Below are positions 1 through 64,000 of a stretch of DNA of 64,000 bases, piece after piece. How positions within the stretch are numbered: position 1 is the stretch's first letter; every line of letters begins with the position of its first letter. Below the pieces are notes generated by a model. The model had not been told where the DNA came from. It ran no database searches and saw only the letters and a list, made by a program, of their open reading frames with translations. The translations under genes and the position numbers were made by a program. The DNA comes from Flammeovirgaceae bacterium UBA2786 (lineage in GTDB: Bacteria > Bacteroidota > Bacteroidia > Cytophagales > Cyclobacteriaceae), in NCBI GenBank assembly GCA_002352225.1, contig DEIA01000011.1, forward strand, positions 10,987-74,986. Direction: 5' to 3'.

Positions 1-112
1 AGGGAATTGAACGATCTTTTCCGTTTGACTGCACTATCAGGTTATACTCGGTAAGAAATACCGTACAGGGTTTATCTCCCGCCTTATTGGTATACGAATA
101 TTCAGTAGACAT
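1..112 (-). CDS. hypothetical protein, N-terminal part only (runs off the left edge)
   Basis: ATG at 112-110 on the minus strand opens a stop-free frame to the window edge (MSTEYSYTNKAGDKPCTVFLTEYNLIVQSNGKDRSIP...). No recognisable motif. Too short for the ORF track. Confidence 0.25.
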   Translation of the reverse strand, partial: MSTEYSYTNKAGDKPCTVFLTEYNLIVQSNGKDRSIP

Positions 113-193
113 TTTCACACAAGCAAAGTACCTGTGCCCTGCTTCGGGTTAAATACCATCGTGCAGGTATACTATATCCGTAGTAGCACGGAG

Positions 194-2131
194 TTAAGCC
201 GCCTTCGCCAAACTTACTGGCACGGTTGCTACCAGCGTAGTCCCTTTGCGGCCGGGGATTGTATCAATTTCAATGCTGCCCTTAATCATGTGCAGGCGTG
301 AGTTTATATTTTTCCAACCGTTGCCCTGGCCCGATGTTAACGCCTTTAGCTCAAAGCCATCTCCATCGTCTTCAATTGTTAGTACCAGCTCTTGCGGGTG
401 TTGCACAATTTGAATAGCTATCTGATTGGCATGACCATATTTTAATACGTTATTCACCCACTCCTGACAAATCCGATACAAAGCTATTCGTAATTCGTCT
501 GGCATATCTGCATTAAGGTTAAAAGTCTGAACGGTTACGGAAACAGATCCTGCGCGATTGATGCGCGCTGCAAATTCTTTCAGCGCTTCATCCAATCCAC
601 TCTTCACCAATACTTGTGGCATCAGGTTAAATGCAATGTTGCGAATTTCAAGGTTCATATCGTTCAAAACCCCCAGTGCATGGTCAACCGCAGGCTTCTC
701 AATTTTTTCTTTTGAAAGTGAAAGACGCAACGCTGAAATCATTTGACCTAAACCATCGTGCAGATCGGCCGCAAAACGTTTCCGCTCTTCCTCCTGCGAT
801 GCAATAACCGCTTTCAATTGTGCTTCGCGTAAAGCAGCCCGTGTAGCTTGCAGCTCGGCCTGTTGTTTCAATCGCATTCGGTTCTTCCATAGGTATCCGA
901 GTGTTAAAATCAGAGTGAGCACTACCAACAGAATAACAATGGCCTGCATACTTTGTGTAAGCTTCGAATCTTTAATTTCATTCTCCTGCTCCAGCAAAAG
1001 AATCTGATTCTCTTTTTTAACCGTTTCATACTCCGTTTGCAGTTCAGCCATTTGCCTTGCCTTTTCTTTCTGAAACAAAGAGTCTTTCGCCAATACATAG
1101 GCCCTGTGTTCGTTATAGGCAGCCGCAAATTCCCCTTTCTTTGCTTTGATTTCGGCCCGCTCTAGCCGGGCATCCATAACCTGTTGTAATGCCTGAATTT
1201 CCTGAGCAATCATCAGTGCTTCATTAGCAAAATTTTCGGCTGTTATCAGATCTCCTTTGTTTTTATAGATAGCCGCCTCATAAATCAATACAAATGCAAG
1301 TTCTTTTCTATTATTAAACTCTCTGTTCAAAGTCTTGGCCTGGTTCAATAGGTCTATTGCTTTTTCTGTTTGTCCCAGTTTATCGTATGCCATGCCTGCA
1401 TTACATAGCGTGGTGGGCAAAAACTTTCTGATGTTTTGTCTTTGAAATTCTTCTGTGCCCAGGTTGGAATAGTACAGCGCACTATCGTACTCTTTCAGAT
1501 AATAATAAACAGAGCCCAGGTTGGCATAACATACGGCAATCCCAAATTCGTTTTTTGTTTTTGTATATATGGTTAGTGCTTCAAAATAAGATTTCGTTAC
1601 CTGTTTATAATCGCCCTGGGCTTTTTGTACAATGGCAATGTTTACAATAACCATGGCCACCTTCTCCTCACTTTTTAAGGCTTCATAAATTGTTCTAGCC
1701 TGGTAATAATATTCCAGCGCTTTTTTGTAGTCACCCATTTCATCATGAATAATACCCAGGTTATTCAGGGTGTTGGCAGTTTTGGCATCGTCACCAATTT
1801 TTCTTCTTAAAGCCAGAGCCTCCAACTCTAAATCAAGTGCCTTGCTATAGTTACTTTGCGATTCGTGAGTTACCCCAAGGTTGTGAAGAGCTTCTACTTC
1901 ATATTCGATTCGGTTATATTTTCTGGACAGGGTTAATGCCCGTAGTCCGTATTCACGGGCTATTTCGGCATCAACAAAGTGATATTCCCAACTCAGTTCC
2001 AATAACGTTTTAATAGTCTTCTCCTCTTGCTTTTCATTTTGTAATAATACCTGCAGACTATCGATATTTTTGTTTTGTCCAAATGAGAAGGAAAGTGAAA
2101 AAAAGGCAGCTAATGCAAAAATTCTTGACAT
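194..2131 (-). CDS. TPR-repeat sensor histidine kinase (HisKA_3 / HATPase_c type)
   Basis: Signal peptide, multiple TPR-like repeats, coiled coil, one TM helix (AIVILLVVLTLILTLGYLW). Followed by the H-box FAADLHDGLGQ and ATPase motifs (EDDGDGF, GQGNGWKNI). Confidence 0.85.
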   Translation of the reverse strand: MSRIFALAAFFSLSFSFGQNKNIDSLQVLLQNEKQEEKTIKTLLELSWEYHFVDAEIAREYGLRALTLSRKYNRIEYEVEALHNLGVTHESQSNYSKALDLELEALALRRKIGDDAKTANTLNNLGIIHDEMGDYKKALEYYYQARTIYEALKSEEKVAMVIVNIAIVQKAQGDYKQVTKSYFEALTIYTKTKNEFGIAVCYANLGSVYYYLKEYDSALYYSNLGTEEFQRQNIRKFLPTTLCNAGMAYDKLGQTEKAIDLLNQAKTLNREFNNRKELAFVLIYEAAIYKNKGDLITAENFANEALMIAQEIQALQQVMDARLERAEIKAKKGEFAAAYNEHRAYVLAKDSLFQKEKARQMAELQTEYETVKKENQILLLEQENEIKDSKLTQSMQAIVILLVVLTLILTLGYLWKNRMRLKQQAELQATRAALREAQLKAVIASQEEERKRFAADLHDGLGQMISALRLSLSKEKIEKPAVDHALGVLNDMNLEIRNIAFNLMPQVLVKSGLDEALKEFAARINRAGSVSVTVQTFNLNADMPDELRIALYRICQEWVNNVLKYGHANQIAIQIVQHPQELVLTIEDDGDGFELKALTSGQGNGWKNINSRLHMIKGSIEIDTIPGRKGTTLVATVPVSLAKAA

Positions 2132-2230
2132 GGCGATAAAATTTGGCAGTTTAAAGTAAGCAAAAACCTCATTTTTGGCCTGTATTTGGAAGTTTAGTAT
2201 ATATCTTTTCTATCTAATTTCTGAGCAAAC

Positions 2231-2262
2231 TTGGATTATTGAGGGGCATTTACCGATATTTG
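2231..2262 (+). promoter_or_regulatory. possible Bacteroidota-type promoter for rpmB-rpmG-DUF4295
   Basis: TTG at 2231-2233, a 21-nt spacer, then GAtaTTTG at 2255-2262. This is one mismatch from the TAnnTTTG -7 consensus and lies about 44 nt upstream of the rpmB ATG. Confidence 0.3.
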
Positions 2263-2305
2263 CAGTCCCTTTTTAAGGAGGGGTAACCAATTTCAATCAT
2301 TACGT

Positions 2306-2545
2306 ATGGCACGAGTTTGTCAAATTACAGGAAAAAGACCTCAGGTAGGGAATAACGTTTCGCACGCGAACAACAAAACCAAGCGCAGGTTCTACCCGAA
2401 TCTTCAAACCAAGCGTTTCTTCATTCCTGAAGAAGACAAGTGGATCACATTAAAGCTTTCTGCAAAAGCCATTAAAACCATCAACCTGAAGGGTATTACG
2501 GCTGTTTTAAAGGAAGCAAAAGCTAAAGGAACGCTTTCTATCTAA
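2306..2545 (+). CDS. rpmB: 50S ribosomal protein L28
   Basis: The conserved bL28 N-terminus [29 protein letters not shown] and a 79-aa length. Confidence 0.95.
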
Positions 2546-2569
2546 TTACGATTTTAATCAGGCTGCACC

Positions 2570-2752
2570 ATGGCAAAGAAAGGCAACAGAATACAAGTAA
2601 TATTAGAGTGTACAGAACACAAGGCTACCGGCCAGGCTGGTATGAGTCGTTACATTACTACTAAAAACCGTAAAAACACAACCGAACGTATTGAGTTAAA
2701 GAAATACAACCCGGTGTTGAAAAAATATACTCTTCACAAAGAAATTAAGTAA
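2570..2752 (+). CDS. rpmG: 50S ribosomal protein L33
   Basis: [18 protein letters not shown]..., 60 aa, starting 24 nt after rpmB. Confidence 0.95.
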
Positions 2753-2754
2753 TC

Positions 2755-2913
2755 ATGGCAAAGAAAGTTGTTGCATCCTTAAAGAAAACTGATGGCAAGA
2801 ATTACGCTAAAGTGATTCGTGCCGTGCGCTCTGAAAAAACAGGTGCTTATATCTTCAAAGAAGAAATTGTAGCGGCCGACCTAGTAAAGGAAACACTGGC
2901 AAAGAAGGGATAA
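2755..2913 (+). CDS. DUF4295-family small protein (52 aa)
   Basis: Hand-translated ORF MAKKVVASLKKTDGKNYAKVIRAVRSEKTGAYIFKEEIVAADLVKETLAKKG. It starts 2 nt after the rpmG stop and matches the conserved mini-gene that follows rpmB-rpmG in Bacteroidota. It falls below the ORF-track size cutoff. Confidence 0.8.
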   Translation: MAKKVVASLKKTDGKNYAKVIRAVRSEKTGAYIFKEEIVAADLVKETLAKKG

Positions 2914-2944
2914 TCAACACCCGTTCTTTTTTAACAAGATAACG

Positions 2945-2975
2945 AAAGTCCCCTTTGCGGGACTTTTTTGTTTTA
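2945..2975 (+). terminator. rho-independent terminator of the rpmB-rpmG-DUF4295 operon
   Basis: Stem AAAGTCCC (2945-2952) / GGGACTTT (2959-2966) with loop CTTTGC, followed by a T-run TTTTTTGTTTT. Confidence 0.75.
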
Positions 2976-2992
2976 CTTCTTAACTTCACCGC

Positions 2993-3949
2993 ATGTCTTT
3001 TTTATCCAATCTATTTTCTAAGGAAAACAAAGAGACTCTCGATAAGGGTCTTGAAAAATCGAAAGAGAGTTTTTTCGGAAAACTGAGTAAAGCCATTGCC
3101 GGTAAATCTACGGTGGATGATGAAGTGCTGGACAACTTAGAGGAAACTTTAGTTTCATCGGATGTGGGCATTAACACCACGCTTAAAATAATAGAACGCA
3201 TACAGGCCCGCGTGGCCCGCGATAAATACTTAGGCACTTCAGAATTAGACAAAATTCTGAAAGAAGAAATTGCCGGGCTGCTGGCCGAAAGCGATACCGG
3301 CAACGCAGGCTTTGAAATTCCCGCAGGCAAAAAACCGTATGTGCTGATGGTGGTGGGTGTAAATGGTGTGGGTAAAACTACTACCATCGGCAAACTATCG
3401 GCACAATTTAAAAAGAGTGGCAAATCGGTGGTGCTGGGCGCTGCCGATACATTTCGCGCGGCAGCGGTCGATCAGTTAAAACTCTGGGGCGAGCGTGTAG
3501 GCGTACCCGTAATTTCAAAAGGTATGAATACCGACCCGTCTGCAGTAGCCTACGATACCGTTGAATATGGCGCTAAAGAAAATGCCGATGTAATTATTAT
3601 TGATACAGCCGGACGCCTGCATACCAAAGTAAACCTGATGGCCGAGCTATCGAAGATCAAACGCGTAATGCAAAAAGTAATACCCGATGCTCCGCACGAT
3701 GTAATGCTGGTATTAGACGGAAGCACCGGCCAGAATGCCGTTGTGCAGGCACGCGAGTTTACCAAAGCAACCGATGTAACCTGTTTAGCCATTACCAAAT
3801 TAGACGGCACAGCCAAGGGCGGTGTGGTAATTGGTATTAGCGATGAGTTTAAAATACCCGTGCGCTACATTGGCGTAGGTGAAAAGGTGGGCGACCTGCA
3901 GGTGTTTGATAAAAATGAGTTTGTGGACTCGTTGTTTAGGAAAAACTAA
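2993..3949 (+). CDS. ftsY: signal recognition particle receptor FtsY
   Basis: SRP GTPase NG domain motifs GVNGVGKTTT (P-loop), DTAGRL and TKLDGTAKGG. Confidence 0.95.
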   Translation: MSFLSNLFSKENKETLDKGLEKSKESFFGKLSKAIAGKSTVDDEVLDNLEETLVSSDVGINTTLKIIERIQARVARDKYLGTSELDKILKEEIAGLLAESDTGNAGFEIPAGKKPYVLMVVGVNGVGKTTTIGKLSAQFKKSGKSVVLGAADTFRAAAVDQLKLWGERVGVPVISKGMNTDPSAVAYDTVEYGAKENADVIIIDTAGRLHTKVNLMAELSKIKRVMQKVIPDAPHDVMLVLDGSTGQNAVVQAREFTKATDVTCLAITKLDGTAKGGVVIGISDEFKIPVRYIGVGEKVGDLQVFDKNEFVDSLFRKN

Positions 3950-3954
3950 TTAAG
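3840..3954 (+). repeat. repeat A: native ftsY 3' end, duplicated at 6887-7001
   Basis: 115-nt direct repeat. Hand alignment to 6887-7001 gives 12 mismatches and no gaps, and includes the stop codon region TAATTAAG. Confidence 0.9.
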
Positions 3955-3994
3955 AACACCTCCGTCCACTTCAAAAAATGAGATATAGGGTTGT

Positions 3995-4282
3995 TCAAAA
4001 AATCAATTTGTATTGATTTTCAATAACTAATAAAATAATAAAGAAAATAGCAGCTAACAACGGTAAAAACCTTTTTCTAATAAATTCACTTTCTTTATTT
4101 AATTTTTTATAGAGTAAAAATATGTATGGCTGAAAAGCTATACCTGCTCCTCCTAAAATAAGCAAAAAAGTCATTCTATTGTCCGTGCCTAACATCATGC
4201 CCGTGATAGGCGCCATTATCCCTATAAATCCGCTCACATATTCAAGCCTTTTTATTTGCTTTACTACCTGTTTTGTATCCAT
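3995..4282 (-). CDS. small hypothetical membrane protein
   Basis: 95-aa ORF with three hydrophobic helices in an AT-rich stretch immediately after ftsY. No recognisable family. Confidence 0.45.
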   Translation of the reverse strand: MDTKQVVKQIKRLEYVSGFIGIMAPITGMMLGTDNRMTFLLILGGAGIAFQPYIFLLYKKLNKESEFIRKRFLPLLAAIFFIILLVIENQYKLIF

Positions 4283-4326
4283 AATGACTCTAATTTAATA
4301 TAAATCTTGCTTATAAAATTTTAAAG

Positions 4327-4860
4327 CTATGATTTATATTGCATACAAATCGCATAGTTATCCTCAGCTTGAGTATGACAAACAATATCTGCAGCCATGA
4401 CACCACCATAACAAGCAACTGCCCCTAGTAAGGTACTGTACTGCTCTTTCAACACGCCTTTTGCGTCTTTCTTTCGGGTATTATCGGTAATCACTTTGGT
4501 TACATGATATAGGGCATTTTGCTTCATGCGCGTTACAAACCATATTTTCTCGGTGGTCCATTTGGCAAATTGAGGGTACAGGTTATAGCCTTTATCAAAT
4601 ACGATAAAACTGTTGGATTGAAGCTTGATGTGATAGAGAAATTGACGGTCGTGTTCTTTAGCAGCGGTGATCCTTACGTAGTCTGTCACTCCGCTAAAGG
4701 CGTCCATGAGGGCATGCACTTTAATGCCGCCTTTTTTCTTGGCTCCATTCAAGGGATTTCGCCCCACACCTCGTAGAATGTCGCTAAATAGTCGAATCGT
4801 GGTGCTATCTATGATTTTAAGGTTACGGATGCTGAGGCCTTTTAACCGGCTGTCCGACAA
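4327..4860 (-). pseudogene. IS4-family DDE transposase remnant, truncated at both ends
   Basis: The central DDE_Tnp region is recognisable (IDSTTIRL..., KKGGIKVHALMD, IVFDKGY). The N-terminal domain is missing and the ORF only opens at a TTG. After VLKEQ the sequence diverges and stops before the catalytic Glu region. About 177 aa remain, where I expect intact Bacteroidota IS4-family transposases to be considerably longer (from memory, not checked). Confidence 0.7.
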
Positions 4861-5162
4861 ATTTTTTACTTTTAACCATAGTTACGTTTTGTGTGGTAAC
4901 TCAACATAACTAAAAAGGGTCGCTCTAAACAAGCTACCCTTTTAAAATTTTAGTCGGACAATAATGTTAATTTATCTATCTTCTCTCGACTATCTAACAG
5001 GAGGTGAGTTTGGAGTTGAGGGCTCAATACTTTTGACCCCGTAATCATAGTTTCAATACTATTAATTAAGCCATACTCCCTTTTTACCAAAAATCACAAG
5101 CCGTGAAAGATCTCTCCACTATTTACAATAGCAGTCACACTAGTTAGTACGACTTCAAACAC

Positions 5163-5318
5163 TTTTATTCAGCGCCTCTCAAACGGTATGCGCCAAAACA
5201 CCTGGTAGTTAAACCCCCAGTACAATCCTTTAAATGGCAATCCAAAACCCGGAATATCATACGATTCAAAACCGGGAGTATCTTTCGTATGAGGCAAAAA
5301 TTTCATTCTGCCTGTGTA
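5163..5318 (-). pseudogene. repeat B': orphan copy of the 3' end of the barrel-protein gene at 9414-10097
   Basis: 156-nt direct repeat of 9408-9563. The first ~118 nt are identical and there are 5 mismatches in the rest. It would encode only the last ~50 codons plus the stop, with no upstream reading frame. Confidence 0.9.
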
Positions 5319-5391
5319 CTTAATTTGTAATATTTTGGTATAATAATCTGCACCATGTGGATTATGTTATTAAAATTTTACATTTTTGCCT

Positions 5392-6030
5392 ATGAGTTAT
5401 ACTGATCAACTCAGGCAATATGCCCACCAGCCTCTTACTCACCAGTTGCTGGTTTCTGTTCTTAAATCGTTCAAACAGCCTAATGATAAGATTCACAAAC
5501 TCTTGCGCGATGGGTTGATTATACCCGTTAAAAAAGGACTTTATATTGCCGGGCCAGCCTTAAATTCCGGAAAGCCCGAACCTTTTCTATTGGCAAATCA
5601 CATTCTGGGACCAAGTTACATCTCGCTTGAAACCGCTTTAGCTTATCATGGCTTTATACCGGAACGGGTTTATGAAATTGCATCCATGACAACCAAAGCC
5701 TCGCGTACATTTAAAACAACTGTCGGAACCTTTACCTATACAAAGATTCCGTTACCATATTATTCATTCGGCATACAGCGTGTAATGGTAGAACAAAATC
5801 AATATGCTATGGTAGCATCGCCAGCTAAAGCTATTTGCGATAAGGTGATAACAACTTCCGGGCTTTTACTCAGAAGTAAAAAAAGTGCGCATGAATTCTT
5901 AGTGGAGAACATGCGCATAGATGAAGATAAACTGAAAGAAATAGACACCGCTGAAATGAGCGCCTGGATGCCACACGCCCTTAAAAGCGAAAGTCTGCAA
6001 ATGATACTTAAAGCAATTCAGGGTTTATGA
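5392..6030 (+). CDS. AbiEi-family antitoxin / transcriptional regulator (type IV TA)
   Basis: 212 aa from the ATG at 5392 (the ORF track opens at a TTG at 5386). N-terminal wHTH-like region plus the conserved GLYI...SLETALAYHGFIPERV core. 4-nt ATGA overlap with the downstream AbiEii gene. Confidence 0.7.
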   Translation: MSYTDQLRQYAHQPLTHQLLVSVLKSFKQPNDKIHKLLRDGLIIPVKKGLYIAGPALNSGKPEPFLLANHILGPSYISLETALAYHGFIPERVYEIASMTTKASRTFKTTVGTFTYTKIPLPYYSFGIQRVMVEQNQYAMVASPAKAICDKVITTSGLLLRSKKSAHEFLVENMRIDEDKLKEIDTAEMSAWMPHALKSESLQMILKAIQGL

Positions 6031-6878
6031 TTAAGGATTGGCTCGCAGAATATAAACCAGCAAACAAAGAAGAAGCACAAAACGCACTTCGTGAGATTAT
6101 GCAAGAGGTTGCCTTGGCGGGATTATACCGTGCCGGTTTCTTTGAGAAAGCCGCATTCTATGGAGGAACAGCATTGCGGATTTTCTATGGGTTGGACAGG
6201 TATTCCGAAGACCTTGACTTTTCGTTGCTTGAACCAAATCCCCAATTCAAACTTGATCGTTACCTGGATGCCGTGAAAGCTGAATTTGAATCGCTCGGTA
6301 TGAGGATTTCTATTAAAGACAAAAAAAAGACACCCGATAGCCAGGTTGAATCAGCATTTCTTAAATCAGAAACCATCTGGAAAGAACTGGCCTTGGAAAG
6401 CATCGTTTCGCAAACTGGCCTCAATCAACCCATCCCTATTAAAATCAAAATAGAGGTTGATACCTTGCCGCCAACAGGATTTGAAACAGAAGAAAGGCTA
6501 TTGCTCAAACCCTTTTCTTTCTATGTAAAGTGCTTCGCATTGCCTTTCTTGTTTTCCGGCAAATTGCATGCTTTACTTTTCAGAAAATGGAAGAACAATG
6601 TAAAGGGCCGCGACTGGTATGATCTGGAGTGGTACATCAAAAATAAAACACCATTAAGTCTGGAACATTTTATCGAACGCGCACTGGCAAGTAATGATTT
6701 ACCGGCCGGCACCTTTACAGAAAGAGAATTCCGGCAACTGCTGGCAAAAAAAATTGACTCAGTTGATATTGAAAAAGTAAAAGCGGATGCCATCCGGTTT
6801 ATACCCGACAGAAGTAAATTGGAAATCTGGTCAGCCAGATATTTTCATGACTTAACTACTCAACTGATTGTATCATGA
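6027..6878 (+). CDS. AbiEii/AbiGii-family nucleotidyltransferase toxin (DUF1814)
   Basis: FYGGTALRIFYGLDRYSEDLDF nucleotidyltransferase motif, a length of about 280 aa, and translational coupling to the AbiEi-like gene. Confidence 0.8.
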   Translation: MIKDWLAEYKPANKEEAQNALREIMQEVALAGLYRAGFFEKAAFYGGTALRIFYGLDRYSEDLDFSLLEPNPQFKLDRYLDAVKAEFESLGMRISIKDKKKTPDSQVESAFLKSETIWKELALESIVSQTGLNQPIPIKIKIEVDTLPPTGFETEERLLLKPFSFYVKCFALPFLFSGKLHALLFRKWKNNVKGRDWYDLEWYIKNKTPLSLEHFIERALASNDLPAGTFTEREFRQLLAKKIDSVDIEKVKADAIRFIPDRSKLEIWSARYFHDLTTQLIVS

Positions 6879-6886
6879 TAGCAGTG

Positions 6887-7001
6887 GCGATGAGTTTAAA
6901 ATACATGTGCGCTGCATTTGTGTAGGCGAAAAAGTGGACGACCTGCAGGTGTTTGATAAAAATGAGTTTGTGGACTCGTTGTTCAGGAAGGATTAATTAA
7001 G
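6887..7001 (+). pseudogene. repeat A': orphan copy of the ftsY 3' end
   Basis: 115 nt with about 90 percent identity to 3840-3954. It would encode ...DEFKIHVRCICVGEKVDDLQVFDKNEFVDSLFRKD*, against native ...DEFKIPVRYIGVGEKVGDLQVFDKNEFVDSLFRKN*. No upstream ftsY body is present. Confidence 0.9.
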
Positions 7002-7033
7002 GCGAGGCGGGTGGGGACTTGAAGATATATAAC

Positions 7034-7705
7034 TTAAAAAGTATGCTCAATTGCTATCTGGGCGAATTGATTCCTTACATAATATTCGATCAAGTGTGAA
7101 TTATTTTCATAATAACTCCCACCCCATATGTCGGTTAACCCATAGTAATATTCTAAGCCTATATTAATCTTCTTGATTAAATTATAGGAAATGCCTCCAA
7201 GCATCCCAATTTCCGATCTGCCGGTGAGAACATCAACACTTTTATCGTTGGGGGCCCAAAAGCGAAAATTTAGTCCGCCTTTTAATCCTAATCTATACCT
7301 GGGATAATTGAATTGCATACTTAACGGGATGTCTATGAAAAGATGACTACGGTTACTTGCGGCCTCATCCAAACTTGGCATTGCCCATGGTTTATAAGTA
7401 AATTGTCTTGACGGTCCAAAGAAATAAGATTTCCGTTTTACTTTCAGGCCTATATTAAGTCCTGATTTTAAATCAAAATACTTCCCAACTGACTTAACTA
7501 TCCCTGTCCCCAATCTTAGTTCTAACGATGTATAACTGGGGGAAGAAGGGAAGCCATTCACGTCAAATGACGATCCGCCTACACTTAGAAACTTTGTGTA
7601 TCGAAATTTTTTATAGTTAATTACATTGGACTCTTGAGCAAGAGTGGAGTAGCAACTAAGTAGAAATAGTATCAATATAATGTTATAGCTGATAAGTTTT
7701 TTCAT
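7034..7705 (-). CDS. outer-membrane beta-barrel-like protein (hypothetical)
   Basis: Signal peptide MKKLISYNIILILFLLSCYSTLAQ, alternating hydrophobic beta-strand pattern, C-terminal ...IEHTF. The coding sequence is AT-rich. Confidence 0.55.
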   Translation of the reverse strand: MKKLISYNIILILFLLSCYSTLAQESNVINYKKFRYTKFLSVGGSSFDVNGFPSSPSYTSLELRLGTGIVKSVGKYFDLKSGLNIGLKVKRKSYFFGPSRQFTYKPWAMPSLDEAASNRSHLFIDIPLSMQFNYPRYRLGLKGGLNFRFWAPNDKSVDVLTGRSEIGMLGGISYNLIKKINIGLEYYYGLTDIWGGSYYENNSHLIEYYVRNQFAQIAIEHTF

Positions 7706-7870
7706 TTATAATTTTTGCAACTGCGTAGAATCAATTTAGTACCATAAATTTAAAACGCTTTGCAAGTAAGGTATATTGTACATCTTGAACTCAATCTTAA
7801 ATCCCATATAGTTGAAAAATGCTTGTTCAAGAAAAGCATAAAGGAAATGATCATACACTTATAACAATAA

Positions 7871-7920
7871 ACTGCTATCTTAAAACAAAGAGTTTAAATC
7901 AAGTGTTTTAAGGTAGCAGT
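7871..7920 (-). terminator. 16-bp inverted repeat downstream of the 7938-8957 gene (possible terminator)
   Basis: ACTGCTATCTTAAAAC (7871-7886) pairs with GTTTTAAGGTAGCAGT (7905-7920), with one mismatch/wobble and an 18-nt loop. It lies 18 nt after the stop of the minus-strand lipoprotein gene. Confidence 0.35.
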
Positions 7921-7937
7921 GAGTTCAAATTAATCCT

Positions 7938-8957
7938 TTATTCAATACAATCAATTGTAACCCAATTATTATTTGTCCCTCTTGAGGAACCCTCTACAAC
8001 AGCTCGAGTAAAACTTATAGCAGGTGGCGTTCCGCCTTGCCACGTAATTGACCCCGTTAGGGAGTTATTCCAAATTTGCTTTTCGCTCTCTTCTGCCGTT
8101 CCATAGTAGTCAGGGATACCTTCATCTAATACGAAGTGATGTGTGATACCATTTATTACAATTTTAACATCGAATTGGATATTACGATAACTTAATACGG
8201 TACTATAACCATACCAATAACATAATGTGCCTGCTCTTCTTCTTCCCCATATTCGACTTGCTAACCAAGGAGTAAAATTATTACCGGAAATCAACCACCA
8301 AGTACCTGCAGCGGCATAAATTTTTCTATCGTTTTTACAACCGCTTGGATCATAATAATACCAGGTTTCTATATTATTAGTGCATGTCCATGAAGAAGTT
8401 CTACTACTTTTAGTCTCATCTTTAGACTCACTATTATTATTGTACTGAACTAATTTAAAAATTGATGTGTCTAAATTGTCTTTAAACTCAATTTTGCGTA
8501 ACCTATTCAAATTTTCCTTTTCTGCTAAAACCAAAAATTGGTTGTCTATAATCTTATGTACAAATCCTTCAGATTCATAAATTCTTTCACGGTTACAAAT
8601 CGTTCTATAAAACTCATTATCTATCTTGGGAACGAAGGTACTATCTGATAGCATTATAACATCGTTATAGTTCTTTAGTAGATTTGCAATTTCCTCACTG
8701 GTTTGGGCCATACTTAGTTCATCAAGTGCTTTTTTGTAGATGTCATCTAAAGATTGAAATCCTGAGTTACTAATTTTTCGGCCTGCACCTTTAGCTCTAC
8801 TTTTGTTAGCGTTTAATACATAAGCGGACATCTCTTCTGAGTTTTTAAAACTTAAGATAGCGACATTTAAAGTCGAATTATCACTTTCTTGTCGAATACT
8901 TTCTTCCGAGCAAGAAGCCACAATAAGAACAAGTAGAATTGAAACAATTTTTTTCAT
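7938..8957 (-). CDS. hypothetical lipoprotein with a Trp/Tyr/Cys-rich C-terminal domain
   Basis: Lipobox LIVASC at the N-terminus. The N-terminal half looks helical. The C-terminal ~160 aa are rich in W, Y and G with four Cys (WTCTNN, PSGCKND, GTLCYWYGY, TIDCIE). No family recognised. AT-rich. Confidence 0.55.
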   Translation of the reverse strand: MKKIVSILLVLIVASCSEESIRQESDNSTLNVAILSFKNSEEMSAYVLNANKSRAKGAGRKISNSGFQSLDDIYKKALDELSMAQTSEEIANLLKNYNDVIMLSDSTFVPKIDNEFYRTICNRERIYESEGFVHKIIDNQFLVLAEKENLNRLRKIEFKDNLDTSIFKLVQYNNNSESKDETKSSRTSSWTCTNNIETWYYYDPSGCKNDRKIYAAAGTWWLISGNNFTPWLASRIWGRRRAGTLCYWYGYSTVLSYRNIQFDVKIVINGITHHFVLDEGIPDYYGTAEESEKQIWNNSLTGSITWQGGTPPAISFTRAVVEGSSRGTNNNWVTIDCIE

Positions 8958-9126
8958 AACTATTTAGAAGTTTTATTGGTATAGGTAAGTGTACTCAGCT
9001 CCGGCCGGAAACCTTAAGTCCAAGGTAGGGACACCTATAAAATCGCCAAAATTATCTATGTTTCACTTATAAGATGTACTCTTTTAAGACGTAATATTTA
9101 AAGCGAAATGCGCAGAATTTGCGTTT

Positions 9127-9369
9127 GTGAAAAATGAAGCCGCATTTCAAAAGCAACTGGTTAAGATTGGCGAAAAACTGGCAGAGCTGCGTAAAAAGAA
9201 AGGTTATACCAGCCACGAAACTTTTGCTTACGACTATGAATTATCGCGTGTGCAATACTGGCGTATAGAAAAAGGAAAATCCAACCTTACTTTGCGCAGC
9301 CTTTATAATTTGCTTGAAATTCACGGAATTGACCTGAAAGACTTTTTTAATTCACTTCCAAAAGGATAA
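9127..9369 (+). CDS. XRE-family helix-turn-helix transcriptional regulator
   Basis: HTH_3 pattern IGEKLAELRKKKGYTSHETFAYDYELSRVQYWRIEKGKSNLTLRSL. GTG start. Confidence 0.7.
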   Translation: MKNEAAFQKQLVKIGEKLAELRKKKGYTSHETFAYDYELSRVQYWRIEKGKSNLTLRSLYNLLEIHGIDLKDFFNSLPKG

Positions 9370-9407
9370 AAAAACTTAGCTGCGTACTATTTAATAGGCA
9401 TTAACAT

Positions 9408-9563
9408 TTTTATTCAGCGCCTCTCAAACGGTATGCGCCAAAACACCTGGTAGTTAAACCCCCAGTACAATCCTTTAAATGGCAATCCAAAACCCGGAAT
9501 ATCATACGATTCAAAACCGGGAGTATTTTTGGTATGGGGTAAAAATTTCATTCTGCCCGTGTA
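9408..9563 (-). repeat. repeat B: native 3' end of the 9414-10097 gene, duplicated at 5163-5318
   Basis: See 5163-5318. Direct repeat confirmed by hand alignment. Confidence 0.9.
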
Positions 9564-10097
9564 GCCCATCCAGAACCCGCGCCACACTTTTACGCGCAAA
9601 CCGGTGGTTAATTCAATCCAGCCCGCAGCGGCATCGGGGTTAGATGCTGCTTGTTGTACCGTTGGAAATAATTCCGGAGCTATTGAATACAATACCCGTT
9701 CGCTGTATTGCGCGCGGCCATATCGCATCCCGATAAAAAACATATTCTTATCGGGATCTTTCAATAAGAAATTTATATCAACGCCCACACGAAAGTACTT
9801 GCCATCGTTATTATAAAGTCCGTTTACCAGTTTTGCTTCGCGCGACCAACCCCCTAACTCAAGTATTGGGTAGTATCTACCTAAATCAACATCGGCCGAA
9901 ATCTCCCAACTTTGTAAAGGTGTTTGGGCAATGGTTTTGCCAATCGCAATCAGGTCGGTGCCAATCCGCAAGCCGGTTGGTTTATGGATAGCCCGTAACG
10001 AATCGCGCTCGTTTTTCTGAGCGGCTACCTGCAGGCTAAGCATTACCAGCAAGCTACTCCACAAAAATTTTGACATTGATGCCGGCATTGGTCGCAA
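9414..10097 (-). CDS. outer-membrane beta-barrel-like protein (possibly DUF6048 family)
   Basis: Signal peptide MSKFLWSSLLVMLSLQVAAQ, so the true start is probably the Met at 10076. Beta-strand-rich, aromatic-rich sequence. Paired with the upstream lipoprotein gene. Confidence 0.6.
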   Translation of the reverse strand: MRPMPASMSKFLWSSLLVMLSLQVAAQKNERDSLRAIHKPTGLRIGTDLIAIGKTIAQTPLQSWEISADVDLGRYYPILELGGWSREAKLVNGLYNNDGKYFRVGVDINFLLKDPDKNMFFIGMRYGRAQYSERVLYSIAPELFPTVQQAASNPDAAAGWIELTTGLRVKVWRGFWMGYTGRMKFLPHTKNTPGFESYDIPGFGLPFKGLYWGFNYQVFWRIPFERR

Positions 10098-10503
10098 GTC
10101 GGTTGTTTAGAATAGTTATGTTTTCAAACGATGAATGGGTAAGACTTAAATCGGTAAGGTAAGCCAGCGCTCCGCAGTTCTCCGAAATCACTTCAGTTTG
10201 TACCCGGTAGCCAAGCGAAAGCGTTTCTGGTACATCGCCAAAATAAAATGTAATGGTAACTGCGGTTTGGGCCGGATTAAGAGGCAAAGCGATAGCACTG
10301 AACGTATTATCGTCAGGAATCAGGAACCCGTTAACACCGGAAATAGCTATAGAATCGACTTCCACTTCTACGGTTTTATCCTGTGCATCATAAAATGCAA
10401 AGGTTGCCTGGTTGGTAGACGTATCAAAACAATCGGGTTCGGTAAGGCAACCCCACAACCCCAACAGCAAAAACACCAATAACCGAACGATTTTCAAGAA
10501 CAC
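10054..10503 (-). CDS. hypothetical lipoprotein (possibly DUF6452 family)
   Basis: Lipobox LLGLWGC. 149 aa. Overlaps and is co-oriented with the downstream barrel gene. Confidence 0.55.
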   Translation of the reverse strand: MFLKIVRLLVFLLLGLWGCLTEPDCFDTSTNQATFAFYDAQDKTVEVEVDSIAISGVNGFLIPDDNTFSAIALPLNPAQTAVTITFYFGDVPETLSLGYRVQTEVISENCGALAYLTDLSLTHSSFENITILNNRLATNAGINVKIFVE

Positions 10504-10586
10504 TAAGTTTAGTGCAAATATACCGTGCCTGCCGGAAACTCAAATTGCATCTGGCATTTCGTATTTTTACACCGTAATTATTATTC

Positions 10587-11897
10587 GTGAAAACAAAAGG
10601 CTCAAAAAAGACCAAAGTAAATATTGTAACGCTGGGTTGCTCCAAAAACCTGGTAGATTCTGAGGTGCTGCTTACCCAGCTTCGCGGAAACGGGATTGAA
10701 ACCACGCACGAATCGAAAAAAGATGATTCGAACATTGTGGTGATTAACACCTGCGGCTTTATCGATAATGCCAAACAGGAGTCGATTGATACCATACTGC
10801 GTTACGTAGATGCCAAAGAAGAGGGCATTGTTGAAAAGGTTTACGTTACCGGGTGCTTATCGGAACGGTACAAAGACGATCTTCAAAAAGAAATTCCGGA
10901 TGTAGATGCCTGGTTTGGCACACGCGATCTTTCGCGCTTATTGAAACAACTCAATGCCAACTATAAACACGAACTGGTAGGCGAGCGTATTCTTACCAAC
11001 CCTGCCCATTTTGCTTATCTCAAAATTTCAGAAGGGTGCGACAGGCCCTGTTCGTTTTGTGCTATTCCGATTATGCGCGGCAAGCACATCTCCAAACCTA
11101 TGGAAGAGCTTGTGCTGGAAGCAAAGAACCTCGCCAAAAAAGGCACGAAAGAATTATTGCTGATTGCGCAGGACTCAACGTATTATGGTCTTGATTTGTA
11201 TAAGAAGCGAAACTTAGCTGAACTATTAAACCGCCTTGCCGATGTAGAAGGCATTGACTGGATTCGGTTGCATTATGCATTTCCTACCGGCTTTCCGTTA
11301 GATGTATTAGATGTAATAGCTAACCGGCCCAACATCTGCAACTACTTAGATATTCCGTTGCAGCATGGCAGCAGCAAGATGCTTCAATTAATGAAACGCG
11401 GCACCACGCGCGAAAAAACAGAAGCATTATTAAACACCATACGCAATAAAGTGCCGGGCATTGCCATACGCACTACGTTAATTGCCGGGCATCCGGGCGA
11501 AGGGGAAGTTGAATTTGAGGAAATGATGAAGTTTGTAGAAACATCGCGCTTCGACCGGCTGGGTGTGTTCGCTTACTCGCACGAAGAAAATACCCATGCT
11601 TATTCGATGAACGATGATGTGCCGGAAGAAATCAAACAGGAACGGGTGGCTGCACTGATGGACCTGCAGCAAGGCATTTCATTAGAATTGAATCAACAAA
11701 AAATCGGTAAAATTTTTAAGGTTCTGATTGACCGGAAAGAAGGTGGCAATTTTTATGGTCGTACGGAATTTGATTCACCCGAGGTGGATAACGAAGTTAT
11801 TCTGGATGGTACCAAAAACTACCTGCGTGTGGGCGATTTTGTTACGGCTAAAATAATGGCAGCCACCGAATTTGATCTGATGGCCACTCCTCTTTAA
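10587..11897 (+). CDS. rimO: ribosomal protein S12 methylthiotransferase RimO
   Basis: N-terminal Cys triad (TLGCSKN, NTCGF), radical-SAM motif CDRPCSFC, C-terminal TRAM-like domain. GTG start. Confidence 0.9.
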   Translation: MKTKGSKKTKVNIVTLGCSKNLVDSEVLLTQLRGNGIETTHESKKDDSNIVVINTCGFIDNAKQESIDTILRYVDAKEEGIVEKVYVTGCLSERYKDDLQKEIPDVDAWFGTRDLSRLLKQLNANYKHELVGERILTNPAHFAYLKISEGCDRPCSFCAIPIMRGKHISKPMEELVLEAKNLAKKGTKELLLIAQDSTYYGLDLYKKRNLAELLNRLADVEGIDWIRLHYAFPTGFPLDVLDVIANRPNICNYLDIPLQHGSSKMLQLMKRGTTREKTEALLNTIRNKVPGIAIRTTLIAGHPGEGEVEFEEMMKFVETSRFDRLGVFAYSHEENTHAYSMNDDVPEEIKQERVAALMDLQQGISLELNQQKIGKIFKVLIDRKEGGNFYGRTEFDSPEVDNEVILDGTKNYLRVGDFVTAKIMAATEFDLMATPL

Positions 11898-12008
11898 TAG
11901 CATTAACAGGAATTTAACAAGGCGTCTCTTTTCAAATAAATTATCATGAACTTTATGAGAAAATAACCGTTATTCGGGTTATGCTTATTCATTTCACCTG
12001 TTGTTAGT

Positions 12009-13574
12009 ATGCGCGTTCAAAAGCTGGATTTTTCAGAAACCCGATCATTCTCTTCGTTCTTCCTTGATTACATTCAGCAAACCGATTCATTAAAATCATT
12101 TTATTCACGGTTTCCTCTTCTTGAAAATTTTGAAGGTCAGATAAAGGAAAAATCAAAATCTTTCTCGCAACAACAACGCGACATACTTTACCAGGCGCTA
12201 ACTCAGCAGTATCAAGACATTGAAGTTTCCGATAAAGTAAAAAACAACCTTACGTCATTAAAAAATTCAAACACATTTACCGTAACAACCGGACATCAGT
12301 TAAATGTATTTACCGGCCCGTTATATTTTGTATACAAGATTGTAACAGTAATTAATGCCTGCAAAAAACTAAAGCAACAATATCCTGCTTACGATTTTGT
12401 TCCGGTGTATTGGATGGCCAGCGAAGACCACGACTATGAAGAAATAAAATCGCTGCGGGTACAAGGCAAAAAATACACCTGGGTTACGCAGCAGACCGGT
12501 GCCGTTGGCCGGTTTAATACCCAAGGACTTACTGAACTTGCCAACGAAATTCCGGGCGATACCACACTATTTAAAACTGCCTATTCAAAAGGTAAAACAC
12601 TTAGTTCAGCCGCAAGACAGTATGTAAATCAACTTTTTCAGCAAGAAGGAATTGTAGTGATTGATGCCGATGATGCTAACCTGAAGAAGGCGCTGATTCC
12701 GGTAATGCAGGAAGACATCCTGAATCACACTCCGTTTAATCTTGTTACTCAAACCAACTCAGAACTTCACCAGTTGGGTTACCATACCCAGGTAAATGCC
12801 CGCGAAATTAATTTCTTTTATCTGAAAGATTCTTTGCGCGCACGTATAGAAAAGCGAGGCGAACGCTTTCACGTAATTGATTCGAAAATATCTTTTAGTG
12901 AATCTGAAATCGGGGAAAGGATTAAAAACAACCCGGAAGAGTTTAGTCCAAACGTAATTCTACGCCCGGTATATCAGGAAATGATTTTACCCAACCTGGC
13001 TTATGTGGGCGGGCCTGCCGAACTGGTGTATTGGCTCGAATTAAGAAAAGTATTTGAATTATTCCGGCAACCCTTTCCTGTATTGATGCCTCGTAATTTT
13101 GCATTGGTAGCCGATGCTCCTACCCTTCGCAAAATGGAGAAGACCGGAATTGAACTAAGCTTATACTTTGCCGAAAAGAATTTTCTTTTTAACCATTGGA
13201 CGTTGCAAAACACCAATCATGAGCTTACCACCGGAAAGGAATTAAATCTGGTAACTGAACTCTTTGAAAACCTACGTGCCCGGGCAAATTCAATTGACCC
13301 CACATTAAACGCATTTGTGGGTGCGCAGGCAAAGCGAACCACTTCGGCTTTGCAAAAAGTAGAGGAAAAAATGATTCGTGCAGAAAAAAGAAAACAAAAA
13401 GAGAAGCTTGCGCAGATTGAAGCAGTAAAAGATGCCTGGTTCCCGAACAACAGTTTGCAGGAACGTACCGATAACCTGTTGAATTTTTATCCGGCCGATC
13501 CGGATTTTATCAAAGATCTGATTTTGTTGCTCGACCCGTTTGACTATCGGTTTAATATTCTGATAAATGACTAA
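12009..13574 (+). CDS. bshC: bacillithiol biosynthesis cysteine-adding enzyme BshC
   Basis: The 521-aa length and the N-terminus MRVQKLDFSETRSFSSFFLDYI are typical of BshC. The Bacteroidota context includes ytxJ elsewhere in the window. Confidence 0.75.
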   Translation: MRVQKLDFSETRSFSSFFLDYIQQTDSLKSFYSRFPLLENFEGQIKEKSKSFSQQQRDILYQALTQQYQDIEVSDKVKNNLTSLKNSNTFTVTTGHQLNVFTGPLYFVYKIVTVINACKKLKQQYPAYDFVPVYWMASEDHDYEEIKSLRVQGKKYTWVTQQTGAVGRFNTQGLTELANEIPGDTTLFKTAYSKGKTLSSAARQYVNQLFQQEGIVVIDADDANLKKALIPVMQEDILNHTPFNLVTQTNSELHQLGYHTQVNAREINFFYLKDSLRARIEKRGERFHVIDSKISFSESEIGERIKNNPEEFSPNVILRPVYQEMILPNLAYVGGPAELVYWLELRKVFELFRQPFPVLMPRNFALVADAPTLRKMEKTGIELSLYFAEKNFLFNHWTLQNTNHELTTGKELNLVTELFENLRARANSIDPTLNAFVGAQAKRTTSALQKVEEKMIRAEKRKQKEKLAQIEAVKDAWFPNNSLQERTDNLLNFYPADPDFIKDLILLLDPFDYRFNILIND

Positions 13575-14139
13575 GCAAGCCCTGCGTAAACTTTATCTAC
13601 AGAAAAGAAACAACCTTACCGAAGCGGAATACACCCAATTCAACTTTCAGATTTATCAACACTTTTTTGCATCAGTCGATCTCTCTTTTATAAAAATAAT
13701 TCATACCTACCTGCCCATTGCATCCAAACGCGAAGTAGATACATGGTTAATTATTGATCGCATCAAGCGTGAGTTTCCTCACATTCGCATTTCTATTCCA
13801 AAGGTTAGCCCACAAAACAATACGCTCGACAATTTCTATTTCGAAGGTCTTCATCAATTAACAACTAACGAGTGGGGCATTCAGGAACCCAAACAAGGCA
13901 TACCAACAGAAATAAAAAAAATTGACATGGTGCTGGTTCCACTTCTTGCATTTGATGCGCACGGCCACAGAGTGGGCTATGGAAAAGGATACTACGATAT
14001 ATTTTTGAAAACCTGTCGCCCTGATTGTCAAAGAATTGGACTCTCCCTTTTTTCCTCTGTAGAAAACATTGATGACATCTACTCAATGGACGTTTCACTC
14101 CATCAGTGTATTACACCCGAAGGTCTTATAGAATTCTAA
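13567..14139 (+). CDS. 5-formyltetrahydrofolate cyclo-ligase
   Basis: LRKLYLQKRNNLT... N-terminus and the VPLLAFDAHGHRVGYGKGYYD motif. Confidence 0.85.
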   Translation: MTKQALRKLYLQKRNNLTEAEYTQFNFQIYQHFFASVDLSFIKIIHTYLPIASKREVDTWLIIDRIKREFPHIRISIPKVSPQNNTLDNFYFEGLHQLTTNEWGIQEPKQGIPTEIKKIDMVLVPLLAFDAHGHRVGYGKGYYDIFLKTCRPDCQRIGLSLFSSVENIDDIYSMDVSLHQCITPEGLIEF

Positions 14140-15218
14140 ACCTCCGGCTCCTGCTGACTCAAACAATGAAACGAACCTAATCCCCAGATAATGTCGGTGG
14201 AGTCGATACCAATTACTTTGCGATCGTTAAAACAGGATTGTAAGATATCGATGGCCCGATCGTCATTTTTATCGCGGAAGGTTGGCACTACCACATACTT
14301 ATTGGCAATGTAAAAGTTTGCATACGAGGCGGGTAACCGTTGATCTTCATAGATAACCGGGGCAGGCATAGGCAACTCCACAATATTCATCTGTTTACCA
14401 TTTTCCAGACGAAGTGTTTTTAATTCCTTCAGGTTGTTCTGAAGAATTTCGTAGTTCTCATCGCTTCTGTTTTCTTCCATGATTGTTACTACGGTATCTT
14501 CATTCACAAACCGGGTCAGATCATCAATATGTCCGTCAGTATCATCACCAATAATACCATCGCCAAGCCAAAGTATATGGTCCACACCGTAATAATCGAT
14601 CATATATTTTTCGATTTGCGCCTGATTTAATTGTGGATTACGATTTGGATTTAGTAAACACGCACGCGTTGTAAGTAATGTTCCTCGTCCGTTAAACTCA
14701 ACCGAACCGCCCTCCATTACAATGCCCGGTTCTACTACCGGAATGTTATACTGTTTGGCGATTAATGTCGGGATTACATCATCTAAATCAAATGGAGGAT
14801 ACTTTCCGCCCCAGGCGTTGTAGCCCCAATCTACAATCATTTTCTTTTTTTCTTTCGGATTAATCAGAAACGCAGGGCCGTGATCGCGGCACCACGCATC
14901 GTTAGTAGGGTGAATGAAAAATTGCACGTTGCTCAAATCTGCACCAGCCTCGTTGATATATCTGGTAGCTTTCTCGCGCATGGCTTCATTCGCCACGTTA
15001 ATGTTTACACGCTCGCCTTCGGCTACACGTTTAATAAACTCTGCATAGTGCGGATAAATAGTTTCAATCTTTCCGGGCCACGATGCTTCCTTATGCGGCC
15101 AGCTTAACCAGGTAGCGGTGTGTTTGGCAAATTCGGCAGGGAAGTGAAAGCCTAATTCCTTTGGTGTTAAAGAGTCGGAAAGACCGGAAGTCAGAAAGTC
15201 AGGAGGTTTAGTACTCAT
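14136..15218 (-). CDS. aguA: agmatine deiminase
   Basis: Porphyromonas-type peptidyl-arginine deiminase family features: WLSWPH, DDTDGHIDD, and the C-terminal catalytic Cys in GSFHCLSQQ. Confidence 0.9.
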   Translation of the reverse strand: MSTKPPDFLTSGLSDSLTPKELGFHFPAEFAKHTATWLSWPHKEASWPGKIETIYPHYAEFIKRVAEGERVNINVANEAMREKATRYINEAGADLSNVQFFIHPTNDAWCRDHGPAFLINPKEKKKMIVDWGYNAWGGKYPPFDLDDVIPTLIAKQYNIPVVEPGIVMEGGSVEFNGRGTLLTTRACLLNPNRNPQLNQAQIEKYMIDYYGVDHILWLGDGIIGDDTDGHIDDLTRFVNEDTVVTIMEENRSDENYEILQNNLKELKTLRLENGKQMNIVELPMPAPVIYEDQRLPASYANFYIANKYVVVPTFRDKNDDRAIDILQSCFNDRKVIGIDSTDIIWGLGSFHCLSQQEPEV

Positions 15219-15619
15219 TTGAGGGAATTACGAAGCGCGTTAATCATAACAAGAATCTCTTCACAAGAAGAATATAGTTCTTTAAATTCTTCATCAGAAA
15301 TATACTTTCTTCTTTTGGCAAGATATAAGCAGGCTACTACTTCAATATCCGACCGTAAGGCATAACCAAGAAATTTGTTGAACTCAGGATTTGATTGCCC
15401 GGTAGAGCCCTCGGCTATATTCAATGAAACCGAATCAGCGGCACGTTTAACCTGCGAGGTGAGAATGTAAACTTCTTCCTTCGGAAATTTTTTGGTAAGG
15501 GTATCTACTTTGTCGGAAAGGTCAACAGCTTTCTGCCAAACAACCAGTTTTTCAAATTTAAATCCCATTCTTTTCGGTCTTTCGGACTTAAAAACTTCCG
15601 GACTATTAATCTTCGTCAA
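15215..15619 (-). CDS. four-helix-bundle protein (23S rRNA intervening-sequence protein family)
   Basis: FKFEKLVVWQKAVDLS... and NIAEGS motifs typical of this family. 134 aa. Overlaps both neighbours. Confidence 0.8.
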   Translation of the reverse strand: MTKINSPEVFKSERPKRMGFKFEKLVVWQKAVDLSDKVDTLTKKFPKEEVYILTSQVKRAADSVSLNIAEGSTGQSNPEFNKFLGYALRSDIEVVACLYLAKRRKYISDEEFKELYSSCEEILVMINALRNSLK

Positions 15620-16484
15620 TAAACCTCTTCGTAATCGGCTGGTACGAATCTATTCTTCTATCACGCAGAAACGGCCAGTGTGTGCGTATGCTGTCGGTTT
15701 TTTTCAAATCAAGTTCCAAAACATTCACTTCTTCTTTATCGTGCGAGGCCTGGTATAAAATGCTTCCCAGCGGGTTGGCAATAAACGAACCGCCCCAGAA
15801 TTTCATCGCACCGTTTTGTTCAAAGCCTACGCGATTCACACTCACTACGTGTAAGCCGTTTGCTACCGCATGACTGCGCTGAATGGTTTGCCATGCTCCG
15901 TATTGTTCTACGTTAGTAGCTTCATCTTGCGAAGTTGCCCAACCAATAGCGGTAGGATAAAACAAAACTTCAGCGCCCATCAGGGCGGTAATGCGCGATG
16001 CTTCCGGATACCACTGATCCCAGCAAATTAAAATACCCACGGTGGCAAATTTGGTTTTAAAAACCTTATAGCCCAGATCGCCCGGAGTGAAATAAAATTT
16101 TTCGTAGTAAGCCGGATCATCGGGGATGTGCATTTTCCGGTACTTGCCCAGGTATTTTCCATCGGCATCGATTACTGCCGTTGTGTTATGGTAAAGCCCT
16201 TCGGCACGTTTTTCGAATAACGAGGCAATAATAACTACACCTAACTCTTTGGCTACTGCCGACAGTGATTCTGTTGAAGGCCCGGGTATGGCTTCGGCCA
16301 GTTTAAAGTTTTCGTAGTCTTCTACATCGCAGAAATAAAGCGATGTGAAAAGTTCTTGCAAACAAACAATTTGTGCTCCTTTCGCGGCCGCTTCGCGAAT
16401 TCCGGTAATGGCTTTCGCGAGATTTTCTTTTGGTTCTTTCGTGCAACTCATCTGCACGGTTCCAATCTTAACGTTCTTGCTCAA
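15606..16484 (-). CDS. aguB: N-carbamoylputrescine amidase (carbon-nitrogen hydrolase)
   Basis: CN-hydrolase Glu-Lys-Cys signature (CLQELF ... YRKMH ... LICWDQWYPE). Adjacent to aguA. Confidence 0.88.
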   Translation of the reverse strand: MSKNVKIGTVQMSCTKEPKENLAKAITGIREAAAKGAQIVCLQELFTSLYFCDVEDYENFKLAEAIPGPSTESLSAVAKELGVVIIASLFEKRAEGLYHNTTAVIDADGKYLGKYRKMHIPDDPAYYEKFYFTPGDLGYKVFKTKFATVGILICWDQWYPEASRITALMGAEVLFYPTAIGWATSQDEATNVEQYGAWQTIQRSHAVANGLHVVSVNRVGFEQNGAMKFWGGSFIANPLGSILYQASHDKEEVNVLELDLKKTDSIRTHWPFLRDRRIDSYQPITKRFIDED

Positions 16485-16598
16485 TGCTCTGCTGTTTTAA
16501 AGGTGCAAAGGTAAAAACTTTGAAGGGGTTACGAAAGGTTAAGATATAAACATAAATACCTGGCAGGTGTTATCTTTGCCTTTCACCTAAAGAAATTC

Positions 16599-17936
16599 AT
16601 GGGTACGGATTCCCAAGGTCAGCATACAACACAGCCCTCCACCGGAACAAATACAACTAAACATCGGGGGTTTATTCACTGGTTGGTTATCGGCAAAGAA
16701 ACACCGGGAGATGTTCGTGCATCGAAAGTAAAGATGCTTCGGGGGCAGGTTGCATTGATTTGTATGTTTACCGGAGCCCTTTACGCAGTAGTGTTAGGGT
16801 TTCTTGGCGATTTCAGAATGCTACCGTGGGAATTGGTTCTAATGGCAGGCGGGATGCTTGCCTTTTACCTGAACCGTATTCAATACTTTATGGCTTCTAC
16901 CATTACCCTTTTTATTCTTATGAATAGTTTGGTTTACTTATTTACAGCTGTAGACCGGCCACAGGAGGGCACCTTTTTCTACTACTTCATGTCGAGCTCT
17001 ATATCTATTTTATTAATGTGGTATTATAACCGGTACTTCGCAATGGCAATGGCTGGCATAACCGTTGTTGTTGCGGTTCTTGCATTTCACTATCCGGTTT
17101 ATATTATCCCATCTCCACAAGGAACAAGTCCTGCCATTGAACGTATTGTTTTTGTAGCTAACCTGGCAATGTGTCTTATTTTTAGTTCGTATGTACTCCT
17201 TTCTGTTTTGCAGGAAAACTTCAACACAGAAACCAAACTGATTCATAATCATCAGGAGCTTAAAAAAGCAAACGAAGAGCTCGATCGGTTTGTGTACAGT
17301 GCCAGCCATGATATGCGCGCACCGCTTTCTTCATTATTAGGCTTAATTAACGTGGCAGAAAAAACACAAACACCACAAGAAATTGCCACCTGCCTTACCA
17401 TGATGCGGCAACGTATAGAAGTAATGGATGTTTTATTAAAAGAAGTAACAGACTACTCGCGCAATGTGCGCACTGAGGTTCTCATTACTCCGTTTAATCT
17501 AATGAAGTGCATTCAGGCCTCCGTGGCCAGTCTGGATTTTTTAGCTGGGCATGATAAAATCAAAATCTCAATTCTGGCAGAACCAGAGTTGGTTGTTCAT
17601 ACTCATGAGTCCCGGTTTTCTGTAATCCTGAATAACCTGCTATCGAATGCCATTAAATATCACGATTCGCATAAGACCAACCCTTTTATAAATATTTCAG
17701 CGGTTGTAAGAAACAATCAACTTATCCTTACGGTGGAAGATAACGGTTTGGGTATTGCTTCAGAGCATCAGGCGCGCATCTTCGATATGTTTTACCGGGC
17801 CACCATTCATGGTGAAGGCTCGGGCCTGGGGTTATACATTGTGCGGGAAACTTTACAAAAACTGGGCGGCACAATTGAAATCAAATCATCGCCCAGAGAG
17901 GGAAGTGTGTTTACGCTACGTCTTCCACAACCTTAA
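16599..17936 (+). CDS. membrane sensor histidine kinase
   Basis: About 5 TM helices, then the H-box FVYSASHDMRAPL, the N-box NLLSNAIKY and the G-boxes DNGLGI / GSGLGL. Confidence 0.85.
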   Translation: MGTDSQGQHTTQPSTGTNTTKHRGFIHWLVIGKETPGDVRASKVKMLRGQVALICMFTGALYAVVLGFLGDFRMLPWELVLMAGGMLAFYLNRIQYFMASTITLFILMNSLVYLFTAVDRPQEGTFFYYFMSSSISILLMWYYNRYFAMAMAGITVVVAVLAFHYPVYIIPSPQGTSPAIERIVFVANLAMCLIFSSYVLLSVLQENFNTETKLIHNHQELKKANEELDRFVYSASHDMRAPLSSLLGLINVAEKTQTPQEIATCLTMMRQRIEVMDVLLKEVTDYSRNVRTEVLITPFNLMKCIQASVASLDFLAGHDKIKISILAEPELVVHTHESRFSVILNNLLSNAIKYHDSHKTNPFINISAVVRNNQLILTVEDNGLGIASEHQARIFDMFYRATIHGEGSGLGLYIVRETLQKLGGTIEIKSSPREGSVFTLRLPQP

Positions 17937-17940
17937 CCAA

Positions 17941-18621
17941 CTACATTTTAATAGCTCTAACCATCTCGCGCTTGCCGGGTGGGCCGGGCAAAGACTCCAC
18001 CTGTAAACCAAGGTTTTTAAGGTCGCGTTTAAGTTGTCCTTTCGCGCAATAGGTTACAAAAACTGCCCCGGGAGCAAGACACTGAACAACCTTTTCCAGC
18101 ACATTAAATGCCCACATATCAGGCTGTTTGTTTGGTGCAAAGGCATCGTAATAAATCAGATCAAATTTTAAATCAGGTATTGAGCAATCTTGTAATGAAT
18201 TTTCGCACTTAAACAGGTGTGCTGTTGGTAGTATTGATTGCCAGCTATTCCATGGGCTTGAGTGAATTTTTTCAAATAATTCGCGATGGGTAGTAGCATA
18301 ATTAAGGTGTTGCCACACTTCTGCGGGCAACGGAAATTTCTCAATCGCAAAATACTGAAGGGTTAAAGCCTGCACGTTAGGCGCGCAAAGCGTAAGCCAT
18401 GCATTTAATGCTGTGCCCAACCCCACTTCCAGAATACGGATGTGATTCTGTTGGTTACAGTTAATCCAGTAGTTCAACCCATGCTCAATAAATACATATT
18501 CAGATTCCTGCCTGGCTCCATGGCGGGAATGGTACGTTTCGTCCAACTCGGTATTTAGTAAGGAGTGCGAGCCATCGTTTGTGGTTATTAATTTAATGGA
18601 TTGTGGCCTGATATAAGTCAT
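17941..18621 (-). CDS. mnmD: tRNA (mnm5s2U34) methyltransferase, MnmC C-terminal-type SAM-MTase domain (MnmD)
   Basis: ILEVGLGTALN SAM motif and the YYDAFAPNKQPDMW signature of the MnmC methyltransferase domain. Confidence 0.7.
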   Translation of the reverse strand: MTYIRPQSIKLITTNDGSHSLLNTELDETYHSRHGARQESEYVFIEHGLNYWINCNQQNHIRILEVGLGTALNAWLTLCAPNVQALTLQYFAIEKFPLPAEVWQHLNYATTHRELFEKIHSSPWNSWQSILPTAHLFKCENSLQDCSIPDLKFDLIYYDAFAPNKQPDMWAFNVLEKVVQCLAPGAVFVTYCAKGQLKRDLKNLGLQVESLPGPPGKREMVRAIKM

Positions 18622-18691
18622 GCTGATTTTAACGGGTAAAATATACCCGAAATAGTATCTTTAAACCAACGTGTAATTAATATTTTACTTT

Positions 18692-19732
18692 ATGGTTAAA
18701 CTAAGAACTCCGGCAAACCATCAACTTGTTTTGCTGCAGTACATTTTTTTCGTTTCCATGATCTTGTATTTTGGGCGAACACTGTTCGTGCCCCTTTCAT
18801 TCGCACTGCTGATAAGCTGTATTTTATATCCGGTTTGTGCCTGGCTTGAAAAACATCGGTTTAGCCGCATGGCCGCTATTGTGTTGCCGTTAACTATACT
18901 AACCATACTTTTAGGTCTTGTGGTACTTCTTCTCTTTTATCAGCTCAGTAGTTTTATAACGGAATGGCCATTGCTGGAAGCTAAAGTATCTGCTTCGCTT
19001 GTTGCGTTAAGCGAATGGCTTGCGCAAAGTTTCAACATTCAGCACGATAAGCAGGTAGCATGGCTAAATCAGGTTTTTAATTCTTCTGGTAGTGGTATTC
19101 TGGCCTTTATCAAACAAACCATAGCCGCATCGGCTGTTGGATCGGTTCTATTTATTCTCATACCGGTTTACGCTGTTCTTATTCTTTATTATCGCCATAA
19201 GTGGATTGAAGTGCTTTACCGGGTTTTTCCTACCGCAGAACAAAATCATATTCGTGAAATAGTAAGGTTAAGTATTCAATCTTACTATAGTTTTATAAAG
19301 GGAATGATATTGGTTTACCTGATTGTTGGTGTGCTCAACAGCCTGGGGCTTTGGATACTTGGCATTCCTCACCCCTTTCTTTTTGGTTTTGTAGCCTCTA
19401 TTCTCACGTTCATTCCTTACGCGGGAATTCTGGTAGCTTCATTATTGCCGGTTTCTTATGCCTGGATTACCTATAGCTCTATTTGGTATCCGTTAGGTGT
19501 AATTGGCATTTTTGCAATTGTGCAATATCTCGAAGCTAATATTATCTTTCCTTTGGCCGTTAGCAGCCGTTTAAAAATAAATGCACTGGTAACTCTTGTG
19601 GCCATTGTAGCAGGGGGTTTATTGTGGGGTGTTTCGGGAATGATTTTATTCATCCCCTTTTTGGGAATTCTAAAACTGGTAGCCGATCGTACACCACGAC
19701 TTAAAACAATAGCTATTGTACTGGGCGATTAA
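18692..19732 (+). CDS. AI-2E family transporter (PerM-like permease)
   Basis: 346 aa, polytopic membrane protein with the IPYAG...LP / IIFPLA pattern of UPF0118. Confidence 0.75.
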   Translation: MVKLRTPANHQLVLLQYIFFVSMILYFGRTLFVPLSFALLISCILYPVCAWLEKHRFSRMAAIVLPLTILTILLGLVVLLLFYQLSSFITEWPLLEAKVSASLVALSEWLAQSFNIQHDKQVAWLNQVFNSSGSGILAFIKQTIAASAVGSVLFILIPVYAVLILYYRHKWIEVLYRVFPTAEQNHIREIVRLSIQSYYSFIKGMILVYLIVGVLNSLGLWILGIPHPFLFGFVASILTFIPYAGILVASLLPVSYAWITYSSIWYPLGVIGIFAIVQYLEANIIFPLAVSSRLKINALVTLVAIVAGGLLWGVSGMILFIPFLGILKLVADRTPRLKTIAIVLGD

Positions 19733-20214
19733 GCTTCCGGTTTTTTGATCAGTGCTACGGCCATGGCGTTCACCCCTTCTTCGCGGCCTACATAACCTAA
19801 TCTTTCATTGGTGGTAGCCTTTATCGAAACATCCTCTTCTGTAAGATTCATTAACGGGGCCAGCACCTTTTTCATAGCCGCAATGTGCGGATTTATTTTA
19901 GGCGCCTCCAGGCAAACCGTACAATCTACGTTTTCAATTTTCCAACCACGTTCTTGCAACATGCGCGTAACATCTTTCAAAAAAAATTTGCTATCCATAC
20001 CGCTCCACCGTGGGTCTTTATTGGAATAGTGGTGCCCAATATCGCCCAGGTTAGCTGCCCCTAATAACGCATCGCATATTGCGTGTATCAGCACATCGGC
20101 ATCGCTATGCCCCACAGCTCCTTTGCTTGCCGGTAATTTTATACCGCCCAGGTAGAAATCTTTGCCGGTTTCCAGTTGATGCACATCAAATCCTAATCCC
20201 ACCCTGAACTTCAT
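19729..20214 (-). CDS. ispF: 2-C-methyl-D-erythritol 2,4-cyclodiphosphate synthase
   Basis: GLGFDVHQL, GHSDADVLIHAICDALLGA and ATTNERLGYVGR motifs. Confidence 0.95.
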   Translation of the reverse strand: MKFRVGLGFDVHQLETGKDFYLGGIKLPASKGAVGHSDADVLIHAICDALLGAANLGDIGHHYSNKDPRWSGMDSKFFLKDVTRMLQERGWKIENVDCTVCLEAPKINPHIAAMKKVLAPLMNLTEEDVSIKATTNERLGYVGREEGVNAMAVALIKKPEA

Positions 20215-20285
20215 TACTACTTATTTTCTCCAAAAATAATGGTTGCCGCCTCATTATAACAGCTTATATTTAATGTTATTACAAA

Positions 20286-21962
20286 ATGAGCTACCGGGAT
20301 TTATTAGTTGGTAAAGCAGAGATTCATTCGCGTACTGATTTTAAGTATGCCATGCTGCGCAGCCAGTTTGCAGGCATTATGTGCGTGGTGTCTCTTTTCT
20401 ATATCCTGCTCGATTATGCAAATGGGGTTACTGTATTTATTGCGCTTTATGGAATTCTGGGAGGGTTCGGCATAGTTTCCTTTATTCTAAACAGAAGGCA
20501 GCATTATTTGGCGGCTACCGTAGTTCAACTGCTTACTATTAATATACTCATCTTCATTTTTGCCGATGTTGATAACCCCTATGGCGGTGTTTTCTTTTAT
20601 TTTATAACCTGTTCCCTTGCAGCCCTTATTCTACTTAACTATTACAACCACACATTAAGTATCGTTTTTGCATTATTACCCATTGTGCTGGGCTATCTTG
20701 CTTATACCATTGAAGCCAATCTGATACCCGAACCAAGTTATGAACCACACATGATCCGGGTAAACTTTGTTGCTAATTTTGTTATCGGTATACTTTCAAA
20801 TGCGTTTATGGTGTACTTTCTGATAAACCGCAACCGCGATGCTGAACAAACTCTTATTCGTACCTCAACTGATCTGAAAAGAAGTGAAGAACGATATTCT
20901 ATGGCTCTACGTGGAACTAAAGCCGGAATTTATGAGTGGCGTGTAAAAGAAGATCTAGTTATTGTAAGCGAGTACTGGAAAAATTTACTTGGTTATAGCT
21001 ATACCGAGTTGCAAAACCTAACCTCACAAACATTCTTAACTTTTGTACATGCCGATGATCTGGTTCAAACCACAAAATCCATAGCAGTACACCTGCAAGA
21101 TCATCTGCCTTATCAAAACGAGTTGCGGCTTAGAACGAAGAGTGGTACATATAAATGGTTTCAGGATAGTGGCGTATTTCAGTTAGGAACCGATGGCAGC
21201 CCACGCGTTGTGGTGGGATCAATTATCGACATTGATGAACGTAAAAAGGCAGAAGAAGAGCTTGCCTTAAAAAATATTCAGCTAGCTAAAACCAACGAAG
21301 AATTAGATCGCTTTGTATACAGCGCCAGTCATGATATGCGCGCACCTCTTAGTTCCTTACTCGGGCTAATTCATCTTTCAGAAAAAACAGATAACCCCCA
21401 GGAGGTAAGTTTGCTTTTAAATATGATGAAGGACCGGATTAAAACGATGGAGGGGTTCATTAAAGAGGTAACCGATTATTCGCGCAATACCCGGCTAGAT
21501 CTTTTGCCCACACCGGTTAACTTAAAAACGCTTGCCCTGGAAATTATACAAACACTGGCTTACCCGCTAATGAATAAGAAGGTTCGTATTGAAGTACTCA
21601 TCGACTCTACCCTTGAAATTTTGACAGACCCCAGCCGGTTAAAAGTAATTATCAACAACCTGGTATCGAATGCGTACAAATATCACCGGTTCGATCAGGC
21701 CGATCCATATATTATAATCAGCACCCTACAAAAAGGAGATCATGTATTGTTAACCATAAAAGATAACGGCACGGGCATTTCACCGGAACACCATACTCGC
21801 ATTTTTGATATGTTCTATCGTGCGTCCGAATCCAGCGAAGGCTCCGGGCTGGGCCTGTACATTGTTAAAGAAACCCTCGATAAACTTAAAGGAAACATTA
21901 GCGTGCAATCTTCAGCCGGCAATGGAGCCGAATTTACGGTAACACTTCCGTTAAGTCTGTAA
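20286..21962 (+). CDS. PAS-domain membrane sensor histidine kinase (paralog of 16599-17936)
   Basis: Similar N-terminal membrane module, an inserted PAS domain (RYSMALRGTKAGIYEW...), and the same H-box FVYSASHDMRAPLSSLLGLI with N- and G-boxes. Confidence 0.85.
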   Translation: MSYRDLLVGKAEIHSRTDFKYAMLRSQFAGIMCVVSLFYILLDYANGVTVFIALYGILGGFGIVSFILNRRQHYLAATVVQLLTINILIFIFADVDNPYGGVFFYFITCSLAALILLNYYNHTLSIVFALLPIVLGYLAYTIEANLIPEPSYEPHMIRVNFVANFVIGILSNAFMVYFLINRNRDAEQTLIRTSTDLKRSEERYSMALRGTKAGIYEWRVKEDLVIVSEYWKNLLGYSYTELQNLTSQTFLTFVHADDLVQTTKSIAVHLQDHLPYQNELRLRTKSGTYKWFQDSGVFQLGTDGSPRVVVGSIIDIDERKKAEEELALKNIQLAKTNEELDRFVYSASHDMRAPLSSLLGLIHLSEKTDNPQEVSLLLNMMKDRIKTMEGFIKEVTDYSRNTRLDLLPTPVNLKTLALEIIQTLAYPLMNKKVRIEVLIDSTLEILTDPSRLKVIINNLVSNAYKYHRFDQADPYIIISTLQKGDHVLLTIKDNGTGISPEHHTRIFDMFYRASESSEGSGLGLYIVKETLDKLKGNISVQSSAGNGAEFTVTLPLSL

Positions 21963-23222
21963 CTATGAGCCTTCGGCACAATAATAAAGTACACTTGAGT
22001 TCTCTTGTCTCAAAATTTCAGTTGCCGATTTTCTAATATCATCCTGTGTAACACGTGCTATTTTTTCGCTTTCGCGATTAACCGATTCTACATCGCCCGA
22101 GAGAGCCGCAAAGGCCAGGTTCATAGCACGGTTCATTACTTCTACTTTTTCAAACTCAATTGTGGTAAGCGCCTGATTTTTGGTTTTTGTCAATTCTTCT
22201 TCCGTTACTCCATGAGTAATCAGTTCGTCCAGTAAAGCATCTACAGCAGCCTCGGCTTGTTCAATTTCAATGCCTGGTTTTATTCTCCCATTTATAACAA
22301 TTAGCCCCGGGTCTATTGTGCCCATGGTAAAAGAAGAAACAGACGTAAACAACTCGCGCTGTTTTACCAATTGATTATATAACCGGCTGGAGTGTCCGCG
22401 GCCTAATACATCGCTTAATAAGTCTGCCGCATAAAAATTGTTATTAAACCTACCCGGCATATGATATGCCTTATACAACGCATGCGAGGGAACCTTTGCT
22501 GTTACCTTTTGTTGTCTTTTCTGCAATTGTTTTGATTCCACTGCAAGATTACGCGCAGGCTTTTTACCTGCCGGTATTGGTGCAAACCATTTTTCGGCCA
22601 GGGCTTTAACCTGCTCCACTGTTACATTTCCGGCCACTACCAGAATAGCGTTGCTAGGCACATAATGTGTAAAAAAAAATTCTTTTACATCCTGCATGGT
22701 GGCGTTTTCTATATGGCTTATCTCTTTGCCAATTGTTGCCCACTTATAAGGATGTTGTGTATATGCTAACGGACGAAGTTTTAACCATACATCACCGTAA
22801 GGTTGGTTGAGGTACCGTTGTTTAAATTCTTCTATTACCACTTTGCGTTGTACTTCCAGCACTTGCGGATCAAACGATAAACTCAACATCCTATCGCTCT
22901 CCAGCCAAAAACCAGTCTCCAGGTTATTCGCTGGCACTGTAAGGTAGTAATTGGTAATGTCGGTATTGGTAAAGGCGTTGTTTTCTCCTCCTACAATTTG
23001 CAGCGGTTCATCGTACGATGGAATATTGGCCGACCCTCCGAACATCAGGTGTTCAAATAAGTGTGCAAACCCCGTTTTATCAGGGTGTTCATCGCGCGAA
23101 CCCACATCATACAAAATATTCATTACCGCAACCTGCACGGTGCGGTCTTCATGCACAATTACGCGCAACCCATTATCAAGTGTAAACGAAGTATAGGGAA
23201 TCATTATCTGAATTTTGCGCAA
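21963..23222 (-). CDS. M16-family zinc peptidase (pitrilysin/insulinase-like)
   Basis: Inverted zinc motif HLFEHLMF (HxxEH) near the N-terminus. 419 aa. Confidence 0.85.
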   Translation of the reverse strand: MRKIQIMIPYTSFTLDNGLRVIVHEDRTVQVAVMNILYDVGSRDEHPDKTGFAHLFEHLMFGGSANIPSYDEPLQIVGGENNAFTNTDITNYYLTVPANNLETGFWLESDRMLSLSFDPQVLEVQRKVVIEEFKQRYLNQPYGDVWLKLRPLAYTQHPYKWATIGKEISHIENATMQDVKEFFFTHYVPSNAILVVAGNVTVEQVKALAEKWFAPIPAGKKPARNLAVESKQLQKRQQKVTAKVPSHALYKAYHMPGRFNNNFYAADLLSDVLGRGHSSRLYNQLVKQRELFTSVSSFTMGTIDPGLIVINGRIKPGIEIEQAEAAVDALLDELITHGVTEEELTKTKNQALTTIEFEKVEVMNRAMNLAFAALSGDVESVNRESEKIARVTQDDIRKSATEILRQENSSVLYYCAEGS

Positions 23223-23275
23223 GATAGTTTGGTAGACTGTTTTTTCTATATTTTAGCGCACACATCGCTACCCCT

Positions 23276-24487
23276 ATGTCGGTTGAACTTATTCTGATTG
23301 TATTAAGCGCGCTGGTAATTTTCAGTTACTTGTTCGATCTGATCGCAAAACAGTTCAAAATCCCATCGGTAATCCTATTGTTATTAAGTGGTATTGGGCT
23401 TCGGTACCTGGCTGGCTGGCTGGAAATACCCATACCCAACTTTGAGCCCATTTTACCGCTGGTGGGTACCATCGGGTTAATACTGATCGTTTTGGAAGGG
23501 GCACTCGAACTAAAACTAGAACAAGAGAAAGCAACTATCATCAAAAGCTCACTCGGTTCTGCTTTCTTTATTTTGATTCTTACCTCCACGGGGCTTGCGC
23601 TTTTTTATCATTACTGGACAGGTGCCGATTTTAAAACCTCTTTTCTGAATGCCGTGCCCCTTGGTGTTATCAGTTCGTCTATTGCCATACCCTCGGCTGC
23701 TACCTTGCCCGTGGCACGTAAAGATTTTATCGTGTACGAATCTTCCATGTCCGATATTTTCGGAATTATACTATTTAACTTTTTGCTGGCCAACGAAACA
23801 ATTGGAGTAAACTCGTTTTTACGTCTTGGCTGGCAAACCATTCTTATCCTCCTTATATCAGTAGCATTTTGTTTAATGCTGCTCTATCTGCTCAAGCGGA
23901 TTACCCATCACCTTAAGTTTTTTCTGATTATTGCGGTGTTAATTCTGGTGTATGCCATAGGGAAACATTATCACCTGCCTACCCTGGTAATCGTGTTGGC
24001 TTTTGGGTTATTCCTTAACAATCTGCATTGGATCAGATTTGCATGGTTTAAAGCTGTGTTTAAATATGATAACTTTTATAAAGACTTCAATCAACTAAAT
24101 CAGCTAAGCGGTGAGAGTGCTTTTATTGTGCGTACTTTCTTCTTTTTGATTTTTGGGTTTACGTTAGATGTGTCTTCGCTTTTCAATCTTTCGGTTTTAA
24201 CAAATGGAGGAATAATCGTAACAATCATTTACGTTGTTAGAATTGTCTATCAGAAATTCTTTGTACCCCAGGCAGGAGTTGCTGAGTATTTCCTGTCTCC
24301 AAGAGGACTTATCAGTATATTACTTTTCTTTAGCATCCCCGAAAGTCAAAAGTTACCGGCCATCGAAAACAGTCTGTTGTTTTTTGTTATTCTGGCCACC
24401 AGTTTAATTATGACGTTCGGCCTTGTTTCAGTTCGTAAAGAACAAAACTCGCAGCCAGTTAATACTCCCCAATCTGATGTCTCATGA
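23276..24487 (+). CDS. cation:proton antiporter (Na+/H+ exchanger family)
   Basis: 403 aa, about 11-12 TM helices, typical CPA-type topology. Confidence 0.7.
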   Translation: MSVELILIVLSALVIFSYLFDLIAKQFKIPSVILLLLSGIGLRYLAGWLEIPIPNFEPILPLVGTIGLILIVLEGALELKLEQEKATIIKSSLGSAFFILILTSTGLALFYHYWTGADFKTSFLNAVPLGVISSSIAIPSAATLPVARKDFIVYESSMSDIFGIILFNFLLANETIGVNSFLRLGWQTILILLISVAFCLMLLYLLKRITHHLKFFLIIAVLILVYAIGKHYHLPTLVIVLAFGLFLNNLHWIRFAWFKAVFKYDNFYKDFNQLNQLSGESAFIVRTFFFLIFGFTLDVSSLFNLSVLTNGGIIVTIIYVVRIVYQKFFVPQAGVAEYFLSPRGLISILLFFSIPESQKLPAIENSLLFFVILATSLIMTFGLVSVRKEQNSQPVNTPQSDVS

Positions 24488-26463
24488 AATTTCAACGCAA
24501 AAAACTTTCAGACACCACCCTGCTTCAACTTTATGAAGCCCTGCTTTTTCCAAGACTTATTGAAGAAAAAATGCTGGTGCTGCTGCGGCAGAACAAAATC
24601 AGCAAATGGTTTAGTGGAATTGGCCAGGAGGCCATCTCGGTGGGCATTACTCAGGCACTAAATAAAGACGAATACATTTTACCCATGCATCGTAACCTGG
24701 GTGTGTTTACCGGGCGTACTATTCCTTTTGCAAAACTATTTGCACAATGGCAGGGTACCGCCTCCGGGTTTACCAAGGGCCGCGACCGGTCTTTTCATTT
24801 TGGTAGTAACGAACATCATATTGTAGGAATGATTTCACACCTGGGCCCACAAAATGGTGTGGCCGATGGTGTTGCTCTTGCTTCTGTCTTAAATAAAGAA
24901 AAAAAAGTTACCGTTGTCTTTAATGGTGATGGCGGAACCAGCCAGGGCGATTTTCATGAAGCGGTAAACGTAGCAGCTGTATGGAATCTGCCTGTAATTT
25001 TTGTAATTGAAAATAACGGCTACGGACTTTCTACACCCAGCAGCGAACAGTTTAAGTGTAAACAGTTTATTGATAAAGCTATTGGATATGGCATTGAAGG
25101 CGTTCAGGTAGATGGCAATAATGTTCTGGAAGTTTATACTACAGTACAACAGCTTGCCGAAAAAATGCGCGATAAACCACAACCCATTTTGCTGGAGTGT
25201 ATCACATTTAGAATGCGCGGCCATGAAGAAGCATCGGGCACCAAATACGTACCTAAAAAGCTAATGGACGAGTGGGCAAAGAAAGATCCGCTTACCAACT
25301 ACGAAGACTTTTTGCTGAATGAAAAACTACTCGATCAAAAACAGATCGACAGCATTCGAAAAAAGTTAAAAAAAGAAATTGAAACCGGGCTTGCCGAAGC
25401 CTTTCAGGAAACCTTGCCCATACCTGATACCGAATTGGAGTTGAATGATGCGTATGCTCCATTTAATCAAACTGCAATCGCCCCCTCTTCGTCCGCAGAA
25501 TCTGAAAAAAGATTTATCGATGCCATTAGCGATGGGTTACGCCAAAGCATGGAGCGTTACAATAACCTCGTACTGATGGGGCAAGACATTGCCGATTACG
25601 GTGGCGTATTTAAAATAACCGAAGGCTTTGTAGAAAAATTTGGAAAAGACCGGGTACGCAATACCCCCCTGTGCGAGTCGGCTATTATTGGAACAGGACT
25701 TGGGCTATCTATTAAAGGTATGAAAGCCATGGTAGAGATGCAGTTTGCCGATTTTGTTACCGAAGGCTTTAACCAGATTGTAAACAACCTTGCAAAAGCT
25801 CATTGGCGTTGGGGGCAATCTGCGGATGTGGTGGTGCGCATGCCAACCGGTGCGGGTACTGCAGCCGGCCCCTTTCACTCACAAAGCAACGAAGCGTGGT
25901 TCTTTCACACTCCGGGTTTAAAGATTGTTTATCCTTCTAATCCATATGATGCAAAAGGATTGCTGTGCGCAGCGCTTGAAGACCCTAATCCCTATTTATA
26001 CTTCGAGCATAAACTGTTATACCGTTCTATCAAAGACACCATTCCCGATGATTATTACACGGTTGAAATTGGCAAAGCTAATTTAGTTCGTGAAGGAATT
26101 GATCTTTCCATCATCACCTATGGTATGGGTGTGCATTGGGCTACTGAAATTTTAGACACGCTGCCCAATGTAAAAGCCGATGTGCTCGACTTACGCACGT
26201 TACTTCCGTGGGATAAAGAAGCTGTATTGAAAACTGTAAAGAAAACACACCGTGTTTTGGTATTACACGAGGATACCCTAACCGGAGGCATTGGTGCTGA
26301 AATAGCGGCATGGATAAGTGAACATGCTTTTCAATACCTCGATGCACCGGTTATACGCGAGGCAAGTTTAGATACAGCCATACCATTTGCCTCAACCCTT
26401 GAACAGAATTTTCTGCCAAAGGGCAGACTAAAAAACAGAGTTGAATCGCTCTTGAAATTTTAA
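24484..26463 (+). CDS. fused alpha/beta E1 component of a 2-oxoacid dehydrogenase (TPP-dependent)
   Basis: The N-terminal half has the TPP-binding GDGGTSQGDFHE...ENNGYG motif. The C-terminal half is the transketolase-like beta subunit (FNTPLCESAIIG, MQFADF). Confidence 0.85.
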   Translation: MKFQRKKLSDTTLLQLYEALLFPRLIEEKMLVLLRQNKISKWFSGIGQEAISVGITQALNKDEYILPMHRNLGVFTGRTIPFAKLFAQWQGTASGFTKGRDRSFHFGSNEHHIVGMISHLGPQNGVADGVALASVLNKEKKVTVVFNGDGGTSQGDFHEAVNVAAVWNLPVIFVIENNGYGLSTPSSEQFKCKQFIDKAIGYGIEGVQVDGNNVLEVYTTVQQLAEKMRDKPQPILLECITFRMRGHEEASGTKYVPKKLMDEWAKKDPLTNYEDFLLNEKLLDQKQIDSIRKKLKKEIETGLAEAFQETLPIPDTELELNDAYAPFNQTAIAPSSSAESEKRFIDAISDGLRQSMERYNNLVLMGQDIADYGGVFKITEGFVEKFGKDRVRNTPLCESAIIGTGLGLSIKGMKAMVEMQFADFVTEGFNQIVNNLAKAHWRWGQSADVVVRMPTGAGTAAGPFHSQSNEAWFFHTPGLKIVYPSNPYDAKGLLCAALEDPNPYLYFEHKLLYRSIKDTIPDDYYTVEIGKANLVREGIDLSIITYGMGVHWATEILDTLPNVKADVLDLRTLLPWDKEAVLKTVKKTHRVLVLHEDTLTGGIGAEIAAWISEHAFQYLDAPVIREASLDTAIPFASTLEQNFLPKGRLKNRVESLLKF

Positions 26464-26559
26464 CATATCTGCAGCGTTCTAAATCATGAAAGGGCATAAC
26501 CTCTTTTTCATTATCTTAGCCTGTTTATTACCCAGATTTTGAAGGTTGCATCCAGTTTT

Positions 26560-29256
26560 ATGCTCAAGCCCATGCGGGGGTTAATCCTTACGGGATTAAT
26601 TATGATGCTCTGCCTTATAGCGGAAGAGACTTTAGCGCAGGATAAGCGACCCATCAACAATAAATCAACCATCCGGCAAACGCGGGCCAAGTCGGTTAAA
26701 CATAACGAGAAAGCGACAACCAAAGATATTGCGGGCCGTAAACTTCGTACGCTTAACCAATCATCCGCGCAGCGCGCAATACACTCAGCTAAGTCGCCCT
26801 ACAAAGCAAAAAGACGTTCGGGCGATCAGGCCGGCCAGCCAATTGGTGGTAAACCAGTGGGTATTCGGTCGCGTGCCATCAATGCCGGACGGGCTAATAT
26901 TTACCCGCAAAAAGGTCCGTTTGTAAATCACTCTTCCCGGTCAGAACCCCGGGCATATAATAATAGACAAGAGCTTTCGCGATTATCGCGATTACAAACC
27001 CGGCATGATCCGCCCGGCCGCAAGAAAAGAATAACTCCACGGTCCGGTTCACAAGCCTTTGTAACCCGTGGACGCAAGAATGTGTATTGGGGTAAGTACT
27101 CGAAAGGCGAACGTGCCATTACTACCGATCTTGCCGGAAGACCACTACGCACAAAAAATTTCCGATCTCCGGCCAATGCCCTTATCAAAGCCGATAATCC
27201 TTATTATGGACGTAAAGACAGGGGCGATCGTGCTTATAAAGGTTCATTCCGTTCAGGTTATGCCACCGCCTCCAGGCGAGGTGAGCGGGCATGGAAAGGA
27301 GACATATCCGGGCATGCTATCCGCAGAAGTGCCGGCCGCGATAACCAGGTAGCAGGGCAGCGTGGCGATAGCCCCAAAGTTTCGCCTGGCTTTAGTGCCC
27401 GTATGATACGAAAAGATCTTTCGCGCATAAGCGGAACAAAAAGAAAACAAGGAGGTGGTTCCGTTACCGGATTATTCCGCTCTAACAAACCTTTACCTCC
27501 CCGCCAGCCCGGTATGGGCGGTACGTTTATGAAACAAGACTTTGGCAAACTGCGAGGGGTTAAACCAGAAAAAGGAGGTGGAAGTGTTTCCGGAAAATAC
27601 AAATCGAATCAACCCTTAACTCCGCGACAGCCCGGCATGGGAGCTAACTTTATGAAACGAGATTTTGCCCGGTTAAAAGGTATCAAACCAGAAAAAGGTG
27701 GCGGTTCTGTAACCGGCAAATACCGATCAAACCAACCCCTTATGGCAAAAGCCCCCGGAGCAAGCGCAAACTTTATGCGTAAAGATCTGGGCAAACTTCG
27801 GGGTATAAAACCTATTAAAGGAGGGGGAAGTATTTCAGCGCAAATGCATAAAGGGCGTAATGCACCCATAGCTGTTAGAACTCCCGGCAATCCACGTGCA
27901 GCCAGCATGCAGGCCAATTACCGGGGTGCGATACGAAGGGATGAACGAGGGTTTAGCAATGCCGGATTAAGTTATACCGGAAACATACGAGCTGCCCGCC
28001 CTCCCAAAGGCGGGGGTAGCATAAGTGGGTTTCAACGAAACAATAACAATATGCCTTTGGCTGTTAGACAACCTCTGAATGAGCGCGCGGCACGCTTCCA
28101 GGGAAATTACAAAGGCTTTATAAGACAAGATCGCGCCTCCCGTAGTTTCAGTCAGGAAGGATTGAGTTATACCGGCAACATAAAAGGTGGCCCCAAACAA
28201 CTAAGCCAGTTAGGGTATGGCTACAGCGGAGATATTCCCATGCGTAAAAAATCTTTTAGCAGAGAAGGGTATGATTGGGCGGGCTCTGCAAAAGCAAGCA
28301 AACCATTAAAAGGTGGTGGTAGTATTAGCGGACAACTGTGGAATAACAAAGAACAGCCCTTGCCCGCCCGGTATGCCGCCAGCAAAGCCGCAAAGTTTCA
28401 GGGTAATTTACCTTTTGCACGCCAGTCTTTTAGTCGCGAAGGGTATGATTGGGCAGGTTATAACCGCACACGCAAACCCGAAAAAGGAGGAGGAAGCATT
28501 AGCGGGCAGTTATGGAATAACAAAGAACAACCCTTGCCTGCACGCATACCAACTGGTAAACAAGCCAGCGAAATAGCCTACTCTGGCCGAATAAGATTAC
28601 CGCGCTTTAAGCGCGAGTATGTTCGTAATCCTAATGCAGTAGAAGAGGCCTTAAAAAAACATAGTCCTTATGAAAATGTGTACATGGTAAACAACATTAC
28701 CGCCCGGGTTAAGCAAAAAGAAACAGACAAAAATAAACTCTCTGCAAAAGGGGCATTGCCCGGCACACCCCCCACACGGTCAACCGTTAAGGCAGGTGAA
28801 TACTCCGGAACCATGAAACGCTATTGGGAGTATAAAAACAACCCGAGCAGTGTTAATGCCTCACTTAACACAATTAAATACTCTAAATCCTTTGCCGATG
28901 CTACTGTGTACGCAGGCAAAGTACGGCTAACCAAAAATTACCGTCATGCCCCCAATGCAAACAAAGAAGCCTTGAAAGTTCTGGCCCCGGGAAGAGCCTA
29001 TGCCCGCATTGACGATTATCAGGGCAATATCCGCATGAATAAGTTCAACCATAAAAAACATTTTCCCGATGCCACCTTTGCGCACAACAAAGACAATAAT
29101 GTGAAGAGTGAAAGAACCATTTTAACAAACATTAAGTTATTGTGGACAGGATTATTTAAACGCCAGAACACACAACCCGATGCCGTTAAGGACAAGGTTC
29201 GTAAACCGCGCTACGATAAGAAAGAAAAAGACCTGTGGAAAGATCTATACGACTAA
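26560..29256 (+). CDS. secreted, highly basic, low-complexity repeat protein (unknown family)
   Basis: The long ORF opens at a TTG at 26539, with ATG candidates at 26560 and 26572. Signal peptide MRGLILTGLIMMLCLIAEETLAQ. The mature part has no Cys, Arg and Lys greatly exceed Asp and Glu, and there are seven K-G-G-G-S-[VI]-[ST] units and recurrent Y-x-G-x-[IVM]-[RK] motifs. Confidence 0.7.
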   Translation: MLKPMRGLILTGLIMMLCLIAEETLAQDKRPINNKSTIRQTRAKSVKHNEKATTKDIAGRKLRTLNQSSAQRAIHSAKSPYKAKRRSGDQAGQPIGGKPVGIRSRAINAGRANIYPQKGPFVNHSSRSEPRAYNNRQELSRLSRLQTRHDPPGRKKRITPRSGSQAFVTRGRKNVYWGKYSKGERAITTDLAGRPLRTKNFRSPANALIKADNPYYGRKDRGDRAYKGSFRSGYATASRRGERAWKGDISGHAIRRSAGRDNQVAGQRGDSPKVSPGFSARMIRKDLSRISGTKRKQGGGSVTGLFRSNKPLPPRQPGMGGTFMKQDFGKLRGVKPEKGGGSVSGKYKSNQPLTPRQPGMGANFMKRDFARLKGIKPEKGGGSVTGKYRSNQPLMAKAPGASANFMRKDLGKLRGIKPIKGGGSISAQMHKGRNAPIAVRTPGNPRAASMQANYRGAIRRDERGFSNAGLSYTGNIRAARPPKGGGSISGFQRNNNNMPLAVRQPLNERAARFQGNYKGFIRQDRASRSFSQEGLSYTGNIKGGPKQLSQLGYGYSGDIPMRKKSFSREGYDWAGSAKASKPLKGGGSISGQLWNNKEQPLPARYAASKAAKFQGNLPFARQSFSREGYDWAGYNRTRKPEKGGGSISGQLWNNKEQPLPARIPTGKQASEIAYSGRIRLPRFKREYVRNPNAVEEALKKHSPYENVYMVNNITARVKQKETDKNKLSAKGALPGTPPTRSTVKAGEYSGTMKRYWEYKNNPSSVNASLNTIKYSKSFADATVYAGKVRLTKNYRHAPNANKEALKVLAPGRAYARIDDYQGNIRMNKFNHKKHFPDATFAHNKDNNVKSERTILTNIKLLWTGLFKRQNTQPDAVKDKVRKPRYDKKEKDLWKDLYD
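27451..28560 (+). repeat. intragenic coding repeat array (GGGS units)
   Basis: GGGS codon blocks lie at 27451, 27574, 27697, 27820 and three later sites, the last at 28486. The first three units have an exact 123-nt (41-aa) period, and later units are expanded to 63, 101 and 58 aa. Confidence 0.85.
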
Positions 29257-29615
29257 TGAATTGGTTTGAACTTACAACACCCACGCAACTAGATGCGCTA
29301 AGAGCCGAATCGCACCAACAGCCGGTAATTATTTTTAAACACAGTACAAGATGCTCCATTAGCCGGGCCGTACTGGACCGGGTAGAGCGCAACTGGAATC
29401 AGGAAGGTTTATCCGAGGTAAAACCATACTTTCTGGATTTGCTGGCACACCGGCCTATTTCCAATCAGATTGCATCCGAATTTGATATTGAACACGAATC
29501 GCCACAGCTGATTTTAATTCATCAGGGCAAACCACTTTATGCTCAATCGCATTATGGGATTGATGTGACTAAAATTAAACAGGCCCTGCAAAAGCCTGAG
29601 TTCATTAAAAATTAA
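29256..29615 (+). CDS. ytxJ: bacillithiol-system thioredoxin-like protein YtxJ
   Basis: The FKHSTRCSIS (T-C-x-x-S) monothiol motif and a length of about 119 aa. Its ATG overlaps the upstream stop (TAATG at 29254-29258). Confidence 0.8.
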   Translation: MNWFELTTPTQLDALRAESHQQPVIIFKHSTRCSISRAVLDRVERNWNQEGLSEVKPYFLDLLAHRPISNQIASEFDIEHESPQLILIHQGKPLYAQSHYGIDVTKIKQALQKPEFIKN

Positions 29616-30012
29616 ACACCACAGTTTGTTTTACACTTTCGGCCAGGCTTAAAGCAACCGGGCAAGTAAGGGCAGCATTCTTCAGCTTTTGTTTCTGTAC
29701 TTCTGTAGCAACTAATGCCGGGTGGGTAAACGTAATTTGTACTTCTGCTATTTTACGCGGGTTACTGGCCATCACTTTAACCACTTCGGTAGTAAGACCT
29801 TTTAAAACAATTGCTTCGCGTTCGGCAACCATGCCCATAATCGTCATCATGCAACTGCTTAACGCTGCACATACCAGATCGGTAGGGCTAAAAGCTTCGC
29901 CTCTGCCATTGTTATCGGTAGGAGCATCTGTAACTACTAAATTTCCCGATTTTAGATGTTTTGCCTGTGTGCGCAGGTTACCCAGGTATTCAACTGTAGC
30001 CATATTTGCCAT
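29605..30012 (-). CDS. OsmC-family peroxiredoxin-like protein
   Basis: 135 aa with two conserved Cys contexts (LSSCMM and LTCPV) typical of OsmC/Ohr. Confidence 0.8.
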   Translation of the reverse strand: MANMATVEYLGNLRTQAKHLKSGNLVVTDAPTDNNGRGEAFSPTDLVCAALSSCMMTIMGMVAEREAIVLKGLTTEVVKVMASNPRKIAEVQITFTHPALVATEVQKQKLKNAALTCPVALSLAESVKQTVVFNF

Positions 30013-30081
30013 AACAACTCTATTTTTTCTGCGTTAGTTAGTTTACTTTTAATTCTTCGAAAGGAACGAAATACCGGTGGT

Positions 30082-30819
30082 ATGAAGCAAGTTTTAAATC
30101 TGGTTCTGGTTAGTTTGTTGGGGCTCTCAATACATGCTGTGCAAGCCCAAACACAAGACAGCTATGAATATAATTCGGAATTTACCTGGGGGATAAATAA
30201 AAACTCAGCCGGTGGATTTATTGGCGGGCTTGTATTTAAAAAGGCAAGAAAACTTAACACCAACATGCTCGAGACGTATGGTCTGGAGATTATGAATGTT
30301 AAACATCCGCAGGAAGTAAGACATAGCTCCGTTTATACCGGTAATTTTTTCATTTACGGTAAGAGTAATTACTTGTATACCTTCCGGTTTCAATACGGCC
30401 GCGATCTTATATTATTTTCAAAAGCACCACAGCAAGGTGTAGAGATAAAAGCCGTTTTTGCGGCCGGCCCCAGTTTAGGCATTGTTGCCCCCTATTACAT
30501 TGAAAGAACTGTGGATAATAGCATTTGGACTTCCAGGCGCGAACAGTATAACCCATCAAATCCCGATCATGCTTATTCTAATATCCTGGGAACGGGAAAT
30601 CTTTTTGAGGGTATTAGCGATTCCAAAATACAATTAGGCGGCAACATTAAGGCAGCTATTAATTTCGAATTAGGTTTTTTAAAATCGCAGGTTACGGGCT
30701 TTGAAGTGGGCGTTTTGGTAGATTCTTACTTTAAAAAGGTTGAATTAATGCCCTCGTCCGAGAACAAAGCCATATTCCCTACAGTGTTTTTCACAATGTT
30801 CTACGGCAACCGTAAATAA
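30082..30819 (+). CDS. hypothetical exported protein
   Basis: The ATG at 30082 gives the signal peptide MKQVLNLVLVSLLGLSIHAVQAQ. The longer ORF from 29956 would overlap the osmC-like gene. No family recognised. Confidence 0.55.
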   Translation: MKQVLNLVLVSLLGLSIHAVQAQTQDSYEYNSEFTWGINKNSAGGFIGGLVFKKARKLNTNMLETYGLEIMNVKHPQEVRHSSVYTGNFFIYGKSNYLYTFRFQYGRDLILFSKAPQQGVEIKAVFAAGPSLGIVAPYYIERTVDNSIWTSRREQYNPSNPDHAYSNILGTGNLFEGISDSKIQLGGNIKAAINFELGFLKSQVTGFEVGVLVDSYFKKVELMPSSENKAIFPTVFFTMFYGNRK

Positions 30820-30913
30820 TTTCGCTAAAAAATTCTGGATTTTCCGTGACTGGCCTGCGTCAAGTGTATTCTATTGTTATATTTGAAATTCCTAAACTGT
30901 AAAGATTTCGTGT

Positions 30914-31588
30914 ATGGAAGCTAAAAAGACCGATAAAGCCGATTTGACCAAAAAAACGTCCTTTTTCTTTAGTATTGGACTGTTGGTAACGCTTGGCATT
31001 ACTTTCATGGCCTTTGAATGGAAAAGCTATGATGACAACCTGGTAGATCTTCAGGGTAAAAGCACAAACGTGTTTGAAGAACTTATAGAGGTACCTCCTA
31101 CCGAGCAGCCACCTCCACCCGCCCCAATCATTCAGCAGCCTCAAATTGTTGAGGTGCCCGATGAAGAAGAAATCAAAGAAGATATTCAACTTAAATTTGA
31201 CGTGGAAGTAACCGAAGAAACGAAAGTAGAGGAGGTTATTGTTGCGCCCGTTGAAGAAAAGGAAGATGTAGATCAAATCTTTAGCGTAGTAGAAGAAACT
31301 GCTGAACCTAAAGGTGGCATGCCTGCCTTCTACAAATATATAAGTGAGAAAATGAAGTATCCGGCTCAAGCCCGCAGGATGGGTGTTGAAGGACGTGTAT
31401 TCGTGGAGTTTGTTGTTAATCGCGATGGTTCTATTGTAGATGTAAAGTTTATTAAAGGGATTGGAGCAGGTTGCGATGAGGAAGCCGTGCGCGTGGTACA
31501 AAGTGCGCCTGCCTGGAAACCAGGTAAGCAAAGAGGAAAACCTGTACGTCAGAAAATGGTTATTCCAATCATTTTCAAACTAGGTTAA
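30914..31588 (+). CDS. energy transducer TonB
   Basis: N-terminal TM anchor, Pro/Glu-rich linker (EQPPPPAPIIQQPQIVEVPDEEE), and a C-terminal TonB_C domain (PAFYKYI...YPAQARRMGVEGRVFVEFVV). Confidence 0.9.
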   Translation: MEAKKTDKADLTKKTSFFFSIGLLVTLGITFMAFEWKSYDDNLVDLQGKSTNVFEELIEVPPTEQPPPPAPIIQQPQIVEVPDEEEIKEDIQLKFDVEVTEETKVEEVIVAPVEEKEDVDQIFSVVEETAEPKGGMPAFYKYISEKMKYPAQARRMGVEGRVFVEFVVNRDGSIVDVKFIKGIGAGCDEEAVRVVQSAPAWKPGKQRGKPVRQKMVIPIIFKLG

Positions 31589-31599
31589 TTCTTGAAATA

Positions 31600-31642
31600 A
31601 AAAAAACGAAGAGCCCGGGCCAACACCCGGGTTTTTTGTTTT
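31600..31642. terminator. bidirectional rho-independent terminator between tonB and chrA
   Basis: An A-run, then stem CCCGGG (31614-31619) / CCCGGG (31626-31631) with loop CCAACA, then TTTTTTGTTTT. Confidence 0.75.
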
Positions 31643-31654
31643 ATGTGGCTCCGG

Positions 31655-32866
31655 TTACATAACAAACCCGCACCCGAGCCCGATGATAATTATCACCCAG
31701 GAAGGAATTTTAGTAAAGGCTACAAACAGAAAAGTAACTACTGCAAACCCAATATTAGTAAGAATAGCTGAAGTGCTCTGATCCATTACCAGCGGTTGAA
31801 ATAACAACACTGCAGCGGCCACAACAAGACCTGCGTTGGCCGCATTAATTCCCTCAAGCGAGGCCCGTATTGGCCTGAATTTTTTCAAACTCTCCCAGAT
31901 GCGAATCATAAAAAAAATCAAAAATGTACCTGGTAAAAAAATTCCTGCAGCAGACATAATGGCTCCAATCACCTCACCGGCAATACCATAATCGCGCATT
32001 GCCAGCGCTCCTATATACGAACTAAATGAAAACACCGGGCCAGGCAACCCCTGTACAAATGCATAGCCCGAAAGAAATTCTTCAGAGGTGAGGTATTGTT
32101 TGGGTGCATACTGTACAAACTCTGTGTACAACATAGGTGTGAGCACCTGGCCCCCGCCAAAAATCAAACTCCCGTTACGGTAAAAATTTTCAAATAAGCG
32201 AATAGGTAAAAATTCGGGAATTGATTTAGTCGCTGCTCCCAGCAAAGCAGCAAAAATTAATACCCCCGCCCATAAGAAAAAGTTAGCCCACGATACATCA
32301 AATTTTTGCTTCTTCTGGCGTGGATGGGCTTTGTAATTAAGTGCTGTAACTAAACCCGCTACTAACAAAATGAGTGGGAACACCACTGGCGATTTACTGA
32401 AATATGTGGCCACACCAGCTAAAATCATTATTATCAGCCCTCGTTTTGTAGTTACTGTTTTTAAACTAATGGCATATGCTGCATACGCAACAAACCCAAC
32501 TGCCATGGGTTGAATAAATCGTGTGAACTCAAGCGATGCATTTTTATTGGCAAAACTATTGATAAGAATACCGCCTATTGTCATAATAGCCACCGAGGGC
32601 AACATCCAAATCAAGAGTGTAAGGTACGCCAGTTTTGCGCCTCCTAACCGGTAACCAATAGCAGAAAGGGTTTGTGTTGAACTTGGACCCGGCACCACCT
32701 GGCACAATGCATTTAACTCTATCAACTCATTTTCAGAAATGTAGTTGCGCTTTTGTACTAACACATTCTGAAAGTGTGCAATGTGTGCCTGCGGCCCGCC
32801 AAAACAAGTAACCGATAACAGGAATACGTCTTTTAGAAACTCGCTATACCGTATTCTTTGTTTCAC
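31655..32866 (-). CDS. chrA: chromate transporter (CHR family, two-domain)
   Basis: The CFGGPQAHIAHF motif and a duplicated CHR domain architecture. 403 aa. Confidence 0.85.
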   Translation of the reverse strand: MKQRIRYSEFLKDVFLLSVTCFGGPQAHIAHFQNVLVQKRNYISENELIELNALCQVVPGPSSTQTLSAIGYRLGGAKLAYLTLLIWMLPSVAIMTIGGILINSFANKNASLEFTRFIQPMAVGFVAYAAYAISLKTVTTKRGLIIMILAGVATYFSKSPVVFPLILLVAGLVTALNYKAHPRQKKQKFDVSWANFFLWAGVLIFAALLGAATKSIPEFLPIRLFENFYRNGSLIFGGGQVLTPMLYTEFVQYAPKQYLTSEEFLSGYAFVQGLPGPVFSFSSYIGALAMRDYGIAGEVIGAIMSAAGIFLPGTFLIFFMIRIWESLKKFRPIRASLEGINAANAGLVVAAAVLLFQPLVMDQSTSAILTNIGFAVVTFLFVAFTKIPSWVIIIIGLGCGFVM

Positions 32867-32872
32867 GGTGGC

Positions 32873-33844
32873 TTACTTTTTTAAACCAATTTCGCGAAGC
32901 CGCTGATTTAAAAATGCTCCGGCCGTTATATTGTCCCAGAGCTTTGGGTGCTGAGCATCTACACAAGAAGGTAATGCTGTTAAATCCATTTCCGATCGTG
33001 GATGCATGAAGAAAGGAATGGAATACCGTGGGGTATTCATTAAATGCCTTGGCGGGTTTACCACGCGGTGAATAGTTGATTTCAATTTTTTATTAGTAAG
33101 CCGTTCAAGCATATCGCCAACATTAACAACTAACTGTTCGGGTAAAGCCGTTATCGGAATCCATTTTCCATCTCTCCGCAACACTTGCAATCCATCGGCA
33201 CTAGCCCCCATTAATAAGGTTATTAAGTTAATATCACCATGTTCGGCTGCCCGCACAGCATCTTCGGGTACGGAATCCGGATCTTCTATAGGGAAGTAAT
33301 GAATAGGCCTAAGAATGCTATTACCATGATGTACTTTGTTATCAAAATAATCTTCCGGAAGGTTTAAATACAGTGCGATTGCCTTAAGCATCTGCACTCC
33401 TGTTTTTTCTAAGCGTTTATATACATCAAGTGCTATTTCTTTAAACTCAGGAAGTTCTGTGGGCCATACATTATCTGGATATTCTTTCTTTATTGGGTCG
33501 TTATCCAGCACTTCTTGTCCTACATGATAAAACTCCTTAAGATCGCCTGTGTTTCTTCCTTTGGCATGCTCTTTCCCCTTGCCAATATAACCCCGCTGTC
33601 CGGCCAGGCCCGGTATTTCATATTTCTGCTTAACGGAATCGGGTAACGCATAAAACTTCTTTATAACGCTGTACAGGTTAGCGGAAAGTTCATCGGTGAG
33701 ATAATGATTTTTAATTGCTACAAAACCAATATTGTTGTAGGCACTGCCCAATTGTTCAACAAATTTTGCTTTGCGTTGCGTATCGCCATCGGTAAAATCA
33801 GCCAGATCCAGCGAAGGTATTACATCAAACAACATATCAGCCAT
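32873..33844 (-). CDS. 2-oxoglutarate/Fe(II)-dependent oxygenase (isopenicillin N synthase family)
   Basis: The HxD...H facial triad context (AEHGDINLITLL ... STIHRV) and the N-terminal DIOX_N-like region. Confidence 0.8.
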   Translation of the reverse strand: MADMLFDVIPSLDLADFTDGDTQRKAKFVEQLGSAYNNIGFVAIKNHYLTDELSANLYSVIKKFYALPDSVKQKYEIPGLAGQRGYIGKGKEHAKGRNTGDLKEFYHVGQEVLDNDPIKKEYPDNVWPTELPEFKEIALDVYKRLEKTGVQMLKAIALYLNLPEDYFDNKVHHGNSILRPIHYFPIEDPDSVPEDAVRAAEHGDINLITLLMGASADGLQVLRRDGKWIPITALPEQLVVNVGDMLERLTNKKLKSTIHRVVNPPRHLMNTPRYSIPFFMHPRSEMDLTALPSCVDAQHPKLWDNITAGAFLNQRLREIGLKK

Positions 33845-33875
33845 AGGTAATAAATTAGGATTACAAGCTAATTAT

Positions 33876-33936
33876 TTTCGGTAAATTTACCCACATGCCA
33901 AAAATTCGGGCATGATATTGGTCAGATTTACCGAAA
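33876..33936. promoter_or_regulatory. nested inverted repeat in the divergent 2OG-oxygenase/SOD intergenic region
   Basis: A perfect 11-bp inverted repeat, TTTCGGTAAAT (33876-33886) / ATTTACCGAAA (33926-33936), encloses a 6-bp hairpin CATGCC (33894-33899) / GGCATG (33909-33914). It ends 20 nt before the SOD ATG. Confidence 0.4.
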
Positions 33937-33955
33937 CACAAAACTCAACTGTATT

Positions 33956-34654
33956 ATGGAAACTATCAATAGAAGAAAGTTTGTAAAACAGACTATTACT
34001 GCTGCTGCCGCTCTGGCAGTACCTGCTTCAGTTTTTGCCCATGAAACAAGGGCTGCGCTTCAGTTTACACAGGTGGTCTTACCCTATGCCGCAAATGCGC
34101 TGGAACCTAATATTGATGCGCTTACTATGGAAATCCATTACGGCAAGCATCATGCCGCTTATATCAAAAATGTAAACGATGCCATTGCTGCCGAGAATAT
34201 TCCCTATTCCACAGAGAAAGATTTTTTTGCCAATGCTTCAAAACTTTCTGCGAAAGCAAAAAATAATGGTGGCGGTGCATGGAACCATAACTTTTTTTGG
34301 CAGGTGATGAGTCCTAATGCCAGTGGCACCCCGTATGGTAAACTGGTAGCAGCATTAGATGGTGCCTTTGGTTCTGTACCTAAGTTTAAAGAACAGTTTA
34401 CGGCTGCTGCTATGAGTCGTTTCGGATCGGGTTGGGCCTGGTTAGTAAAAGATGGTAACACCTTAAAAATAGGTAGTACACCCAATCAAGATAATCCCAT
34501 GATGGACAGTAGCGAATTGAAAGGCACTCCTTTATTGGCTTTGGATGTTTGGGAGCATGCTTATTATTTAAAGTACCAGAACAAGCGAAACGAATACGTA
34601 GCCAATTGGTGGAATGTGGTAAACTGGGATGAAGTTGCTAAACGATTGAATTAA
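33956..34654 (+). CDS. Fe/Mn superoxide dismutase with a twin-arginine signal peptide
   Basis: SOD motifs HYGKHHAAY and DVWEHAYY. The N-terminus METINRRKFVKQTITAAAALAVPASVFA-HE fits a Tat signal (RRxFxK plus AxA). Confidence 0.9.
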   Translation: METINRRKFVKQTITAAAALAVPASVFAHETRAALQFTQVVLPYAANALEPNIDALTMEIHYGKHHAAYIKNVNDAIAAENIPYSTEKDFFANASKLSAKAKNNGGGAWNHNFFWQVMSPNASGTPYGKLVAALDGAFGSVPKFKEQFTAAAMSRFGSGWAWLVKDGNTLKIGSTPNQDNPMMDSSELKGTPLLALDVWEHAYYLKYQNKRNEYVANWWNVVNWDEVAKRLN

Positions 34655-34661
34655 TCTACAT

Positions 34662-35123
34662 GTGAAAAAAATTCAATTGTTTTTGTTGTTGCTGACTTCA
34701 GCCATCTGCCTGAATGCACAAAACCGGCAGGAAATTAAGATGTACAAAACGTTTGGTGGTGCCCGATTTGAAATGGACTCGCTTGTATTAAGTCCAAAAC
34801 AAGTTTTGCAGATTTTAAATACTGAACCTCTTGCATTCGAAAAATTTAAAAAAGCAAAAGCCAATTACAATGCCGCAGGTGTATTGGGTTTTGCTGGTGG
34901 GGTTCTTATTGGGTTGCCTTTAGGAACGATGATTGGGGGAGGTAATCCGGAATGGGGGTTGGCTGTGGGGGGTGGTGTATTAATTTTGGGGTCATTATCG
35001 CTAACCCGTGTATTCAGAAGTCATGCGTTTGAAGCCATTGAACTATACAACGGAAAAACAGCACGCCTAAAACCACAGTTTCAATTTTACGGAACCGGGG
35101 CTCGTTTAGTGATGCGGTTTTAA
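34662..35123 (+). CDS. hypothetical exported / Gly-rich membrane protein
   Basis: Signal peptide MKKIQLFLLLLTSAICLNAQ (GTG start) and Gly-rich hydrophobic segments. Confidence 0.5.
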   Translation: MKKIQLFLLLLTSAICLNAQNRQEIKMYKTFGGARFEMDSLVLSPKQVLQILNTEPLAFEKFKKAKANYNAAGVLGFAGGVLIGLPLGTMIGGGNPEWGLAVGGGVLILGSLSLTRVFRSHAFEAIELYNGKTARLKPQFQFYGTGARLVMRF

Positions 35124-36149
35124 AATTTCCGGAGAATAAACACGGAGTATATCAGTTTCAATTTTTTCTTCTGCTACAAGTAAACCAGTAAATGCCGGTG
35201 CTGCTATACCTGAATAAAATTGACGCGATGAAGTAAAGACACGGGCCTCATCCCACAATCCCTGATTGATAAATAACGATAAGGTAGTGCTACCCCCTTC
35301 TACCATTACAGATTGAATTCCGATAGATACAAGGTGTTCCAAAAGTGACTCCAGAAAATTATTTTCTGGCAATCGAATTAATAGCAAATCAGGATGCTCC
35401 TCATGTTTCAATACATTGTAACAAATGGTTTTAACCGATCCATCAAATAGTGAAAGCGTATCAGGCAAACGCAAGAATCGGTCAATCACTAACCGCACAG
35501 GATTACGGCCCGACCAATGGCGCACAGTTAACACCGGGTTATCGTGTGCTGCTGTTTTTGTACCAATTAAAACCGCATCTTCTTCGCTACGCCATTTATG
35601 TACTACCTGCCGCGACTGCTCATTGCTGATCCACTTCGATTCGTAATTGGTGCGTGCGATAAAGCCATCGAGCGTTTGAGCCCACTTCAACATGATGTAG
35701 GGCCGTTGCTTTTCGTGAAATGTAAAAAATCGTTTATTCAGCTCTCGTCCCTCATGTTCTACTACTCCTTGTGCCACCTCAATGCCGGCTGCCTTTAGTT
35801 TAGCTATACCTTTCCCTCCCACCAGGGTATTCGTGTCTGTATTCGCAATTACTACTTTACCTACTTTATGCTGAATCAATAAATCGGCACAAGGGGGCGT
35901 TTTACCAACGTGTGCACAAGGTTCAAGATTAACGTAAACTGTACTTCCGGCAAGGTGATTTTTATCGGCCACACTATTTACCGCATTTGCTTCTGCATGA
36001 AGGCCGCCAAATTGCTTGTGCCAGCCTTCGCCAATTATTTTTCCGTCTTTCACAATTACACAACCTACTAATGGGTTGGGACTAACAGAACCCATACCCT
36101 GTCTGGCCAGTTCAAAACATCGGTGTATATAGTGTTGATCGGTGAGCAT
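35106..36149 (-). CDS. ribD: bifunctional riboflavin biosynthesis deaminase/reductase RibD
   Basis: CMP/dCMP deaminase zinc motif (HAE ... EPCAHVGKTPPC) followed by a RibD_C reductase domain. Confidence 0.92.
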   Translation of the reverse strand: MLTDQHYIHRCFELARQGMGSVSPNPLVGCVIVKDGKIIGEGWHKQFGGLHAEANAVNSVADKNHLAGSTVYVNLEPCAHVGKTPPCADLLIQHKVGKVVIANTDTNTLVGGKGIAKLKAAGIEVAQGVVEHEGRELNKRFFTFHEKQRPYIMLKWAQTLDGFIARTNYESKWISNEQSRQVVHKWRSEEDAVLIGTKTAAHDNPVLTVRHWSGRNPVRLVIDRFLRLPDTLSLFDGSVKTICYNVLKHEEHPDLLLIRLPENNFLESLLEHLVSIGIQSVMVEGGSTTLSLFINQGLWDEARVFTSSRQFYSGIAAPAFTGLLVAEEKIETDILRVYSPEILKPHH

Positions 36150-36183
36150 AGAAATTACTTACCTTGCAAAGATCAATTTCGGC

Positions 36184-37023
36184 ATGACCAATTCCAAAGA
36201 ACTTTTCAGCGAAGTAGTAAGGCGTATTAACCTGCCCGAAGCCAAAGCAGAAATTGAAAGCATTGCCCTCCTGTTGTTGGAAAAGAAGTGGAATATTAAT
36301 CGTACGGATATTCTGGCTCAAAAGCCCATACAGCTAGAGTGGAATGAAATTGACTCTTATATTCAACGAATCAATACGCACGAACCTATACAATATATCT
36401 TAGGTGAAACAGATTTTTATGGAAGATCTTTTCGGGTTAATTCTTCCGTGTTGATACCCCGACCCGAAACAGAATTGTTGGTTCAGGAAATTATACACCA
36501 CAGCAAACCGGGTGCTAACCCTTTAGCTATGCTCGATATTGGTACCGGTAGTGGCTGCATTGCTATCTCGCTTGCATTGGAGTTGAAATGTACAATGAAG
36601 GCCATTGATGTAAGTTCGGTTGCACTTGCTGTTGCCCGGGAAAATGCCACCCGGCTGAAAGCAAATGTTCATTTTATGGAATCTGATATTTTAAGTGATC
36701 CGCTTACAGAAAAGTTTGATGTGATAGTAAGTAACCCGCCATACATCTCGCAACACGAAAAACAAAGTATAAAATCTAATGTACTGAAATACGAACCGCA
36801 CACGGCATTATTTCCAGCCGGTGATGACCCGCTTTTGTTTTATCGTGTAATTGCAGCGCAGGCAAAAGACACATTAAACCCGAATGGCTCGTTGTGGTTT
36901 GAGATTAATGAGCACCATGGAAAAGAGATTTGTGAGATTATGTACTCTGCCGGGTTTGGGACTGTGGAATTACTTAAAGATTGGAGCGGAAAGGATAGAG
37001 TAGTATGGGGAAAGATTATTTGA
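36184..37023 (+). CDS. prmC: release factor glutamine N5-methyltransferase PrmC
   Basis: DIGTGSGCI SAM motif and the VSNPPYI (NPPY) motif. The start is placed at the ATG at 36184 because the longer frame from 36142 overlaps the ribD start. Confidence 0.88.
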   Translation: MTNSKELFSEVVRRINLPEAKAEIESIALLLLEKKWNINRTDILAQKPIQLEWNEIDSYIQRINTHEPIQYILGETDFYGRSFRVNSSVLIPRPETELLVQEIIHHSKPGANPLAMLDIGTGSGCIAISLALELKCTMKAIDVSSVALAVARENATRLKANVHFMESDILSDPLTEKFDVIVSNPPYISQHEKQSIKSNVLKYEPHTALFPAGDDPLLFYRVIAAQAKDTLNPNGSLWFEINEHHGKEICEIMYSAGFGTVELLKDWSGKDRVVWGKII

Positions 37024-37049
37024 TTTGATCTAATAAAATTTTCCATTGG

Positions 37050-37634
37050 CTAATTCAACCATTCTCCCACCCAAAAAGATTGTTCTCCCTGCAGAGTCAA
37101 TATCCCATCCTGTTTCGCAACTAGTTTTCCATTTACCAATTGTGGTATTTTTGTGTGAACGTTTTCGGGTAAAACAAAAAGCATTGTTCCGGCTGCTATC
37201 CATTTTTCAAACCGACCGGATTTAATACGACTCCAACGTTTACTCTCAAAGAACGCTTCCACATCACCGGTAAACTCCTCCAGTGTGCTTAATGTGTTTT
37301 CATCTGATGCCAGTACGTTCATGGCAGGAATGTGCCGGGCCGCCAGAATTTCTATTGCCTTGCTTAAAGGAATTTCATTTATACTAAATGAAACTATTTC
37401 AATTGGGTATTGATCTTTCGTTCGGTCAATCCAAATTTCCTCCTCGCCCGCAGGCACCAGCACTACATCTATTTTAATTCCCCACCCCACTACTATTTCT
37501 ATTTGTGAATGTAAAACAACAATAATGGGCATCCATTCTAAAAGCTCCTGTACTCTTTCAAGGGGAATGGCGTGCGCATTCAGAATAACTAATGCGGGTT
37601 CCTGATTTTCGCGTACAATGTGGTGGCTGGACAT
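37050..37634 (-). CDS. hypothetical protein, last gene of the amidoligase operon
   Basis: 194 aa. Its ATG overlaps the upstream stop (TAATG, sharing nt 37634). N-terminus MSSHHIVRENQEPALVILN. No confident family assignment. Confidence 0.6.
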   Translation of the reverse strand: MSSHHIVRENQEPALVILNAHAIPLERVQELLEWMPIIVVLHSQIEIVVGWGIKIDVVLVPAGEEEIWIDRTKDQYPIEIVSFSINEIPLSKAIEILAARHIPAMNVLASDENTLSTLEEFTGDVEAFFESKRWSRIKSGRFEKWIAAGTMLFVLPENVHTKIPQLVNGKLVAKQDGILTLQGEQSFWVGEWLN

Positions 37635-38821
37635 TACTCAAAAAAGCAAACCGAACCACCCACCCATGTTTTATCTTTATTAAATTTCACTCCAATCATC
37701 TCGCCCCGGCTAAGGCGCGCCAGGTTAGTGATTAGTTGGGGTCTGGACTCTCCTTCATTCCATAAAAACAATAACCGGATTTCTGTTTTCACTAATCCAT
37801 CGGGGGCTTGAATAACCGGTTCGTAATGTACCTTCCGTTGCAGCATAAAGTTCTTACGGTCGGCAGCCGGAATTGAATCCAGGTCGGATTTCGTTACATG
37901 AAAAATTACTCCGCTTCCGGAAAAAGAGAAAAGCGGTTTCAATACATAGTCACCAAGGTTATCTGGCCATGACTTGTATTCATTCAGAAATTTACATTCG
38001 GGTACCGCATCACTTTGCACAAACGGCATCGTGTATTTACTAATATAAAAAAACCAGTTGGGATGCCCGGCCCATTCAACCTCTACATCTTCTGTAAGAT
38101 GGAAATTTGTTTTCAGGTCTTTTTGTGCAAGTAATTCATCAAAAATTACGCGGTTGTAAATCCGGTGAACCGGAATTTCAACTCCATTTTTCTTATAGAA
38201 TAACTTCTTGTTTCTGATAATAATATCCCCAATATGAACAGGAGCTATTCCTAAATGTTTTTGAGTAATTAAAAAATCGATAGCTGTGTTTTGTTTTAAC
38301 GGATTTATTTCCAGCAGGATTACATTTTCCGGATTGTGCTTACCTACAATGGCCTGCCTGATTCGCTGCCAATACTCGGTTGAATTTAATCCAAAATGGA
38401 AATGTAGATTATCAGGAATACGATAATGCTCTTTGAATTTATTTCCAAGAAAATCCTGATACCCAAACAAGGATGGAAATCCCTGCATTTCAATTAAGCG
38501 AGGAACACGCACCCCATTCTCTGTACACACCGCAAAGTCCAGTGCAATAAATAATGTGTTTGCTGTTTCGTTTGGTACACGCAGGTTTTCGGGCAGAGCG
38601 CCCTGCATTTTGGTTTTGAAACCCGGCCGAACTATTACATCGATAATTTCATTGGCTGCTTTAAATAGCTTTTCACCAAATTCTTTCCCTACAAACACCG
38701 GGCTTTCGGCTACCCGGAATGGAATTTTATAATTAAACTCCTGATCGAGGTCGTTTAGAAATTGTTGATAGCTATCAATCGAAAATTGTTGATTAAAAAA
38801 CTGCCGGGCCTGGGGTATCAT
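37634..38821 (-). CDS. circularly-permuted-type ATP-grasp-like protein (putative amidoligase)
   Basis: The pattern ALDFAV...PRLIEMQGFPS, PVHRIYNRVIFDEL, YVLKPLFSFSGSGVIF, MLQRKV and ARLSRGEMIGVKFN...GGS resembles CP_ATPgrasp family landmarks. 4-nt overlap with the upstream gene. Confidence 0.5.
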   Translation of the reverse strand: MIPQARQFFNQQFSIDSYQQFLNDLDQEFNYKIPFRVAESPVFVGKEFGEKLFKAANEIIDVIVRPGFKTKMQGALPENLRVPNETANTLFIALDFAVCTENGVRVPRLIEMQGFPSLFGYQDFLGNKFKEHYRIPDNLHFHFGLNSTEYWQRIRQAIVGKHNPENVILLEINPLKQNTAIDFLITQKHLGIAPVHIGDIIIRNKKLFYKKNGVEIPVHRIYNRVIFDELLAQKDLKTNFHLTEDVEVEWAGHPNWFFYISKYTMPFVQSDAVPECKFLNEYKSWPDNLGDYVLKPLFSFSGSGVIFHVTKSDLDSIPAADRKNFMLQRKVHYEPVIQAPDGLVKTEIRLLFLWNEGESRPQLITNLARLSRGEMIGVKFNKDKTWVGGSVCFFE

Positions 38822-39657
38822 ACAATTACAGAGCTTAGGCGATTACGCAAGGCTGTCATTAAGAACCGCGGCACTACTGTAGAATACGTAAGCATAATTT
38901 TATCCGGATCATTCAAATGATCAAGCATGCCCCAGTATTTATTTTCTCCATGCTTTTCAATTACCAGTTTTTTCTTGTCTTCGCGCAGTAGATACATGCG
39001 CATACCCACCGCATCGGCTTCCGGATGAAATTGCATGCCAACAATGGCTTCGTTAAACCGAATCGACATTATGGCCCGTTCCAGAATAATATGCGGCCTG
39101 AATTTTTCAATACATAATATTTCGCCACCAGAGGCTTGTATCTTTTTTATGTTGGGTTCTGTAATTTGATAATCGCGCGAATCGACTGCCCACAAAGGAT
39201 CGCCCAGCGAACGAAACAAAGGATCGTGATGGCCTGCGCTTGTTTTGTGCACAGGCATTACGCCAAATGATGTTGATTTTCTTTTTGAAACCTTTCCTAA
39301 TTCATAATGGCGGCAAAAGATCTGAAAGCTGTGGCAGATAAGAAGTACATGTTTTTTGCTTTCAGGATTTGCCTGGTTGTATGCCATAATAGAATCCATT
39401 AAGGCAAAGTATTTTTTCTCCCATATCGTGTCTGCGCTATCTAACGGACTTCCCGGGCCACCGGAAGAAATGTAAACATCAAAATTCAGATCGGGAACTT
39501 CGTCTTTAAGCCGAACATCAAATATTTTATAGTTTACCATCAAATGGCAATCGGCCTCAAATTCTTCAATTAACTGCCGAATGCCACGCATTCCTTCATT
39601 GGCCTGTCCTTCATATAAATCGAGAATGGCAATATTAATCTGAGTATCTGCTATCAC
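38818..39657 (-). CDS. class-I glutamine amidotransferase-like protein
   Basis: ISSGGPGSP, the nucleophile elbow LLICHSFQ (Cys), and GMQFHPE (His-Glu). The triad is intact. Confidence 0.8.
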   Translation of the reverse strand: MIADTQINIAILDLYEGQANEGMRGIRQLIEEFEADCHLMVNYKIFDVRLKDEVPDLNFDVYISSGGPGSPLDSADTIWEKKYFALMDSIMAYNQANPESKKHVLLICHSFQIFCRHYELGKVSKRKSTSFGVMPVHKTSAGHHDPLFRSLGDPLWAVDSRDYQITEPNIKKIQASGGEILCIEKFRPHIILERAIMSIRFNEAIVGMQFHPEADAVGMRMYLLREDKKKLVIEKHGENKYWGMLDHLNDPDKIMLTYSTVVPRFLMTALRNRLSSVIV

Positions 39658-39666
39658 GCTTTCGGG

Positions 39667-40764
39667 TTATAATCCTCGCAGGGTTTCATCGGTTATGTAA
39701 TCGACTACTTTTTCTAAACTACCTGTTTCTTTATACACAGCTAGTTGGCGGTCGGCCCCGGTTCCCTGCTCTAATATGGTGCGAATATAATTGATTGCCT
39801 TGCGGCTGCCAAGTTCATCTACTACATCATCGATAAACTCTAACAACTCCAGAATAAGTCCACGCGTGTCCAGTTCTACCTGTTTGCCAAAATCTATAAG
39901 CTTTCCGTCAAGACCATACCGTGAAGCACGCCATTTGTTTTCATTAATTAGTGCCCGCGTGTACAAAATAAAACTCATGTTTTGCAACCGTAATTTATAA
40001 AGCTTTACCACCAATGCCTGGAATACTGCGGTAATGGCAATGGTTTCTTCTACGCGCATGGGCACATCGCAAATACGAAATTCAATTGTATCAAAAAACG
40101 GATGTACGCGTACATCCCACCAGATTTTTTTTGCGTTATCGATACAGTTGGTTTGAATAAGCAGGTTTACATAGTTTTTAAAATCATCCCAGTTCTCGAA
40201 CCTATCGGGTATACCCGTACGTGGAAACTTATCAAAGACTTTTGTACGAAAAGACTTAAATCCGGTATTACGCCCCTCCCAGAAAGGCGAGTTGCAACTG
40301 AGGGCATACACATGTGGTAAAAAGTAGCGCACCGTGTTTTGAATATGAATAGCCATATTCTTGTCTTTGATACCTACATGCACATGTAATCCAAAAATAA
40401 GATTAGAACGGGCAGCCTCCTGCATTTCCTGCACAATCTCATCGTACCGTGGATTGGGTGTAATCAATTGCTTGCTCCAGTGCGAAAAGGGATGGGTACC
40501 CGAAGCTCCGATCTTTAATCCAAGCGTACCTGCCACTTCGCTAACTACTTTGCGCAACGTTGCAATTTCTTGATAGGCCTGCGTAACATCTTTACAAATG
40601 CCGGTACCTACTTCCACTACTGCCTGGTGCATTTCGGCTTTTACACTATCATTCCCTACATGTGCAGCCAACTCTACTATTTTTTGATCGTGCGAAGTAA
40701 GCTCCCGCGTGTGCGGGTCAATTACCATGTACTCTTCTTCAACACCCAGTGTAAAACTCTCCAT
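39667..40764 (-). CDS. carboxylate-amine ligase, glutamate-cysteine ligase family 2 (YbdK-like)
   Basis: N-terminus FTLGVEEEYMVIDP, plus GTHPF and LHVHVGI motifs characteristic of GCS2/YbdK. Confidence 0.85.
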   Translation of the reverse strand: MESFTLGVEEEYMVIDPHTRELTSHDQKIVELAAHVGNDSVKAEMHQAVVEVGTGICKDVTQAYQEIATLRKVVSEVAGTLGLKIGASGTHPFSHWSKQLITPNPRYDEIVQEMQEAARSNLIFGLHVHVGIKDKNMAIHIQNTVRYFLPHVYALSCNSPFWEGRNTGFKSFRTKVFDKFPRTGIPDRFENWDDFKNYVNLLIQTNCIDNAKKIWWDVRVHPFFDTIEFRICDVPMRVEETIAITAVFQALVVKLYKLRLQNMSFILYTRALINENKWRASRYGLDGKLIDFGKQVELDTRGLILELLEFIDDVVDELGSRKAINYIRTILEQGTGADRQLAVYKETGSLEKVVDYITDETLRGL

Positions 40765-40791
40765 AAGCCAACAAAGAATTAAATCGTATAA

Positions 40792-41811
40792 TTATTTTTT
40801 AGAAGATTTAGGTTTTGATTCTTTAGCCGAAACTTTAGCCACCTTTGGTTTTACCTGGCCTGCTTCAAATGAAGCTACTGAACTGGTAATAAACGTTCCC
40901 CACGTAAGGTTGTCTTTGCCGGGTTTTTGAATTTGTGCACGTTCCACAGCTATTTTAGCAGCGTGCTCTACTACCCAGTCAAAATTTTCCTGGCCTACCG
41001 ATGTTACCTCTGCATCGGGGGCAGGGTTACAAAAATCTATGGCATATGGAACCCCATTGCGCACGGCCAGCTCTACAGTATTAAAATCGTACCCAAGCGC
41101 ATTACATAAATCCAAAACATAATCGTGCACCTTCTTTAATAATTTTTCTGATGCCGGGCCATTGTTGCTTTGATACCGAAGATGATGCGGGTTGCGCGGT
41201 TCATATTGCATAATGCGTACATACTTTCGGCCCAGGCAATAGCATCGGAAATAATCTTCGAAGATAATTTCTTCCTGCAGCATCATCACCAACTGACCGG
41301 TTTCTGCATAGGCTTTAAAGAAATCATCCTTGTTATTGAGTTTGTACACACTCTTCCAGCCACCACCGGCATGGGGTTTCATGTATGCCGGCCAGCCAAT
41401 GTGGTCGAATATTTTTTCCCAGCTAAGCGGAAATTTCAGATTGCTAAAAGATGCTTCGCCTGTATCGGTTGGGCGTTCGTGCGAGGGAAGGATTACCGTT
41501 TTGGGCACGGGTACACCAATCTTTACGGCTAATGCGTTGTTAAAAAATTTCTCATCTGCGCTCCACCAAAATGGATTATTAATTACAGCAGTACCCGATA
41601 TGGCAGCGTTTTTTAAATAGGCCCGGTAAAAGGGAACGTCTTGCGAGATACGGTCTATGATAACTGCAAATTCTGTTGGTTCGGCCTGGCTCACCATGTC
41701 TACTTGCACAGGTTCGGCTTTAATGTCTTTTAATCCCATTTTATTAATGCGCTCTACAAATGCATCCGGAAAAGAGCGTTCCATACCGTGCAGAATTCCA
41801 ATCTTTTTCAT
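40792..41811 (-). CDS. ATP-grasp protein (RimK / glutathione-synthetase-like) with a Lys-rich tail
   Basis: Pre-ATP-grasp plus ATP-grasp pattern (DRISQD..., KIGVPVPKT, PAYMKPHAGGGWKSVYK, MLQEEI, ELAVRNG.PYAIDFCN). C-terminal KPKVAKVSAKESKPKSSKK. Confidence 0.7.
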   Translation of the reverse strand: MKKIGILHGMERSFPDAFVERINKMGLKDIKAEPVQVDMVSQAEPTEFAVIIDRISQDVPFYRAYLKNAAISGTAVINNPFWWSADEKFFNNALAVKIGVPVPKTVILPSHERPTDTGEASFSNLKFPLSWEKIFDHIGWPAYMKPHAGGGWKSVYKLNNKDDFFKAYAETGQLVMMLQEEIIFEDYFRCYCLGRKYVRIMQYEPRNPHHLRYQSNNGPASEKLLKKVHDYVLDLCNALGYDFNTVELAVRNGVPYAIDFCNPAPDAEVTSVGQENFDWVVEHAAKIAVERAQIQKPGKDNLTWGTFITSSVASFEAGQVKPKVAKVSAKESKPKSSKK

Positions 41812-41845
41812 GTGTACTGGTTTTTTGGTTCAACTTATTTTTTAA

Positions 41846-42556
41846 TTATCGGATAAGAGAAAGGTAATGCGGAAACATTTCGCGCCACGCGGGCCAATCG
41901 TGAGGTGCATTCTGGCGAACATCTAACCAATAGTTAACTCCCTTGTTCTGAAGGATGTTGGCCATCTTTACGTTTGCATCCCAGCACATATCGTGTGTGC
42001 CTGTACCCAGTACTACGTACATATCGGCAAAGAATGGGTTGCTTGCACTGGGTATAAAATCAAGTGGATTATTAAAATACACATTATCATCGTAGTAGCC
42101 ATCCAGCTGATCTTTAATATCGAAAGCTGCTCCCATATTAAATACATATTTTACTACTTCAGGATGTTTGAACGCAAAGTTAGTTGCATGATACCCACCA
42201 AAGCTACAGCCGGCTGTGGCTACCCGCCTTACGCCCGTTTCGTGTTGGGCAAGGGGCACAAGCTCCTCTAACAGCATCAAATCGTACCAGATATGATTGC
42301 GAACTCGGTCGGCCGGATGGATGTTTTTGTTATACCAACTCGTTTCGTCAATGCCATCTACACAATAAATTTTTACCAGGCCTTCGTCTAAAAACCACGC
42401 TACGCTATCAATCAATTTAAAATCTTTGTTCTCGTTATAGTGCCCCATTGAAGTGGGAAATAAGATTACCGGATACCCGCGTGTACCAAAACTTAACACT
42501 TCAATATCGCGGCTAAGGCGGGGAGAATACCATTTATGATAATGTTCGTGCGGCAT
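41846..42556 (-). CDS. esterase-family alpha/beta hydrolase, first gene of the operon
   Basis: Esterase-D-like fold pattern with the nucleophile elbow GCSFGG and a C-terminal HDW(P) His. Confidence 0.7.
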   Translation of the reverse strand: MPHEHYHKWYSPRLSRDIEVLSFGTRGYPVILFPTSMGHYNENKDFKLIDSVAWFLDEGLVKIYCVDGIDETSWYNKNIHPADRVRNHIWYDLMLLEELVPLAQHETGVRRVATAGCSFGGYHATNFAFKHPEVVKYVFNMGAAFDIKDQLDGYYDDNVYFNNPLDFIPSASNPFFADMYVVLGTGTHDMCWDANVKMANILQNKGVNYWLDVRQNAPHDWPAWREMFPHYLSLIR

Positions 42557-42649
42557 AGGCTGGTAAAGTTCTTATTTTTGGGCTGGTAATTTTCTGTTGA
42601 AAATCGGAAATGCCTTTTAAAATAACTATCTAATTTAATTATTTCATTC

Positions 42650-43474
42650 TTGCCGCAGGTTGCACACTATCATCTCGAGAAACTTACCGATATACACTCT
42701 AAGCTACTGGCACGCGACACTGTGGTGGATATTCTGCTTCCATCAGATTATGCCAAAACCGATAGCCTATACCCACTTTTGATCTTAAATGATGGCCAGG
42801 ACAGTGAACGCATTGGCCTTAAGAAAACGGTTGAGCAACTGGTGCACAGACATGAAATTGAAGATATTATTATTGTGGCTGTGCATGCAGGCGACCGCAT
42901 GCAGGAATACGGGGTGGCTGCACGATCTGATTTTAAGAAAAGAGGAGGCAAAGCTAAAGACTATACACGGTTTATTATTACCGAGTTAATTCCTTACCTG
43001 GAATACCGTTACCCGGTTTCAAAACAAGCCGCGCAGCGAGCCATTGCCGGATTTTCGCTGGGTGGGCTTTCCGCTCTGGATATTGCATGGCACAATGAAT
43101 ATTTTGGTAAGATTGGCGCTTTTAGCGGATCTTTCTGGTGGCGTAAGCGCGATTCCTCCAGTCGGTTTTACTCCGAACATTACGATCGTATTATGCATCA
43201 GCAAATCCGGAAAGGAAAATACCGGCCAGGATTAAAATTCTGGTTTCAAACCGGGCTGCTCGATGAGCAGAGTGATCGGAACAAAAACGGGGTAATTGAT
43301 TCTATTGACGACACCTTAGACCTGATCGTGGAATTAACTAAAAAAGGGTATCGCCCCTTTCATGATATCCAATACCTTGAACTACCCGATGGCGCACATG
43401 ATTTGCCCACCTGGGGTCGTACCTTGCCAACGTTTTTGAAGTGGGCTTTTGGAACTACTAAACCTGTAAAATGA
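42650..43474 (+). CDS. esterase-family alpha/beta hydrolase (enterochelin-esterase-like)
   Basis: PLLILNDGQD, the nucleophile elbow GFSLGG, and a C-terminal DGAHD. TTG start. Divergent from the amidoligase operon. Confidence 0.7.
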   Translation: MPQVAHYHLEKLTDIHSKLLARDTVVDILLPSDYAKTDSLYPLLILNDGQDSERIGLKKTVEQLVHRHEIEDIIIVAVHAGDRMQEYGVAARSDFKKRGGKAKDYTRFIITELIPYLEYRYPVSKQAAQRAIAGFSLGGLSALDIAWHNEYFGKIGAFSGSFWWRKRDSSSRFYSEHYDRIMHQQIRKGKYRPGLKFWFQTGLLDEQSDRNKNGVIDSIDDTLDLIVELTKKGYRPFHDIQYLELPDGAHDLPTWGRTLPTFLKWAFGTTKPVK

Positions 43475-44088
43475 CAACCGTTAACACTATTGTATTTGAC
43501 CTTGGTGCCGTACTAATCGATTGGAATCCCCGACATCTCTATCGTAAAATTTTTAAAACCGAAGAAGAAGTAACCTGGTTTTTGGAAAACATTTGCACGC
43601 ACGATTGGAACGAGAAACAAGATGCAGGTAGGCCTTTCGAAGAAGCTACTAATGAATTGCTTGCAAAATTTCCGGCATACGAAATTCCCATTCGCGCCTG
43701 GTACGGTCGTTGGCAGGAAACCATCAGTGGCCCCATTCAGGGCACGGTTGACATACTTACGCAGATGCGCGACTCTAAAAGGTTTAAACTTTATGCCCTC
43801 ACCAATTGGTCGGCCGAAACATTTCCATGGGCTTTAGAAAAGTTTGAGTTTCTCTCGTGGTTTGATGGCATCGTGGTTTCGGGCCATGAAAAAACCCGCA
43901 AACCATTTCCTGAATTTTTTCAGATTTTGTTTGATCGGTATACCATTAACCCTGCACAAGCCTTATTTATTGACGACAGCCAGCGCAATATTAATGGGGC
44001 AATGGAGGTGGGGCTGCCGGGCATTCATTTTCAATCGCCCGAACAATTAAAAACAGAACTTATTAAAAGAGGTATTCTTATTTCTTAA
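43471..44088 (+). CDS. HAD-superfamily hydrolase (subfamily IA-like)
   Basis: VFDLGAVLIDW (DxG/DxD-type motif I), LTNWS (motif II) and FIDDS (motif IV). 4-nt overlap with the upstream esterase. Confidence 0.8.
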   Translation: MTTVNTIVFDLGAVLIDWNPRHLYRKIFKTEEEVTWFLENICTHDWNEKQDAGRPFEEATNELLAKFPAYEIPIRAWYGRWQETISGPIQGTVDILTQMRDSKRFKLYALTNWSAETFPWALEKFEFLSWFDGIVVSGHEKTRKPFPEFFQILFDRYTINPAQALFIDDSQRNINGAMEVGLPGIHFQSPEQLKTELIKRGILIS

Positions 44089-44132
44089 TTGTAACATTTG
44101 ATTTGATAAACTGACCTCCCAATAGTAAAACT

Positions 44133-44882
44133 ATGAAACATTTTTTTCGCACTGTTTTGTTAGCCATGTTATTTGTTACCTGTAAATCATCTGTAGAAAA
44201 TAAGGTTGATTTAATTGCGCTTACCCAGCAAATAGTTGGTGTGTACGAAGCCTCGTTGCCCTGCAATGGCTGCATTAGCATCGAATATCAGTTAGAGCTG
44301 GAATCTGACTCTACATTTATTGAACATATCTCTTACCTGGGTAACCCCGATGGGAATTACGAAGTACATGGTAAGTGGGGTATTGAAAGCGATTCTTTAA
44401 TTACACTTTATCCGGGCCGGTTAGCGTATAAAATAAAAGCAAATGCAAATGGAAGTTTAACCATTACCGATGCCATTGAAAATCATCTTGAAAGTCAACC
44501 TGCTATTTTAGAACGATTAGGAACCGTTCAAAAAACAGATGCAGCTGTTTTACTTAACGATATCTGGGTACTGGAAGCAATTGATCAGACGGAGGTAGCC
44601 GAAGCTGATTATGACCACGAACGCCCACGACTGGAATTTCAAAAAGCTGAGGGAAAAGTGACGGGCACCACCGGTTGCAATCAATTAATGGGAACCTACA
44701 CAACACAAGGCAACAACATTGCTTTTGGTCCAATGGCCCTTACTAAAAGAGCTTGCCCCGGTAATCTTGAAGATCAATTTATTCAAGCTCTGCATGAAGT
44801 ATCTGGCTTTACGATTGCAAACCTGAAACTGTACCTGCTATCCGGCAGCGCAGAGAAATTGCGATTCAGAAAAGTAGATTGA
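44133..44882 (+). CDS. lipoprotein fusing an NlpE-N-like domain to a META domain
   Basis: Lipobox LFVTC. YEASLPCNGCISIEYQLEL matches the NlpE N-terminal CxxC module. The C-terminal half has the META pattern GTTGCNQLMGTY...TKRAC. Confidence 0.7.
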   Translation: MKHFFRTVLLAMLFVTCKSSVENKVDLIALTQQIVGVYEASLPCNGCISIEYQLELESDSTFIEHISYLGNPDGNYEVHGKWGIESDSLITLYPGRLAYKIKANANGSLTITDAIENHLESQPAILERLGTVQKTDAAVLLNDIWVLEAIDQTEVAEADYDHERPRLEFQKAEGKVTGTTGCNQLMGTYTTQGNNIAFGPMALTKRACPGNLEDQFIQALHEVSGFTIANLKLYLLSGSAEKLRFRKVD

Positions 44883-44891
44883 TTATTTTTT

Positions 44892-46121
44892 TTAAGCCAG
44901 TATTACGCTTTCAATTATATCGCAACATTCGTGAATCTGTTCTTCGGTAATCACCAAAGGAGGCGCCAACCGGATAATGTTACCATGTGTAGGCTTGGCC
45001 AGTAAACCCTTCTCCGCAAACTTCAGGCAAAGATTCCAGGCCGTTTCACTTTCGGAACTGTCGTTTACCACAATAGCATTCAGTAGTCCTTTGCCCCGAA
45101 CTAACGTAATGAGTTTGGTTTTTTTCATTAGCTCCTTCATGCGATTGCGAAATATATCGCCTAATCGATTGGCATTATCAGCCAGGTTTTCATCTTTTAC
45201 TACTTGTAATGCCTCAACCACAACAGCAGCAGCTAACGGGTTTCCTCCAAATGTTGAACCATGCTCGCCCGGTTTAATCACCAGCATAATATCATCATCG
45301 GCCAATACTACCGAAATGGGTAGCACTCCGCCAGACAGTGCTTTGCCCAATATGAGCAAATCAGGTCTTACTTCTTCGTACGCGCTGGCTAACATTTTAC
45401 CCGTACGCGCAATACCTGTTTGAATCTCATCCATCATCAGCAACACGTTATGTTGCTTACATAAATTTGCAGCCGCTTTTAGGTAGCCGTCTTTGGGTAC
45501 ATACACTCCTGCTTCGCCTTGAATGGGCTCAATCCACAAGCCGCATACATTTGGATTACCTAATGCTTTTTGCAGTGCAACAACATCATCGTAATCGATA
45601 ATTTCAAAGCCTGGCATAAATGGGCCAAATCCCTTTCTGGCCGATGGATCGCTTGATGCTGATATAATGGTAGTGGTGCGGCCATGAAAATTTTTGTGTG
45701 CTACTACAATTACAGCCTTGTTGTCTTCTATTCCTTTTTTGGTGTAGCCCCATTTACGGGCCAGCTTAATGGCTGTTTCGTTTGCCTCGGCCCCGCTGTT
45801 CATAAACAGGGCTTTGTCATATCCAAATGTATCGCACACGTATTTTTCAGCCACACCAAGTTTATCGTTATAAAAAGCCCGCGAAGTAAGTGTTAGTTCT
45901 TTGGCTTGTTCAATCAGCGCATTTATTATTCGCGGATGGCAATGCCCCTGGTTTACGGCACTATATGCAGAAAGGAAATCGTAATAGCGTTTGCCCTCCA
46001 CATCCCACAAAAAAACCCCTTCGCCTCGGGTAAGTACTACCGGCAAGGGATGGTAGTTATGCGCTCCAAATTTTTCTTCTAAATCTATCGCCTCCTGGCT
46101 GGATGTAATTGTGCTTACCAT
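44892..46121 (-). CDS. rocD: ornithine aminotransferase
   Basis: Class-III aminotransferase with [10 protein letters not shown]...[31 protein letters not shown], typical of RocD. Confidence 0.88.
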
Positions 46122-46197
46122 AACCGCAAATTTTAATTACCAAAGATAAAAAATTATAGGCAAGGACTAAGCACTTAGTTTTGTAACCACCCCTCCA

Positions 46198-47607
46198 ATG
46201 CACTACCTTTGGTCATTATTTTTTAAACTACGTATGGATATTTTTTTAGATAACACACGCAGGCTGTTTGATACCCTGAAGTCGCTTAGCTGGTGGAGCC
46301 GGTTGTTTGGCTGGGGCCAGGTTAAGTCTCAATTAATTGAGGCCAATGGCGAGTTGCAAAAACTTAATGCTACCGCTACAACTATTAAAGCAGAAAATAC
46401 AAGACTGGAAAACTCTCTTTCGATAGAGCGTGTAGCTCTAAAAAATGTGCAGGATGGTTTTAATCGGGTAAACACCGAACTGGAAGTATTTAAAAATTCG
46501 CAGCATCATCAAACTGAAAAGCTAAAAGAATTTCAGGACAAAAATGTAACACTCGAAACCCTTAATAACCAATACCTGAAGCGAGGCCAGGAGTTAGCCA
46601 ACGATTTGAATGGATTAAAGCAAAAACTGGAAACACTGGATAAAAACCTTCAGGAAATTAAAGAAGAGAATAGTAAATTAAAAAAGGAAGACGAGTTTCG
46701 CAGACAAGAACATTCTAATGCAATGACATCGTTGCGCGAAATTCAACGTAAAATTCAGGACGACCGTGAACAGGAACTACTCGTCAAAAACCAAACAGAG
46801 ATACTTCGCATTCGAAAACTGAAAGAAACCTGGCTGAAGCATGAAGAAAATGTAAAAAACCGCATGCGGGCTATTTGTCATCGGCATGGTATCGAGTACG
46901 TAGACAAAGTGCCGTTTAAGGGCAAGCCCGATAACACCGTACGCATTAATGATGAGTACATCATATTCGATGCCAAGAGCCCGGCTGGCGATGATCTGTC
47001 TAACTTTCCATCGTATGTTAAAGCACAGGCTGAAAGCGCCATGAAGTATGTGAAAGAAGAGGGCGTGCGTAAAGAAGTATTTTTGGTGGTGCCCACTAAT
47101 ACGCTGGAGTATTTAGAGACGTTTGAATACCGGCTCAGTGATTATACTGTTTACGTAATCTCGCTCGATTCCGCAGAACCTATGTTACTTACGCTAAGGC
47201 GGATTGAAGAATATGAATTTGCTGAACAGATGAGCCCCGAAGAACGCGAAAATATTTGTCGCGTAATTGGCAAGTTTGTTCATTTAAGCAAGCGCAGAAT
47301 TCAGATTGATGGTTTCTTTGCCAAACAGTTTTTTGAATTAGTCTATCGCACGGAAGCCGATCTTTCAAAAGAATTTTTAGAGAAAGTGGCCGAATTCGAA
47401 AAATCAGAAAAGCTAAATCCACCTCAGGAAAAACGCCAAAAGCAAATTAGCACAAAAGAACTTGAAACGGATGCTGAAAAAATTCAAGGTGAAGCTCAGC
47501 AAAAAGGAATTGACATGCACGACAACGTGCTGGTTAAAGAAATAAATAAACTTCCGTTATACGCCACAACCGAAACGGATAAACAACAACAAGATTTATT
47601 TGATTAA
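46198..47607 (+). CDS. coiled-coil protein with a putative PD-(D/E)xK nuclease core (RmuC-like architecture)
   Basis: A coiled-coil region about 170 aa long, followed by KPDNTVRINDEYIIFDAKSP (PD ... D-A-K). This is analogous to the RmuC motif layout. Confidence 0.5.
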   Translation: MHYLWSLFFKLRMDIFLDNTRRLFDTLKSLSWWSRLFGWGQVKSQLIEANGELQKLNATATTIKAENTRLENSLSIERVALKNVQDGFNRVNTELEVFKNSQHHQTEKLKEFQDKNVTLETLNNQYLKRGQELANDLNGLKQKLETLDKNLQEIKEENSKLKKEDEFRRQEHSNAMTSLREIQRKIQDDREQELLVKNQTEILRIRKLKETWLKHEENVKNRMRAICHRHGIEYVDKVPFKGKPDNTVRINDEYIIFDAKSPAGDDLSNFPSYVKAQAESAMKYVKEEGVRKEVFLVVPTNTLEYLETFEYRLSDYTVYVISLDSAEPMLLTLRRIEEYEFAEQMSPEERENICRVIGKFVHLSKRRIQIDGFFAKQFFELVYRTEADLSKEFLEKVAEFEKSEKLNPPQEKRQKQISTKELETDAEKIQGEAQQKGIDMHDNVLVKEINKLPLYATTETDKQQQDLFD

Positions 47608-47619
47608 AATCCATATACT

Positions 47620-47994
47620 ATGAAAAATGTATTCAGTTTTCTGTTTATAGCCTTAACTATTACTGCCTGTGTGGCTACTAAAAATACAAGCAAGGCCCCC
47701 TTGCCCAATGGAAATTGGGATTATGTAATTACCGGTACGCCACAAGGAGATTTTAAAGGCGTGATGGTTATTACCGAAACCGATAAAGTACTAACCGCAA
47801 AATTGACTAACGATGGCGTGGAAATTCCAATAAATAAATTTGTCTTTAACAAAGAAACCCAGAAGATGTCGGGCGAGTTTGACTATTCGGGCACCTGGAT
47901 TCTCTTTGATGGCTTACTTAATACGAATGAGATTACGGGAACAATGTCGGCCAGTGGTATGGATTTTCCATTTAAAGCAACTCGTAAGAATTAG
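47620..47994 (+). CDS. hypothetical lipoprotein
   Basis: Lipobox LTITAC. 124 aa. Starts 12 nt after the upstream gene. Confidence 0.55.
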   Translation: MKNVFSFLFIALTITACVATKNTSKAPLPNGNWDYVITGTPQGDFKGVMVITETDKVLTAKLTNDGVEIPINKFVFNKETQKMSGEFDYSGTWILFDGLLNTNEITGTMSASGMDFPFKATRKN

Positions 47995-47997
47995 AGC

Positions 47998-48378
47998 ATG
48001 TCAGTAAAAATTACAGCCGACAACAAACTCAAAAAATTAATTGTAGTAGGCGATCGTGTGCTTATTCGCCCGGCAAAAGAAACTGATAAAACAGAAAGCG
48101 GATTATATCTGCCGCCAGGCGTGCAGGAAAAAGAGAAAATACAAAAAGGATATGTAATTAAAGTGGGGCCAGGCTACCCATTACCGATGCCAGCAGATGA
48201 AGATGATATGTGGAAAGGCAAAGAAGACCAGGTAAAGTATCTGCCTCTTCAAGCTCAGGAAGGCGACCTCGCCATCTTTCTGCAAAAAGGGGCTATTGAA
48301 GTAATGTATGAAGGCCAGAAGTATTTTATTGTACCACAAGTTTCAATCCTGATGCTGGAGCGGGAAGAGGAGCTATGA
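47998..48378 (+). CDS. GroES-family (Cpn10-like) protein
   Basis: VGDRVLIRPAKETDKTESGLYLPPGVQEKEKIQKGYVIKVGPG matches the Cpn10 core, with an inserted acidic loop. Confidence 0.7.
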   Translation: MSVKITADNKLKKLIVVGDRVLIRPAKETDKTESGLYLPPGVQEKEKIQKGYVIKVGPGYPLPMPADEDDMWKGKEDQVKYLPLQAQEGDLAIFLQKGAIEVMYEGQKYFIVPQVSILMLEREEEL

Positions 48379-48581
48379 AAGGTCTTTCGTTCGATGTACT
48401 GCGCGTAGGTAAAAAATACCGCTTAAAAAATTTTGGCGATACGTACGAATTTGAGATTGAACGTATTCTTACCAATGGCGATTTCAAAGTAAAAGATTTG
48501 CACACACTTGAACGCTACCTGCTTAAAGACACCATTAAATTCGGAACCGGAAAAGATTTTGAAATAAGAGATCTGGATTAG
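48375..48581 (+). CDS. small hypothetical protein
   Basis: 68 aa with a 4-nt overlap with the GroES-like gene. No family recognised. Confidence 0.45.
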   Translation: MKGLSFDVLRVGKKYRLKNFGDTYEFEIERILTNGDFKVKDLHTLERYLLKDTIKFGTGKDFEIRDLD

Positions 48582-48620
48582 GCTGAAGTATAATTCCCAA
48601 CTTTGAATTACTGATAGTTC

Positions 48621-49685
48621 TTATCTCATTTCAGTTATCCATTGCCTGACTAAAGCTACGCCTTCTTCATGCGTAATGGAACGGCCCAGCTCAGGCATCA
48701 TTACACCCGGGTGTACCGATTCAATCCGATATTGAAGAATTGATTGCTCGGGCTTTCCGGGAACAATGCCATACAATAAACCACCAGAGCCCTTGCCCGC
48801 AGCTACCGGTGCTTTGCCTACACCTAATTTTGCAAGATCGTTTTCTGTTGCAAGCAAATGTAACCCACTGTTTTTTGCAGGGCCATCTGCACGATGGCAA
48901 TGCGCACAATTAATTTCTAACCAGGCGCGTGCACGTTCATTTACTGATACACGTTGATCTTCGTACGCTGCCAATTTTGAAACTTGCTCTATATCAGCAA
49001 GACCATTAAGTAAACCATGGCTCTGCCAATACAGCAACTGATTTTGATTGCCTTCCGCAAAACGATAATCTCCATTTAATTGCCTGGCACTGGGGCCAAT
49101 GGGCATTACCTTATCGCCCCGCAGATGGCAGCCTTTGCATTGGTTCATGTTTGGAACTGCATAATTAATTTTACGCAACTGGCCATCGGTATGTTTCCAC
49201 TCTACCGGAATACTTTTACCGGCCACATTCAGGTATGCTTCTGTCTGCTCATCATTCCAGATGTAAGGCAGCGTCTTCCACTCGTTGGCTTCTTTAATGA
49301 GTAAACGGGTTTCTAAAATTCGTAAGTCATTTTCCGGTTTGCTGAAATCGGCAGGGTAATAAAAATTCTTAATCAGAACGGTTCCTTCCGGGAAATCTAA
49401 AACCTCATCAGCATTATACACCGCTTGTTTACCTTCCGGGATTTTAATAAAGCGCGCTTTAAAGGCATAATCTGTAAACAAAGCAGAGTTGAGTGCATAG
49501 GGTATAATGCCATCGGCAGGGTTCATCTCTTTTAGTTCGCCTTGAAAAAATCCATAGTCGGAAAGTTTTGTTTTACCAATATGCGATAAATCGATAACGG
49601 ATTCTTGTTCGGGCAACACCATAACATCCTGTCTTTTTGCTTCGCAGGCAATCAAAACAATCAACAAAATAATCCCTACTCTCAT
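48621..49685 (-). CDS. diheme c-type cytochrome lipoprotein (SO2930-like family)
   Basis: Two CxxCH sites (CKGCH, CAHCH). The start is placed at the Met at 49685 (MRVGIILLIVLIAC lipobox), giving an ATGA overlap with the upstream gene. Confidence 0.75.
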   Translation of the reverse strand: MRVGIILLIVLIACEAKRQDVMVLPEQESVIDLSHIGKTKLSDYGFFQGELKEMNPADGIIPYALNSALFTDYAFKARFIKIPEGKQAVYNADEVLDFPEGTVLIKNFYYPADFSKPENDLRILETRLLIKEANEWKTLPYIWNDEQTEAYLNVAGKSIPVEWKHTDGQLRKINYAVPNMNQCKGCHLRGDKVMPIGPSARQLNGDYRFAEGNQNQLLYWQSHGLLNGLADIEQVSKLAAYEDQRVSVNERARAWLEINCAHCHRADGPAKNSGLHLLATENDLAKLGVGKAPVAAGKGSGGLLYGIVPGKPEQSILQYRIESVHPGVMMPELGRSITHEEGVALVRQWITEMR

Positions 49686-50926
49686 TGTGTTGAAATTTTT
49701 ACTCCTTCGCAATTAAACTGATGTGGGTCTTTCTTCAGATTTTCAAAATCATTTGCTGCATCAAGGTTAAGTACAATTATCTCATCTCCCTGTTGAATGC
49801 AGATTCCGCGTTCAGGCCGTTTGGGATCAGCAATTCCATCATACGCAATATCGGGTGGGTTTAAAAACGACTTTACAAAAAACAATTTCCCAATATCATG
49901 CCCTAAAGCCGGAAACCACTTGCTGTTAGTGTACGTATTATCATGAATGTAAATTCCGTACGGGAAAGGATTATACAACGTATCGGCTCTAAAATTATTC
50001 TCTACGGTTTGCACACCCCCAATCGAAGTTTCCTGTTCAACCTCGCCTTCATTTAAAGCAGCCACCAACTCGTAACTGATTATTCCTGTACCCACCGTTT
50101 TATTATCAATAATTTCATTTTTTGTTATTTCCAGATTGTGTGTAGCTAAAACCATTATGCCGGTGCCGGGTGGTATGCTTGCCACAATGTTTCCCTTCAG
50201 GGCAAAGTTATCGTGGTTGTTATTGTAAATCTTATTCTCGTATACTTTTGTGGTATGGCCATATTGGGTTAATCCGGGCAAATCAAAAATTAAAATACCC
50301 CCCGTATTTTCGTACGCTTCATTGCCATAAATTTCTACCCAGCGCGAGTTTTCGCTTTCGATGCCCGCCACATTCCAATATGCTTTGCTATTTCGGATAA
50401 TTACAGAATCGGACTGCCCCACGTAGATACCTGCATCAGACGATCCCATTGCAACACACTCATCAATCAAAACATGCTTGCATAAAACCGGATACAACGC
50501 ATAGGCTCCGTTTTCAGTCTTCGGCCCATCGGCCCAAACCGAACGGATTCTTTGCAAGGTAATGCCATTTACTTCGTTTACTTTAAGGTTATCGCCTTTT
50601 GCATCTTCTATGGAAAAATCGCGGAGTGTAATATTACTGCCATTACTAATCAAAAAGCCTTGCGCCCCTTCTGTCTGGTTTCTGAAGGACAACACCGTTT
50701 TATCCATTCCTTTACCCAGTATAGTAATGTTCGATTTACCTTCCATTGCCAACCCTTTCGTAAACATATAATTACCTTCCGGCAGAAAGAGTGTATCGCC
50801 ATCCTGAATAGTAATTAATTGTGTTTGTAAACTTTGTTCAATGCTTTGCCAGATACGCGGTTCTGGTTTTTCAATTGTACAGCCCAATACCAACACAAGA
50901 AATGGAAACCAGAAAGTAAATTTCAT
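49682..50926 (-). CDS. parallel beta-helix repeat protein (exported)
   Basis: Signal/lipobox MKFTFWFPFLVLVLGC and repeated right-handed beta-helix turns (NITLRDFSI, GITLQRI, VIIRNSKA, VEIYGNEA). Coupled to the cytochrome gene. Confidence 0.7.
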   Translation of the reverse strand: MKFTFWFPFLVLVLGCTIEKPEPRIWQSIEQSLQTQLITIQDGDTLFLPEGNYMFTKGLAMEGKSNITILGKGMDKTVLSFRNQTEGAQGFLISNGSNITLRDFSIEDAKGDNLKVNEVNGITLQRIRSVWADGPKTENGAYALYPVLCKHVLIDECVAMGSSDAGIYVGQSDSVIIRNSKAYWNVAGIESENSRWVEIYGNEAYENTGGILIFDLPGLTQYGHTTKVYENKIYNNNHDNFALKGNIVASIPPGTGIMVLATHNLEITKNEIIDNKTVGTGIISYELVAALNEGEVEQETSIGGVQTVENNFRADTLYNPFPYGIYIHDNTYTNSKWFPALGHDIGKLFFVKSFLNPPDIAYDGIADPKRPERGICIQQGDEIIVLNLDAANDFENLKKDPHQFNCEGVKISTQ

Positions 50927-51064
50927 AAAGTTAAATTTGCGATTAAATATAGAATAGTTTTATGACCTGCGTTATAAAAATCAGGGTATTGAACGGATTC
51001 AGGACCACCCTTTTGTTGAATAATGGTTTTGCATAACATTGGTTGTAAGTTTATACATTCGTTT

Positions 51065-53698
51065 ATGAAATCGGTTTTTACACTATTCCTGCTTGCTCCG
51101 TTTTTTGCTATCGGGCAATCATGGGAAGAAGTCAGTAAAAAAACAGCACAAACTTACCACGCAGGCCAGTACGAACAAGCTGTTCCGTTGGCCCGCCAGG
51201 CTTTAAAGCTGGCTGCCGCTGAATTTGGAGCCACCCATCTGAATTACTTTAATAGTGTTAACGACCTCGCTTCTGCTCTTAAAAAAGTTGGTGCATTTAC
51301 AGAAGCTCAGCTACTGGAACAGCAGAATCTGCAAACAATTGGCAACACCCTGGGCACGGAAAATCTTACCTTTATAAACACCCTGAAAAACCTGGGGAAC
51401 ACATGCCTGGCTTTGGAAAACTATCAGCTGGCCGAACTTTACTATAGCCAGGCGATTATTCATCTCGGTAAGATCATCGCTAAACGCGATGCATACTATA
51501 CCGAAAACTCCTTTCTTGTTTTTAATGCCCATGTAAGTATCATGCTACAATCAGGTGTGCTGTTGCAGCGAACCGGCCGCGCCCGGAGTGCAGAAGAAAC
51601 CTATCTAAACCTGATTGTTTTTTGCAAAGATTTTCTGGGAGACGATTATGTGAGTTATACCCCGTACGCTACCCTTATCAATAATCTTGCTCTAAATTAC
51701 ATGGAAACAAATCCTCAACAAGCCGAAATCTATCTGAAAGAAGCGCTGGATTTACACCCCTCCGGGCACGGAGAAAACTCTGCTTATTATTTTCAAACCT
51801 TGCTTAATCTCGCTTCCGTTTATGAACGCACCAACCGGCCCGAGGAAGCAAATTCAATTTTGAACGACATCCTGGAAAAGATAAAACAAAATCAAGGCAC
51901 AAACAGCTACGATTATATCACCACGCTAAACAATCTGGGGCAACTCCATTTCAATTTGAATCAATTAGAAAAAAGTGAGCAGTACACATCAGAAGCGCTT
52001 CGATTGCAGGAAGAAACATTTGGCAAAAACAACCTGATGTATCAGACTCTGGTGCACAACCTGGCCGAAACATATCAATGGCAAAACCGATTTAACGAAG
52101 CTGAAGCATTATTCAGGATTGCAGTACAAAAAGTTTTAACCGATGTAGAAAAGAATTTTTCTTATTTGTCGGAAAGTGAAAAGCGAAGTTTCTATCAGCA
52201 TAATGCTTTGTTTATTAACGAATATGCCAATTTTGCTTTGTTTAAATCAGGCGCCATTCCATTACCGGATTTACCAAAAGAACAGCTTTCCAAAAACAGT
52301 CTTAGCGATTTATATAATCTGCAATTGAGCACCAAAGCGTTGATTTTAAATGCAACAGCTAAAACCAAGCAAACCATACTGGGCAGTAAAGACACACTGT
52401 TGATTAACCGTTTTGAAAGATGGGAATTGCTGAAAGAACACATTGCACAACAATATAATTTACCCGGCCATGACAGACTTAACTTAGATAGCCTCATTCA
52501 ACAAGCCGAATCGCTTGAAAGCATGCTAAATAAATACTCAACACTTTTTAAAAAAGGTTATGTAACACCACACATTACATGGCAGGATGTTCAAAAAAAA
52601 TTAAAACCGGGCGAAGCTGCCGTTGAATTGGTTCGATACTACAATGGGTTGATTTATGTGGCTCTTATTGTTACGCCACAAACCCGGCAGCACCCTGAAA
52701 TAGCCCTGATCAAAAGTTCTAAAACCAAAAACCTTGAAGAAGGATTTCTCTCATACTACAAGAACAGCATCCGGCTTAAAACAACCGACACTATTTCATA
52801 TAATCAATTCTGGAAACCGGTTTACGATACACTTAAAAAATATTCACGTACTCTTCGCAAAGTATACCTGTCTCCCGATGGAATCTTTAACGAGGTAAAC
52901 TTCAACACGCTGCAGAATCCGGTTAGTCAGAAATTTGTGGTAGATGAAACCGAAATTCATTTAGTAACAAACACCCGCGATATACCAGACAAAGCAACAA
53001 AATTGCGTAAGGGCAAGAATAAACGCACAGCCGTATTACTTGGCCGACCCGATTATGGTAGTATCAACTCATCAGCGGAAGCTAAAACCCGAAGTGGGTT
53101 TGCCGATTTGGAAGGAACAGAAAAAGAAGTAAACGATATTGCAGCCTTGCTTACTAAAAAGGACTGGCAAACAAAGGTACTAACGGCACAGCAGGCAAGT
53201 GAAGAGTCTATAAAAGAATTGAATAATCCGCAGGTGTTGCATTTGGCTACGCATGGTTATTTTGTGCCTCTTGCGGGCTATCAAAACAATTTTTACATAG
53301 AAGCAACCCTGCAATCGGGTATTGTACTGGCGCATGCGGGCAATCCGCAACCCGGCCAGGAAGATGGTATATTAACTGCTTATGAGGCCATGCACCTGAA
53401 TCTGGATTCGACCGAACTGGTGGTTCTTTCTGCTTGCGAAACCGGGCTTGGCGGCATAGAGGCAGGCGAAGGTGTGTACGGATTGCAACGCACGCTCAAA
53501 GTAGCAGGAGCAAGCACTATATTAATGAGTTTGTGGAAAGTGGATGATACTGCCACACAAGAGCTTATGACCCTGTTTTATCAAAAATGGCTGAAGGGAA
53601 AACCGAAAAGAGAAGCCTTTCGGTTGGCACAATTAGAGCTGAAGAAAAAATATCCGCAACCGTATTACTGGGGTTCGTTTGTGATGACGGGAGATTAA
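51065..53698 (+). CDS. TPR-repeat CHAT-domain protein with a signal peptide
   Basis: The ATG at 51065 gives the signal peptide MKSVFTLFLLAPFFAIGQ. There are many TPR units. The C-terminal CHAT caspase-like dyad is present (LHLATHG ... VLSACETG). Confidence 0.85.
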   Translation: MKSVFTLFLLAPFFAIGQSWEEVSKKTAQTYHAGQYEQAVPLARQALKLAAAEFGATHLNYFNSVNDLASALKKVGAFTEAQLLEQQNLQTIGNTLGTENLTFINTLKNLGNTCLALENYQLAELYYSQAIIHLGKIIAKRDAYYTENSFLVFNAHVSIMLQSGVLLQRTGRARSAEETYLNLIVFCKDFLGDDYVSYTPYATLINNLALNYMETNPQQAEIYLKEALDLHPSGHGENSAYYFQTLLNLASVYERTNRPEEANSILNDILEKIKQNQGTNSYDYITTLNNLGQLHFNLNQLEKSEQYTSEALRLQEETFGKNNLMYQTLVHNLAETYQWQNRFNEAEALFRIAVQKVLTDVEKNFSYLSESEKRSFYQHNALFINEYANFALFKSGAIPLPDLPKEQLSKNSLSDLYNLQLSTKALILNATAKTKQTILGSKDTLLINRFERWELLKEHIAQQYNLPGHDRLNLDSLIQQAESLESMLNKYSTLFKKGYVTPHITWQDVQKKLKPGEAAVELVRYYNGLIYVALIVTPQTRQHPEIALIKSSKTKNLEEGFLSYYKNSIRLKTTDTISYNQFWKPVYDTLKKYSRTLRKVYLSPDGIFNEVNFNTLQNPVSQKFVVDETEIHLVTNTRDIPDKATKLRKGKNKRTAVLLGRPDYGSINSSAEAKTRSGFADLEGTEKEVNDIAALLTKKDWQTKVLTAQQASEESIKELNNPQVLHLATHGYFVPLAGYQNNFYIEATLQSGIVLAHAGNPQPGQEDGILTAYEAMHLNLDSTELVVLSACETGLGGIEAGEGVYGLQRTLKVAGASTILMSLWKVDDTATQELMTLFYQKWLKGKPKREAFRLAQLELKKKYPQPYYWGSFVMTGD

Positions 53699-53742
53699 AC
53701 AACTTCAGTTATTTTATTTATTAAGACATTAAACATTGCACT

Positions 53743-54255
53743 ATGATTACGTTGGCTACGCTTACTGATACTTCTGAACTAACCATTTTGGTTAACTCTG
53801 CTTATCGCGGAGACTCCTCGCGCCAGGGCTGGACTACCGAAGCCGATTTACTGGATGGCACACGGATTGACGAAGTCGCCATGCGCGATCTGATTCAAAA
53901 ACCCGACACAGTTATTCTTACTTATCGCGAAGAAGGTAACCTGTTAGGTTGCGTTGAGTTGCGCCTGCAGGATGGAAAATTATATCTGGGCATGCTTAGT
54001 GTTAAGCCTCATACGCAAGGAAAAGGAATTGGAAAACAACTGATTCAGGCAGCTGAAGACTATGCCAAACAACAAAGCATCGATACTATTTTTATGACGG
54101 TGATTTCGGTTCGAAAAGAATTGATTGATTGGTACGTGCGACACGGCTATATATTAACCGGTGAGCGAAAACCATTTGTAATACCCGATACCCGCTGGGG
54201 CATCCCCAAAAAAGAATTAGAATTTGTGGTGCTTGAAAAAAAACTAATTGTATGA
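53743..54255 (+). CDS. GNAT-family N-acetyltransferase
   Basis: The acetyl-CoA binding motif SVKPHTQGKGIGKQL. 170 aa. Confidence 0.8.
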   Translation: MITLATLTDTSELTILVNSAYRGDSSRQGWTTEADLLDGTRIDEVAMRDLIQKPDTVILTYREEGNLLGCVELRLQDGKLYLGMLSVKPHTQGKGIGKQLIQAAEDYAKQQSIDTIFMTVISVRKELIDWYVRHGYILTGERKPFVIPDTRWGIPKKELEFVVLEKKLIV

Positions 54256-54932
54256 TAAAAGTAATTGCTTTTGATGCTGACGATACGCTTTGGCACAACG
54301 AAGCCTTCTTTCAGGAAACGGAGAAAAAATTTTTTGTATTACTGGAAAACTACCTGCCCCAACACACCACGGCCCGCGAGTTATTAAAAACAGAAATCGA
54401 CAACCTGCCCCTTTACGGATACGGCATTAAAGCTTTTATGCTTTCTATGATTGAAACCGCCATGCGCGTAACCAACCATACCATTCCCGGTGAAGCCATT
54501 GAAACGATTATTGAATATGGAAAAGAAATGTTAGACATGCCGGTTGAGATAATGGATGGGGCTGAAGATGTATTAAACCAACTAAAAGATAAATACAGGC
54601 TGGTAATGGCTACCAAAGGCGATTTACTGGATCAGGAACGCAAGCTCAAAAAATCGGGCCTCGAAAAATATTTTCATCACATCGAAATAATGTCCGAAAA
54701 AAAAGAGGATGACTTTCGCAAACTTATCAAACACTTAGACATTACTCCACCCCAGTTTGCCATGATTGGCAATTCTATAAAATCAGATGTAATGCCCGTG
54801 CTGGCCCTGGGCGGGCACGGGTTTCACATTCCGTATCATATTACCTGGGCGCACGAGCGCGTGGACACTCAAATTGAAAATGAGAAATTCCGGCAACTAA
54901 GTTCCATTCGCGAAATTTTGAACTACCTGTAA
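54252..54932 (+). CDS. HAD-superfamily hydrolase
   Basis: Motif I, IAFDADDTLW, plus downstream HAD motifs (ATKGD, IGNSIKSD). Confidence 0.8.
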   Translation: MIKVIAFDADDTLWHNEAFFQETEKKFFVLLENYLPQHTTARELLKTEIDNLPLYGYGIKAFMLSMIETAMRVTNHTIPGEAIETIIEYGKEMLDMPVEIMDGAEDVLNQLKDKYRLVMATKGDLLDQERKLKKSGLEKYFHHIEIMSEKKEDDFRKLIKHLDITPPQFAMIGNSIKSDVMPVLALGGHGFHIPYHITWAHERVDTQIENEKFRQLSSIREILNYL

Positions 54933-55679
54933 CTACACCACCTTCTTTCGGATTAGTTTGGCATACGTGCGGCTAACCGGAAAGCTTTTTCCGTTCTGCA
55001 TTTTCACAATCATACCGCCATTAAAATGACGTTCTATCTCTTTTAGAAAATTTACGTTTACAATCGTAGAACGATGTACGCGTATAAAGGTATCGGGGTT
55101 CATCAACTCTTCCAGTTTTCCAATACCCGATGAACTCACAAACTGATCGTTCCTGGTTGAGATAACGGTATAATCGCCAGAAGCCTCGAGGTAGATGATT
55201 TCTTCTACGGGCAGATTAAACAGTTTTTCAGATTTTTGTACAAATAAATGCGAATCGTATGATGTGCGTGTATTTACCGGCCGCATACTACCCAGCAATT
55301 CTTCCAGGTTTCCATCTTCCATTTTCTTACGCTTCAGTGCACGCTCTACGGCAAGTTTAAACCGTTCCTGATCCAACGGTTTCAGCAGATAATCCACCGC
55401 ATTTCGCTCAAAGGCTTTAATTGCATATTGATCGTAAGCGGTAGAGAAAATTACATAGGGTTCGTGTTCAATTTCATCCAGCACATCAAACCCGTTCATG
55501 CCCGGCATCTGCACGTCCAGAAAAATCAGGTCGGGTTTAAGTTTGTTAATTTGTTCAACCGCTTCGGTTCCCTTGCTGCATTCGCCAATAATTTCAATTT
55601 GAGGAAACGCTTCCAGAAATTCGCGCAAAAGTTCGCGTGCTAATTTTTCGTCATCAATAATTAAACAAGTTGTGGTCAT
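54933..55679 (-). CDS. LytTR-family DNA-binding response regulator
   Basis: Receiver domain (IIDDE ... DLIFLDVQMP) plus a C-terminal LytTR domain (FIRVHRSTIVN). Confidence 0.9.
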   Translation of the reverse strand: MTTTCLIIDDEKLARELLREFLEAFPQIEIIGECSKGTEAVEQINKLKPDLIFLDVQMPGMNGFDVLDEIEHEPYVIFSTAYDQYAIKAFERNAVDYLLKPLDQERFKLAVERALKRKKMEDGNLEELLGSMRPVNTRTSYDSHLFVQKSEKLFNLPVEEIIYLEASGDYTVISTRNDQFVSSSGIGKLEELMNPDTFIRVHRSTIVNVNFLKEIERHFNGGMIVKMQNGKSFPVSRTYAKLIRKKVV

Positions 55680-56797
55680 ATTAATTGGTTTTCAAGTACC
55701 GGTTTAGTTTCCATTGGGTTTGTAATATTTTCATCTTTTATAAAAAAACTTACCGAGTACCCATGCTCGGTAGCCAATACGCGCAAGTGAGATTGTCCTC
55801 CAAAATAACTACGCAAACGCAAATCAGTATTCATCATCCCCACTCCGCTCGAACTGCCATCCATTACTTTTTTGGCTTTTGACCCCAGCCCATCATCTTT
55901 TATTTCAAAAAAGATTACCGCGCCAGAACGTTTTACCGTTAACAAAATTGTTCCTCCTTCTTCTTTAGGTGCAATACCGTACTTAACCGAATTTTCTACC
56001 AGGGGTTGCAATATCATAGGCGGCAGATACGTACCCAAACAAGTAGGGTCTATATGTTTTTCGAACTTAAGCCGTTCACCAAAACGAACCTGCTGAATGC
56101 GCACATAGTTATCAATAAACTCAATTTCATGAATTAACTTCACCATCTCTCCGTTATGAGAGTCTAACGCATACCGGAATATATCCGACAACTGACTAAT
56201 TACCTTGCGCGCCTGTTCCTTACTGGTATGCACCAGTGTGCTGATCGAATTAAGCGTATTGAACAAAAAGTGCGGATTGATTTGTGATTTTAGCAGCGAT
56301 ATCTGCATTTCTTTGTTGCGCAAAGCCAACTCACTCTTTTCTTGTTCTTCTTTTTGCAACCCCTGGAAGTAGCGTATTACATAGTACACACCCACAGTAA
56401 TAATATACTGATCGTGAATGCGAAGCGCATCCCAACTACTCAGTATCCCAATCATGTACTCCTTCCAATGTTCCAGATACACATACCCTTCCAGGTAATC
56501 TGTAAAATAATAGGAAAGGGTACCCATCAGAAAAAAGAAAACGATTATACCCGATATGTGCCCAATAATTTGCCACATAGCCGAAAACCGGAATAACCAA
56601 TGGCTCCAGATAAAAATAAGCAGGATACAAACACATAACGCTTCCAGCAGGAAAAGTGCCGTCCACAACACATAATACTCGGGTTTTACAAATTTCCACT
56701 CTAAAACTGCACTTATGGTAAAATTAATGGCATACCACAAGCAGATAAGCAAGTAAGCGCGCTTCCAGATTCGGGGTATTGCATCAAGCCATTTCAT
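55676..56797 (-). CDS. LytS/YehU-type sensor histidine kinase
   Basis: Polytopic N-terminus, the His_kinase motif QINPHFLFNTLNSI, and an HATPase_c region. 4-nt overlap with the regulator gene. Confidence 0.88.
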   Translation of the reverse strand: MKWLDAIPRIWKRAYLLICLWYAINFTISAVLEWKFVKPEYYVLWTALFLLEALCVCILLIFIWSHWLFRFSAMWQIIGHISGIIVFFFLMGTLSYYFTDYLEGYVYLEHWKEYMIGILSSWDALRIHDQYIITVGVYYVIRYFQGLQKEEQEKSELALRNKEMQISLLKSQINPHFLFNTLNSISTLVHTSKEQARKVISQLSDIFRYALDSHNGEMVKLIHEIEFIDNYVRIQQVRFGERLKFEKHIDPTCLGTYLPPMILQPLVENSVKYGIAPKEEGGTILLTVKRSGAVIFFEIKDDGLGSKAKKVMDGSSSGVGMMNTDLRLRSYFGGQSHLRVLATEHGYSVSFFIKDENITNPMETKPVLENQLI

Positions 56798-56911
56798 GGA
56801 AAGGGAAAGATTGTTCTATAAAAGTAAATATTAGAAGGAAAAGCCGACTAATGTAAGGTATTAGCGATTAATTGAATTTTAGACCTGTTTACCTACCTTA
56901 GCCTAAACTTT

Positions 56912-58180
56912 ATGAATAGTACTCCTGTACACAAAACAGGCTTTACCTATCGTTTACTTTACATGAGGAACGTTTTTATTCTGCTATTCATTATTGGTGT
57001 TGTGCCAGCTGCCGTGGCCCAACGAATTACGCTATCGGGCAGGGTTATTGATAAAGAAACCAAAGAACCCCTTCCTTTTGCTACCCTTGGTGTAAAAGGA
57101 AAAGCCATTGGTACCATAACCAACCTGCAGGGCGAATTCGACTTTCATATTCCGGCCGGATTACGCAACGATTTGTTTACCCTTTCCATGCTGGGCTACA
57201 AACCATACGAAGCTCCCGTATGGACATTAATGGAAACTAACCCATTGGTAATTGAAGTCGAGAAATCCACCTTTTTGCTCAATGAAGTAACCGTAGCCGA
57301 TTCGTTAAGCGGAGGCGAAATTCTAATGATTGCGCTTTCGCGGATTGAACAAAACTACCCCATGCAACCCTACCTGATGGAAGGTTTCTACCGCGATTTG
57401 AAAAAAGTGGGCGGCACGTATATCTCTTTGCTGGAAGCAGCTGTAAAAATTTACGATGAAGATTACTCAGAACCCCGCAACAAATTTAAACTGCGCGAGC
57501 GGGTGGCTTTACAGGAAGTGCGCAGAAGTATAGGCTATGCAAGCCGGTTTACATCCTATTTCGACCAGGATAATCTGCTCGAAGATTTATTGCTACACAA
57601 TAGCGTACGCTACCGACACTTTCCGCTCGAAGAAGTTTTTTACGAAAGCCTGAAAAGAGAAAAAGAAACCGTGTATAATGGTCAGGAGGTTTACGTGGTT
57701 AGTTACAATCAGGACTACCTGCTTCGTGTTTTTGTAGAGAAAAAAAATTATGCTATCATACATGTAGAGTTTGAGAGCGAACTGGAAGAAGCATTAACCA
57801 AAAAACGTGGCATGGAAAGTCGCTTTGTAGGATTAAGACGGGTTATTGATTTTAAGCCCTTTCTGGGCAAATACTATCTCAACTACCTTACGGTAGATTC
57901 GAAAGTAAACTGGTACGACATTCGTACCAAAGAGCTAAAATTTGAAACAGAGCTAACCCAGTCATTGCTGGTAAACGATATTGTTCCCAACACAATAAGG
58001 CGCGTAGCCACCACCGAAAAAATGCGCAACTACGGATTGCAATATCAGGACAGGCCGTATAACAAAGAGTTTTGGGATAACTACAACGTAATTAAAGAGA
58101 GCCCGCTTGATCGTAAAATTTTACAAGATCTGGAACGACACGGGCCGTTAGAGAAGCAGTTTAAAGATCATGATTTTTAA
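56912..58180 (+). CDS. carboxypeptidase-regulatory-like domain protein
   Basis: ITLSGRVIDKETKEPLPFATLGVKGKAIGTITNLQGEFDF is the CarboxypepD_reg pattern. The true start may be the Met at 56963 (MRNVFILLFIIGVVPAAVAQ signal). Confidence 0.7.
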   Translation: MNSTPVHKTGFTYRLLYMRNVFILLFIIGVVPAAVAQRITLSGRVIDKETKEPLPFATLGVKGKAIGTITNLQGEFDFHIPAGLRNDLFTLSMLGYKPYEAPVWTLMETNPLVIEVEKSTFLLNEVTVADSLSGGEILMIALSRIEQNYPMQPYLMEGFYRDLKKVGGTYISLLEAAVKIYDEDYSEPRNKFKLRERVALQEVRRSIGYASRFTSYFDQDNLLEDLLLHNSVRYRHFPLEEVFYESLKREKETVYNGQEVYVVSYNQDYLLRVFVEKKNYAIIHVEFESELEEALTKKRGMESRFVGLRRVIDFKPFLGKYYLNYLTVDSKVNWYDIRTKELKFETELTQSLLVNDIVPNTIRRVATTEKMRNYGLQYQDRPYNKEFWDNYNVIKESPLDRKILQDLERHGPLEKQFKDHDF

Positions 58181-59358
58181 TGCTCGCCTATAACCGGGTG
58201 GCGTTTAAACGGGATAGTCCGGTCAAAAATATACCGCCACGTTATTAACGTACGGCAATGCTCTGCTCCCAGGTTTCGGGAAATGTTCAACATCTTTGGA
58301 TTGAAATCGCCCTGCCACAATAACTCGGTTTGTTTATAGATGCCTTTGGCTTTAATTACTTTTTCGGCCTCCACTATCATAAAGTAATCCACACCACTAC
58401 CTTGGAACTCCGGCACAATACCATAAATAATTCCTACAAACCGATTACAGGTACGCATTATCTTGTGATATAAAAACCTAGCCTTTGCCAGGAGGTTAAA
58501 CTTGCCATGCAGATGCTTAATAATCTGATTAATGTCGGGTATGCTTATCCACATGGCAATAGGCTCGTTATGGTGGTACACAAACCAAACCAGGGTTGGA
58601 TCTAAAATTGGTTTAATCGCCTTAAAAATTTTGCCTGCCTGCTCTACACTCATTTCCTTGTTACCTTCGTGTATAGCCCACGCTTTATTATACACGGTAC
58701 AAAAACTCTGAATACAGGTGTCTATATCCATAGCCGGATGTGCCAACGACCGCGCCTGAAACTCTGCGTTAACCACAAACCGGTTATGTGCTTCATAAAA
58801 TTTTGATTGCAATTGGTTGGCTACACCTGCCACCGGGATGCTCCAGCAGTACTGATTATAAAAAACACCAAACCCATACGCTTCAAATAACTGCTGATAA
58901 TAAGGCGGATTGTAATTCATACCATAAAGCGGTTCGTAAAATCCATGCACCAGCAAACCCCACCAGCGGTCGCGCTCTCCAAAATTGATTGGTCCATCCA
59001 TCGCTTTCATCCCCCGCTCTGCCAGCCATTCTTTTGCGGTATCAAAAAGTAAAAAAGCTGCCTGCGAATTATCCGGAGAATCAAAGAACCCTATTCCGCC
59101 AACCGGAAACTCATCGCCTTTATTCTTGTACTTTTTGTTTACGAAGGCTGCAATACGGCCAACCGGTTTCTGATTATCGTACAACACCCACCTGCATGCT
59201 GCCCCAAACCGGAAGGCTTTATTCTTATTGGGGTCAAAAACCTGAAGAATATCAGTATCGAGAGGTCTTATCCAGCGGGGATCGGATTGGTTGCAATGTA
59301 CATGAGCCCGGATAAAATCGCGCTCCGCTTTTGGCGACTTTACTTCAACTACATTCAT
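58177..59358 (-). CDS. conserved hypothetical protein, GNAT-like fold suspected
   Basis: 393 aa. N-terminal region with VGRIAAFVN...GGIGFFD...MDGPINF resembles a Bacteroidota family often annotated as N-acetyltransferase. Confidence 0.5.
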   Translation of the reverse strand: MNVVEVKSPKAERDFIRAHVHCNQSDPRWIRPLDTDILQVFDPNKNKAFRFGAACRWVLYDNQKPVGRIAAFVNKKYKNKGDEFPVGGIGFFDSPDNSQAAFLLFDTAKEWLAERGMKAMDGPINFGERDRWWGLLVHGFYEPLYGMNYNPPYYQQLFEAYGFGVFYNQYCWSIPVAGVANQLQSKFYEAHNRFVVNAEFQARSLAHPAMDIDTCIQSFCTVYNKAWAIHEGNKEMSVEQAGKIFKAIKPILDPTLVWFVYHHNEPIAMWISIPDINQIIKHLHGKFNLLAKARFLYHKIMRTCNRFVGIIYGIVPEFQGSGVDYFMIVEAEKVIKAKGIYKQTELLWQGDFNPKMLNISRNLGAEHCRTLITWRYIFDRTIPFKRHPVIGEH

Positions 59359-59424
59359 AATAGATTATCGTGTATCGTTTAAAACGATTCACACACAAGT
59401 CTGTTACATACTATATCTGAAATT

Positions 59425-60414
59425 TTACACTAAGGTTCCCACCTTCTGTGCCTCTTCCAGCAACTCATCTTTATCAATTGGCACTACCCCTACATACTGG
59501 CACACTAATCCTCCCCCTAAATTAGATAAGCCTGCAATTAAACCGGGCGAAAGTTTTAATGCCACACACAGTGCAGCAATACTTACCACCGTATCGCCCG
59601 CACCGGAAACATCGGCAATCTGGCGTGTATGGGCTGGTAGTTTTACTTTTTCATTTTGGTAGTCGATGTACACCCCGTGCTCCGACAACGTAGCCATTAC
59701 ACCTTCAACATTCAGTTTATCTTTTAAAAGATTTATGGCTGTTTCCAGCTGAGAAAGATTGCCTGCTTCCAGCTCAATCTTTAGCCCTTCGCGCATTTCT
59801 TTCAGGTTGGGTTTAAACAAGGTTACTTGTTTATACGAAAGAAAGTTTCTTTTCTTGGGATCAACAATAGTGGGTGTACCATGTTTTTGGGCCAGCGTTA
59901 CTGTTTGCTCAATAAGCGTTGCACTTAAAACGCCTTTATCGTAATCTTCAAAAATTACAGCCTGGCAGGAAGGAAGAAGTTTTTCAATTTTCTTCAGCAA
60001 CTCCTTTTCTTCTTCTGCCGATGATGCTTTATCCGATTCATCGTCCACGCGCACAATGTGCTGGCTTGACGCAATCACTCTTGTTTTTACCGTGGTAGGT
60101 CTTGCAGCCGAAACTACAATTCCTTCAGTGGAAAGTTTCTGATCGCTTATGATTTGCTTTAATCTTTTACCGGCATCATCATCCCCGCAAAGGGCAACCA
60201 GTATGGGCTTTGCACCTAAGGCCTGTACATTAAGCGCCACATTGGCGGCACCACCCAGACGCACATCGCGTTTCTTTACATTTACAATTGGAACGGGTGC
60301 TTCGGGTGAGATGCGCTCAACTGCACCCCAGATATAACTATCCAGCATAACATCGCCCACAATTAAAATATTGAGCGTGTTGAAGTCTTCAAAAATCTGC
60401 CGGAGGTTAGCCAT
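59425..60414 (-). CDS. PfkB-family sugar kinase, RfaE domain-I-like (heptose-7-phosphate kinase)
   Basis: ILIVGDVMLDSYIWGAVERISPEAPVPIV and GGAANVA, with the C-terminal DVSGAGDT motif. Confidence 0.8.
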   Translation of the reverse strand: MANLRQIFEDFNTLNILIVGDVMLDSYIWGAVERISPEAPVPIVNVKKRDVRLGGAANVALNVQALGAKPILVALCGDDDAGKRLKQIISDQKLSTEGIVVSAARPTTVKTRVIASSQHIVRVDDESDKASSAEEEKELLKKIEKLLPSCQAVIFEDYDKGVLSATLIEQTVTLAQKHGTPTIVDPKKRNFLSYKQVTLFKPNLKEMREGLKIELEAGNLSQLETAINLLKDKLNVEGVMATLSEHGVYIDYQNEKVKLPAHTRQIADVSGAGDTVVSIAALCVALKLSPGLIAGLSNLGGGLVCQYVGVVPIDKDELLEEAQKVGTLV

Positions 60415-60416
60415 TG

Positions 60417-61613
60417 TTACTTAAGCAGCACCAGTGTTTCTTTTATTCTGCGCATGGCCTCAATCAATTCCTTTTCTGAAGCAGCATACGAAAGGCGCAC
60501 ACATTTTTCTTCACCAAATGCACCACCGGGCACTAATGATACATGTGCTTTTTCCAACATATACAAACAGAAATCGTCACCATCTTTAATCACACGATCG
60601 CCATCTTTTTTTCCGTAGTAATAACTCACATCCGGAAAGAAGTAAAAGGCACCTTGCGGATAGTTGGCTTTAACGCCTGGAATTTCTTTCAATAAATTGT
60701 AAACAATGTCTCTGCGTTTGTGGTATGCTTTTACCATTTCGTTGGTGGGAGCAATATCGCCAGTAATGGCTGCCAATGCACCCCGTTGCGATATTGAACA
60801 ATTGGCCGAAGTAATCTGGCCCTGTACTTTATTACTGCCATCTGCTATCCACTTGGGCGCAGCAATGTAACCCACGCGCCAGCCCGTCATGGCAAAGCCT
60901 TTTGCAAAACCATTTACGGTAATGGTTCGCTCGAACATACCGGGCAAAGAAGCCATGCTGGTTTGGTCGCCTGCAAAATTGATGTGTTCGTAAATTTCAT
61001 CGGCTATTACCAGTAAGCCTTCATGTTTTAAAACTACTTGCGAAATAGTTTCTAATTCTTTCTTACTGAATACAGAACCCGTTGGGTTGCAGGGCGAAGA
61101 AAAGATGATAGCTTTTGTTTTGGGGGTAATCGCAGCATCAACCTGAGCGGCTGTTACTTTAAAATCGTTTTCGAGTGTCCCTTTTACAATTACCGGTGTA
61201 GCTTCTGCGAGACGCACTAATGCATCGTAGCTTACCCAATAGGGTGAGAACACAATCACTTCATCGCCCGGGTTTAACAAAGCCAGCATTACATTGGCAA
61301 TGGATTGCTTTGCCCCATTGCTTACCACAATATTCTCGGCCTTGTAAGGCACATTGTTCTCTTTCTGATACTTGGCCGCAATGGCTTCGCGTAAGTCCTG
61401 ATAGCCCGCTACGGGCGGATAGGAAAAATACTTTCCATCGTCAATCGCCTTTTTGGCTGCTTCGCAAATATGCTGGGGGGTTTTAAAGTCTGGTTCGCCC
61501 AGGCTTAGGCTGATTACATCGATGCCGCGGTTTTTAAACTCGCGGGCTTTGGCTGCCATAGCCAGGGTGGCCGATTCTTCAATTGCGTTAATGCGGTTGG
61601 AAAGTGTGTTCAT
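60417..61613 (-). CDS. aspartate/aromatic aminotransferase (PLP-dependent, class I)
   Basis: SLGEPDF, the SNGAKQ context, and a PLP-lysine context (VNGFAKGFAMTGWRVGY). Confidence 0.88.
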   Translation of the reverse strand: MNTLSNRINAIEESATLAMAAKAREFKNRGIDVISLSLGEPDFKTPQHICEAAKKAIDDGKYFSYPPVAGYQDLREAIAAKYQKENNVPYKAENIVVSNGAKQSIANVMLALLNPGDEVIVFSPYWVSYDALVRLAEATPVIVKGTLENDFKVTAAQVDAAITPKTKAIIFSSPCNPTGSVFSKKELETISQVVLKHEGLLVIADEIYEHINFAGDQTSMASLPGMFERTITVNGFAKGFAMTGWRVGYIAAPKWIADGSNKVQGQITSANCSISQRGALAAITGDIAPTNEMVKAYHKRRDIVYNLLKEIPGVKANYPQGAFYFFPDVSYYYGKKDGDRVIKDGDDFCLYMLEKAHVSLVPGGAFGEEKCVRLSYAASEKELIEAMRRIKETLVLLK

Positions 61614-61743
61614 ACGTAATAAAATGAACTCAAAAGTAAGAAAGAATTGGAATGGGATAAATGGTAAATGAAGGTTTATGGAGATAACGCTTGTTAGTTA
61701 TCTGGACTTAAGCCTGAAACGGCACCAGGCTACCTTACCAAAA

Positions 61744-62295
61744 TTATAGTTTAAAGTGAAGGTTGGCGCCAATAACCGTAATGTCTCCGAATATATAGTA
61801 ACTATAGACATCCAGTGCTAAGCCAAGCGCTACTTTCTCCGATAACCTTCCCCCGCCTTCTAAGGATAAACCGTAGCCCAATTTACTGGCAACATCAACG
61901 TGCGTTCTTACATCTAAAGGGTTACCATCCTGATAAAGAGATCTTGTATTGAAGTAGGCAAGGCCAGCAGAGGCTTTTACAAAATTTCTTTCGCTATTAA
62001 ATATTGCCGTGTGATTTAAATAAAGGCCACCTGTTAGGCCGCTAAATGTCCGCTTAAAGGGCTCATTGTTAAATCTGCTTGGGTGCGAATGGAAAAAACC
62101 TACCCTGACGGATGCACTAATAGTTTTATGAAATAAATATTCATAATCGTTACGAAGCATAAATCCACCGTTTCCGAGATCATTTTCGCTACCGTAAGAT
62201 AAAACTGTTGAAATTTCCCAACGCTTGCTATGTTCAGTTGTTTGACTCCAACTGATTGCTGGAATAAGAAGAATCGCAATAAGAATTGACTTCAT
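61744..62295 (-). CDS. hypothetical exported beta-barrel-like protein
   Basis: Signal peptide MKSILIAILLIPAISWSQ, beta-strand-like alternation, AT-rich. Confidence 0.5.
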   Translation of the reverse strand: MKSILIAILLIPAISWSQTTEHSKRWEISTVLSYGSENDLGNGGFMLRNDYEYLFHKTISASVRVGFFHSHPSRFNNEPFKRTFSGLTGGLYLNHTAIFNSERNFVKASAGLAYFNTRSLYQDGNPLDVRTHVDVASKLGYGLSLEGGGRLSEKVALGLALDVYSYYIFGDITVIGANLHFKL

Positions 62296-62996
62296 TGTTT
62301 TGAATTGAATAGCGTGTAAGTAACTCCAAAAGCGTAAGTGCCAATCTTATATTCTAACGGATACTTTATGTTTTCAAATTCAACATGATCGCTCACAGAA
62401 GTTAACCCTCTTTCAAGCGAGTAATAGACCGACAACGGCCCAAAATTATAAGCTATTCTTATCTCTCCTAAAATCAATAAATCCTTAAACCCTTTTGGTA
62501 CTTGAAAAATAATCTTTGACATTGTAGCCGGATCAAAGCTATTATCCGGGTAATCTGTATAATGTTTTTCTTTTAGCTGAAGCGCTGCAATAATTCCACC
62601 TTCTATGGAAAGTCCTCGTGCAATCAGGAATCCTTTGTTTACAGATAATCTAATCATCCTATTGAAATATATAGCCGATGCATCAACGCTCACATTCCCG
62701 TACAAAGCCAAGTCTTCCTCCCATTTTAAATTATGAAAACTTAACCCGGACCTATTATTGAAGTATGAAAATTCTGAATTCCAAAAGCCTCTTTTTGACA
62801 TTACTTTTCCAAAAACACCTAATCTAAAGCCATCCATAGTTGAATTATCACTATAGATAATATATCTATCAGCAACCCGACCGTTGACTGTTGACCGTAA
62901 GAGGCTATAGTCTGCCAAAACACCAAATTTCGTTTCTTTGTTTTGTGCAAAAAGCGGGGTGGTTACTAACGTTAGTAGAAGAATTACTGAACGCAT
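62292..62996 (-). CDS. hypothetical exported beta-barrel-like protein
   Basis: Signal peptide MRSVILLLTLVTTPLFAQ. 4-nt overlap with the downstream gene. AT-rich. Confidence 0.5.
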   Translation of the reverse strand: MRSVILLLTLVTTPLFAQNKETKFGVLADYSLLRSTVNGRVADRYIIYSDNSTMDGFRLGVFGKVMSKRGFWNSEFSYFNNRSGLSFHNLKWEEDLALYGNVSVDASAIYFNRMIRLSVNKGFLIARGLSIEGGIIAALQLKEKHYTDYPDNSFDPATMSKIIFQVPKGFKDLLILGEIRIAYNFGPLSVYYSLERGLTSVSDHVEFENIKYPLEYKIGTYAFGVTYTLFNSKQ

Positions 62997-63209
62997 GAGA
63001 TTGGATAGGTTATGAGTAGCTTCTTATCGTCACTTACAAATTGAGGTTCATATCCTTGAAAGTTTTGTATTCTTAGGTTTTGTAGAGGATATAAATTAAA
63101 GATATTAAAAACAACCCGGTAAAATGCAAACACACTTTTACCTTACAAGTAGCCCATGGTGTAATGTCTGATACAATTTTTGAAGAAAAATACTTGTTAA
63201 GGCCTACAC

Positions 63210-63815
63210 CTAAAAAGGCACTCTCCCTAAAATACTTCTTCCCAGCGTAATCTCATCGGTATATTCCAGTTCGCCACCCACAGGAACCCCGCGCGCAATA
63301 GATGTAATTTTTACCGGAAAGTTGCTCAATCTCTTATTGATATAGAATGCTGTAGTATCTCCTTCCATGGTTGGACTTAACGCCAGAACTATTTCTTTAA
63401 CAGTACCCTGTGCTTTTGTTACACGATCTACCAGCGCATCTATTTTTAAATCCGCTGGCCCCACGCCATTCATAGGCGAGATTACACCTCCCAATACATG
63501 GTAAACACCTGTAAACTGTGCGGTGTTTTCAATGGCCATTACATCGTTGGTTTCTTCCACCACACAAAGCAGCGATTTATCCCTGCGGTGGCTCTGACAA
63601 ATACTGCATTCTTCTGTATCGGAAATATTAAAACACGTTTTGCAAAATCTGATTTGCTGGCGCATCCTGTTAAGGGCATCGGTAAGGGCAGCTGTTTTAT
63701 GTTCAGATTCTTTTACAAGGTGTAATACCAGTCGTAGCGCAGTTTTTTTTCCAATACCCGGTAGTTTGGATACTTCGTTTACTGCCTCTTCTATAAGTTT
63801 GGAAGGAAACTCCAC
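63210..63815 (-). CDS. recR: recombination protein RecR
   Basis: HhH (LPGIGKKTALRL), C4 zinc finger (CKTCFNISDTEECSIC) and a Toprim region. GTG start. Confidence 0.93.
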   Translation of the reverse strand: MEFPSKLIEEAVNEVSKLPGIGKKTALRLVLHLVKESEHKTAALTDALNRMRQQIRFCKTCFNISDTEECSICQSHRRDKSLLCVVEETNDVMAIENTAQFTGVYHVLGGVISPMNGVGPADLKIDALVDRVTKAQGTVKEIVLALSPTMEGDTTAFYINKRLSNFPVKITSIARGVPVGGELEYTDEITLGRSILGRVPF

Positions 63816-63828
63816 TACTCAATTTAAT

Positions 63829-64000
63829 TTAAAGGATACGCGCATCAATACCAGCTTCACAAATGGCCTCGCACATGGGCTTCAGTACTTCTTCGGCTCC
63901 CGTACGCACGGCACATTTGCCTTTGTAATGGATTAATAATGTGCACTGTTCGGCCTGTTCGGGTGTATGCTTACAAACTTTTATAAGTGTAGCAATTACA
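63829..64000 (-). CDS. clpS: ATP-dependent Clp protease adaptor ClpS, C-terminal part (runs off the right edge)
   Basis: Hand translation of the minus strand gives ...VIATLIKVCKHTPEQAEQCTLLIHYKGKCAVRTGAEEVLKPMCEAICEAGIDARIL*. This is the ClpS core pattern. The stop lies at 63831-63829. Confidence 0.75.
   Translation of the reverse strand, partial: VIATLIKVCKHTPEQAEQCTLLIHYKGKCAVRTGAEEVLKPMCEAICEAGIDARIL

Follow-up and report, generated by a model that had tools for sequence, protein, structure and literature searches.

Organization of the locus

The window, a 64,000-nucleotide stretch of contig DEIA01000011.1 from Flammeovirgaceae bacterium UBA2786, carries six minus-strand genes between 37050 and 42556, here called A to F, of which A is the first and F the last, and two genes, G and H, which run divergently from them, the start of H overlapping the end of G (Table 1). 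According to the ORF coordinates, A and B are separated by 34 nt, B and C by 27 nt, and C and D by 9 nt, and direct reading of the sequence places the stop of D over the start of E by 4 nt (ATGA, 38821-38818) and the stop of E over the start of F by 1 nt (TAATG, 37636-37632). Coordinates and sequence thus confirm the tight packing with two start/stop overlaps from which the initial annotation had read an operon, and this reading stands. The motifs quoted there are also all present, namely EEEYMVIDP, GTHPF, and LHVHVG in C, LICHSFQ and QFHPE in D, GCSFGG in A, GFSLGG in G, and the Lys-rich tail of B. A divergent esterase and HAD phosphatase both exist as described, but the HAD gene reaches 44088, past 43474, where the region had been taken to end. 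No precursor-peptide ORF can fit into the 9-34 nt gaps of the operon.

Table 1. Genes of the locus, with predicted families and positions in the window
Gene	Predicted family	Position	Strand	Product
A	esterase	41846-42556	minus	236 aa
B	ATP-grasp	40792-41811	minus	339 aa
C	GCS2	39667-40764	minus	365 aa
D	GATase-like	38818-39657	minus	279 aa, GTG start
E	permuted ATP-grasp	37634-38821	minus	395 aa
F	fold without assignment	37050-37634	minus	194 aa
G	PF00756 esterase	42650-43474	plus	274 aa, TTG start
H	HAD-IA phosphatase	43471-44088	plus	205 aa

Three ligase families

Three distinct ligase families are verified in the operon: B by its landmarks, C by curated cut-offs, and E by model, fold search, and profile. 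C matches Pfam PF04107 at 1.6e-65, scores 531 bits against NF010039 (cut-off 371), and retrieves YbdK among solved structures (1r8g and 1tt4, 3e-50 to 1e-51), in line with its earlier reading as a GCS2/YbdK ligase; 153 of its 365 residues are invariant among 57 orthologues. It falls below the cut-off of every validated glutamate-cysteine ligase model. Being above the curated cut-offs, C is predicted to be a YbdK-type GCS2 carboxylate-amine ligase. The activity reported for E. coli YbdK itself is weak.

B has no Pfam match and reaches the threshold of no specific ATP-grasp family, TIGR00768 rimK_fam included (4.4e-7, 29.6 bits against a cut-off of 143.4); it matches the LysX model at 2.7e-6, and its profile matches the D-Ala-D-Ala ligase 3r23 at 1.4e-4 over the ATP-binding half. 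K145, the G149-G-G151 loop, Q179-E180, E247, D259, and N262 are invariant among 61 orthologues. Within the cluster, B shows the highest conservation (87% mean identity, up to 96%), and its C-terminal tail is rich in Lys, a feature missing from the Saprospiraceae orthologues. B is probably a divergent ligase of the ATP-grasp superfamily; of the proposed RimK-like ATP-grasp, the superfamily is retained, but not the RimK family, whose cut-off is missed.

E matches no Pfam or NCBIfam family, Pfam GSP_synth and CP_ATPgrasp included, and belongs to a large family of 1164 clusters at 50% identity. Its AlphaFold2 model (pLDDT 91.8, from a 90-sequence alignment) retrieves 3n6x (6e-16), yeast glutathione synthase (1e-14), and YgiC (4e-12) in Foldseek, with further matches to YjfC, homoglutathione synthetase, Cp1B, trypanothione synthetase, and GspS, while its profile matches YgiC (1.9e-4) and 3n6x (4.5e-4), and hhalign aligns it with E. 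coli YgiC at 92.6% probability over a region containing K295-P and the Gly-rich loop. The suggestion of a circularly permuted ATP-grasp protein, for which a structure prediction had been advised, is thus borne out by the predicted structure and the profile, and E is modelled as a permuted ATP-grasp ligase of the eukaryotic glutathione synthetase/GspS/YgiC type. In the hhalign alignment, the 'R-E' pair preceding the Gly-rich loop of YgiC is F-S in E, so that the case for catalysis by E comes from its conserved residues only. All characterized structural neighbours of E form a bond between a carboxylate and an amino acid or polyamine (PMC12568646).

The GATase-fold protein, hydrolases, and flanking genes

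D exceeds the PF00117 cut-off (34.6 bits against 22.8), a model that all 11 of the diverse members tested also match. Its C108/H211/E213 triad does not vary across 74 sequences, among them partners at the 30% identity level, and neither do the surrounding C108-H-S-x-Q112 and H211-P-E213. D is therefore rightly described as class-I amidotransferase-like with a Cys-His-Glu triad, and it is predicted to be a stand-alone class-I GATase-fold protein. Where the canonical G-x-C-x-G elbow is expected, D has L-I-C-H-S. The best solved structures for its profile are the MetA homoserine O-acyltransferases (2vdj, 5.9e-6), whose Cys142 aligns with the nucleophile of D, and true glutaminases score 0.16 or worse. 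D is nevertheless far under the MetA and GATase equivalog cut-offs, the HTS model being touched by one of the 11 members. In databases, such proteins are over-annotated as 'GMP synthase' and 'homoserine O-succinyltransferase'.

A scores 31.2 bits against PF00756 (cut-off 22), has G116-C-S118-F-G120, D189, and H219 invariant among 48 orthologues, and carries no database name beyond 'esterase family protein'. It is a putative serine alpha/beta hydrolase of PF00756 ('putative esterase'); of the earlier label, esterase-D-like, the hydrolase part holds, but likeness to esterase D/S-formylglutathione hydrolase is not demonstrable from a match to the broad family. G, called a second esterase, matches PF00756 at 1e-30, in agreement with that name, with G134-x-S136-x-G138 and H250 invariant, and reaches 59 bits against the enterochelin-esterase model (cut-off 222). 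F, as noted before, lacks a family: neither the single sequence nor a profile matches Pfam, NCBIfam, or the PDB. It follows E in 36 of 80 loci, all close relatives of the window and mostly labelled Cyclobacteriaceae or Cytophagales, and is the least conserved gene (50% mean identity), with an invariant N-terminus, MSSHH-x2-RE-x-QEP; F is a lineage-restricted accessory gene. H matches HAD_2 at 1.3e-11 and co-occurs in Cytophagales-type loci only, and its connection to the system is weak.

Conservation across genomes

Of the species-representative genomes, 59 offer at least 6.5 kb of sequence upstream of E, and 41 of these have A-B-C-D-E in the same order with a divergent G, covering several Bacteroidota orders. 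D immediately precedes E in 73 of 75 loci. By these counts, the arrangement is far beyond chance, and the operon is conserved. Cytophagales supply most of the loci compared, and there the unrelated flanks rocD, ribD, and prmC are syntenic as well. The A-B-C-D-E order is also kept in Flavobacteriales, Sphingobacteriales, and Bacteroidales loci with different flanking genes, and G is divergent to A in loci of Cytophagales, Flavobacteriales, and Sphingobacteriales. Mean identity to orthologues is 83% for A, 87% for B, and 86% for C, with 86% for rocD and 71% for ribD as yardsticks, which puts A, B, and C roughly level with a housekeeping neighbour. No plasmid match was found for B or E.

The D-E pair is kept down to 30% identity. 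In 7 of 59 loci A-B-C are missing from its vicinity, and in some distant lineages E has none of these partners, so that the five genes need not all share one molecule. One genome (L036) has an in-frame D-E fusion ORF. GCS2-like genes adjoin E homologues of 28-29% identity (L088, L082), and a PGM1-type peptide ligase adjoins another. Hydrolase genes recur in these neighbourhoods: Peptidase_M29 fills the slot of D next to E in L070, L085 has an Amidohydro_3 gene that overlaps the start of E, another such gene precedes D in Terrimonas, Peptidase_M17 and a PF00756 esterase lie near E in Saprospiraceae, and many Cyclobacteriaceae have an S33 hydrolase gene between A and B. Given the MetA-type profile affinity of D and the metallo-hydrolases sometimes found in its place in relatives, a hydrolase/transferase role is favoured over ammonia supply, one of the two roles first offered for D. 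Distant E homologues also adjoin an arginine decarboxylase (L085) and a Spermine_synth protein (L092). One E homologue forms a fusion with a sodium:solute symporter, suggesting that its substrate is imported.

Relation to characterized systems

Like GspSA, trypanothione synthetase, and YgiC/YjfC, E has a permuted ATP-grasp fold (Foldseek 2io7, 2vpm, 7uk8, 7uk6) with K-P and a Gly-rich ATP loop, although sequence identity is just 10-16%. As in GspSA, the ligase is coupled to a module of the cysteine-nucleophile hydrolase type; D, however, is a separate polypeptide with a class-I GATase fold, unlike the fused CHAP amidase, and a polyamine link is suggested by two distant E neighbourhoods only (L085, L092). 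The fold and Cys-His-Glu triad of D, with its nucleophile aligned to MetA Cys142, resemble MetA and stand-alone class-I GATase-like proteins. The combination of GCS-family C with E, for which yeast glutathione synthase ranks second, recalls two-step glutathione synthesis (1m0w, 3kal), and GCS2-like genes recur beside E homologues in distant lineages. In contrast to glutathione synthesis, C belongs to a YbdK-type equivalog rather than a validated glutamate-cysteine ligase model, and the operon adds a third ligase, B, the GATase-fold D, and esterases, none of which glutathione synthesis requires.

Multi-amidoligase operons have been predicted by comparative genomics (Iyer, Abhiman, Burroughs and Aravind 2009, Mol Biosyst 5:1636, as cited in PMC4431377), and stand-alone ligases act stepwise in the pathways for E-64 (Cp1B/Cp1D) and dapdiamide (DdaF/DdaG) (PMC12568646). 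As described in PMC4431377 and PMC12568646, such systems resemble the present operon in linking unrelated stand-alone amide-forming enzymes for successive action on a small molecule, and Cp1B is a structural neighbour of E by Foldseek. Unlike those pathways, the set of PF00756 esterase, ATP-grasp, YbdK-type GCS2, GATase-fold, and permuted ATP-grasp proteins is without a characterized product, and unlike patchy antibiotic clusters, the operon is conserved phylum-wide, like a core function. Literature and database names, the operon list of the 2009 survey lying outside this scope, gave no characterization of the gene set, in keeping with the initial annotation, which knew of none.

Proposed pathway and alternatives

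We consider it somewhat more probable than all other readings together that this is a chromosomal Bacteroidota operon which assembles a small peptide-like metabolite stepwise, in a non-ribosomal, ATP-dependent manner, and also turns it over. On the best reading, the product would be a small gamma-glutamyl-type peptide or a peptide-amine conjugate, its identity and the roles of D and the esterases being inferred. The scheme builds on family assignments, with the substrates deduced and the order of steps a guess. C would form a gamma-glutamyl-type amide; characterized relatives in its superfamily make gamma-glutamyl amides from Glu and Cys or an amine. B would then lengthen a carboxylate via an acyl-phosphate, and E would couple the acid so formed to another amine, which could be an amino acid or a polyamine. 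D, translationally coupled to E, would work through an acyl-cysteine intermediate, most likely as the matching amidase/transferase, mirroring the amidase domain fused to glutathionylspermidine synthetase, and less likely as a glutaminase giving ammonia to E, and the serine hydrolases A and G may serve in trimming, release, or recycling of the product. That A, B, and C are so strongly conserved argues for a core physiological metabolite rather than a strain-specific antibiotic; a redox thiol, an osmolyte, a polyamine conjugate, or a cofactor are candidates.

An unlikely, though the strongest, alternative is that D-E is a glutamine-dependent amidotransferase in which ammonia from D would let E convert a carboxylate of the B/C product into a carboxamide, by the logic of CarA-CarB and MurT-GatD. 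D scores above the cut-off of the Pfam class-I GATase model and retains Cys-His-Glu as well as Q at C+4, and D and E are translationally coupled, nearly always adjacent, and once fused in frame (L036); carbamoyl-phosphate synthetase is a precedent for a GATase subunit with an ATP-grasp partner. Against this, the elbow of D is not the canonical one, its profile prefers MetA (5.9e-6) to true glutaminases (0.16 or worse), metallo-hydrolases replace or accompany D beside E, and the characterized structural relatives of E all take organic amines, not ammonia (PMC12568646). The product would be an amidated peptide, for instance glutathione-amide-like, and this scheme differs from the assembly pathway in the roles of D and E only.

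It is less probable again that B, perhaps with C and E, appends amino acids to a conserved protein, which D and the serine hydrolases would untag. RimK, which adds Glu to ribosomal protein S6, is the model here; the best family matches of B, RimK and LysX, both act on protein C-termini, and the Lys-rich tail of this highly conserved protein (87% mean identity) could bind an acidic macromolecule. Peptide tagging has also been proposed for similar amidoligase gene sets (Iyer et al. 2009, as cited in PMC4431377). B, however, scores 29.6 bits where the RimK cut-off is 143.4, its tail is missing in Saprospiraceae, the ORFs of the locus include no carrier such as LysW or candidate substrate protein within the operon, and the characterized relatives of C and E all work on small molecules (PMC12568646).

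Marginally less credible still is a catabolic or protective pathway in which C attaches Glu to an amine or amino acid and, once the intermediate has been processed, D takes the gamma-glutamyl group off again. Such transient handles are used by PuuA/PuuD, the gamma-glutamylanilide synthase/hydrolase pair, and EgtA/EgtC, and the ligase-fold/GATase-fold pairing recurs in known gamma-glutamylation pathways; here, C, with its glutamine-synthetase-like fold, lies 9 nt from D, and the polyamine genes beside distant E homologues (arginine decarboxylase, L085; Spermine_synth, L092) and the symporter fusion of one E homologue would fit. Yet ORFs and family searches revealed no oxidase, dehydrogenase, or aminotransferase in the operon to act on a gamma-glutamylated amine, two more ATP-consuming ligases would be odd for catabolism, D is tied more closely to E than to C, and the polyamine neighbours are two anecdotes in about a dozen distant contexts. 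That the genes are mere neighbours by inherited synteny, as the predominance of Cytophagales with their syntenic rocD, ribD, and prmC might suggest, is very improbable, given that the A-B-C-D-E order survives changed flanks in Flavobacteriales, Sphingobacteriales, and Bacteroidales, that start/stop overlaps occur in the operon, and that D-E and GCS2-E pairings persist at 28-30% identity in unrelated contexts.

Operon layout

The window comes from the chromosome of a member of the Cyclobacteriaceae (Cytophagales, Bacteroidota), and identical proteins are found in NCBI metagenome-assembled genomes of Cyclobacteriaceae and on a 3.3-Mb contig. All ORFs of the multi-amidoligase operon proposed in the initial annotation are present where it had placed them, and every motif that it quoted was found. 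The intergenic gaps within the operon are 34 (A–B), 27, and 9 nt; direct reading of the sequence shows that D and E overlap in ATGA (38821-38818), and E and F in TAATG (37636-37632). GC content is flat throughout the region. A search of 36000-45000 against Rfam gave no match, hence no riboswitch hint of a ligand, and a sigma-70 promoter and terminator scan, with a model ill-suited to Bacteroidota promoters, returned no more than shuffled expectation.

Genes of the operon (A–F) and its divergent neighbors (G, H) in the window
Gene	Coordinates	Strand	Predicted product
A	41846-42556	minus	PF00756 esterase
B	40792-41811	minus	ATP-grasp protein
C	39667-40764	minus	GCS2/YbdK-type ligase
D	38818-39657	minus	GATase-fold protein
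E	37634-38821	minus	permuted ATP-grasp protein, 395 aa
F	37050-37634	minus	194-aa protein
G	42650-43474	plus	PF00756 esterase
H	43471-44088	plus	HAD-IA phosphatase

Nearby, two divergent genes, one at 35106-36149 on the minus strand and the other at 36142-37023 on the plus strand, share 8 nt where their 5′ ends meet; from their translations only, the pair is a RibD-like deaminase/reductase and a PrmC-like methyltransferase, which are adjacent in relatives too. At 33956-34654 (plus), an Fe/Mn superoxide dismutase-like ORF carries a twin-arginine-type N-terminal signal (INRRKFV...AALAVPASVFA), suggesting that the enzyme may be exported.

Conservation across the Bacteroidota

A genome scan yielded 80 species-level loci in Cytophagales, Flavobacteriales, Sphingobacteriales, Bacteroidales, Chitinophagales, and Saprospiraceae, and the gene-order count was limited to the 59 in which the sequence extends for at least 6.5 kb upstream of E. 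Conservation of the neighborhood, which the initial annotation had proposed as a check, is evident: the order A-B-C-D-E with divergent G is kept in 41 of these 59. A–E are one conserved operon that unites three different ATP-dependent ligase families, with serine hydrolases consistently attached. Its evolutionarily tightest unit is the E–D pair, D being immediately upstream of E at 73 of 75 loci, mostly 0–30 nt apart; Saprospiraceae have a B-D-E variant without C, and D-E stands alone at seven loci.

Mean identity to orthologs is 83% for A, 87% for B, 86% for C, 69% for D, and 71% for E, compared with 86%, 71%, and 57% for the flanking genes rocD, ribD, and prmC, respectively. A, B, and C are therefore conserved at housekeeping level, equal to rocD and above ribD and prmC, which favors a core metabolite over an antibiotic; such conservation across orders suggests a metabolite central to the Bacteroidota abundant in soil, water, and wastewater, not a niche antibiotic. 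Neither B nor E has a plasmid match, and on this, together with the flat GC content and the housekeeping-level conservation, we reject a mobile or secondary-metabolite island.

Some loci carry additional genes. For example, A and B at L009, a locus in another genome, are separated by a further gene (4087-5004), whose 305-aa S33/Abhydrolase_1 product has a signal-peptide-like N-terminus. About 20 Cyclobacteriaceae loci besides L009 have an A–B gap of approximately 0.9 kb with such an S33-type hydrolase; the gene is absent from the window. In Saprospiraceae-type loci, a 102-126 aa AMPK1_CBM/CBM48-like glycogen-binding-domain protein is encoded directly upstream of B (L075 5561-5869 and L073 1883-2263), and a second, convergent ATP-grasp-like gene of 400 aa is located downstream of E.

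The YbdK-type ligase C and the ATP-grasp protein B

By every test, C is a YbdK-type GCS2 carboxylate-amine ligase, as had been claimed from its motifs. It exceeds the curated cut-offs of both PF04107 (1.6e-65, 221.8 bits; cut-off 21) and NF010039 (531.3 bits; cut-off 371), the latter over residues 2-364, nearly its full length, and is close to the YbdK structures 1r8g (3.4e-50) and 1tt4 (1.3e-51). At the same time, it falls below every validated glutamate-cysteine ligase cut-off, namely NF010043 (362 vs 409), NF010042 (282 vs 427), and TIGR02048 (69 vs 249). To our knowledge, no clear physiological role has been attached to YbdK-type GCS2 ligases in the time since the E. coli structure was determined. 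That one is encoded here in a fixed operon, alongside two further ligases, offers a route to the real YbdK substrate.

B was described in the initial annotation as an ATP-grasp enzyme with RimK landmarks, of which the ATP-grasp part stands, whereas membership of the RimK family does not. B has no match in Pfam; it resembles TIGR00768 (rimK_fam) across residues 31-248 (4.4e-7) with 29.6 bits, far below the cut-off of 143.4, as well as LysX (2.7e-6), and its profile matches the D-Ala-D-Ala ligase Ddl (3r23, 1.4e-4). hhalign of this profile with the single sequences of E. coli GshB and RimK gives probabilities of about 1%, too low to place B in a subfamily. In 61 orthologs, the ATP-binding K145, the GGG loop at G149-151, the QE hinge at Q179-E180, and E247, D259, and N262 of the metal site are all invariant. 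B may thus be assigned to the ATP-grasp enzymes at superfamily level only, and its database name, 'glutathione synthase', is over-annotation.

The permuted ATP-grasp protein E

E is named 'hypothetical' in the sources; it matches no Pfam or NCBIfam family up to 0.01, GSP_synth, CP_ATPgrasp_1, and CP_ATPgrasp_2 included, and its single sequence has no direct match in the PDB. Its family is large, with >8000 clusters at 90% identity and 1164 at 50%. E. coli YgiC (1.9e-4) and 3n6x (4.5e-4) are within reach of a profile built from 45 diverse members, and AlphaFold2 with a 90-sequence alignment gave a model of pLDDT 91.8 and pTM 0.91 (pLDDT 32 from the single sequence). In Foldseek searches of the PDB, the model matches 3n6x (6e-16, TM 0.59), yeast glutathione synthase 1m0w (1e-14, TM 0.62), YgiC 7uk8 (4e-12), and soybean homoglutathione synthetase 3kal (1e-10), as well as nematode glutathione-synthetase-like effectors, YjfC, Cp1B, trypanothione synthetase, and E. 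coli GspS. The probability is 1.00 throughout these permuted-type matches, whereas classical ATP-grasp proteins score far more weakly, the nearest being synapsin (1.3e-3), with LysX at 6.9e-3. The predicted fold thus confirms E as a permuted ATP-grasp ligase, which had been a guess from motif order. 3n6x, which we take to be a circularly permuted ATP-grasp of type 2, is described as a putative glutathionylspermidine synthase, and the current RefSeq name for YgiC is peptide-spermidine ligase. The characterized structural neighbors of E all join a carboxylate to an amino acid or polyamine via an acyl-phosphate (PMC12568646).

The ATP-binding Lys of E, with a Gly-rich loop after it, is in place. 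hhalign of the E profile with YgiC (92.6% probability) covers the stretch that contains K295-P and this loop, VLK295-P-LFSFSG302-S-G304 of E aligning with VVKPIFSREGANV of YgiC, and among 45 diverse sequences K295, P296, G302, and G304 each show at least 90% conservation; however, the 'R-E' pair that precedes the YgiC loop is F-S in E. E39, D95, E111, Q113, E347, R349, and R369, which vary little or not at all, are candidate Mg or catalytic positions. Given the F-S substitution, the catalytic competence of E is predicted from the pattern of invariant charged residues. E represents a large family without a Pfam or NCBIfam model that is now placed among the permuted ATP-grasp proteins, almost always beside a cysteine-triad protein.

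The GATase-fold protein D

That D is class-I GATase-like with a Cys-His-Glu triad holds: it passes PF00117 (34.6 bits; cut-off 22.8), as do 11 of 11 members tested, and 74 sequences all keep C108-H-S-x-Q112 and H211-P-E213, the source of the triad C108, H211, and E213. The canonical G-x-C-x-G nucleophile elbow is missing, with L-I-C-H-S-F-Q there instead. D is probably a triad enzyme acting through an acyl-cysteine, whether as hydrolase, transferase, or glutaminase; where databases call it 'GMP synthase' or 'homoserine O-succinyltransferase', this is over-annotation.

A role as hydrolase or transferase is preferred for three reasons. First, the D profile is nearer to the homoserine O-acyltransferase MetA (2vdj, 5.9e-6, with the catalytic Cys aligned) than to true glutaminase structures (0.16 or worse). 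Second, metallo-hydrolases replace or accompany D: Peptidase_M29 occupies its slot at L070, an Amidohydro_3 gene runs into the start of E at L085, another precedes D-E in Terrimonas, and Peptidase_M17 lies near E in Saprospiraceae. Third, the well-studied glutathionylspermidine synthetase/amidase, a relative system, couples a ligase with a cysteine amidase. A serious rival is that D is a glutaminase feeding ammonia to E, following the logic of CarA-CarB and MurT-GatD. It gains slightly from L036, a locus of one long-read Flammeovirgaceae genome, where D and E form a single in-frame ORF of 591 aa (7296-9056); the ORF, in which ~40 residues are missing from the end of D and 43 from the start of E, is either a genuine fusion or an assembly error.

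Distant homologs of E

More distant homologs of E occur in related settings. One at 30% identity directly follows an overlapping GATase-fold gene, and others at 28-29% identity sit after GCS2-like genes, which encode a C-terminal GCS2 fragment at L088 (5e-7) and, at L082, a 346-aa protein starting FGIEQEFFIL that comes after a radical SAM gene. Another adjoins a PGM1-type peptide ligase, and in other lineages E is solitary. Hydrolases are recurrent neighbors of E; besides the metallo-hydrolases named above, a PF00756 esterase is encoded near it in Saprospiraceae. Two have polyamine genes as neighbors, Spermine_synth (L092 4710-7688; a 992-aa protein upstream of the E homolog) and arginine decarboxylase (L085 9196-11091, convergent), a link to polyamines that is suggestive only.

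At L081 (8001-10613), one ORF (P0124, 870 aa) encodes a sodium:solute symporter (PF00474) joined to an E-type ligase of full length, with D, B, and C partners absent nearby; this fusion, of which one case was seen, may point to an imported solute as the substrate of E. In addition, several distant homologs (proteins P0145, P0154, P0187, and P0203) have N-terminal extensions of 160-190 aa with a signal-peptide-like start, and at L086 (545-2221 and 2354-4861) the neighboring PGM1-type ATP-grasp ligase likewise begins signal-peptide-like. An exported ATP-dependent ligase would be odd; these could be secreted effectors or mis-called starts.

Proposed pathway

Comparative genomics has produced a catalogue of operons that join several stand-alone amidoligases (Iyer et al. 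2009, as cited in PMC4431377), and stepwise pathways using stand-alone ligases are already characterized (PMC12568646), such ligases being wanted as biocatalysts too (PMC12568646). The kind of operon is therefore known, and it is the key ligase, E, that is without a curated family model. The literature search, with the catalogue of Iyer et al. 2009 outside the comparison, found no paper on the A-B-C-D-E arrangement and no assigned product, nor do database names assign one, in agreement with the initial annotation, to which no biochemical characterization of it was known.

We infer that the operon enzymes work in succession on a small molecule. C would form a gamma-glutamyl-type amide, B and E would lengthen its product, with E coupling an acid to an amine, D would be the amidase or transferase matching E, and A and G would trim or recycle the product. 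A more specific proposal, improbable in its full extent, is that the operon makes a previously unrecognized, phylum-wide core metabolite of Bacteroidota, a gamma-glutamyl peptide-amine conjugate or a thiol. In it, E would couple the gamma-glutamyl peptide from C and B to an amine, either a polyamine or, if D is a glutaminase, ammonia. The product would be glutathionylspermidine-like or glutathione-amide-like, and its level would be set by the E/D synthetase/amidase pair together with thioester- or peptide-cleaving A and G. If true, this would provide the first physiological roles for the YbdK family and for the Pfam-less E family (>1000 clusters).

Less probably, B tags a protein instead, a reading for which no substrate gene speaks. 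A RiPP pathway is excluded because a precursor has no room: the 9-34 nt gaps are too short for its ORF, and the longer D–E spacers of Saprospiraceae are repeat debris with no conserved peptide. One such spacer, in the Chitinophagales/Saprospiraceae-type locus L073 (4230-4919), consists of 690 nt full of short tandem-like repeats whose ORF translations repeat SLTSNLTMCLIFSNADVRA, and looks like repeat or insertion debris rather than a gene.

Esterases and the 194-aa protein F

The esterase claims hold at the level of the broad family. A and G both belong to PF00756 (31.2 and 107.8; cut-off 22), and each has an invariant Ser in GxSxG and an invariant C-terminal His, but the likeness of A to esterase D is not borne out, as A has no match to the S-formylglutathione hydrolase/esterase D model TIGR02821. 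G scores 16 vs 281.7 against that model and 59 vs 222 against the enterochelin esterase model NF007758, whose cut-off A does not reach either.

F matched nothing in Pfam, NCBIfam, or the PDB by sequence or profile. Only near relatives of the window, most of them labeled Cyclobacteriaceae or Cytophagales, carry it, and no other gene of the cluster is as poorly conserved (50% mean identity). A by-eye likeness of its N-terminus to a thiamine-pyrophosphokinase-like Rossmann segment was backed by no search and is not claimed. Across 36 orthologs, F begins with an invariant 13-residue stretch, MSSHH-x2-RE-x-QEP, while the rest averages 50% identity, which suggests that the N-terminus may be a functional motif.
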